A DNA stretch of 37,106 bases from Planctomycetota bacterium (lineage in GTDB: Bacteria > Planctomycetota > B15-G4 > JADJEK01), in NCBI GenBank assembly GCA_044225365.1, contig JBGAIQ010000052.1, forward strand, positions 1 to 37,106, written 5' to 3'. Shown in pieces: positions 1 to 37,106 of the stretch; the stretch's first letter is position 1, and each line of letters opens with the position of its first letter. The notes beneath the pieces were generated by a model. That model saw nothing but the letters and a program-made list of their open reading frames with translations. It was not told the DNA's origin and ran no database searches. Made by a program: the position numbers and the translations under genes.

Positions 1-1
1 C

Positions 2-1267
2 GGCGCCGTTCGATTCAACGACTGCACGCTCGGCGACATCGACGGTGACGGCGACCTCGACCTCTACGTCGTCGACTCGGATACCGACGAGAACGGTCAT
101 GTCGAACCGTCGAGCCTCGACCTCAACGACCGACTGCTCGTCAACGACGGCCACGGATTCTTCAGCGATGCGACGGCGACCCATTTCGCGACGGCCGCAA
201 TGTGGTCGTCGCACTACGGCGCCGAATGCGACTTCCGTGACCTGAACGGAGACGGCAAGCTCGACATCGTCAAGATCTCGACGCTCACCGAGTCGCCGAA
301 TCGAGTGGAGGTTTCCTACAACGACCTGTCGCCGAGCACCTCTCCGAACTTCCCAGGCGGCTTCGACGTCATCGCGACGATCGATTCGCAGACCAGTCAG
401 GCCTACACGATGGCCAATGCCGACCTGAACAACGACGCAAGGACCGATGTCTTGATCGGAGACGATTCCATCGATCACTATCGCTTCAACAACGGCAACG
501 ACGCGTTCGGGGCCGTGACCTGGTCGCCGCCGGTCAATTTCCAGTGGCTCACCGGCTCGGGAGACGACGGATTCTCCGGTCAGATGTACGCCGTCGACTA
601 CGACCTCGACGGGTGGAACGACGCGATCATCACCGATGTCGACAGCGATCTCCAAGGATGCAGCCGTCGCACCAAGATCTATCACAACCAAGGCGGCACG
701 CCGGGCGCCACGAACATCGTGTTGCGCGAAGAAGCCCAGATGTCCGGCGCTAGCGGCTGGAAGGGCGCCGTCGGCTGGCAGATCGCGACCGCGAAGGGCG
801 GCTTCGACGTCGCCAACATCGACCTCGATCACGACGGCGATCTCGACATCGTCTTCGGGCGGTGCGTCGGCACCGACGTCTGGATGAATCAGACCAATCC
901 CGTCGTCTGCCAGGCGAGCGTCGTGCCTTCCTCGCTCGGGACGGCCTTGCTCACCGTGTGCGGGCAACCGCTCTGGTCGGATCTTTCCGCCTCGCTGAAG
1001 ATCGCGAACGGTCCGCAAAATGGCGCGGCGCTCCTCGTCGCGGGTCATTCGCCGACGACCGTCCCCGCATTTGGCGGCCTCGTGATGTACCCGATCACCG
1101 TCGGCGCACTGCTGCAGCTCGACGCCACGGGAACGCTGACCCTCTCGGTGGCGGGTGGCCTTGGCACCGCGGCCGGTTCCGAGATCTTCCTCCAGGCTCT
1201 CCTCGGCCCACCCGGCGGGCGCCCCACGGACATCACGAACATCGTGCGCGTCGAGATGCACGACTGA
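2..1267 (+). CDS. FG-GAP/VCBS-repeat secreted protein, 5'-partial, with C-terminal beta-rich domain
   Basis: The frame of the 200..1267 ORF stays open back to base 2 (GAVRFNDCTLGDIDGDGDLDLYVVD...). Repeated DxDxDGxxD motifs: GDIDGDGDLD, DLNGDGKLD, DLNNDARTD, DYDLDGWND, DLDHDGDLD. Confidence 0.85.
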   Translation, partial: GAVRFNDCTLGDIDGDGDLDLYVVDSDTDENGHVEPSSLDLNDRLLVNDGHGFFSDATATHFATAAMWSSHYGAECDFRDLNGDGKLDIVKISTLTESPNRVEVSYNDLSPSTSPNFPGGFDVIATIDSQTSQAYTMANADLNNDARTDVLIGDDSIDHYRFNNGNDAFGAVTWSPPVNFQWLTGSGDDGFSGQMYAVDYDLDGWNDAIITDVDSDLQGCSRRTKIYHNQGGTPGATNIVLREEAQMSGASGWKGAVGWQIATAKGGFDVANIDLDHDGDLDIVFGRCVGTDVWMNQTNPVVCQASVVPSSLGTALLTVCGQPLWSDLSASLKIANGPQNGAALLVAGHSPTTVPAFGGLVMYPITVGALLQLDATGTLTLSVAGGLGTAAGSEIFLQALLGPPGGRPTDITNIVRVEMHD

Positions 1268-1359
1268 CTCGCGCCGCGCTCACCCGTCGACTCCTACGTA
1301 GACCGAGAAGCGCAGCGAAGCGGTTCGGGTGGGCTCGAGCATGTCACGAAGCGGTCCTA

Positions 1360-1406
1360 GACGTACGAGGTCCGACGTACGAGTCCGAGGTACGACGTAC
1401 GAGTCC
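1360..1406. repeat. Short direct repeat GACGTACGAG(G)TCC x3 between convergent genes
   Basis: GACGTACGAG at 1360, 1374 and 1394, each followed by (G)TCC. It contains the palindrome CGTACG. Confidence 0.7.
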
Positions 1407-1420
1407 GCTCTCCGCTCTCC

Positions 1421-2254
1421 CTACGACCCCTTCTCCACCCCAAGAAACACCGTCCCCTCGAACTCCGCCGGCACGCGGAGATCCTTGAACTTGAGCACCT
1501 GCGGATTCCCGACGCCGTTCAACCGCGCGGGCAGTTTCACGCCGGAGAGCGTCGTCCATTCGGCGTAGTCGAAGCGCAGGGGTTTCTGCTTGGCGTCCAT
1601 CGTGCGCCATTTCACGAGGAGCGATCGGGGCATTCCCGATTCGCGATCGACGAGGAGCCAGTAGCGGTCGCCGGGCGGTGCCTTCGGGTCTTCTTGCGTC
1701 GTGATGGCGAGCCGGTCGCACATCTTCTTCTCGATCTCGATCTCGCCGTCGAGTTTCACGCTGAACGACTTCTCGGTGAGACGCTGCGGCAGCGTGAGGT
1801 AGTTCCAATCGGAGCGGAACGTGTCGACCACGCGTTTGTGGATCGCTGCGGCGTCCTTGCCTTCGACGGCCGTCCCGCCCTGCTGCACACGGAAGGCGTC
1901 GCTCGTCGTCGAAATGGCGCATGCGACGTCGCCCGTCTTCACGGGCAGATCGACGCGCGCGAGGGAGTGCTCGAGATCGACGCGCTCCTTGCGCTCGGCG
2001 CTCACCTTGTCGCCGGCTCCGATCACGAGGTGGAATTCGATTCGCGCGACCTTCGCGAGCGCAGCGCTGTCGCCGATCGCTTTTTGGAGCCGCTCCAGGA
2101 TCGGCGCCGTGGCGTCCGGCGCCGGAGCGTCCGCGGCTGGGGTCGGTTTCTTGGCGTCGACGGACTGCACGCTCGTTCCCGCGACGGCGCCGCTGAGCAG
2201 GATCAGCGAGGCCATGGCGATGGGAACGAGCGGGCGAAGCGTGGTGTGGTTCAC
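1421..2254 (-). CDS. Exported hypothetical protein, possibly LolA/outer-membrane lipoprotein-sorting-like fold
   Basis: This is the C-terminal part of ORF 1421..2857. Probable GTG start at 2254 (alternative ATG 2287), then a hydrophobic signal (LVPIAMASLILLSGAVAG). Beta-rich segments YWLLVDRESGMP and FDYAEWTTLSGVKLP resemble LolA-like proteins. Confidence 0.6.
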   Translation of the reverse strand: MNHTTLRPLVPIAMASLILLSGAVAGTSVQSVDAKKPTPAADAPAPDATAPILERLQKAIGDSAALAKVARIEFHLVIGAGDKVSAERKERVDLEHSLARVDLPVKTGDVACAISTTSDAFRVQQGGTAVEGKDAAAIHKRVVDTFRSDWNYLTLPQRLTEKSFSVKLDGEIEIEKKMCDRLAITTQEDPKAPPGDRYWLLVDRESGMPRSLLVKWRTMDAKQKPLRFDYAEWTTLSGVKLPARLNGVGNPQVLKFKDLRVPAEFEGTVFLGVEKGS

Positions 2255-2470
2255 GGCGGCATCCCGTGCGTTTCGCAACAGGATCATTCCAACCGGCCCT
2301 CCTCGCCCCGACAAGGGGGCGGCGATCGGTGGCAGGAAAAAGTCGGGGGGCCTCGGGCATTGCGCGGGAGTTACGCTATCCTGCTGCGACCCCTGGACGG
2401 CGCGGCGCAGGATGCGCGCGAGACGTAGCCAGGAATCCTGAACCGCATACTGAGCATAGGAATCGAACCG

Positions 2471-2701
2471 ATGGCGAATCCGGCTGAACGTTGGGAGGAC
2501 AACGTCAACGGCACGTGGTACGTGGACAAGTCGTGCATTCTTTGCTCGCTCTGCGTCGACCTCGCGCCCAACAACTTCAAGGAAAGCGAAGCGGGAGACC
2601 ATGACATGGTCTTCAAGCAGCCCACCTCCGACGAAGAGAAGGCTCAGTGCAAGGAAGCGATGGAGCAGTGCCCGGTCGAAGCGATCGGCAGCAACGGCTG
2701 A
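2471..2701 (+). CDS. Single-cluster ferredoxin ([4Fe-4S]/[3Fe-4S] type)
   Basis: 76-aa acidic protein with CILCSLC (CxxCxxC) and a distal CP (QCPVEAI). AGGA lies upstream of the ATG. Confidence 0.9.
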   Translation: MANPAERWEDNVNGTWYVDKSCILCSLCVDLAPNNFKESEAGDHDMVFKQPTSDEEKAQCKEAMEQCPVEAIGSNG

Positions 2702-2819
2702 TCGACTCCTGACCTCGAAGGCCTCGAAACGGACGGGCGCGCGCGGCAAGCGAGCGCCCGTTCTCGTTGCATGCGCTCCGCACGCTCGATCGATCACCCG
2801 GCCGGAGGCTCGATCTCGA

Positions 2820-3490
2820 TCAGGGAGCGAGACCGGCGAGAACGGCGGCCGTCGCACTGAGCCCGAGGCGGTCGGCCCCGGCTTCGATCATCGAAAGCGC
2901 GGTGGCGGTATCGCGGATCCCGCCCGACGCCTTCACCTTCGCCGCGGTTCCGACGGTGCTGCGCATCAGCCTCACGTCGGCAAGCGTCGCGCCGCCGCTC
3001 GAAAAGCCGGTCGAGGTCTTCACGAACGCCGCCCCCGAATCGACGGTGAGCTTGCAGGCGCGGACCTTCTCGTCGTCGGTGAGCAGGCAGGTCTCGAGGA
3101 TGACCTTCACGGGCACGTTGCCCGCCGCGCGCACGACGGAGCGGATGTCGCTCGCGACGTCGGTGTCGCGGCCGGCCTTCAGCATTCCGATCGCGATCAC
3201 CATGTCGAGCTCCTGCGCTCCGTCGTCGACGAGCAGGCGAGCTTCGTTGGCCTTGCCGCTCGTGCTCATTGCGCCGAGCGGGAAACCGAGGACCGCGCAG
3301 GTCTTCACGTCGCTGCCGAGCAGCGCACGCTTCACCAGCGGGACGAACGCACCGTTGATGCACACCGACGCGCAATGGAACTCGATCGCCTCGCCGCACA
3401 GCGCCTCGACCTGCATCGGTGTCGCGTCGGCCTTCAGGATCGTGTGATCGATGCGACGGGCGAGATCGATGCGACGCAGCTCGGCCATGT

Positions 3491-3494
<4 letters not shown>
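2820..3494 (-). CDS. deoC: Deoxyribose-phosphate aldolase
   Basis: Motifs IDHTILK, GFPLG, ELDMVI, VKVILET, FVKTSTGF and VKASGGIR. The GTG start overlaps the upstream stop (GTGA). Confidence 0.95.
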
Positions 3495-4408
<914 letters not shown>

Positions 4409-4508
4409 GGAATCCTCGGGAATCCTCGCGATAGGGAAGCGCGCTACCGTAGCGGTCGACACCGTCACGAGGAAGGGCGCGAAGTGGCCGATCGGCGCGA
4501 AGATCTCG

Positions 4509-5831
4509 TCAATTCGCACGAACCGACGGCGTGATCCGCTCGAGCGCCCGGCGGCCGACGCTCGGCCTCGAGTCGGAGATCTCGAAGGCTCCGAGGATCT
4601 TGTCGCGATGCATTGCGAACCGAGCCTCGTCGTCGTAGCGAATGATCGCGAGTTCGTCGCCCGCGTTCACCGCGTCGCCGCGGCGCTTCGTGAGCACGAT
4701 GCCGACGCCGGGGGCCACGACGTCCTCGACACGCTCACGGCCCGCGCCGAGTGCGCTCGCCGCGACGCCGATCGCCCGCGCGTCGACCCGCCCGACGAAT
4801 CCCGCGCGCGGAGCGACGATCGAGAACTGGTGTTTGCTGCGGGGCATTCGCGACGGATCTTCGATCGTGCGCGGATCCCCGCCCTGCGCGACCACCGCGG
4901 CGCGCCATTTCGTAAGAGCCGTCCCGTCCGCGAGACTTCGCTCGATGCGCGCCTCGCCGTCCGCGACGTCCTTCGCGATCCCCGCCATCACGAGCATCTC
5001 GCCGCCGAGGAGGACGACGAGTTCGACGACATCGCGGGGTCCGCCACCCTTCAGGACATCGACCGTTTCCTCGATCTCGAGCGCATTGCCCACCTTCGCG
5101 CCGAGAGGCTCGTCCATGTCCGTGAGCCAGGCGATCGTCGGCAAACCAAGCAAGACCGCGGTATCGACGAGGCTCGTCGCGAGCGCCTTCGCCGAGGCGT
5201 AGTCGCGCATGAATGCACCGCTGCCGGTCTTGACGTCGAGGACGAGCGCCGAGATCCCCGAAGCGATCTTCTTGCTGAGGATGCTCGAGGTGATGAGGGG
5301 GATCGACGGGACGGTGCCGCTCGCGTCGCGCAGGCGATAGAGCACGCGATCGGCCGGAGCGAGATCGCTCGTCGCGGCGCCGAACGCGAGGCCGATGCGT
5401 GCGACCTGCGAGCGGATCTCGTCCTCAGAGAGACCGACGCGGAAGCCGGGGATCGATTCCAGCTTGTCGAGCGTCCCTCCGGTGTGACCGAGCGAGCGAC
5501 CCGAGATCATCGGAACGTGGCCGCCGCACGCCGCGACGGCGGGCGCGAGCGGCAACGAGATCTTGTCCCCCACGCCGCCCGTCGAATGCTTGTCGACCTT
5601 GATCCCGGGGATCGCACCGAGATCCGCGATTCGACCCGAACGCGTCATCGCGGCAGTGAGATGCGAGGTCTCCTCCGCGCTCATCCCGCGACAGCAGATC
5701 GCCATGAGCATCGCGGTGATCTGGTAGTCGGGAATGCGGCTCTTCACGACCGCGTCGACGAACGACGCAATTTGTTCGCTCGAGAGCGCGCCGCCGTCAC
5801 GTTTCGATTCGATCGCGGGCAGGATGGACAT
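4509..5831 (-). CDS. pdp: Pyrimidine-nucleoside/thymidine phosphorylase
   Basis: Motifs KRDG, PDYQ, DKHSTGGVGDK, MISGRSLGHTGGTLDKLESIPGF, LITSSILSKK, DVKTGSGAFM and GNALE. Confidence 0.95.
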   Translation of the reverse strand: MSILPAIESKRDGGALSSEQIASFVDAVVKSRIPDYQITAMLMAICCRGMSAEETSHLTAAMTRSGRIADLGAIPGIKVDKHSTGGVGDKISLPLAPAVAACGGHVPMISGRSLGHTGGTLDKLESIPGFRVGLSEDEIRSQVARIGLAFGAATSDLAPADRVLYRLRDASGTVPSIPLITSSILSKKIASGISALVLDVKTGSGAFMRDYASAKALATSLVDTAVLLGLPTIAWLTDMDEPLGAKVGNALEIEETVDVLKGGGPRDVVELVVLLGGEMLVMAGIAKDVADGEARIERSLADGTALTKWRAAVVAQGGDPRTIEDPSRMPRSKHQFSIVAPRAGFVGRVDARAIGVAASALGAGRERVEDVVAPGVGIVLTKRRGDAVNAGDELAIIRYDDEARFAMHRDKILGAFEISDSRPSVGRRALERITPSVRAN

Positions 5832-5856
5832 CGGGACCCCAGCCTACCGACTGACG

Positions 5857-6987
5857 TCACGGATTGAACTTCTCGAACGCGGTGCCGTCGAACCGGTAGG
5901 CGCCGCTTTGGTGCGTACCGAGCCACATCACGCCTCGAAGGTCCTTGTGAATGGTGAACAGCGTGATGTCCTCGCCGCGGTCCTGGACGGAGAAGTGCGT
6001 GATCTGCTTCCCGTCGACCCGCCAGACGCCTTGTCCGTACGTCGCCATCCAGAGTGCGCCGGAATCGTCCATGACGCTCGAGATAACGCCTTCGAAGAGG
6101 GGCTTCTCGGGATGGTCCTTGTCCCGGACTCCTTCGAGTGCGACGAACATCGGCCCGGTGGGATCGGTCAGATCGACCTCGTAACGGTGCACCGGGTCAC
6201 AGAACCAGAATCGCCCGTCCTTGTCCTCGACGATCGAACGCGTGCCGAAGGAACCGTTCCGCAGTTCGCTCTCGTCGAGCCACGCGAAGTTCTTTCCGTC
6301 GTAGCGGCACGCGCCGAGGGTCGCGGTGCCGAACCAGAGACTCCCCGTGCTGTCCTTGAAGACGATGTAGACGTCGTAGGGACTGAACTTCGCGTTCGGA
6401 TACTTCGAGCGCGGGTACTTCGCGACGGCGGCGTCGCCGGCCTTCGTCGTCGGAAATACCAGGCGATGCAGTTTCTTTCCGTCGAACCTCAGTACGGCTC
6501 CCGAGTCCTGACCGCCGCCGAACCAAAGATCGCCCGATCGAAGCACCCACGCTTCTCCGGAGCCGTCGCTCTCATCGACCGTCCAGGTGTGGAACGAATT
6601 GCCGTCGAACTGGCTGACGCTCTGGGTGGATCCGGGTTTTGCATCCTTCAGGACTCCGCCCGGGAAGTAGACGTTGCCCGCGGCGTCTTCCTGGATCGTC
6701 CCGACTCCGTCGTAGAGCAACCCGTCGTCGATCGTGAACTTCACGAGCTTCGCGCCGTCGAAGCGGTAAACGGCGCGTGTCTTGCTTCCGAACCAATAGT
6801 CGCCGTTCTTCGCTTCAAAGACTTGGAGGATCTCGTCATCGAGATCCCGAACGATCTCGCCTTTCGCGGCGACCGAACCCGCGCGCGGAGTCGGCTCCGC
6901 CGCGCAAGCAAAGAGTGCGACGACGAACGGAGCGACGAGAACGCCGTTTCGAACGCGCCCCGTTCGAAGCGAGGACGAAGAAGACAT
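5857..6987 (-). CDS. Lipoprotein with two-component-regulator-propeller (Reg_prop-like) beta-propeller repeats
   Basis: ATG at 6987 with GGAG upstream and a lipobox-like ALFAC. Repeats: EAKNGDYWFG, EDAAGNVYF, KDSTGSLWFGT, EDKDGRFWF, DDSGALWMAT, KDLRGVMWLGT and RFDG(K). Confidence 0.8.
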   Translation of the reverse strand: MSSSSSLRTGRVRNGVLVAPFVVALFACAAEPTPRAGSVAAKGEIVRDLDDEILQVFEAKNGDYWFGSKTRAVYRFDGAKLVKFTIDDGLLYDGVGTIQEDAAGNVYFPGGVLKDAKPGSTQSVSQFDGNSFHTWTVDESDGSGEAWVLRSGDLWFGGGQDSGAVLRFDGKKLHRLVFPTTKAGDAAVAKYPRSKYPNAKFSPYDVYIVFKDSTGSLWFGTATLGACRYDGKNFAWLDESELRNGSFGTRSIVEDKDGRFWFCDPVHRYEVDLTDPTGPMFVALEGVRDKDHPEKPLFEGVISSVMDDSGALWMATYGQGVWRVDGKQITHFSVQDRGEDITLFTIHKDLRGVMWLGTHQSGAYRFDGTAFEKFNP

Positions 6988-7193
6988 CGAAGGCTCCAGT
7001 TTGAACCGGGTTCGAGAATCGAGGGCTCGGATCGTACGCGATCGATCCGATTGCGACGGATTCGCCGTCGTCCGCGACGAGCGTGAATTCGGATCGCGCG
7101 GCGCCTTCGACACCGCGGTTCGTCCTGCCAATCCATCAAACCGAGATTCGTCCACCGTCGCAGGTTCTGCGACCCCGTGCTTCTGTGCCCTCC

Positions 7194-7901
7194 TCACGGT
7201 CCTGCGAGATCGGGGCTGACGAATCCGCCGTGGCAGATCTTGTTGCGCACCAAGTAGAGCGGGACCAACGCCAGATCGACGAAGACAGCGACCGGCATGA
7301 TGAACGGCGCGATCCCCGCCCGCAGCGTCGATTGCTCGCCTGTCCCAACGACCACGCTGCCGATGCATCGCCACGAGCGAACGGCGTCGGAGGACGCGAA
7401 GCACTCGACCACGAAACGTCGATCCGCATCACGAACGATGCGAGCGGCCATCGATTCATCACCACGCACGCGATGCGGCGGCGCTCCCAGCTCGAAGAAA
7501 ACGGGCTCGGATGCGACGTCACCGTCGGCGTTGGCGCGCACTTCATCGCGCCCCGCGGAGGCCTTCTCGATCCGTCGCGTCGCGGCGTCGTCCGAGCGGT
7601 ATCCCGTGCGTATGGAATCGTCCCAGGTCAGAACCTGCCAGAGCGGGTCCGCCTCCGAGCGAGGTCCCTTCCATTCGATGACCGGCGCCGCCGGCTCGGT
7701 TGGGTGGATCGGGATGGTGAAGGAGTATCGCCCATCCTCGACGTCCCGCAGATTCTTGACGTCGAGCAGGACCGTCGCGTCGCCCTCGTGGAGGTCCGTG
7801 AGACCGACGACATCGACCTCGTCACGCGACCAGCGATCGACGAGGTCCGAGCAGCACGCGGCGGGGAACGATGCGAACAAGATGCAAATCAGCGGGCGCA
7901 T
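7194..7901 (-). CDS. Hypothetical exported protein/lipoprotein with hydrophobic C-terminal segment
   Basis: Probable start at 7901 (MRPLICILFASFPAACC), with GAGGG upstream. C-terminal hydrophobic stretch IAPFIMPVAVFVDLALVPLYLV. Confidence 0.5.
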   Translation of the reverse strand: MRPLICILFASFPAACCSDLVDRWSRDEVDVVGLTDLHEGDATVLLDVKNLRDVEDGRYSFTIPIHPTEPAAPVIEWKGPRSEADPLWQVLTWDDSIRTGYRSDDAATRRIEKASAGRDEVRANADGDVASEPVFFELGAPPHRVRGDESMAARIVRDADRRFVVECFASSDAVRSWRCIGSVVVGTGEQSTLRAGIAPFIMPVAVFVDLALVPLYLVRNKICHGGFVSPDLAGP

Positions 7902-7963
7902 TCGATCCCTCGCAGCGGTCGGATCCCTGCCCACGATCGCTCCTCCGATTCCGCGCTCCATGA

Positions 7964-8076
7964 TGCACGGGGTGCACGGGGTGCACGGGGTGCACGGGCG
8001 CACGGCTCGCTGCATTCGATCACGCCTCGATCGGATCCTACTCCAGGACCTCTCGTCGAAGGAGTCCAAGGAGTCC
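7964..8076. repeat. Intergenic 9-bp tandem repeats: (TGCACGGGG) x~4 and (AAGGAGTCC) x2
   Basis: TGCACGGGG at 7964, 7973 and 7982, TGCACGGGC at 7991, plus a partial copy. AAGGAGTCC at 8059 and 8068. They lie in a divergent intergenic region. Confidence 0.8.
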
Positions 8077-8259
8077 ATGGTCCTGCTAACCGCGGCCGCG
8101 GAACGGCCTTCGGCGCGTGTTTCATCCGTGCGCGAGTCCGATCCGAGATGACAGCCGAACCCCCTACGCTTCATGGCTTTGTCGTGACAGAACATTCATG
8201 CGTGGCGGCCGCGTCGCGACCTACGATTCGCGCCTGGTCGATCGGTCCAGGAGGCACTC

Positions 8260-9141
8260 ATGAATTGGCGGTCCAACCCGGGCGTCGTCGCCCCATTCCT
8301 CGTCGCGATGCTCGCCGCGATTTCACTCCCCGTCGCGCACGCGGCAGTCGGTTCGAAGATCGATCCGCAGAAGCCTGCGGCGCCCATTCAAGAGCGAAAG
8401 CTCCACAATCCGTTGATCGAGAACGCGAAGAACGCCGACGACACCTCGCGCGACGTCGTCGCGGGCGTCATCGACTACGACGTTCCGAAGCTCGAGGCTG
8501 CGATCGCGAAGCTCGAGAAGCGCGCGGGCACGACGGACAGCAAGCCGGACGACGACTACTTCCTCGCGCAGGGTCGGGTCGGACTGCTGCAGATCAAGCG
8601 CTTCTACGAGACGGACGAGAAGGACAAGATGCCGCCGTCGCTCGAGAAGATCGATCTCGATTCCTTCGCCGACGCGACGCTCGAGATCGCGCAGCGCTAC
8701 GCGCAGGCTCATCCCGATCACTCCGACATCCAACGCGTGATCGGTGAGATCTACTCCGCGAAGATCCGCGGGATGACGGGCGGGATGACGCAGGGACCGA
8801 AGGCGAAGGCGGCGATCGAAGCCGCGCTCGCGAAGGATCCGCAGAACGGGCTCGCCCTGCTCTGTCAGGGTCGCATGCACTACCACAACCCATCGTTCGC
8901 CGGCGGCGACAAGAACCTTGCGCTCGTCGAATTCCGCAAGGTGGCGCAGGACATCGACGACATCCGCGCTCACCTCTACATGGCGCGCATCTATCGCGAT
9001 CGTGAGATGTACTCCCAGGCGCGCTTCTTCGCGAAGAAGGCGCTGCGAGTCGCCCCGGAGAACCCGGAGGGCAAGCTCCTCCTCTCGAACGCCGAGGCCG
9101 CGGAAGCGAAGCAGAAGTCGGAGAAGGGCGGTTCGCGATGA
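8260..9141 (+). CDS. Exported tetratricopeptide-repeat (TPR) protein
   Basis: GGAGG RBS and a signal peptide ending PVAHA. Helical TPR-like units: AALAKDPQNGLALLCQGRMHY, AHLYMARIY, KALRVAPENPE. Confidence 0.8.
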   Translation: MNWRSNPGVVAPFLVAMLAAISLPVAHAAVGSKIDPQKPAAPIQERKLHNPLIENAKNADDTSRDVVAGVIDYDVPKLEAAIAKLEKRAGTTDSKPDDDYFLAQGRVGLLQIKRFYETDEKDKMPPSLEKIDLDSFADATLEIAQRYAQAHPDHSDIQRVIGEIYSAKIRGMTGGMTQGPKAKAAIEAALAKDPQNGLALLCQGRMHYHNPSFAGGDKNLALVEFRKVAQDIDDIRAHLYMARIYRDREMYSQARFFAKKALRVAPENPEGKLLLSNAEAAEAKQKSEKGGSR

Positions 9142-9587
9142 TCGCGCGCATTCCAACGTCCCTTCGGCGCAGCGCACGGATCTCGGTCACGCTTGCGACA
9201 CTCGCGCTGTCCGGACTCGGCGCCTTCGGCTGCGCGTCGCACGACAGGCTCCTCGAGGACGACGTCAAGGTCACGGAGGAGGAAGTTCTCGCGGCCGGCA
9301 GCGCGAAGTCGCCGGACGTCACGAACCACCTCCATCACATCCTCGATCACCGCGGCGACTACGACACGAGCATCGTCGTGGCGGCGCTCGTCGCGATCGG
9401 TGAACGCCGCGACACCTCGTCGATCCAGCCGATCTCCCGGCTCGGCTCGGACGAGAACGAGGAGATCCGATGGCACTGCGTGCTGGCGCTGAAGGCGATC
9501 GGTGGCCCCGAAGCGACGGCGGCGCTCGAACGATTCGCGGATGACAAGAGTGTCCTCGTTCGCGACGAAGTCGCCGCCCGAAATTGA
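9138..9587 (+). CDS. HEAT-repeat lipoprotein
   Basis: ATGA overlap and lipobox-like AFGC. HEAT/PBS-like motifs ALVAIGE, DENEEIRWHCVLALKAIGG and DKSVLVRDE. Confidence 0.75.
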   Translation: MIARIPTSLRRSARISVTLATLALSGLGAFGCASHDRLLEDDVKVTEEEVLAAGSAKSPDVTNHLHHILDHRGDYDTSIVVAALVAIGERRDTSSIQPISRLGSDENEEIRWHCVLALKAIGGPEATAALERFADDKSVLVRDEVAARN

Positions 9588-9617
9588 AAGTGTGAGCGAG
9601 TTCGGAGGATTCGAACC

Positions 9618-10064
9618 ATGTTCATGGTCACTGGCAGCGAGAACTCTCGAGATCTGACGCACGAACAACTGTGGCGCGGGCTGGTCCGCAAGGCCGAGGA
9701 TCCGACGCCCTTCGTTCGCGCGATCACCGAGTGCCGCGTCGTCGAGCGCGGCGAGAATCACCTCGTACGCGAGATCGTGCTGCGCGGCGAGAAGGTCCGC
9801 GAGCTCGTCACGTTCGAAGAACCGAATGTCGTGCGGTTCGTCCGCCTGTCGGGTCGCGTCTTCGGAACGATCGAGAATCGGATCGAGGACCAGCCCGATG
9901 GCGAAGTCGCCCTGCGCTTCACGTTCCGGCTCGAAGCCAACGATCTGCCCGCGGGCAGCGCCGCCGAGACGGAATACGCGGCGATGATGCGCGACTCCTA
10001 CCTCGCGGCGATCCACTCCACCATCGAACGTACGCGACTCTGGTACAGCGGGAAGGCGTCATGA
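9618..10064 (+). CDS. AtaL/DUF1857-like SRPBCC (START-fold) protein
   Basis: GGAGG RBS. The N-terminal LTHEQLWRGLVRKAEDPTPFVRAITECRVVER is characteristic of the DUF1857/AtaL family. Confidence 0.8.
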   Translation: MFMVTGSENSRDLTHEQLWRGLVRKAEDPTPFVRAITECRVVERGENHLVREIVLRGEKVRELVTFEEPNVVRFVRLSGRVFGTIENRIEDQPDGEVALRFTFRLEANDLPAGSAAETEYAAMMRDSYLAAIHSTIERTRLWYSGKAS

Positions 10065-10447
10065 CCGCATCGCGCGTCTCGATCTGCCTCCTCGCTCTCC
10101 TGCCGCTTGCTCTCTTCGGCGCCGGGTGCAGCGACGCGTGGGACGCGACGCAACTCAACACACTGCGCGCGGCCTCGGATCATCGCGCCGACGTGAGCCC
10201 TGACGCGATCGTCGAAGCCCTCGTCTACACCGCGAAGAATCCGGCTCCGATCGCGCTTCCGATCGTCATCGAACTCTCCAAGGACGAGGTCGAAGACGTC
10301 CGGTTCGCGACCGTGGGCGCACTCGCGGCCTACCCCGACACGAACGCGCGCGATGCTCTCGCCGCGCTCGCCGCGAGCGACAAGAGCGAACAAGTGCGCG
10401 AAGAGGCGAAGGCCGCGATGGAGCGGGCCCGAGGAGTCAAGAAGTGA
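10061..10447 (+). CDS. HEAT-repeat lipoprotein
   Basis: True start is the ATG at 10061 (ATGA overlap). Signal peptide with a lipobox-like GAGC. Motifs DEVEDVRFATVGALA and DKSEQVREEAKAAM. Confidence 0.75.
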   Translation: MTASRVSICLLALLPLALFGAGCSDAWDATQLNTLRAASDHRADVSPDAIVEALVYTAKNPAPIALPIVIELSKDEVEDVRFATVGALAAYPDTNARDALAALAASDKSEQVREEAKAAMERARGVKK

Positions 10448-11955
10448 AACTTCTCATCACCGGTGCGACGGGTCGGGTCGGAACGGCGCTCGTCGAGCGG
10501 CTCGCCGGCATCCACTCGCTGCGACTTCTCGCCCACGGCGATCCTGCGGACGTCTCGCGTGCCAAGGAACGCCTGGTCTCCCACTTCGGCGGCGACGTGG
10601 GCGCTCGAATCGAATCGGGCGAGATCGAGGTCGAATGCGGCGATCTCGAGCTTCCCGGACTCGGGCTCGACTCGAAACAGCGCCGCGAACTCTCGCACGA
10701 CGTCGATGGCATCCTCCATCTCGCTGCACTCACGGACTTCGAGGATCCGGGCGACGATCGCCATCATCGCGTGAACGTCGGCGGCGCCCTCGAAATCGCT
10801 CGGCTCGCTGCTGCGAATTGCAAGCCGATCCCGTTGCTGCTCGTATCGACGGCCTACGTCTCGGGCGATCACGACGGCGAATTCGCGGAGACCGACCGCG
10901 ATGTCGGCCAGGGCTTCCACAATCCCTACGAGCGCTCGAAGCTCGCGGCCGAACATGCGGTGATCGAGTTCGCGCGGCGCTCCAACGTGCCGTGCTCGAT
11001 CTTTCGACTCGGGGTCGTGATGCCCGACGCGCCGCGCGCGGGTCTCGCGACCGGCCCGGGCCCGCTCGTCTTCCTCGAATTCCTCGCCGGTCTCGAAGGA
11101 CGCGGGGTGAAGCGCACGGGCAGCATTCGCTACACGGGCGACGTCGCCGCGACGCTCAACATGGTCTCGCTCGAAGCCACCGTCGAAGTGCTCGCGCGCG
11201 CTGCGGCGCGAATGGGCAGTCTGTCGGGTGTGTACCACGTGACCGCCCGGCGGCCGACCAGCATCGGACGGATCGCGAAGCTCGTGAACGAGCAGATCCC
11301 CACGCTCGAGATCGCTCTCGTCCCGACGAAATCACTCGACGATCCCGCGGGAGCCGACCGCCCCGATCGTATCGAAAAGATGCTCGCTCGCCATTGCCGC
11401 CCGTACGCGCCGTATCTGTTCGCATACACGGTCCACCGCCGCGAGCGACTCGATCGCGACGTCGATCTCTCGAACATCGACCTCGAACTCGACGAAGCCG
11501 CACTGCGGCGGATCTTCGCGGTGCACGTCGCGGCATGGCGCGGCACGCGGCGCAGCGGCAAGGGCTCCGCGCAACTGCAGTTGCTCGCGAATTCCATCGA
11601 GGAGTACTTCGGCACGTTCCTCCCGCCGCGGATGGGAGCACGACTCGTCCCCGGGCTGGAGTCGCTGACCGCGGACTTCACCGTGAGCGTGCCGCGCGTC
11701 GGCATCTACCGATTGCGAATCGTCCAGGGCATCCTCGATCGCGTCGAACGCGCGGATCGGCCATCGAGCGATATCGACTACGAGAGCGACGCCTCGTCGT
11801 TCCTGGAGGCCGTGCGCGGCGAGGTTCGCCCGTCCGAGTTGTTCTTCCAACGTCGCGTGACGATCCGCGGCGATCTGTATCGAGCGTTGTCGACCGCGAC
11901 CGCCCTCGAGGACTTCTTCGCGCTGCATCCCTTCGCGCAATCGCGTCCGGCTTGA
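10444..11955 (+). CDS. Extended SDR (thioester/fatty-acyl reductase-like, NAD_binding_4) fused to C-terminal SCP2 lipid-binding domain
   Basis: Rossmann motif LITGATGRVG, plus HLAA, VNVGG, VSTAYVSG and catalytic YERSK. The C-terminal FLEAVRGEVRPSELFFQRRVTIRGDL is SCP2-like. Confidence 0.85.
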   Translation: MKLLITGATGRVGTALVERLAGIHSLRLLAHGDPADVSRAKERLVSHFGGDVGARIESGEIEVECGDLELPGLGLDSKQRRELSHDVDGILHLAALTDFEDPGDDRHHRVNVGGALEIARLAAANCKPIPLLLVSTAYVSGDHDGEFAETDRDVGQGFHNPYERSKLAAEHAVIEFARRSNVPCSIFRLGVVMPDAPRAGLATGPGPLVFLEFLAGLEGRGVKRTGSIRYTGDVAATLNMVSLEATVEVLARAAARMGSLSGVYHVTARRPTSIGRIAKLVNEQIPTLEIALVPTKSLDDPAGADRPDRIEKMLARHCRPYAPYLFAYTVHRRERLDRDVDLSNIDLELDEAALRRIFAVHVAAWRGTRRSGKGSAQLQLLANSIEEYFGTFLPPRMGARLVPGLESLTADFTVSVPRVGIYRLRIVQGILDRVERADRPSSDIDYESDASSFLEAVRGEVRPSELFFQRRVTIRGDLYRALSTATALEDFFALHPFAQSRPA

Positions 11956-11989
11956 CCTCTTCGCGGAATCCGGCATCGAGCTCCCGATC

Positions 11990-13483
11990 ATGACGACGAC
12001 GATCCCCACCTCTCCCTCCTCCCCGACCTCGAGTTCGACGAGTGCGGGAACCGGCAGCCTCGTCCAGCTTCGCGAAGTGCCGAACCTGCCGGCGGCCACC
12101 TTGCGCGCCTGGCACGAACAACATCTCAACGCCGAGTTGATCCAGTTGCTTCGTCTCGGCGGCTTCGATCAGTTCGAGGTCGTGAAGGCCAAGGGACCGT
12201 ATCTCTACACGCGCGACGGCAAGCGGCTCCTCGATCTCGTCTCGTCGTACGCGGGCCTGAACCACGGCCACAATCATCCGCGCGTCCTCGCCGCGACGGC
12301 CTGGTTCGACGAGCAACAGGCGCCCGACCTCATCAAGGAGTTCCCTTCGCCCTACGCCGCGGCGCTCGCGCACAACCTCACCGCGCTCACGCCGCAGGGA
12401 CTCGACACGGTGTTCTTCTGCAATTCCGGCACGGAGGCCGTCGAAGGCGCACTCAAGCTCGCACTGCGCAGCTTCCAGGGAAAACGCGACCGCGTCGTGT
12501 ACGCCGAGAACTCGCTGCATGGCAAGACGCTGGGGTCGCTCTCCGTCACGGGCCGCGAGAAGTACCGTGCGAGCGTGCCGCGGTTCCACGACTGGCCGAT
12601 GGTTCCGTTCGGCGACGTCGCGGCACTAAAAGCCGTGTTCGCGGCCGACACCGAGTCGCGCATCGCGGCGCTGATCCTCGAGCCGATCCAGGGTGAAGGC
12701 GGCGTGAACGTACCGCCTCCGGGCTACCTCGAAGCCGCGCGGCGGATCGCGCACGATCACGGCGCGCTGCTGATCTTCGACGAGATCCAGACCGGCTTCG
12801 GTCGAACGGGCACGCTCTTCCGCTGCCAGGCAGAGAACGTGACTCCCGACATCCTGTGCGTCGCGAAGAGCCTCGGCGGCGGCGTGGCGACGATCGGAGC
12901 GACGATCGCCAAGTCGGCGATTCGCCGCCGCGCCTACGGCAGCATCCGCGATTGCCTCGTCCACACCTCGACGTTCGGCGGTCGCTCGCGCGCCTGCGCC
13001 GTCGCCATCGAAGCACTGAACGTGATCGTCGAGGAGGACTTCGCGGGACGCTCGCGCGAACTCGGTTCGTGGTTGAAGAACGAGCTCGAGGCCGTGGCCG
13101 CCCGTCATCCGGGTCGCATCCGAGCCGTTCGCGGCGAGGGTCTGATGCTGGGGATCGAATTCGAGATCCCGAAGCTGACCGGCCTCGCTTCCGCATTCGG
13201 CGCGCTCGGACTCAATCGAATCGTCGACGAGTACTACCCTGGTATCGTCGGCGCTGAACTGCTCCATCGCCACGGAATCGTGGCGTCGTTCGTCCTCAAT
13301 CATCCGCGCGTGCTGCGCATCTACCCCGCGGTCGTCGCGACTCGCGCGGATCTCGAAGTGATCCCGCGCGCGCTCGACGCCGTCCTTGCGCGCAGCGTGA
13401 ACGATCTCGTCCGCGATCGCGTGACGGATGCGGCGGGCCGACTCGGCGCCGAACCCCTCACGAAGTGGCTGAAGGACAGTTGA
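11990..13483 (+). CDS. Class III PLP-dependent aminotransferase (PatA/HpnO-like branch)
   Basis: Motifs GHNHP, FCNSGTEAVE, HGKT, EPIQGEGG, DEIQTGFGRTG, PDILCVAKSLGGG (PLP lysine) and HTSTFGG. Confidence 0.9.
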   Translation: MTTTIPTSPSSPTSSSTSAGTGSLVQLREVPNLPAATLRAWHEQHLNAELIQLLRLGGFDQFEVVKAKGPYLYTRDGKRLLDLVSSYAGLNHGHNHPRVLAATAWFDEQQAPDLIKEFPSPYAAALAHNLTALTPQGLDTVFFCNSGTEAVEGALKLALRSFQGKRDRVVYAENSLHGKTLGSLSVTGREKYRASVPRFHDWPMVPFGDVAALKAVFAADTESRIAALILEPIQGEGGVNVPPPGYLEAARRIAHDHGALLIFDEIQTGFGRTGTLFRCQAENVTPDILCVAKSLGGGVATIGATIAKSAIRRRAYGSIRDCLVHTSTFGGRSRACAVAIEALNVIVEEDFAGRSRELGSWLKNELEAVAARHPGRIRAVRGEGLMLGIEFEIPKLTGLASAFGALGLNRIVDEYYPGIVGAELLHRHGIVASFVLNHPRVLRIYPAVVATRADLEVIPRALDAVLARSVNDLVRDRVTDAAGRLGAEPLTKWLKDS

Positions 13484-13485
13484 TC

Positions 13486-14652
13486 ATGCCTTCGCAACTC
13501 GACTCGATTCCAGGGCGAGACGAAGCCGATGCGGCGCGCCGCACGATCGTCTGCACCGGCACGCCGCGCAAGGCGTCGGTCGCGAATGCTCGACTCGAAG
13601 AAGTGCTCGCGCTCCATTTCGACGAGCGCAAGGGCTCGAAGTTCTGGCTCGAACGCCGTCGCGAACTCGGGTTCGACCCACGCCGCGAGATCCGCGATGT
13701 GAGCGAGCTCCCGCGCCTCGGCGAGTTCGACCGCAGGTGGCTGCTCGAGCGGCCGCTCTATGACTTCATCCCGCGTGCGATCCACGAGACGCAACGCACC
13801 GAACTGATCCTCGCGGAGACCGGCGGAACCACGGGACGGCCCGTTCGCGCGGTGTTCACTCCGGAGGAATTCGTCGAGGCGTTCGGCACGCCGTTCACCA
13901 CGGTGAGCACTTCACGCGGCTTCCCATTCGGCGGCACGTGGCTCTTTCTCGGTCCGTCGGGCCCGCACGTCATCGGTCAAGCGGCGCGCCTGCTCGCGCG
14001 ATTGCACGGTTCGCTCGAGCCGTTCTCCGTCGATCTCGATCCCCGGCACGCGCGAGCCCAGGAGCCGGGTTCGCTCGGAGAGAAGCTCTATCGCGCCCAC
14101 GTCGTCGACCAGGCGCTCGACGTCCTCGCCCGGGAACCGATCGACGTGCTCTTCGCGACACCGCCCGTCGCGCTCGCGCTCGCCGATGCGCTCGATGCCG
14201 AACGACGAGTCGCCATCCTCGGAATCCATCTCGGCGGGATGGCCGTCGATCCCGCCCAGCGTGCTCGCCTGCGCGAGGCATTTCCATCGGCGTCGATCCT
14301 GCCCGCGTACGGCAATGCGCTGTTCGGGATCCTGCCGGAGCCGAAGGAACCGGATTGGCGCGCCGGCGAAACCGGTATCGACTACTACCCGCTCGACTCG
14401 CGGCTGCACGTCGACGTGGCCGCGCAGGAGAACGACAGCGTCGACATCACACGGTCCGTGAAGGCGGGCGAGAGCGGGCGCGTCGTCCTCTCCCGCATCG
14501 ACCGCTCGTTCTTCCTGCCGAACGTCGTCGAACGCGACGTCGCGACGAAGATCGTCGCATCTGACGCCCTGCGCGAACGCGGGTTCGGCCCGACCGGATT
14601 GCGCAACCCGAGGCCATTCGTCGCCGCTCAGGCGAATCGAGGGCTGTACTGA
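13486..14652 (+). CDS. EhpF-like / phenylacetate-CoA-ligase-like adenylate-forming enzyme (ANL superfamily, N-terminal domain only)
   Basis: ATG at 13486, 2 bp after the upstream stop. The N-terminal HFDERKGSKFWL...LGFDPRREI resembles EhpF-type proteins. P-loop ETGGTTGRP, YGN and NVVERD are present, and there is no C-terminal lid domain. Confidence 0.75.
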   Translation: MPSQLDSIPGRDEADAARRTIVCTGTPRKASVANARLEEVLALHFDERKGSKFWLERRRELGFDPRREIRDVSELPRLGEFDRRWLLERPLYDFIPRAIHETQRTELILAETGGTTGRPVRAVFTPEEFVEAFGTPFTTVSTSRGFPFGGTWLFLGPSGPHVIGQAARLLARLHGSLEPFSVDLDPRHARAQEPGSLGEKLYRAHVVDQALDVLAREPIDVLFATPPVALALADALDAERRVAILGIHLGGMAVDPAQRARLREAFPSASILPAYGNALFGILPEPKEPDWRAGETGIDYYPLDSRLHVDVAAQENDSVDITRSVKAGESGRVVLSRIDRSFFLPNVVERDVATKIVASDALRERGFGPTGLRNPRPFVAAQANRGLY

Positions 14653-15371
14653 TGTCCGAAGCGGGTGCGCGCGAACTCGAGCCGAACACCCATACTCACC
14701 GCATCGTGCCGGTCCGTCCCGGCGAGCGGCTGGAGTTTGCGGTCACCTACGGCGAACCCACGCGTGCAAGCGGCGCACTGCTCTGTTCGCCACAGCCGTT
14801 CCTCGGCGGCGATCTCGACAACAACGTCGTGCGCGCCATCGCGAATCGTCTCGCCACGGGGGGCCGTCCCGTCCTGCGCTTCAACTATCGCGCGGTCGGC
14901 AAGAGCCTCGATGTCACCGCGGGCCGCTCGCGGTACGACTACTGGAAGGCCGTCGAGGAACAGCAGGAGTTCGCCCCCGTCCTCGAGGATTGCGCATCGG
15001 CGTTGCTGCGATCGCGCGCCCTGTTCGATGTCGGGATCGTCGGCGGGTACAGCTTCGGCGCGTTCGCCGCGATGCGGCTCTGCATGGACGCTCGGATCGC
15101 ACCGCCGCTCGTGCTCGTCGCGCCGCCGCTCGCGAAACTCGATTTCTCCCCGCTCGAAGGACTCGGCTCAGGCTTCCGCCGCATCCTGATGATCTTCGCG
15201 GAGAAGGATGCACTCGATCCCACGCCCCCGCTCTCCGAGCTCGAGGCGCGTTTTCCCCGCGCGACGATCCACGTGCTGCGCGACGCCGACCACTTCTTCC
15301 GCGGGGACGAGTCGAGCGTCGGATCGATCGTCGCGGAATTCGCCGCGTCGAGTTGCGAGGTCGCGCCGTGA
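14652..15371 (+). CDS. Alpha/beta-fold hydrolase (COG2945-like)
   Basis: TGATG coupling. Motifs PQPFLGGDLDNNVV, LRFNYRAVG, nucleophile elbow GYSFG, acid (EKD) and histidine (ADHFF). Confidence 0.85.
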   Translation: MSEAGARELEPNTHTHRIVPVRPGERLEFAVTYGEPTRASGALLCSPQPFLGGDLDNNVVRAIANRLATGGRPVLRFNYRAVGKSLDVTAGRSRYDYWKAVEEQQEFAPVLEDCASALLRSRALFDVGIVGGYSFGAFAAMRLCMDARIAPPLVLVAPPLAKLDFSPLEGLGSGFRRILMIFAEKDALDPTPPLSELEARFPRATIHVLRDADHFFRGDESSVGSIVAEFAASSCEVAP

Positions 15372-16387
15372 CGAACTCGCGCCGGAGCTCCGCGACGGGA
15401 CTCGCGCTCGCCCTCGGCCTCGCGGCGATCGCCTTGCAGTCGTGCTTCCTCAGCCCCTACGGCTACCTCACGGAAGTCGACACACGAACGCGGTCGCCCA
15501 AGTCCGAGGATTGCGGCGGTTGCCACGTCGAGATCTATCGCGAGTTCAAGGCCTCGCGTCATGCGACGAGCTTCGTCGACCCGCAGTTCATGGATGCCAC
15601 CGCCGGGCATGCCTTCACCAACTGCCTCGGTTGCCACGCTCCGGAAACGATCTATTCCGAGGGCGAGCCGAAGCTTCGCGACGCGTTCCGCGAAGAGGGC
15701 GTCAACTGCGTCGCGTGTCACTTCGACAAGGACGTGCTCGCCGGTCCCGCACCCCGATCCGCGTTGATGGATCCCCACCCGGTCGCCGCCGAGCGGCAGA
15801 TGTATCGCAGCGCCGAGTTGTGCGGCAAATGCCACGTCGGCACGTTCAAGGAGTGGCAGGAAGCGAACGCGGCCGCGACTTCGTCGGTGAAGACGTGCCA
15901 GGAATGCCACATGAAGGCCGCGAAACGAACTCTCACCCAGGCCACGGATACGTTTTCGAAGGTCCTCGTCTCCTTCGAGGACGAGTTCGCCGGGCGCTCG
16001 CACACCTTCGAAGTCGACGCGATCGCGGGGATCGAGGACGCTTTCGAAGTGACGGCGGCCGTCGAATCGGATGGCGCCGCGGAGAATCCGGAGCGCAAGG
16101 TCGTCGCCATCCGCCTGACGAGCAAGGTGCCGCACCTCGTGCCGACCGGGGATTTCGGATTCCGTCGCGTGACGATGCAGTTCGAAGCCTCGAACGCCGC
16201 CGGAGACGTCGTCGCGACGCACTCCGAGGATCTGTTCAAGGAGATGAAGAACGTCGTCTCGAGCTCGAAGCCCCGCGAGTTCCATCTCGAATGCCCCGTG
16301 GCCGCGACGCAGTTGAGGATCGTTCTCTCGACCGGCAAACGCGAGGGCGCACGCGTCGTCGTCTTCGAGCGGAGGTTGTCGCTATGA
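15368..16387 (+). CDS. Pentaheme c-type cytochrome lipoprotein (cytochrome c554/c552-like)
   Basis: GTG start overlapping the upstream TGA, and lipobox LQSC. Five CxxCH motifs (CGGCH, CLGCH, CVACH, CGKCH, CQECH). C-terminal beta domain containing PHLVPTGD. Confidence 0.9.
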   Translation: MTNSRRSSATGLALALGLAAIALQSCFLSPYGYLTEVDTRTRSPKSEDCGGCHVEIYREFKASRHATSFVDPQFMDATAGHAFTNCLGCHAPETIYSEGEPKLRDAFREEGVNCVACHFDKDVLAGPAPRSALMDPHPVAAERQMYRSAELCGKCHVGTFKEWQEANAAATSSVKTCQECHMKAAKRTLTQATDTFSKVLVSFEDEFAGRSHTFEVDAIAGIEDAFEVTAAVESDGAAENPERKVVAIRLTSKVPHLVPTGDFGFRRVTMQFEASNAAGDVVATHSEDLFKEMKNVVSSSKPREFHLECPVAATQLRIVLSTGKREGARVVVFERRLSL

Positions 16388-17022
16388 ACGCGCTTCCGAC
16401 CCGCGAGACCGTGGTCCGGTTCAATGCGACGGAACGGGCCTATCACTGGGCGCAAGCGATTCCTTATCTCGTGCTGCTCGTGACCGGCGCGCTTCAATTG
16501 CTGGAACGGAAGGCTGGCGTTCATCTCGTCGAACTGGAATCGCTCGTCCTCACCCACAAGATCGCCGGTGTCGCATTGCCCGTCGGGATGTTCCTCGTAT
16601 TCCTCGGCGGCGACCGGAAGGTCCTGCTAACGAACGCCGCGATCGCATTGCACTGGCGCCTCGAGGACGTCCGCTGGCTCCTGATCGTGCCGGTGCACCG
16701 CCTCCTCGATCTCCGCCTGCCGCCGTCCGGAAAGTTCAATCCGGGACAGAAGCTGAACCTGCTCGCGCAGCTCGTCCTGATTCCGGTCTTTGCGTTCACG
16801 GGAGCATGGATGTGGTTCCGCGGTGAGGCTCTGCTGCCGTGGTACGTCCACGTCGGCGCCTTCGCCCTCGCGACCCCGCTGATCCTCGGTCACTTGTTCC
16901 TCGCCACGATCAATCCAAGTACGCGACCGGGACTGTCGGGCGTGTTCTCCGGACGAGTGAACGCGAGCTGGGCGCGCCACCACTACGCCAAGGAATACGG
17001 CGGCGAGGAGAAGAAGGCGTGA
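16384..17022 (+). CDS. Di-heme cytochrome b, FdnI (formate dehydrogenase gamma subunit)-like
   Basis: ATGA overlap. Four TM helices with His ligands (RFNATERAYHW, THKIAG, YVHVG, GHLFLA), the family motif GKFNPGQKL and C-terminal WARHHY. Confidence 0.9.
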   Translation: MNALPTRETVVRFNATERAYHWAQAIPYLVLLVTGALQLLERKAGVHLVELESLVLTHKIAGVALPVGMFLVFLGGDRKVLLTNAAIALHWRLEDVRWLLIVPVHRLLDLRLPPSGKFNPGQKLNLLAQLVLIPVFAFTGAWMWFRGEALLPWYVHVGAFALATPLILGHLFLATINPSTRPGLSGVFSGRVNASWARHHYAKEYGGEEKKA

Positions 17023-18920
17023 CTCCGAAACGGCGCGCCGTCGTCACGTCCTTCCTCGCGATCGTCACGATCGCCACCGTCGCGATCGCGGTGCAGCGAA
17101 TCCGGGCGTATTGGCCAGGACTCGAGAAGATCGTGGCGCAGGCGGCGGAGGTCGTGCAGCCGGCCCCCCTCTCGGCGATGCACCAGAACATCCCCGAGCT
17201 GAGCGAGTGCCGCGCGTGTCACGCCACCGCATCTTCGATCGCCGACGAGAAGTGCCTGAAATGCCACTCGGAGATCGGCGAACGGCGGGAAACGAAGCAG
17301 GGCTTCCACGGCAATGGACTCGTCGGTGCCTGCGCGCAGTGCCACAAGGACCACGGCGAGGGACTCATCACCTTCGACCGCGCCTCGTTCAACCATCGCC
17401 AGACGACGTTCCCCCTCGTCGAGCGCCATGCCGAGCTGAAGTGCGAGCAGTGCCACGAGAAGCCCGTGAGCGATTCGCGCCACGAGGGAATGCGATTCGA
17501 CTTCATCGGCCTGAAGCACGATTCGTGCGTCGCATGCCACGACGATCCCCATCACGGCGACCTCGTCGCGAAAGCGAGCGGCGAAGGCGCGGCGAGCGAC
17601 ATCGCAAAGGACCGCTCGTGCTCCTCGTGTCACGATCAGACCGGCTGGACCGGACGGCACATGAGTTTCAGCCACGAGGCGGACTCGTCGTTCAAGCTGC
17701 GCGGCGCGCATGCGAGCCTCGACTGCAAGAAGTGCCACGAGCCGACCGATGCGAAAGCGTCGCTCGCTTCCGCTCCGTTCAAGTCGCTCTCGACGGACTG
17801 CCAGAGCTGCCACGCGGATCCCCATCGCGGAACGCTGCTGACGAACGGCAAGTCGTGCACGTCGTGCCACGACCAGGATTCCTGGACCGGGCGCGACCTG
17901 TCGTTCGACCATTCGCGCGACACGACGTTCAAGCTGCGCGGCAAGCACGCGAGTCTCGAATGTACGGCATGCCACTCGCCCTCGGCACCGGGCGCCGCGC
18001 TCGCGACGGCGGACTTCAAGAACACCGCGACCGGCTGCGCTTCGTGTCACCAGGATCCGCACGCAGGGCAGTTCGAATCGCCCACCACGAACTGCGCGGA
18101 CTGTCATCAGGAGAACGGCTTCAAGGGTTCGGATCTGCTGTTCCGTCACGAGTCGGTGAAGAGCTTCCCGCTCACTGGCGCGCATGCCTCGGTCGCTTGC
18201 GCCGCCTGTCACAAGCCAACCGATGCCTCGAAGAACTCCGCGCTCGGCGCGAGGTTCCGCGGACTCGACACTTCTTGCGCGAGCTGTCACGAGGACCCGC
18301 ATGCAGGGAGTCTCGCTCCGAAGTCATGCACCACATGCCACGACACCGTCGCATGGACGGGGCCGCATCTCGTGTTCGATCATCGATCGAAGGTAACGAG
18401 CGATTTCACGCTCGATGCGGCGCACTCGACACTGTCGTGCGCGTCCTGCCACTCCTCGGTCGTCTTCAAGCCGACTCCCACCGACTGCGCGAAGTGCCAC
18501 GCGACGGAGGCCGCGCACCTCGACGGCAGAGTCGAGATCGCAGGCGAAGCGGCGCAATGGACGCCTTCACCGCACGCCGGAATCCTGAAGTGCACCGACT
18601 GCCACGACACGACCGCTCCGAACGAGCACATCGAGGACATCGCGACTCGCTGCGCGAAGTGCCATACGCAACACTATGCGACGCTGCTGCTCGAGCAGCG
18701 AGCTCATCTCGGTTCGATCGTCGGAGCGGCCCGCGAGAAGTTGTCCCAGGGCGCCTCCCCCACCGACGAGACCGCTGCGAAGCGGCGAGCAATCCTCGAT
18801 GCCGCGTTGAAGGTGAGCGCGCACGATTACCTGCCGGCGGAGCAGCAGGCGCGTGCGGTCCTCGAATCGCTGAGCGACTCGAAGGATCAACCGCCGGGAT
18901 CGAAGAGCGGCGGTGGCTGA
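17019..18920 (+). CDS. Membrane-anchored 19-heme c-type cytochrome
   Basis: GTG start at 17019 overlapping the upstream TGA, and an N-terminal TM/signal segment. I counted 19 CxxCH motifs in ~633 aa, arranged as repeated tri-heme modules. Confidence 0.92.
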   Translation: MTPKRRAVVTSFLAIVTIATVAIAVQRIRAYWPGLEKIVAQAAEVVQPAPLSAMHQNIPELSECRACHATASSIADEKCLKCHSEIGERRETKQGFHGNGLVGACAQCHKDHGEGLITFDRASFNHRQTTFPLVERHAELKCEQCHEKPVSDSRHEGMRFDFIGLKHDSCVACHDDPHHGDLVAKASGEGAASDIAKDRSCSSCHDQTGWTGRHMSFSHEADSSFKLRGAHASLDCKKCHEPTDAKASLASAPFKSLSTDCQSCHADPHRGTLLTNGKSCTSCHDQDSWTGRDLSFDHSRDTTFKLRGKHASLECTACHSPSAPGAALATADFKNTATGCASCHQDPHAGQFESPTTNCADCHQENGFKGSDLLFRHESVKSFPLTGAHASVACAACHKPTDASKNSALGARFRGLDTSCASCHEDPHAGSLAPKSCTTCHDTVAWTGPHLVFDHRSKVTSDFTLDAAHSTLSCASCHSSVVFKPTPTDCAKCHATEAAHLDGRVEIAGEAAQWTPSPHAGILKCTDCHDTTAPNEHIEDIATRCAKCHTQHYATLLLEQRAHLGSIVGAAREKLSQGASPTDETAAKRRAILDAALKVSAHDYLPAEQQARAVLESLSDSKDQPPGSKSGGG

Positions 18921-20347
18921 CGGAAGAGCGTCGGCTTCACCAGGAAGATGACCTTGCTCTGCCGATCGGTGAGCGTCTCGGTCTTGAAGAGGTATCCGAG
19001 CAACGGAATGTCGCCGAGGATCGGGATGCGCGTCACTCGCTCGATCTTGTTCGTGAGCTTGAGGCCGCCGATCGCGAACGGCTGGCCGTCGCGTACGTTG
19101 ATCACCGTCGATGCGGTGCGCTCCGAGATGATCGGATTGAGGATGCCCGTCTGTCCGGTCTCGATGAAGCCCGAGACGAACGACACCTCGGCGGTGATGT
19201 CGATCTGGATGATGTCGTCCATCAACACGTACGGTGTGACGACGAGCTTGATGCCGGTGTCCTCGAAACGCACCTGAACCTGAGTCAGATTTCCGTTGTT
19301 GCCGAGGACGGGTTGCAATACCGGCTGTTTCGTGCCCGTGTCGATGATCGCGCGATGCCCGTTCAGCACCGCCATCTTGGGTGAACTCAGCACTTCGGTA
19401 TTGCTGCTCTGCTGCACTGCACGCAGGATCGCCTTGTAACGGATGTCGCTCTCGAAGAAGGCGAGAGAGAGGCTGCCCACCTGATTGCCGGCGAGGAACG
19501 CATTGGGATCGAGCGGCGAGAGCAGCTGTCCAAACAAGGTGCTCTTGTCGTTGCCGCGGCCCACCTGGGTCTGCGTGCCATCGGGGTTCGTCTTGAAGTG
19601 GGGAGAGAGTTCTTCGACGGCGAGGTTCGAACCGACGTCGAGCGTGTCGTCGAACGTGATCTCGACGACGGTCGCCTCGATCTCCACCTGAGGCACGTCG
19701 GTGAGCAACGCGGTGAAGAACGTATCGACCTCGAAGAGCACATCCTCGGCGGCCGTCACCGCGATGAGATCCGACACCTTCTCGAGACCCGGGACGACGT
19801 TGGAGAGCGCCGCGACGCCCGGCCACTGCTTCGACGGCCGCGGATCGACTTGTACTCCAGGAGTCACCGTCACCGTCGCGGCAGCGGCATTGCCGGCGCG
19901 CGTGTGCGCCTTGATCAACGGCTCGAGGATCGTGCCGCTGCCCGCACGAACCCAGTACAAACGAGTGAGTCGACCGTCGGGCGCGCGAATCGTCTGGTGG
20001 GAGAACGGGTGGAAGGTCGAAACGAGTTTCGCTTTCGCTGCGGCCTTCTCCTTCGTCTCCTGCGCGCTCTGCATCGGCTCCGCGCCGACGAGGCCGGGCG
20101 GGAACGCGGTGTCGCGGGGTGTCGCGCCCTCCCATGGCGGCGACAGATGATCGATCGGCGCTTCGTCCTCGCTGTAGACCTTCACTTCGTGCGGAGACTT
20201 GATCCCTCGCGGGTCGGTCGTCGTCGTGGCACAGGAGCAGAGAACGAAGACGGAACTGCTGAACACCATCCACCGCGGCGACGCGTTCGCAGCACCGCGT
20301 GCACGAACGAAACCGACTTCCTCCGCTTGCCGCCGTGCATCCGCCAT
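18887..20347 (-). CDS. Secretin (GspD/PilQ family), short N-domain, probable lipoprotein
   Basis: Motifs PQVEIEATVVEI, EVLSSPKMAVLNG, FEDTGIKLVVTP, TVINVRDGQPFAIGGL, RIPILGDIPLLGYLFK and IFLVKPTL. N-terminal VFVLCSC. Confidence 0.92.
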   Translation of the reverse strand: MADARRQAEEVGFVRARGAANASPRWMVFSSSVFVLCSCATTTTDPRGIKSPHEVKVYSEDEAPIDHLSPPWEGATPRDTAFPPGLVGAEPMQSAQETKEKAAAKAKLVSTFHPFSHQTIRAPDGRLTRLYWVRAGSGTILEPLIKAHTRAGNAAAATVTVTPGVQVDPRPSKQWPGVAALSNVVPGLEKVSDLIAVTAAEDVLFEVDTFFTALLTDVPQVEIEATVVEITFDDTLDVGSNLAVEELSPHFKTNPDGTQTQVGRGNDKSTLFGQLLSPLDPNAFLAGNQVGSLSLAFFESDIRYKAILRAVQQSSNTEVLSSPKMAVLNGHRAIIDTGTKQPVLQPVLGNNGNLTQVQVRFEDTGIKLVVTPYVLMDDIIQIDITAEVSFVSGFIETGQTGILNPIISERTASTVINVRDGQPFAIGGLKLTNKIERVTRIPILGDIPLLGYLFKTETLTDRQSKVIFLVKPTLFRQPPPLFDPGG

Positions 20348-20369
20348 GGAAATCCTATGTGATGTTCGT

Positions 20370-20500
20370 GGGAACGCCGGACTTCAGCCGGCCTGCTCCT
20401 CACTGGGAGCGCCGGGCTCCAGCCCGGCTCCGGATGGATGCTGTTCTCGCGCAGCGTGTCGTACCGCAAGCAAAGAGCCGGGCTGGAGCCCGGCGCTCCC
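20370..20500. repeat. REP/BIME-like palindromic element cluster
   Basis: Perfect 26-bp inverted repeat GGGAGCGCCGGGCTCCAGCCCGGCTC (20405-20430 / 20475-20500). Each arm is internally palindromic (GCCGGGCT-CC-AGCCCGGC). A degenerate third copy lies at 20370-20392. Confidence 0.8.
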
Positions 20501-20534
20501 CGTCGAGATCGTGACTTTCAGTTCGTCGTTCGCC

Positions 20535-21170
20535 TCAGCGAGTGAGTCCGGACGATTGCTGCTCGTGGAGACGATCGCAAACCGAGTCGGTGATGTCCAC
20601 GGCGCGCTCGTCGTTGACGCCACCTTTCGTGACGACGACATCGAGCCCGCGACGGAGCACGACCCATTCGATCGCCGCTCTGAACTCATCGTTCGCCTCC
20701 GCGACGAGGAGGAGGTAGCGCGCGTAGTCGCGGGAATTGCGCTCGGATCGGACTCGGCGGTAGCTCGGAATCGAATCGAAGCAGCGAGTGACATCGACGT
20801 AGGCGACGGTACGCGCGGTGAGAGGCTCGCCGCGAATCACCTGGCCCACGATGTTGAACGGAGCGGGTTCCGTCGGCGCCGGCGTCGCCGCGGGGGGCGT
20901 AGCGCTCACGACCGGTGCGGCCGTCGGGGGCAGGGCGTTCGCCACGGTCTTCGGCGGCATCGCGGCCGGGACCGCGGCCGCGGTCTTTGCGTCGGGGGCG
21001 GTAGCCACGTCCAGCTTCGACGGTGCCGTCGCATCGGTCATCGGCTGCGTCTTCGACGGGGCCGGAGCCGTCGGAACCGACCCGGGCTGCGGCGCGCCCG
21101 CGCAACCCGTCGCCAGCGCGACGGTGAGGGCGATGAGCGAATGCTGAATCGAGAGCGCTCGTGAAACCAT
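20535..21170 (-). CDS. Lipoprotein with Pro/Ala/Thr-rich linker and truncated Skp/OmpH-like C-terminal domain
   Basis: GGAGGAG RBS, lipobox-like ATGC and a low-complexity linker. TVAYVDVTRCF and AAIEWVVLRRGLDVVV...DITDSVCDRL resemble the OmpH termini. Confidence 0.7.
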   Translation of the reverse strand: MVSRALSIQHSLIALTVALATGCAGAPQPGSVPTAPAPSKTQPMTDATAPSKLDVATAPDAKTAAAVPAAMPPKTVANALPPTAAPVVSATPPAATPAPTEPAPFNIVGQVIRGEPLTARTVAYVDVTRCFDSIPSYRRVRSERNSRDYARYLLLVAEANDEFRAAIEWVVLRRGLDVVVTKGGVNDERAVDITDSVCDRLHEQQSSGLTR

Positions 21171-21328
21171 GTTCTCCTCCGCAGTCGGAGTCCGCCGGGC
21201 GGACTCTGCGCCGATCCGGGTCCGCCCTGAGGCGCGGAACCGACCGGATACTCGGCATCGAGAGCGCTCCCGACGGGAGCCACCACCGATGCCAGCTACA
21301 TCCGGGATTTCGGGACGACGGCTCTATG

Positions 21329-21343
21329 TCAACTCGCGAGCCA
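21329..21343 (-). promoter_or_regulatory. Candidate sigma54 (-24/-12) promoter for the lipoprotein-secretin genes
   Basis: Minus strand reads TGGCTCGCGAGTTGA against consensus TGGCACG-N4-TTGC. Spacing is correct, but the -12 element is GA rather than GC. Confidence 0.45.
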
Positions 21344-21443
21344 AACCGGCCACCGCCGGCCGTAGGGGACTGGAGAGCGTCATTCTGCTCGAAATGGAAA
21401 GGCTTTACAACATCCGTGGCCGATTTCGGCGAACGCCCGAATG

Positions 21444-21502
21444 ATTCCGCCAAAGCGCCGCACGAGTGGCGGAATTAGGTTGTGGCGGAATGGATGGCGG
21501 AA

Positions 21503-21508
<6 letters not shown>
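21444..21508. promoter_or_regulatory. TGGCGGAAT repeat cluster (candidate upstream activator sites)
   Basis: Inverted copy ATTCCGCCA at 21444-21452 and direct copies at 21467, 21483 and 21495. Two copies extend to TGGCGGAATTAGGT. Confidence 0.55.
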
Positions 21509-27394
<5,886 letters not shown>

Positions 27395-27674
27395 TGGGGC
27401 CGATTCTCGCGCGGAAGGCCTGCCCGATACAAGCTGGCTTCGGAAGAGATTGGGTTGCGCAAGACCGGCGAGGAGGCGTACGCTCCTCTTCCGTCGAACA
27501 TGGCAGCCGAGAGGGATCGTGCCGCCAAATTCGGACTGCCGGGTCCGAATAGGCGAGAGATTTCGGTGTGAGTTCGCGTTGCCACGCGCGACATGGCCTC
27601 GCAGCGAATCCCGCGCGCAACGACGACCTGAGTCGGGTCGGACGAAGTTGGTTGGGTTGGAAAGGAGATCTCCG

Positions 27675-28943
27675 ATGCTCTCTCTCCGTACGAGTGCATT
27701 CGCCTTCGCTGGAATCCTCATCGTCGATCTGGGTACGCCGGACGCGCTCGCCGCGAACCAGACGTACGTGGTCGCGAAGCAGCACGGACCCGGTATCGAC
27801 TTCCTGACGATCCAGGATGCCGTCGACTTCGCGACCGATGGCGACGTGATCCTGATCCACGCCGGACACTATGCGCCCTTCGCATTCCAGCAGAAGGGCC
27901 TCACGATTCAGGCCGTTCCGGGCGCCGCGGTGACGATCGAATCGCGTGGTACCAGCGCGATCGAGATCTCCGACAGTACTCCCACGCAGACCACGGTCCT
28001 CCGATCGCTCGAGATCGAGGCGATCGACGGACCTGGCGTGACCCTCGCGGGGGACGCCGGAGTCGTGTGGCTCGAGGAATGCCGGATCAGTGCGAGGAGC
28101 CACGGCGGCATCTTTCCGCTCGGCTATCCCGCGCTCCGTTTCCACGACACGACTCGGGCCGTCCTCGTCCGAGTGATCGCGCGCGGAGCGAGCGCTCTGA
28201 AGGACGCGGTCGGCATCGTGCATCCTGCGGCGTCGGCGGTCTACGCCGATACGTCGAACGTATACGTCTACGACTCGATGCTGGTCGGCGGAGCCGCGGC
28301 GCAGACCGGCTCCCTGGTCCTCGACGGCGCGGCGGGTTTCGCGGTCGACGACGGACTCGTCTTCTCGGCCCGCAGCACCGTGATCGGAGGCGACGGGGTG
28401 CCCACTCCGCCGCCGCAGGGATCGACCTGTTCGGGGACGCTCGGGAACGGCGTCGCGTTCTGGCTCCTCGCCAACGATCCGGAAGTCAATCTCCTCGAAA
28501 CGCAGGCGCTCAGCGGCGGAGCCTCCACGGGGCAGTGCGGCGGCCTGCCCACGAATCCGAACAAGGTCGACTCGGGGACCGTCACCGTCATCCCGGGATT
28601 CACGAGGCTCATCGCGGCGGATTCGATCGTGAAGGCCGCAACGCGCGCGCAAGTCGTCTACAAGGGCAAGCCCGGCGATCTCGCTTTCATCGCGTACTCG
28701 GAGAACACCGTCGCCGCGTGGAGTCAGGCGTCGAAGGGATGCATGTTCCTCGACAAGCCGTTCAACCTGATCCCGCTCGGAGTGCTCTCGGGCAACGGAA
28801 CGCTGACCGTGAACATTCCGGTTCCCGCTCTGCCGCCGGGAAGCGAATGCCATCGCTTGTTCTTCGAAGGCGCGTTCTTCGATGGTTCGGGGTCGGGAAT
28901 CCCCTACCTCACCAATCCGGAACCGGTCACGATCATTCAGTGA
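27675..28943 (+). CDS. Secreted protein with pectin-lyase-like/beta-helix N-terminal region and C-terminal beta domain
   Basis: AAAGGAGA RBS before the ATG at 27675, and a signal peptide ending DALA-A. TIQDAVDFATDGDVILIHAGHY is a typical beta-helix cap. Confidence 0.75.
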   Translation: MLSLRTSAFAFAGILIVDLGTPDALAANQTYVVAKQHGPGIDFLTIQDAVDFATDGDVILIHAGHYAPFAFQQKGLTIQAVPGAAVTIESRGTSAIEISDSTPTQTTVLRSLEIEAIDGPGVTLAGDAGVVWLEECRISARSHGGIFPLGYPALRFHDTTRAVLVRVIARGASALKDAVGIVHPAASAVYADTSNVYVYDSMLVGGAAAQTGSLVLDGAAGFAVDDGLVFSARSTVIGGDGVPTPPPQGSTCSGTLGNGVAFWLLANDPEVNLLETQALSGGASTGQCGGLPTNPNKVDSGTVTVIPGFTRLIAADSIVKAATRAQVVYKGKPGDLAFIAYSENTVAAWSQASKGCMFLDKPFNLIPLGVLSGNGTLTVNIPVPALPPGSECHRLFFEGAFFDGSGSGIPYLTNPEPVTIIQ

Positions 28944-28949
28944 CCGAGT

Positions 28950-29435
28950 TCAGCGAGCGGCGATTCCGGCCAGCTCTTCGGCGAGCACCTTGGCGACCGA
29001 GAGGAGCATCTTCGTCTCCTCGGCCGTGTAGGTGTACTCGCGCCGAGTGCCGATTCCGAGCGTTCCCGTGATCTTGCCGTCCAGCACCATCGGCACGCAC
29101 AGGGCGCCGCCGACGCCCGTCTGCTTCGCTCCGGGCTTGGCGACGCCGCTGCTGTCGGTCTGCAGATTGCACATCGTCACCGGCTTGCCCGTCGCGGCGC
29201 ACTCGCCCGCGATCCCCTTGCCGATCGGGATCTCTTTCGTGAGCGCGACGACGGGCGGCGGCAAGTTCTTCGACGCCTTCAGGACGAGCAGATTGCGCGC
29301 GGCATCGAACAGGTGAACCGTGGCCGTCTCGGACGAGAACCGAGTGAGGATCTCGTCGAGAGCGCGGTCGAGCGCGAGATTCTTGTCGGAACCAAAGGCG
29401 AGGAGGCTGCGGATCACGTTGTTGAAGTTCGTCAT
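28950..29435 (-). CDS. Stand-alone GAF domain protein
   Basis: Probable start at 29435 (MTNFNN). Motifs IPIGKGIAG, ALCVPM, GTLGIG and YTAEETKML. Confidence 0.85.
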   Translation of the reverse strand: MTNFNNVIRSLLAFGSDKNLALDRALDEILTRFSSETATVHLFDAARNLLVLKASKNLPPPVVALTKEIPIGKGIAGECAATGKPVTMCNLQTDSSGVAKPGAKQTGVGGALCVPMVLDGKITGTLGIGTRREYTYTAEETKMLLSVAKVLAEELAGIAAR

Positions 29436-29646
29436 GGCGAAATCTCGATCGAGGGCAATCGTCGTCGATCGTAATGGCATCGAGACGCCGGTGCAATGAA
29501 GCGCTTCGCTGCGGGCTCGCGCCAATCACGCGGAGGATCGTCAGTTCAACGCTTCAAGCTGTCTTGCCCGACCCTCCGGCGCGAACAATGTTGGTACGCA
29601 CGCCGTCTATCCGATTCTCTCGAAGACGTACAGGGGAAGGCGATCG

Positions 29647-31269
29647 TCAGTCGATGGTGAGCTTCGTTCCGCGCGAGCTCGCGATGCCCTTCGGCTTGGT
29701 GGGGTCCGGCGTCAAGAGCTGGAGGTAGACGTTGCCGAGGGAGGCGTCGATCGGGATCGTCGTTTGGAAGCTCGAGAAGCCGAAGGGCATCGGCACCGGC
29801 AACAGGATCATCGGGGATCCGACGAGCAGCGAGCAGCCACCGCCGAGCGGGACCGCGGCCTGGGTCGCGGAGACGGCGAGGAGCGATGTCCCGAGCGAGC
29901 TGAGCAACGCGACGACGACCTTGCCGCCCGGGGTGAAGCAAGAGTTGTCGAGGACGACCTTGGGAGTGACCCCCGATCCCGTCACGCAGGCGGATCCGTA
30001 GTCTTCCTTGGCCCCACAGGTCGGAGAGTAGATATTCAGGATTGTCGATCCTGCCGCAAACGGTGCGGATGCGAATTCTGCCCTTCCGTCGCCATTGATG
30101 TCGCTGAGCCCGACCGCATCTTGCCCGCCCGGCACCTTTGCAATCATCGAGCCATCGAGACCCGAGACAGCAAAGCTCGCCGACGGAGGTTGTTGCCCTG
30201 GGAAATAATGTTGCCCAGTTGCAACGACGATGTCATCGCGCCCATCGGCGTTGAGATCAGGTGAACCATCGAAAGTACTGAGGACATTTGTGACCGAGTA
30301 GGGGAGATAGAGGAGCGGTTGGAAGTGATGGCCGGAGTACACGACAACTCGGTAGGAAGGAGAGGGTTCCTGAGCTATATAATCTCCAAATCCATCCTGA
30401 TCGATATCCGGTCGAAAGGTATGCAGGTAGTCCCAGCCGGGCATTGTTGCGAGCAGGCTGCCGTTCGATCCCGAAGCGACGTGAATGACGTCCGGTGCGA
30501 TTCCGCTGAGGATCCCGTCGTTGAACAGGACGTCCGCGACCCCGTCTTGGTTGGGGTCCCCGGCGTCAGCAACCGCGAAACCGAGGTGACCGGCGAAGGA
30601 AGGCCCCCCGATGAGCGTCAAGAGGCTGCCGGTCTTCGATGAGTAGATTCGAACGCTCCCGGCGGGACTGTAATGCACCTGACCGAGCGTCGTATCTCCG
30701 ACCGCGCCCGCGACGAAGTCCGGGAACCCATCGAGGTCGACGTCGCCGATCTGGGCCACACTGCGGCCGAGGCCCGCATAGAAGTTGGGTCCGATCACTT
30801 GCAGGATGTCGACGCCCGTCGCGCCCGAGATGAGGTGGACGGACCCGGCGCCTTCGAGGGGAGTATTGAGCCCAGCTCCGTAGGATCCCGCGGCAACGAT
30901 ATCGGGGACGCCATCTCCATCCGCGTCCATGCCGCCGGCGATCGCGCTCCCGAGATGCTCCCAATAGATCGGGGAGACTACCTGAAGCAGACGCGTCCCG
31001 CTCCTGGTCGAAAACACCACGACTTCACCCGACGCAGCACCGTTCGGTCCGGATACGTACTGATTGGCGCTTAGTATGTCTACAGCGCCATCGCTATCCA
31101 GGTCGGCGAAACGAGCCATGGTCTCTCCAAGGCCCGATTCACCGTTCGGAACGGGGATTTGCTGAACAGCGCTCTGGCCGATTGCGGAATCAAGTGACGA
31201 GAAAATGGCGACAAGTGCCAAGGGCTGTCGCAGAGAGAATGTGGAAGGGGACCGCATTACGGGCTTCAT
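29647..31269 (-). CDS. FG-GAP/integrin-alpha-like repeat secreted protein with C-terminal beta domain
   Basis: GGAGG RBS and a signal-like N-terminus. Repeats: DLDSDGAVD, DADGDGVPD, DVDLDGFPD, DPNQDGVAD, DIDQDGFGD, DLNADGRDD, DINGDGRAE. Confidence 0.88.
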   Translation of the reverse strand: MKPVMRSPSTFSLRQPLALVAIFSSLDSAIGQSAVQQIPVPNGESGLGETMARFADLDSDGAVDILSANQYVSGPNGAASGEVVVFSTRSGTRLLQVVSPIYWEHLGSAIAGGMDADGDGVPDIVAAGSYGAGLNTPLEGAGSVHLISGATGVDILQVIGPNFYAGLGRSVAQIGDVDLDGFPDFVAGAVGDTTLGQVHYSPAGSVRIYSSKTGSLLTLIGGPSFAGHLGFAVADAGDPNQDGVADVLFNDGILSGIAPDVIHVASGSNGSLLATMPGWDYLHTFRPDIDQDGFGDYIAQEPSPSYRVVVYSGHHFQPLLYLPYSVTNVLSTFDGSPDLNADGRDDIVVATGQHYFPGQQPPSASFAVSGLDGSMIAKVPGGQDAVGLSDINGDGRAEFASAPFAAGSTILNIYSPTCGAKEDYGSACVTGSGVTPKVVLDNSCFTPGGKVVVALLSSLGTSLLAVSATQAAVPLGGGCSLLVGSPMILLPVPMPFGFSSFQTTIPIDASLGNVYLQLLTPDPTKPKGIASSRGTKLTID

Positions 31270-31291
31270 ATCGTTTGCCTCCTTGTGCTGC

Positions 31292-33838
31292 TCAAGGCCG
31301 GAACGGTAGTTTCAACGCAAACGCATCGTCACTGATCGAATTGCAACTGAGCGACGGCTCCCCGTGGTACGCGCATCCGCTCCCCCCGCAGCTACATGGA
31401 TTGTTCGTTTGAATTGCGGGAACGGGAGTTTGTAGCACCGAAATCCCGACCAGGGTCAGCGCCGGATACGCCGCCGCGACGCTCGAAAACATGTTCGAGC
31501 TATCGGTCTGTCCGCAAAGGTAGAATCCTCCGGAGTCGACCGCGACACCCCAGCCGGTATCGCTACCGGCGCCGCCAAGAAGTCGTCCGAAGTCCTTGGT
31601 TCCACCGCGCCCCACCTTGAGAATGAACGTATCGCGCATGCCCTGGAGCGGGGATGTGATCGTGACCGGGAATCCCGTCGTCGACTCGGTATAGCCGGTG
31701 ACCCACATGCCACCCGCGGAGTCGAGGGTGACCGCTTGGGCTTCGTCCATGCCGCAACCGCCAGCCAAGGTGCCGCTCAGCAAGGTCGCGGTTCCGCTCT
31801 TCGTTGGATCGAGGCGAATGATCAGTGCGTCGCGGCAGGTCGTGGTCGGGGTACAACCGGTACAGCCGCTGATCGATTGGATGGCATTGGGCAAGAGGAG
31901 CCCCGTCGTGCTGTCGGACCCGGACCAGCCGCAGGCCGCGATTCCGCCCGACGTCGAGACGTCACAACCCCGGAGCGATTCCTCGCCGAGCCCGCCGTAG
32001 AGGGTCGAGTAGAGGTAGCTCGCACCGTTGGGATCGAGTCGCGCAATCAAACCCTCGCGATTGCCGAAGTTGACGCTGGACTGGATCGCGTTCACCGCAG
32101 GGAAGAAATAGGGATTGGTCGGCCCAAACATCGCGGGGTCGTCCGGAGCGAGATCGCCAACCACGGTCGCGTAGACCTGCGTCGGATTCGCCGGATTCGA
32201 ATGCAGGCCGATCCCGAAACATCGTGTCGCGGGCCTGTAGATCTGGCCCACTCCGCCAATGAAGGTGGAATAAACGAGCTGCGCGGTTCCCGTCGCCGAA
32301 GGATTCAACTTCGAGACGAAACCCGCCCAATTCGTTTGATAGTAGATCGAGCAGACCGGTTCGACGACTCCGGGGGTGGTCGGGAATGGGATTGCTTGAC
32401 CAGTATGCGAGTCGGTGTATCCCGTCACGTACACGTTGCCGAAGGCGTCGACTCGCAGGTCCTCCGCGAGATCTTCACTGGTGCCGCCAAGCAGGGTCGA
32501 CCAAGAGAGGCAGGAACCCGCATTCGTCAATTTGATGACGAACGAATCGCCCGCGTTTCCCGGCCTTGTCGTTTGGAAGGCGCTCGGGGTAACCGGGAAC
32601 GGACCGATGAAGTTACCCGACGGATCGGGAGCCGGGGGGGCAAGCACAGGGGGTTCCTCCGCACGTCGCCGTCGTGATGGTTGCATTGGTGATCCCGCAA
32701 ACGTAGACACTCCCCGCCGCGTCGACATCGACGCCCTTCCCGATGTCGAAGTTGGGGAGCGTCGACGGATTTCCACCCAGGTAGGAGCACCACAGGATCT
32801 GGCCGACATCGTCGAGCCGGGCCACGAATGCATCCCAGTGCCCGTTGTGAACCGTATCGAACGCATTGCTCCCAATTAAAGAACTCCCGACGGGAAACAG
32901 CTCGTCCGAGTTATCACCGCCGCTGAGCGTAGTCCCCGTGATCACGGTGTGCCCCGCGTTCACGGCGACATCGAAGGCAACCTCCGATTGCTTTCCACCA
33001 ACGTACGAGAAGAAGTACTCCGCAGGCGGCGTCGTGACTTGCGGATCGATCGTGACGATCGAACCCGGGACCGAGCGTTCCGCACGGATCGCGAAGCGTT
33101 CGTCGTCGATCCGATCGAGATGACATTCGATCGGATGCTTCTCGCCGTTGGACAGGGTCTCGAAGGCGATGGGAGCGGTGTGGCGCAACTCGCCGGTGAG
33201 CGTGCGGATCCTCAATTCATCATTCTCGAGCAGATCGATTCCGCGCGCACCGCGAATCCGAATCGTCCCTTCGGCTTGCATCGCCTTCGCACCCAAGACG
33301 AAGTCGTATTCGAAGACACCGCCGACTTTGCGGGCGACGACGTCGAGATCCTTGCCGATTCCTTGGTAGCGCACGGCCCCAAAGGTGGGCACGTTCACGT
33401 GCCACTTCGCTGGATCGGCGCCGTGGAAGTAGTTGACTCGCGTGACTCGCGGCTCGAGCGCCGCGATCGAGGCGTCGTCGGTACGATTCTCGAAGAGGAT
33501 GTCGACGCACGAGTAGCGCGGGAGTCCGAGCGATCCCGTTCCACATTCCTCGCCGAGTTGCGCGACCGGTTCGCCGCCCGCGACGAAGAAGCGAAACCCA
33601 TCGTCCATCAGGTAGGTCATCATCCCGGGACTCTTCGTCGCAAACCGGACCGGCGCTGCGAATTGGCCGTCGTTTTCTACGAAGTCGATCGATGTGCCGA
33701 GACTGTTCGCGAATCCATTGGGCTTCGGCGCTTCGCCCGTCGCCGCGACGCTCTCACGCGAAGCGACGACACCGATTAGCAGGAGAGAGAGAGAGCCGAT
33801 GCGCTACGCGGAGCGAGTCGCATGTGCATAGAATTCAT
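31292..33838 (-). pseudogene. SBBP (beta-propeller) repeat surface protein split by two frameshifts at simple sequence repeats
   Basis: AAGGAG RBS with ATG at 33838, which stops after 20 codons past a (CT)6 tract. The next frame carries FVENDGQ...VNYFHG, FEYDF and IDP. A second shift at C7 (32634-32640) leads into the 31292..32875 frame with SBBP repeats (WSTLLGGTSED, VDAFGNVYVTGYT). Confidence 0.8.
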
Positions 33839-34010
33839 GAATCGATCTCCTTGCCGCGGCCTTTTCGTCCGCGGTTCCACCTTTATTCGCCGCGAAGTAT
33901 CGCGCGCGGCCCCGGAGCCGTCAAGTCGAAAGTCATGCGGCAACCACTTGTATGGCTTTGCTTCTTATTTCCGCGTCCTGCTCCCCTTCGATGCCTTCGA
34001 CCCCCCTCCT

Positions 34011-36296
34011 TCAGTGCGCGACGGGCTGCCAGGACGCTCCGATCGATTGCGGGTCGAGCAGCTTCTGGCCGTCCACCTCGCAGTCGAGGTGGTTCGATCC
34101 GCGAACGATGTTCAGCGTCACCTTCGGCCGCGCGATCGCCGTTGCGAACGCGGCCTGCATCGCCTGCTGATCCTTGAACGGCTGACCGTCGAATCCGACG
34201 ATCACGTCCCCGCTCTGGATGCCGATCTTCCCGAGGTAGCCATCGGCCGTGAAGATGTTCACGCGCATGGCGTTCGGCTCCTTCGGAGTCAATGTCACCT
34301 GGAGTTGATCGGGCACGTTGATCGAGACGTTCGCGCTGAGGCTGCCCATGTCGTAGTCGATGCGATACTCCCCCGCCGCGAGGTTCTTGAACTCGGCTTT
34401 GCCGTCGTGGATCTGGGCGTTGTCGTAGATTTCGTTCCCGCTGAGATTGATCCATCCGGCCTGGTTCGCGCCGCCGCCTTCGATCGTGACGGAAACGGTG
34501 TAGAGCGCGGGGAGATTGATCGATGCCGAGTTGTCGCCGGTGACGATGGTGAGCTTCTGCGTGGCGACCGTCCTGCGGTTCCAGCGATTACCGGCGAGGG
34601 ACACGAGTTTCAGCACGTAATTACCGACCTCCGTCGGCCCGAAGTGCGCGGTGCCGTCGCCCTTCAGCTTGAGGTCGTTCGAGTAGAAGTAGTTGTCGTT
34701 CGTCGCATCCGCACGCTTCAGCTCGACGTCGACCTGGCCCTCCAATCCGCTGCCGAGATAACCCGCGACGGTGACGTCGAGTGAGCCGACTTCGCCGAAC
34801 TTCACGAGCGTCTGGGCGTCGGCGCGATTCAACGTGACGTTCTTCTCGCCGAAGCGATCCGAATGCACGGTCATCACAAGCGTCGAACCCGCCGAATCGC
34901 TCTTCTTCCACGCGGAGATGTTCTCGTCGGGAGGAACGAGATATTCACCCGGGGCGGCCACGATGGGCTGGATCCATCCGCTCGTTCCCATCTGTTCGCT
35001 GCGAAACATGTAGGTGAAGTTGGTGACGGTCACGGGTTCGTTCTTCGGACCGACGACCTTGATGGAGAGGAAGGACTTCTTGTCGAGATCGCGGAGGTCG
35101 ATCTCGCACTCGACGATGCCCTTCGTGAGCTCGATCATCTGGTGCTTCAGCACCGGCCCGTTCCAACTCGCGAGGATCGCAACGGCATACGTGCCCGCCG
35201 CGAGATCGAGGAACTCGAAGCGATTCTCGTTCTGCCCGAGCCAGTCCTTCGGCTCGCTCGACTCGAACTGCTTCGAGTCGACCGGCGCTCCCTTCGGCAC
35301 CTGGAGATACGTCGCGCACCCCTGTTCGAGCTCGATTCCGTCGCCGAAGTAAGCGATGCCGCGAATCCCGATGCGCGGTTCGAGGTGGAGCTCGAGCTGG
35401 GCGGGAGTCTCACCGGCCACGAAGTCGAGTCGGGTCTTCTTCGATGCGGCCTCGTCCTCGATGCCGTTCGCCGCGCGTTGTGCGCGAGTGACGATCGCGC
35501 GGATCTCGTGACTTCCGGGCGCGAGGCGGAGCACGGGGTCCTTCGCGGTCCAGAGAACGTTCTCGTAGGCGCGCGGTGAATCGCTCTGCACCGAGATGTT
35601 CACGCGCTGCGCAGCGCGACCGTCGGGCAGATAGACGGCGAGCGGGACCTCGATGACGGCGCGCCCCTCGAACTTCGCGGTGGCCCCAGGCTTCAGGTTC
35701 GCGACGGTTCCACGCGCTCGCACCACGTAGCCGTCGGCCGTGGCGCTCACGGTCCAATATCCATCGCCGAGCCCGTTGAGGGCGAAGTGTCCGTTCGCGT
35801 CGGACGTCGCCTCGACGCGGACGGCGTGCTGCTTCTGATATTCGTCGCGAGCGCGCTTCAATTCGTCGTCGAGCGATCGATCGCTCTGCACCCGGCCGAT
35901 TCGCGACTCCTGCGCCTCGTCGCGATCGACGGAGTAGGTCGCGCGCACGAGCGCGCCGGCGATCGCGACCCCCTTGTCGTCGAGGATGTCCCCCACGATC
36001 ACGCCATCCCCCGTCGGCCGCGAGAGCGGCGTGGAGACGACGTCGACCCGCGACGAGGGCGCCGCGGACTCCTCGCGTGCACTCGACGCCGCGGACTCCT
36101 TGTCGTCGCTCAGTGCGGGAGCATCGCCCCCGCTCGAACCCGCATCACGCGGACTCTCTCGATGCGACGCGCCTCGCGAGATCTCGTTCGTACCGTCGGA
36201 ATTCGAAGACGCCGACGGGAGCAGCACGGCCACGCCGAAACCGGCAACCGCCCCCAATACGAAGAGCCCAGCACCGAGAAGGACTGAATTCGCCAT
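34011..36296 (-). CDS. Membrane-anchored protein with carboxypeptidase-regulatory-like (transthyretin-like) repeats and C-terminal PDZ domain
   Basis: N-terminal TM and Ser-rich linker. GDILDDKGVAIAGALV and SDANGHFALNGL...VSATADGY match the carboxypeptidase-regulatory-like repeat. PDZ-like GIQSGDVIVGFDGQP...VTLNIVRG. Confidence 0.8.
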   Translation of the reverse strand: MANSVLLGAGLFVLGAVAGFGVAVLLPSASSNSDGTNEISRGASHRESPRDAGSSGGDAPALSDDKESAASSAREESAAPSSRVDVVSTPLSRPTGDGVIVGDILDDKGVAIAGALVRATYSVDRDEAQESRIGRVQSDRSLDDELKRARDEYQKQHAVRVEATSDANGHFALNGLGDGYWTVSATADGYVVRARGTVANLKPGATAKFEGRAVIEVPLAVYLPDGRAAQRVNISVQSDSPRAYENVLWTAKDPVLRLAPGSHEIRAIVTRAQRAANGIEDEAASKKTRLDFVAGETPAQLELHLEPRIGIRGIAYFGDGIELEQGCATYLQVPKGAPVDSKQFESSEPKDWLGQNENRFEFLDLAAGTYAVAILASWNGPVLKHQMIELTKGIVECEIDLRDLDKKSFLSIKVVGPKNEPVTVTNFTYMFRSEQMGTSGWIQPIVAAPGEYLVPPDENISAWKKSDSAGSTLVMTVHSDRFGEKNVTLNRADAQTLVKFGEVGSLDVTVAGYLGSGLEGQVDVELKRADATNDNYFYSNDLKLKGDGTAHFGPTEVGNYVLKLVSLAGNRWNRRTVATQKLTIVTGDNSASINLPALYTVSVTIEGGGANQAGWINLSGNEIYDNAQIHDGKAEFKNLAAGEYRIDYDMGSLSANVSINVPDQLQVTLTPKEPNAMRVNIFTADGYLGKIGIQSGDVIVGFDGQPFKDQQAMQAAFATAIARPKVTLNIVRGSNHLDCEVDGQKLLDPQSIGASWQPVAH

Positions 36297-36404
36297 CGCC
36301 GACTCCCGCTCGACTTCGACACCGTTCCATTGCGTCGGGCGGTCATCTTCGCGACCCGCGATCCCGTTGTCTGTAACAACTCGGAGGATTGCAGGTGGGC
36401 CGAT

Positions 36405-37106
36405 TCAGGCGAGGTACTCGTCCTTCTCGATCCGGTACTTCCGGATCCGGTACTGCAGGGTCTTGTAGGTGATCCCGACCAACTTGGCCGCCGGGCCCAG
36501 ACTGCCCCGACTGCGGCGCAGTGCCTGAACGATGAAGCGTCGTTCGAGATCTTCGAGACAGACACCCTCGTCGGGGAGGTCGAACGCACCCTCCGCGCCT
36601 TGCGCGGCCGGCTCCTCGTCCTTCGACTTGCCGGGTGAGGGTTCGGTCTTCGATCGGATCGCGGGCGGAAGATCGTCCATCGTGAGCGTGGTGCCGCGAG
36701 CGAGCACGACCATTCGCTCGACGCAGTTCTGGAGTTCGCGGACGTTGCCCGGCCACGAGTAGCTCTGGCAGCGATCGACGACCTCGGGCGCCACTTCGGT
36801 GACGTTGCGATGGAATCGCTCGCTCGCCTGCTTCAGGAAGTGATGGATGAGCAAGGGCACGTCGTCGTCCCGATCGCGGAGCGGCGGCAGAACGATCGGT
36901 ACGACGTTGAGCCGATAGAAGAGGTCCTCGCGAAACTGCTTGTTTTGGATCGCTTCTTCGAGATCCTCGCTCGTCGCTGCGAGGATCCGCACATCGACCG
37001 GCGTGGGCTTCGTCGCGCCGAGTCGCTGGATCTCGCGTTGTTGGATCGCGCGCAGCAGCTTGGCCTGGAGATCGAAGCGCATGGCGCCGATCTCGTCGAG
37101 GAAGAG
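36405..37106 (-). CDS. Sigma54-dependent (NtrC/AtoC family) transcriptional regulator, 5'-partial
   Basis: Frame is open to the window end (LFLDEIGAM). Motifs QAKLLR, FREDLFYRLNVV and WPGNVREL, with a Fis-type HTH AAKLVGITYKTLQYRI. Confidence 0.92.
   Translation of the reverse strand, partial: LFLDEIGAMRFDLQAKLLRAIQQREIQRLGATKPTPVDVRILAATSEDLEEAIQNKQFREDLFYRLNVVPIVLPPLRDRDDDVPLLIHHFLKQASERFHRNVTEVAPEVVDRCQSYSWPGNVRELQNCVERMVVLARGTTLTMDDLPPAIRSKTEPSPGKSKDEEPAAQGAEGAFDLPDEGVCLEDLERRFIVQALRRSRGSLGPAAKLVGITYKTLQYRIRKYRIEKDEYLA

Follow-up and report, generated by a model that had tools for sequence, protein, structure and literature searches.

The analysed DNA, a 37,106-nucleotide stretch of contig JBGAIQ010000052.1 from a Planctomycetota bacterium (hereafter the window), contains eleven plus-strand open reading frames at positions 8260-18920, each read from the window sequence at the coordinates below.

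8260-9141, + strand: g1, secreted TPR protein with an N-terminal signal peptide, 293 aa (TPR_14, E 6.6e-07)
9138-9587, + strand: g2, HEAT-repeat probable lipoprotein, 149 aa (HEAT_2, E 5.9e-12; HEAT_PBS)
9618-10064, + strand: g3, AtaL/SRPBCC-type small cytoplasmic protein, 148 aa (AtaL PF08982, E 2.7e-32)
10061-10447, + strand: g4, second HEAT-repeat probable lipoprotein, 128 aa (HEAT_2, E 2.1e-07)
10444-11955, + strand: g5, SDR of the thioester-reductase type whose C-terminal tail resembles SCP2, 503 aa (NAD_binding_4, E 9e-35)
11990-13483, + strand: g6, class III (omega-type) aminotransferase, 497 aa (Aminotran_3 PF00202, E 4.7e-88)
13486-14652, + strand: g7, EhpF-like adenylate-forming enzyme, 388 aa (PDB EhpF 3l2k/3hgu, E 2.5e-26, residues 34-357)
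14652-15371, + strand: g8, alpha/beta-fold serine hydrolase, 239 aa (Abhydrolase_6, E 7.6e-06)
15368-16387, + strand: g9, pentahaem c-type cytochrome, a lipoprotein whose C-terminal part is a beta-sandwich, 339 aa (five CxxCH; c552/ExtKL "PHC" family)
16384-17022, + strand: g10, FdnI/HydC-type membrane cytochrome b, 212 aa (Ni_hydr_CYTB PF01292, E 7.5e-14; TIGR01583, E 3.6e-14)
17019-18920, + strand: g11, membrane-anchored 19-haem c-type cytochrome, 633 aa (19 CxxCH; Cytochrome_C7, E 5.6e-23)

The genes are joined by ATGA overlaps at 9138, 10061, and 16384, GTGA overlaps at 10444, 15368, and 17019, and a TGATG overlap at 14652, or separated by gaps of 30 bp (g2-g3), 34 bp (g5-g6), and 2 bp (g6-g7, the g7 start being the ATG at 13486). 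The unit is bounded upstream by minus-strand genes (7194-8195 and beyond) and downstream by a convergent secretin gene (18887-20347), and a simple consensus scan of 7900-19400, which is no proof of a single transcript, returned no sigma-70-like or terminator-like sites. An earlier sequence-only reading had described eleven same-strand genes with seven overlapping junctions and short gaps, and this layout is confirmed; its family calls for all genes were reproduced by profile or PDB searches, and its pentahaem and 19-haem cytochromes by CxxCH counts of 5 (g9) and 19 (g11).

The enzymes of the central block (g5-g8) have no signal peptides, unlike their periplasmic partners. The adenylase g7 lacks the C-terminal ANL sub-domain. 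The g5 reductase, which carries the motifs GATGRVG and YERSK, matches TIGR01746 with an E value of 2.4e-29, under the family cut-off, and its tail matches SCP2 (E 0.0011) and UbiT-type SCP2 (E 3e-4). The tail scores 19.7 bits against a Pfam cut-off of 21.3 and is assigned solely on the strength of homologues: in one related locus (L020), SCP2 has a gene of its own, which reaches 33.6 bits. The earlier label "SDR-SCP2" holds for the SDR, now refined to the thioester-reductase type; its second half is sub-threshold in the window itself. No carrier protein for the g5 reductase is present. Among NCBIfam families, g6 best matches the PigE aminotransferase portion (E 2.4e-120), at 403 bits against a cut-off of 850, and residues Ser134, Asp186, and His214 of g8 are invariant in 32 sequences.

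The pentahaem protein g9 has a lipobox cysteine (Cys26), a PHxxPTG motif within the beta-sandwich, and four invariant extra (distal) histidines for its five haems. Its structure model (pLDDT 86, pTM 0.78) has 5ze8 as the top Foldseek match (E 5.5e-12, TMq 0.57), and a profile search of the PDB also reaches 5ze8 (E 2.8e-14); the score against NCBIfam ExtKL is 50.5 bits, with a cut-off of 250. The hydrophobic segments of g10 contain His21, His58, His156, and His170, while g11 has an N-terminal hydrophobic helix (residues 5-30) and also matches the DmsE family (E 1.9e-12) and c7/c3 families. At the other end of the unit, g1 has a hydrophobic N-terminus (residues 5-32) and an ATG preceded by an AGGAGG-like site, g2 shows by eye a GAFGC motif, and g3, in which a search for a signal or transmembrane segment found none, is by its family a probable binder of hydrophobic ligands.

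Homologues of g7 number 474 at E <= 0.001, and 206 relatives lie in genome contigs, the best 80 of which were examined as loci; 40 of these are well flanked, with at least 7 kb upstream and at least 6 kb downstream. The cluster is conserved in several anaerobe-rich bacterial phyla, and its conservation has three layers. The first is a cross-phylum core of EhpF-like adenylase, serine hydrolase, thioester reductase(-SCP2), and class III aminotransferase: the hydrolase is found in 80/80 loci, always adjoining the adenylase, the reductase in 39/40 well-flanked loci, and the aminotransferase, in two sequence types, in 31/40. An HpnN/MMPL-type (HAE3/HpnN-like) RND exporter lies inside the block in 34 of the 40, and a U32-family protein stands side by side with an SCP2 domain in 24. 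Although most relatives carry both, the window has neither an exporter nor a U32 gene; elsewhere in this genome, the closest relative of the exporter shows 27% identity, and a search for a short U32 gave none.

The second layer is a periplasmic partner. A c552/ExtKL-family pentahaem lipoprotein cytochrome occurs in 26/40 well-flanked loci, in Planctomycetota and Desulfobulbales-type genomes and in several gene orders; it appears on both halves of the adenylase tree, as judged from a quick tree only, never lies more than 7 kb from the adenylase, and shares its strand in 40 of 42 cases. Twelve of the 14 well-flanked loci without it encode another predicted lipoprotein, F14, which has no CxxCH in 18 sequences and whose fold matches NLP (Z 9.8 and 9.6, next row 5.6), a fold known to bind lipid head groups. 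The two partners never occur together (0/80 loci), and in four loci without the pentahaem protein a monohaem cytochrome c adjoins the reductase.

The third layer consists of lineage-specific additions, among them the cytochrome b (11/40) and a large cytochrome with 10-22 haems (14/40). GT2 enzymes of the HpnB/CruG type occur in 4/40 loci, a CcmH/CycH-like TPR protein and HEAT_PBS-type (bilin-lyase-like) lipoproteins in some, and sigma-54-type regulators with a histidine kinase flank the cluster in several. Homologues of g1, g2, and g3 were detected in 5, 2, and 3 (L006, L008, and L009) of the 40 loci, and tblastn found g4 in none. The earlier proposal of a single enzyme-cytochrome unit survives for the core and its pentahaem partner, whose pairing recurs, but not for the full set of eleven genes, which is not conserved as a whole.

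The pairing was also followed in 201 genomes of the phylum, 53 of which are adenylase-positive, using cross-tabulations made by eye from tables in which kin are not independent. Strong orthologues of the pentahaem cytochrome (at least 250 bits) occur in 14 genomes, ten of which have the adenylase within 10 kb; reciprocally, a window-like adenylase (> 430 bits) occurs in 13 genomes, and 12 of these have the cytochrome orthologue. The sequence-only reading would have been abandoned had enzymes and cytochromes never co-occurred elsewhere; they do so from either direction, in 26/40 loci and in 10/14 genomes.

Of the 40 well-flanked loci, 16 contain at least one futalosine-pathway gene (MqnA, MqnD, or MqnE/C), and these genes are arranged in four or more ways. 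The MqnE and MqnC matches exceed their NCBIfam cut-offs, MqnA-like and MqnD-like proteins are also encoded, and MqnD lies between adenylase and aminotransferase in Gemmataceae-type loci. In two complete genomes, all MqnA/C/E matches fall inside the locus and are the only copies, and MqnC occurs in 13/13 genomes with a window-like adenylase and in 116/201 overall. The window has no mqn gene, MqnE/C/A of this genome lying on another contig (C60), and no mqn gene lies within 10 kb in 24/40 well-flanked loci, including every Desulfobulbales-type locus. MqnC is absent at E <= 1e-90 from 10 of the 53 adenylase-positive genomes, all ten with distant adenylase homologues only (~190-240 bits). A role for the enzyme block as a replacement of UbiD-type decarboxylation was rejected, with UbiD present in 41/53 adenylase-positive genomes.

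Because mqn genes recur in 16/40 loci, naphthoate is proposed as the substrate, to be converted from acid to aldehyde to an aminomethyl group; the hydrophobic, possibly redox-active molecule suggested earlier gains support from these genes, its identity being our inference. From family chemistry, g7 would adenylate a hydrophobic carboxylic acid, g5, with the lipid held by its SCP2 tail, would reduce the activated acid to an aldehyde, g6 would transaminate the aldehyde to a primary amine, and g8, a predicted serine hydrolase, may free the acid or shuttle the acyl group. The most likely substrate would be 1,4-dihydroxy-6-naphthoate of the menaquinone/futalosine pathway, or a prenylated form, giving an aminomethyl-naphthoquinol-type lipid; to our knowledge, no nitrogen-bearing menaquinone has been reported from these groups. 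In most relatives the HpnN/MMPL-type exporter would carry the product to the periplasmic side, where the lipoproteins (the g9 family or F14) may be its acceptors, whereas in this organism the exporter gene would have been lost, with AtaL, HEAT, and TPR proteins present instead. The product could then work with g9, itself probably linked to the quinone pool through a CbcBA-like pair of g10 and g11. We hold this reading tentatively, somewhat short of an even chance: a biosynthetic block conserved together with an electron-transfer block, the g5-g8 product acting with the pentahaem cytochrome, and naphthoate as the likely substrate. Gene content, conservation, and reciprocal linkage are observed, while the order of the reactions, the substrate, and the use that the cytochrome makes of the product are proposals. 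If true, the reading would imply a respiratory redox lipid or cofactor not described so far; the literature searched contained no account of this cluster.

The same acid-aldehyde-amine chemistry might instead act on a fatty or isoprenoid acid, yielding a cationic envelope amino-lipid that is RND-exported and received by a periplasmic lipoprotein, either the pentahaem cytochrome or the NLP-fold protein, the mqn neighbourhood being secondary. SCP2, AtaL, and the HpnN/MMPL-type exporter are all lipid handlers, and the lipid-head-group-type fold of F14, the HpnB/CruG-type enzymes, the 24/40 loci without an mqn gene, and the aliphatic aldehyde that is the substrate of PigE, the best g6 match, fit this alternative. 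We nevertheless consider it rather unlikely: mqn genes in 16/40 loci are, by our own estimate from 2-4 mqn loci per 5 Mb genome, far above chance, MqnD sits between adenylase and aminotransferase in one locus type, the sole characterised g7 relative acts on an aromatic acid, quinone ring hydroxylation is the known setting of U32/SCP2 pairs, and a haem protein as conserved partner is left unexplained.

Less probable still are two independent modules that share a transcription unit or neighbourhood and no substrate or product: a tailoring pathway that forms an amine, and a branch of respiration of the quinol:cytochrome c type. The lineage-specific distribution of the cytochrome b and the large multihaem cytochrome, the 14/40 loci without the pentahaem protein, the 1.17 Mb between it and the adenylase in one complete genome (G137), and the abundance of multihaem cytochromes in these phyla (weaker g9 relatives in 71/201 genomes) fit such modules. 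However, the linkage is reciprocal and orthologue-specific (10/14 and 12/13), persists through rearrangement in two phyla, and keeps the cytochrome on one strand with the adenylase, and both the mutual exclusion of the two lipoproteins and the monohaem cytochrome c beside the reductase in four pentahaem-less loci speak against independent modules.

That the enzymes modify the cytochrome itself, its cofactor, or its anchor (e.g., a haem propionate or the lipoprotein lipid) rather than make a free small molecule is very improbable: haem does bear carboxylates, both alternative partners are predicted lipoproteins, and bilin-lyase-like and CcmH/CycH-like proteins occur in some loci, but the enzymes lack signal peptides and the partners are periplasmic, the RND lipid exporter and SCP2 suggest a free lipid, F14 has no haem motif, and no precedent is known to us. 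A secondary-metabolite (antibiotic-type) cluster with cytochromes as unrelated neighbours can be all but dismissed. The names EhpF, AtaL, ThnN, and PigE do derive from clusters for phenazine, acetylaranotin, thienamycin, and prodigiosin, but the phenazine and acetylaranotin origin of such names is uninformative about the product, core genes of the phenazine, NRPS, PKS, or beta-lactam kind were not seen among the scanned window and locus genes, the cluster is widespread and for the most part follows clades (53/201 phylum genomes; a 29-row Desulfobulbales-type clade in the adenylase tree), unlike sporadic antibiotic clusters, and sigma-54-type regulators and a histidine kinase flank several loci.

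Returning to the naphthoate reading, its closest enzymatic precedent is EhpF/EhpG of D-alanylgriseoluteic acid (phenazine) synthesis in Pantoea agglomerans (3l2k, 3hgu), in which EhpF, like g7, lacks the C-terminal ANL sub-domain and lies beside a reductase. Bera et al. reportedly described in 2010 how EhpF, without a thioester-forming domain, pairs with EhpG in an acid-to-aldehyde mechanism, and for g7, with no such sub-domain and a neighbouring reductase, the same conversion via an acyl-adenylate is the natural reading. EhpG, however, is of the aldehyde-dehydrogenase family, whereas the reductase here, an SDR, belongs to the thioester-reductase type and has an SCP2 tail. Phenazine genes are lacking here, and the cluster further includes the invariable serine hydrolase partner, the aminotransferase, the lipid exporter of relatives, and the cytochromes. 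The reductase plus class III aminotransferase logic, from acid or thioester to aldehyde to amine, is shared with PigE (the prodigiosin MAP aminotransferase) and with carboxylic-acid-reductase/omega-transaminase cascades, but g6 scores far under the PigE equivalog cut-off, and here the proteins are separate, with no carrier domain and no prodigiosin genes.

The SCP2 and U32 pair of related loci resembles UbiT/UbiU of the UbiT/UbiU/UbiV system for O2-independent hydroxylation in ubiquinone synthesis, but every score here falls far short of the equivalog threshold, the weak SCP2 tail is all that the window has of the pair, and menaquinone synthesis in the hosts follows the futalosine route. HpnN and MmpL exporters with periplasmic lipoprotein acceptors parallel the HAE3/HpnN-like pump beside a lipoprotein (g9 family or F14) in the relatives; hopanoid and mycolate genes are absent here, and the pump is missing from the window. 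The gon cluster of Streptomyces caniferus (PM100117/PM100118) has its own mqnA/C/D/E copies that make 1,4-dihydroxy-6-naphthoate, which an AMP-dependent ligase diverts at the same branch point as proposed here (PMC4763440). As described there, its product is a polyketide-linked naphthoquinone of an actinomycete, made without the reductase-transaminase pair, RND exporter, or cytochromes, and its mqn genes are dedicated copies, whereas those of the present loci are the sole copies in the two genomes examined.

Among cytochromes, g9 shares with the PHC family five CxxCH motifs, a 5ze8-like fold, the PHxxPTG motif, and a haem set in which four are bis-His and one is odd (Thermochromatium tepidum c552 5ze8, Geobacter ExtKL/MccSep, and cable-bacteria sPHC), and its four invariant distal histidines agree with the bis-His haems 1, 3, 4, and 5 given for MccSep. 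Unlike these proteins, g9 lacks selenocysteine or an extra conserved cysteine and is a lipoprotein, and the PHC literature consulted (PMC11976967) makes no mention of a biosynthetic-block partner. The pair of g10 and g11 appears alike in architecture to CbcBA and CbcL of Geobacter sulfurreducens, which combine a membrane cytochrome b with a membrane-anchored multihaem cytochrome c that feeds periplasmic cytochromes (PMC13591261); CbcA, however, carries 7 haems and is anchored at its C-terminus, against 19 haems and a helix at the N-terminus in g11.

Eleven plus-strand open reading frames with coding-type GC3 are present at 8260-18920, as the sequence-only reading had described, and the family assignment of every product is independently supported by Pfam, NCBIfam or PDB searches. 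The junctions listed in that reading were all recovered (ATGA at 9138, 10061 and 16384; GTGA at 10444, 15368 and 17019; TGATG at 14652), as were the five CxxCH motifs of g9 and the 19 of g11. The other genes are separated by gaps of 30, 34 and 2 bp, none exceeding 34 bp.

The eleven-gene unit (g1-g11, all plus strand, 8260-18920) and its borders
7194-8195, minus: last gene of the minus-strand block that forms the left border
g1: TPR protein
g2 and g4: HEAT lipoproteins, HEAT_2 in both
g3: AtaL (E 2.7e-32)
g5: NAD_binding_4 reductase (E 9e-35) with a weak SCP2 tail
g6: class III aminotransferase (E 5e-88)
g7: EhpF-like adenylase (PDB 3l2k, E 2.5e-26)
g8: alpha/beta hydrolase
g9: pentahaem cytochrome c
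g10: PF01292 cytochrome b (E 7.5e-14)
g11: c7/c3/DmsE-like 19-haem protein
18887-20347, minus: convergent secretin gene, the right border

N-terminal hydrophobic segments are found in g1, g2, g4, g9 and g11 and are absent from g3 and g5-g8, so the enzymes are predicted to be cytoplasmic and the remaining products to face the periplasm. A simple scan of 7900-19400 returned no sigma-70-like or terminator-like sites, and the sigma-54 consensus matched five times in the window against 7.1 expected, with no match near g1. Complex prediction for g7 with g8 gave scores of 0.02 and 0.01 (mark 0.32), which count neither for nor against a pairing. Elsewhere in the window, a 2072-aa open reading frame with coding-type GC3 (21503-27721, minus strand) lies downstream of the secretin gene, and FG-GAP and beta-propeller repeat proteins are encoded at 200-1264, 29647-31269 and 31292-32875. 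Upstream of the unit, a nucleoside-catabolism trio (2820-5831, minus strand) comprises a DeoC-type aldolase, a PNP_UDP_1 phosphorylase and a pyrimidine nucleoside phosphorylase; the futalosine hydrolase MqnB is another member of the PNP_UDP_1 family.

The adenylase g7 (388 aa; homologues 343-411 aa) was matched to EhpF by a phmmer search of the PDB, with query residues 34-357 aligned on residues 21-337 of chain 3l2k_A. The alignment reaches the end of EhpF, and g7 lacks the C-terminal phosphopantetheine-binding sub-domain; as in EhpF, the chain falls short of canonical ANL enzymes by about 120 residues. Pfam AMP-binding is matched as a fragment only (E 0.002), and some homologues carry the JGI name ThnN. 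Bera et al. reportedly proposed in 2010 that EhpF/EhpG turns a phenazine carboxylate into its aldehyde by way of the adenylate. EhpF works in a phenazine cluster, where its partner EhpG is of the aldehyde-dehydrogenase type, whereas the reductase beside g7 is of the NAD_binding_4 type, and no Phz or ALDH family was found among the scanned window genes. EhpG itself is annotated as an aldehyde-dehydrogenase-family protein in the available text of PMC11278526.

The reductase g5 matches PF07993 at 120.5 bits (cut-off 20.1) and carries the Rossmann motif GATGRVG and a catalytic YERSK (YxxxK), while TIGR01746 (102.7 bits, cut-off 213) and SCP2 in the window (19.7 bits, cut-off 21.3) both fall under their cut-offs. 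Thioester reductase (TR) domains act on the acyl group of an adjacent PCP or ACP, whereas the unit has no carrier protein: PCP/ACP families were found in none of the eleven proteins, which are encoded with intergenic gaps of at most 34 bp. The aminotransferase g6 covers positions 11-394 of the 403 in PF00202 (296 bits, cut-off 30.5). Its best match is the aminotransferase part of PigE (E 2.4e-120), but against the PigE equivalog NF053554 it reaches 403.3 bits where the cut-off is 850, over profile positions 379-730 of 837 only. In the hydrolase g8, the Ser-Asp-His triad is invariant in 32 sequences. Judged from family chemistry, the simplest sequence of reactions would convert a carboxylic acid through an acyl-AMP and an aldehyde into a primary amine, and the substrate would be hydrophobic because of the SCP2 tail and the presence of AtaL.

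For the comparison, 24 g7 homologues were aligned, 206 relatives were found in one-genome-per-species contigs, and the best 80 of these 206 were retrieved together with flanking sequence of up to 10 kb at either end; kin occur among the compared genomes, so that the samples are not independent. When the 80 loci were searched by tblastn with the window proteins, g8 was recovered in 80, g5 in 63, g6 in 54, g9 in 40, g11 in 24, g10 in 20, g1 in 5, g3 in 3, g2 in 2 and g4 in none. Further neighbours were identified by all-against-all clustering of open reading frames, followed by family HMMs. The conserved neighbours missing from the window include an HAE3/HpnN-like RND exporter, short and long U32 proteins (TrhP/UbiU-like), MqnA-like, MqnD-like and MqnE plus MqnC genes of the futalosine pathway to menaquinone (mqn genes), a lipoprotein family, F14, and a GT2 glycosyltransferase. 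Relatives also have a histidine kinase and sigma-54-type regulators as conserved neighbours. Among the 201 Planctomycetota genomes sampled, 53 have an adenylase homologue when distant ones are counted.

Genes present in the 40 well-flanked loci (at least 7 kb upstream and at least 6 kb downstream)
g8 hydrolase: 40/40
g5 reductase: 39/40
exporter: 34/40
g6 aminotransferase: 31/40
pentahaem cytochrome: 26/40
any U32 protein: 24/40
any mqn gene: 16/40
large multihaem cytochrome: 14/40
F14 lipoprotein: 12/40
cytochrome b: 11/40
g1: 5/40
g3: 3/40
g2: 2/40
g4: 0/40

A histidine kinase with a sigma-54-dependent response regulator lies beside the cluster in L020 (2-2586), L053, L014 and L029, and a homologue of the regulator is found in the window at 36405-37106 (minus strand), 17 kb from the cluster.

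The proposed coupling of enzymes to cytochromes survives this survey in part: the link to the pentahaem cytochrome is real, being kept in 26 of the 40 loci, whereas the eleven genes do not form one conserved unit, and the pair of cytochrome b and large multihaem cytochrome, like g1-g4, is lineage-limited. The pentahaem open reading frames of the well-flanked loci have exactly five CxxCH motifs, with one exception (four, in L071), and the gene lies on the strand of the adenylase in 40 of 42 cases, at a distance within 7 kb. Its position varies among lineages: it follows the hydrolase in the clade of the window, adjoins the aminotransferase in loci of the Sedimentisphaerales/Phycisphaerales type and heads the operon in those of the Desulfobulbales type, and a quick tree of the adenylase places it in both main halves. 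In the reverse test, in which tables for the 201 Planctomycetota genomes were read by eye, a strong g9 orthologue (at least 250 bits) was present in 14 genomes, 10 of which encode an adenylase on the same contig at a distance of no more than 10 kb. The other four comprise one genome with the two genes on separate small contigs, one with 1.17 Mb between them, and two (completeness 89% and 84%) in which no adenylase was found. Conversely, among the 13 genomes whose adenylase is window-like (above 430 bits), 12 have such a g9 orthologue. In L029, from a Desulfocapsaceae MAG, a 16-haem cytochrome and a cytochrome b lie beside the pentahaem gene (371-3008); it is the only Desulfobulbales-type locus with this trio, which mirrors the Planctomycetota loci.

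The cluster is single-copy in the window's genome. In the window's sub-lineage, which includes L003 and L007, adenylase and aminotransferase are direct neighbours, as are cytochrome and hydrolase. The exporter of about 670 aa (HpnN/MMPL-type), which lies between aminotransferase and adenylase in the relatives compared (L001, L002, L006 and L008), is absent without remnant at 13483-13486, and the short U32 gene, found between hydrolase and pentahaem cytochrome in L001, L002 and L006, is likewise absent at 15368-15371; both statements also hold for L003 and L007. The nearest exporter relative in the window's genome is 27% identical, and no short U32 gene was found in it; since that genome is 94% complete, the absence of either is not proven. 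Genes g1-g3 recur in L006 and L008 only, and it may be speculated that AtaL, the HEAT lipoproteins and the TPR protein have replaced the pump.

Loci without a pentahaem cytochrome tend to carry F14 instead: the lipoprotein is present in 12 of 14 such well-flanked loci (among all F14 loci are L013, L014, L028, L036, L044-L046 and L054, for example L014:4937-6112) and shares a locus with the pentahaem protein in none of the 80. F14 has no Pfam or NCBIfam match, and its predicted model (pLDDT 79) gave nothing against the PDB at E <= 0.001 in Foldseek; in VIA-align, the model resembles an NLP-type fold (Z 9.8 and 9.6, with 5.6 for the next row). When F14 was compared by hhalign with the pentahaem cytochrome's C-terminal domain, no homology was found (probability 0.1). 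A monohaem class I cytochrome c (PF13442) is encoded directly upstream of the reductase in L045 (7067-7792), L058, L075 and L080, all four of which are F14-type loci without a pentahaem cytochrome.

Menaquinone biosynthesis is the strongest lead to the substrate. The mqn genes of the 16 loci occur in several arrangements and several phyla; the MqnE and MqnC of L011 exceed their NCBIfam cut-offs with 677 and 766 bits, family F25 matches the chorismate dehydratase MqnA, family F17 matches MqnD (TTHA1568), and in Gemmataceae-type loci MqnD lies between adenylase and aminotransferase. In the complete chromosomes G001 and G002 (loci L047 and L054), all MqnA, MqnC and MqnE matches fall inside the adenylase locus; G001 has a single PF02621 match, and a separate MqnD was not detected in it. 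The MqnD product, 1,4-dihydroxy-6-naphthoate, is an aromatic acid, as the substrate of EhpF is. On the other side, the window has no mqn gene, the genome's MqnE, MqnC and MqnA being encoded on contig C60 and an MqnD-like gene on C49, and Desulfobulbales-type loci have none either. MqnC was not found in 10 of the 53 adenylase-positive genomes, all ten of which have distant adenylase homologues only. Diversion of 1,4-dihydroxy-6-naphthoate through an AMP-ligase has a precedent in the available part of PMC4763440. Weighing the evidence for and against, the naphthoate is a possible, though not a probable, substrate of the block, and a generic amino-lipid as the product is rather unlikely; any amphiphilic lipid that is exported would suit the HpnN-like pump and the predicted NLP fold of F14. 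That the block substitutes for UbiD-type decarboxylation, an idea raised because no UbiD (PF01977) was found in the two complete genomes, was rejected, as UbiD is present in 41 of the 53 adenylase-positive genomes of the phylum and families f10 and f14 lack it whether or not they have the adenylase.

Extended to the cytochrome, the naphthoate reading becomes somewhat doubtful, and would run as follows. In many anaerobic Planctomycetota, Desulfobulbales and members of other phyla, the futalosine intermediate 1,4-dihydroxy-6-naphthoate, free or prenylated, would keep its C6 carboxyl, which would be reduced and transaminated to an aminomethyl group; the resulting nitrogen-bearing naphthoquinone lipid would be exported to the periplasmic leaflet and would there serve the c552/ExtKL-type pentahaem cytochrome as a dedicated redox partner or cofactor. 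There are precedents for lipids or quinones tailored to one respiratory enzyme, the methylated menaquinones among them. If true, the lipid would form a new class of respiratory quinone with a haem enzyme of its own, menaquinone biosynthesis would gain a new branch, and the membrane a new kind of electron carrier; should the naphthoate reading fail, an undescribed lipid pathway from acid to amine is still defined by the cluster.

Every part of the cluster falls into a known family. The earlier impression that the gene set is new held up, no published description having been found in the literature within view (which leaves aside supplements and most subscription papers); the available text of 'Global distribution of isoprenoid quinones' does not mention the cluster. 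The SCP2/U32 pair of the relatives recalls UbiT/UbiU, and a UbiT/UbiU/UbiV-like set, with SCP2 and U32 together, is present in 24 of the 40 related loci but not in the window. Cytochrome b g10 matches PF01292 at 52.3 bits (cut-off 30.1), with His21, His58, His156 and His170 placed on membrane helices and presumably corresponding to the haem ligands of FdnI; against the FdnI/HydC-type profile TIGR01583, it reaches 53.2 bits, under the cut-off of 115.85, and no FdnG/H or hydrogenase genes were found among the scanned window open reading frames. Genes g10 and g11 overlap by GTGA, and g11 has an N-terminal helix ahead of its 19 CxxCH motifs. In architecture, the pair resembles the Geobacter quinol:cytochrome c oxidoreductase CbcBA as described in PMC13591261, in which a cytochrome b of the membrane lies next to an anchored multihaem c.

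By fold and motifs, g9 matches the pentahaem cytochrome (PHC) family, in which five CxxCH motifs are followed by a beta-sandwich domain of the 5ze8 fold. The first Foldseek match of the g9 AlphaFold model (pLDDT 86, pTM 0.78) is Thermochromatium tepidum c552 (5ze8, E 5.5e-12, TMq 0.57), and a profile of 32 g9 orthologues matches 5ze8 at E 2.8e-14, including the beta-sandwich PHxxPTG stretch, whereas g9 itself scores 50.5 bits against the ExtKL profile NF040886, for which the cut-off is 250. The g9 family has a near-invariant lipobox Cys26, five proximal histidines and only four further invariant histidines for the five haems, so that one haem may be open or otherwise ligated. Available text of PMC11976967 unites c552, Geobacter ExtKL and the cable-bacteria sPHC in one family, other members of which are discussed as candidate conduction components of cable bacteria. 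ExtKL is described as the selenoprotein MccSep, in which haems 1, 3, 4 and 5 are bis-His and which elemental-sulfur respiration reportedly requires (bioRxiv 2025.11.18.688581, partial text). MccSep has Sec or Cys at the active-site haem, whereas g9 has neither an in-frame stop nor an extra Cys, the invariant cysteines of the 32 family sequences being those of the five CxxCH motifs, with Cys26 nearly so. The tie between a conserved biosynthetic block and one branch of the PHC family offers a concrete lead, namely a possible lipid or quinone with an amine group in those cultured Desulfobulbales in which the cluster occurs.
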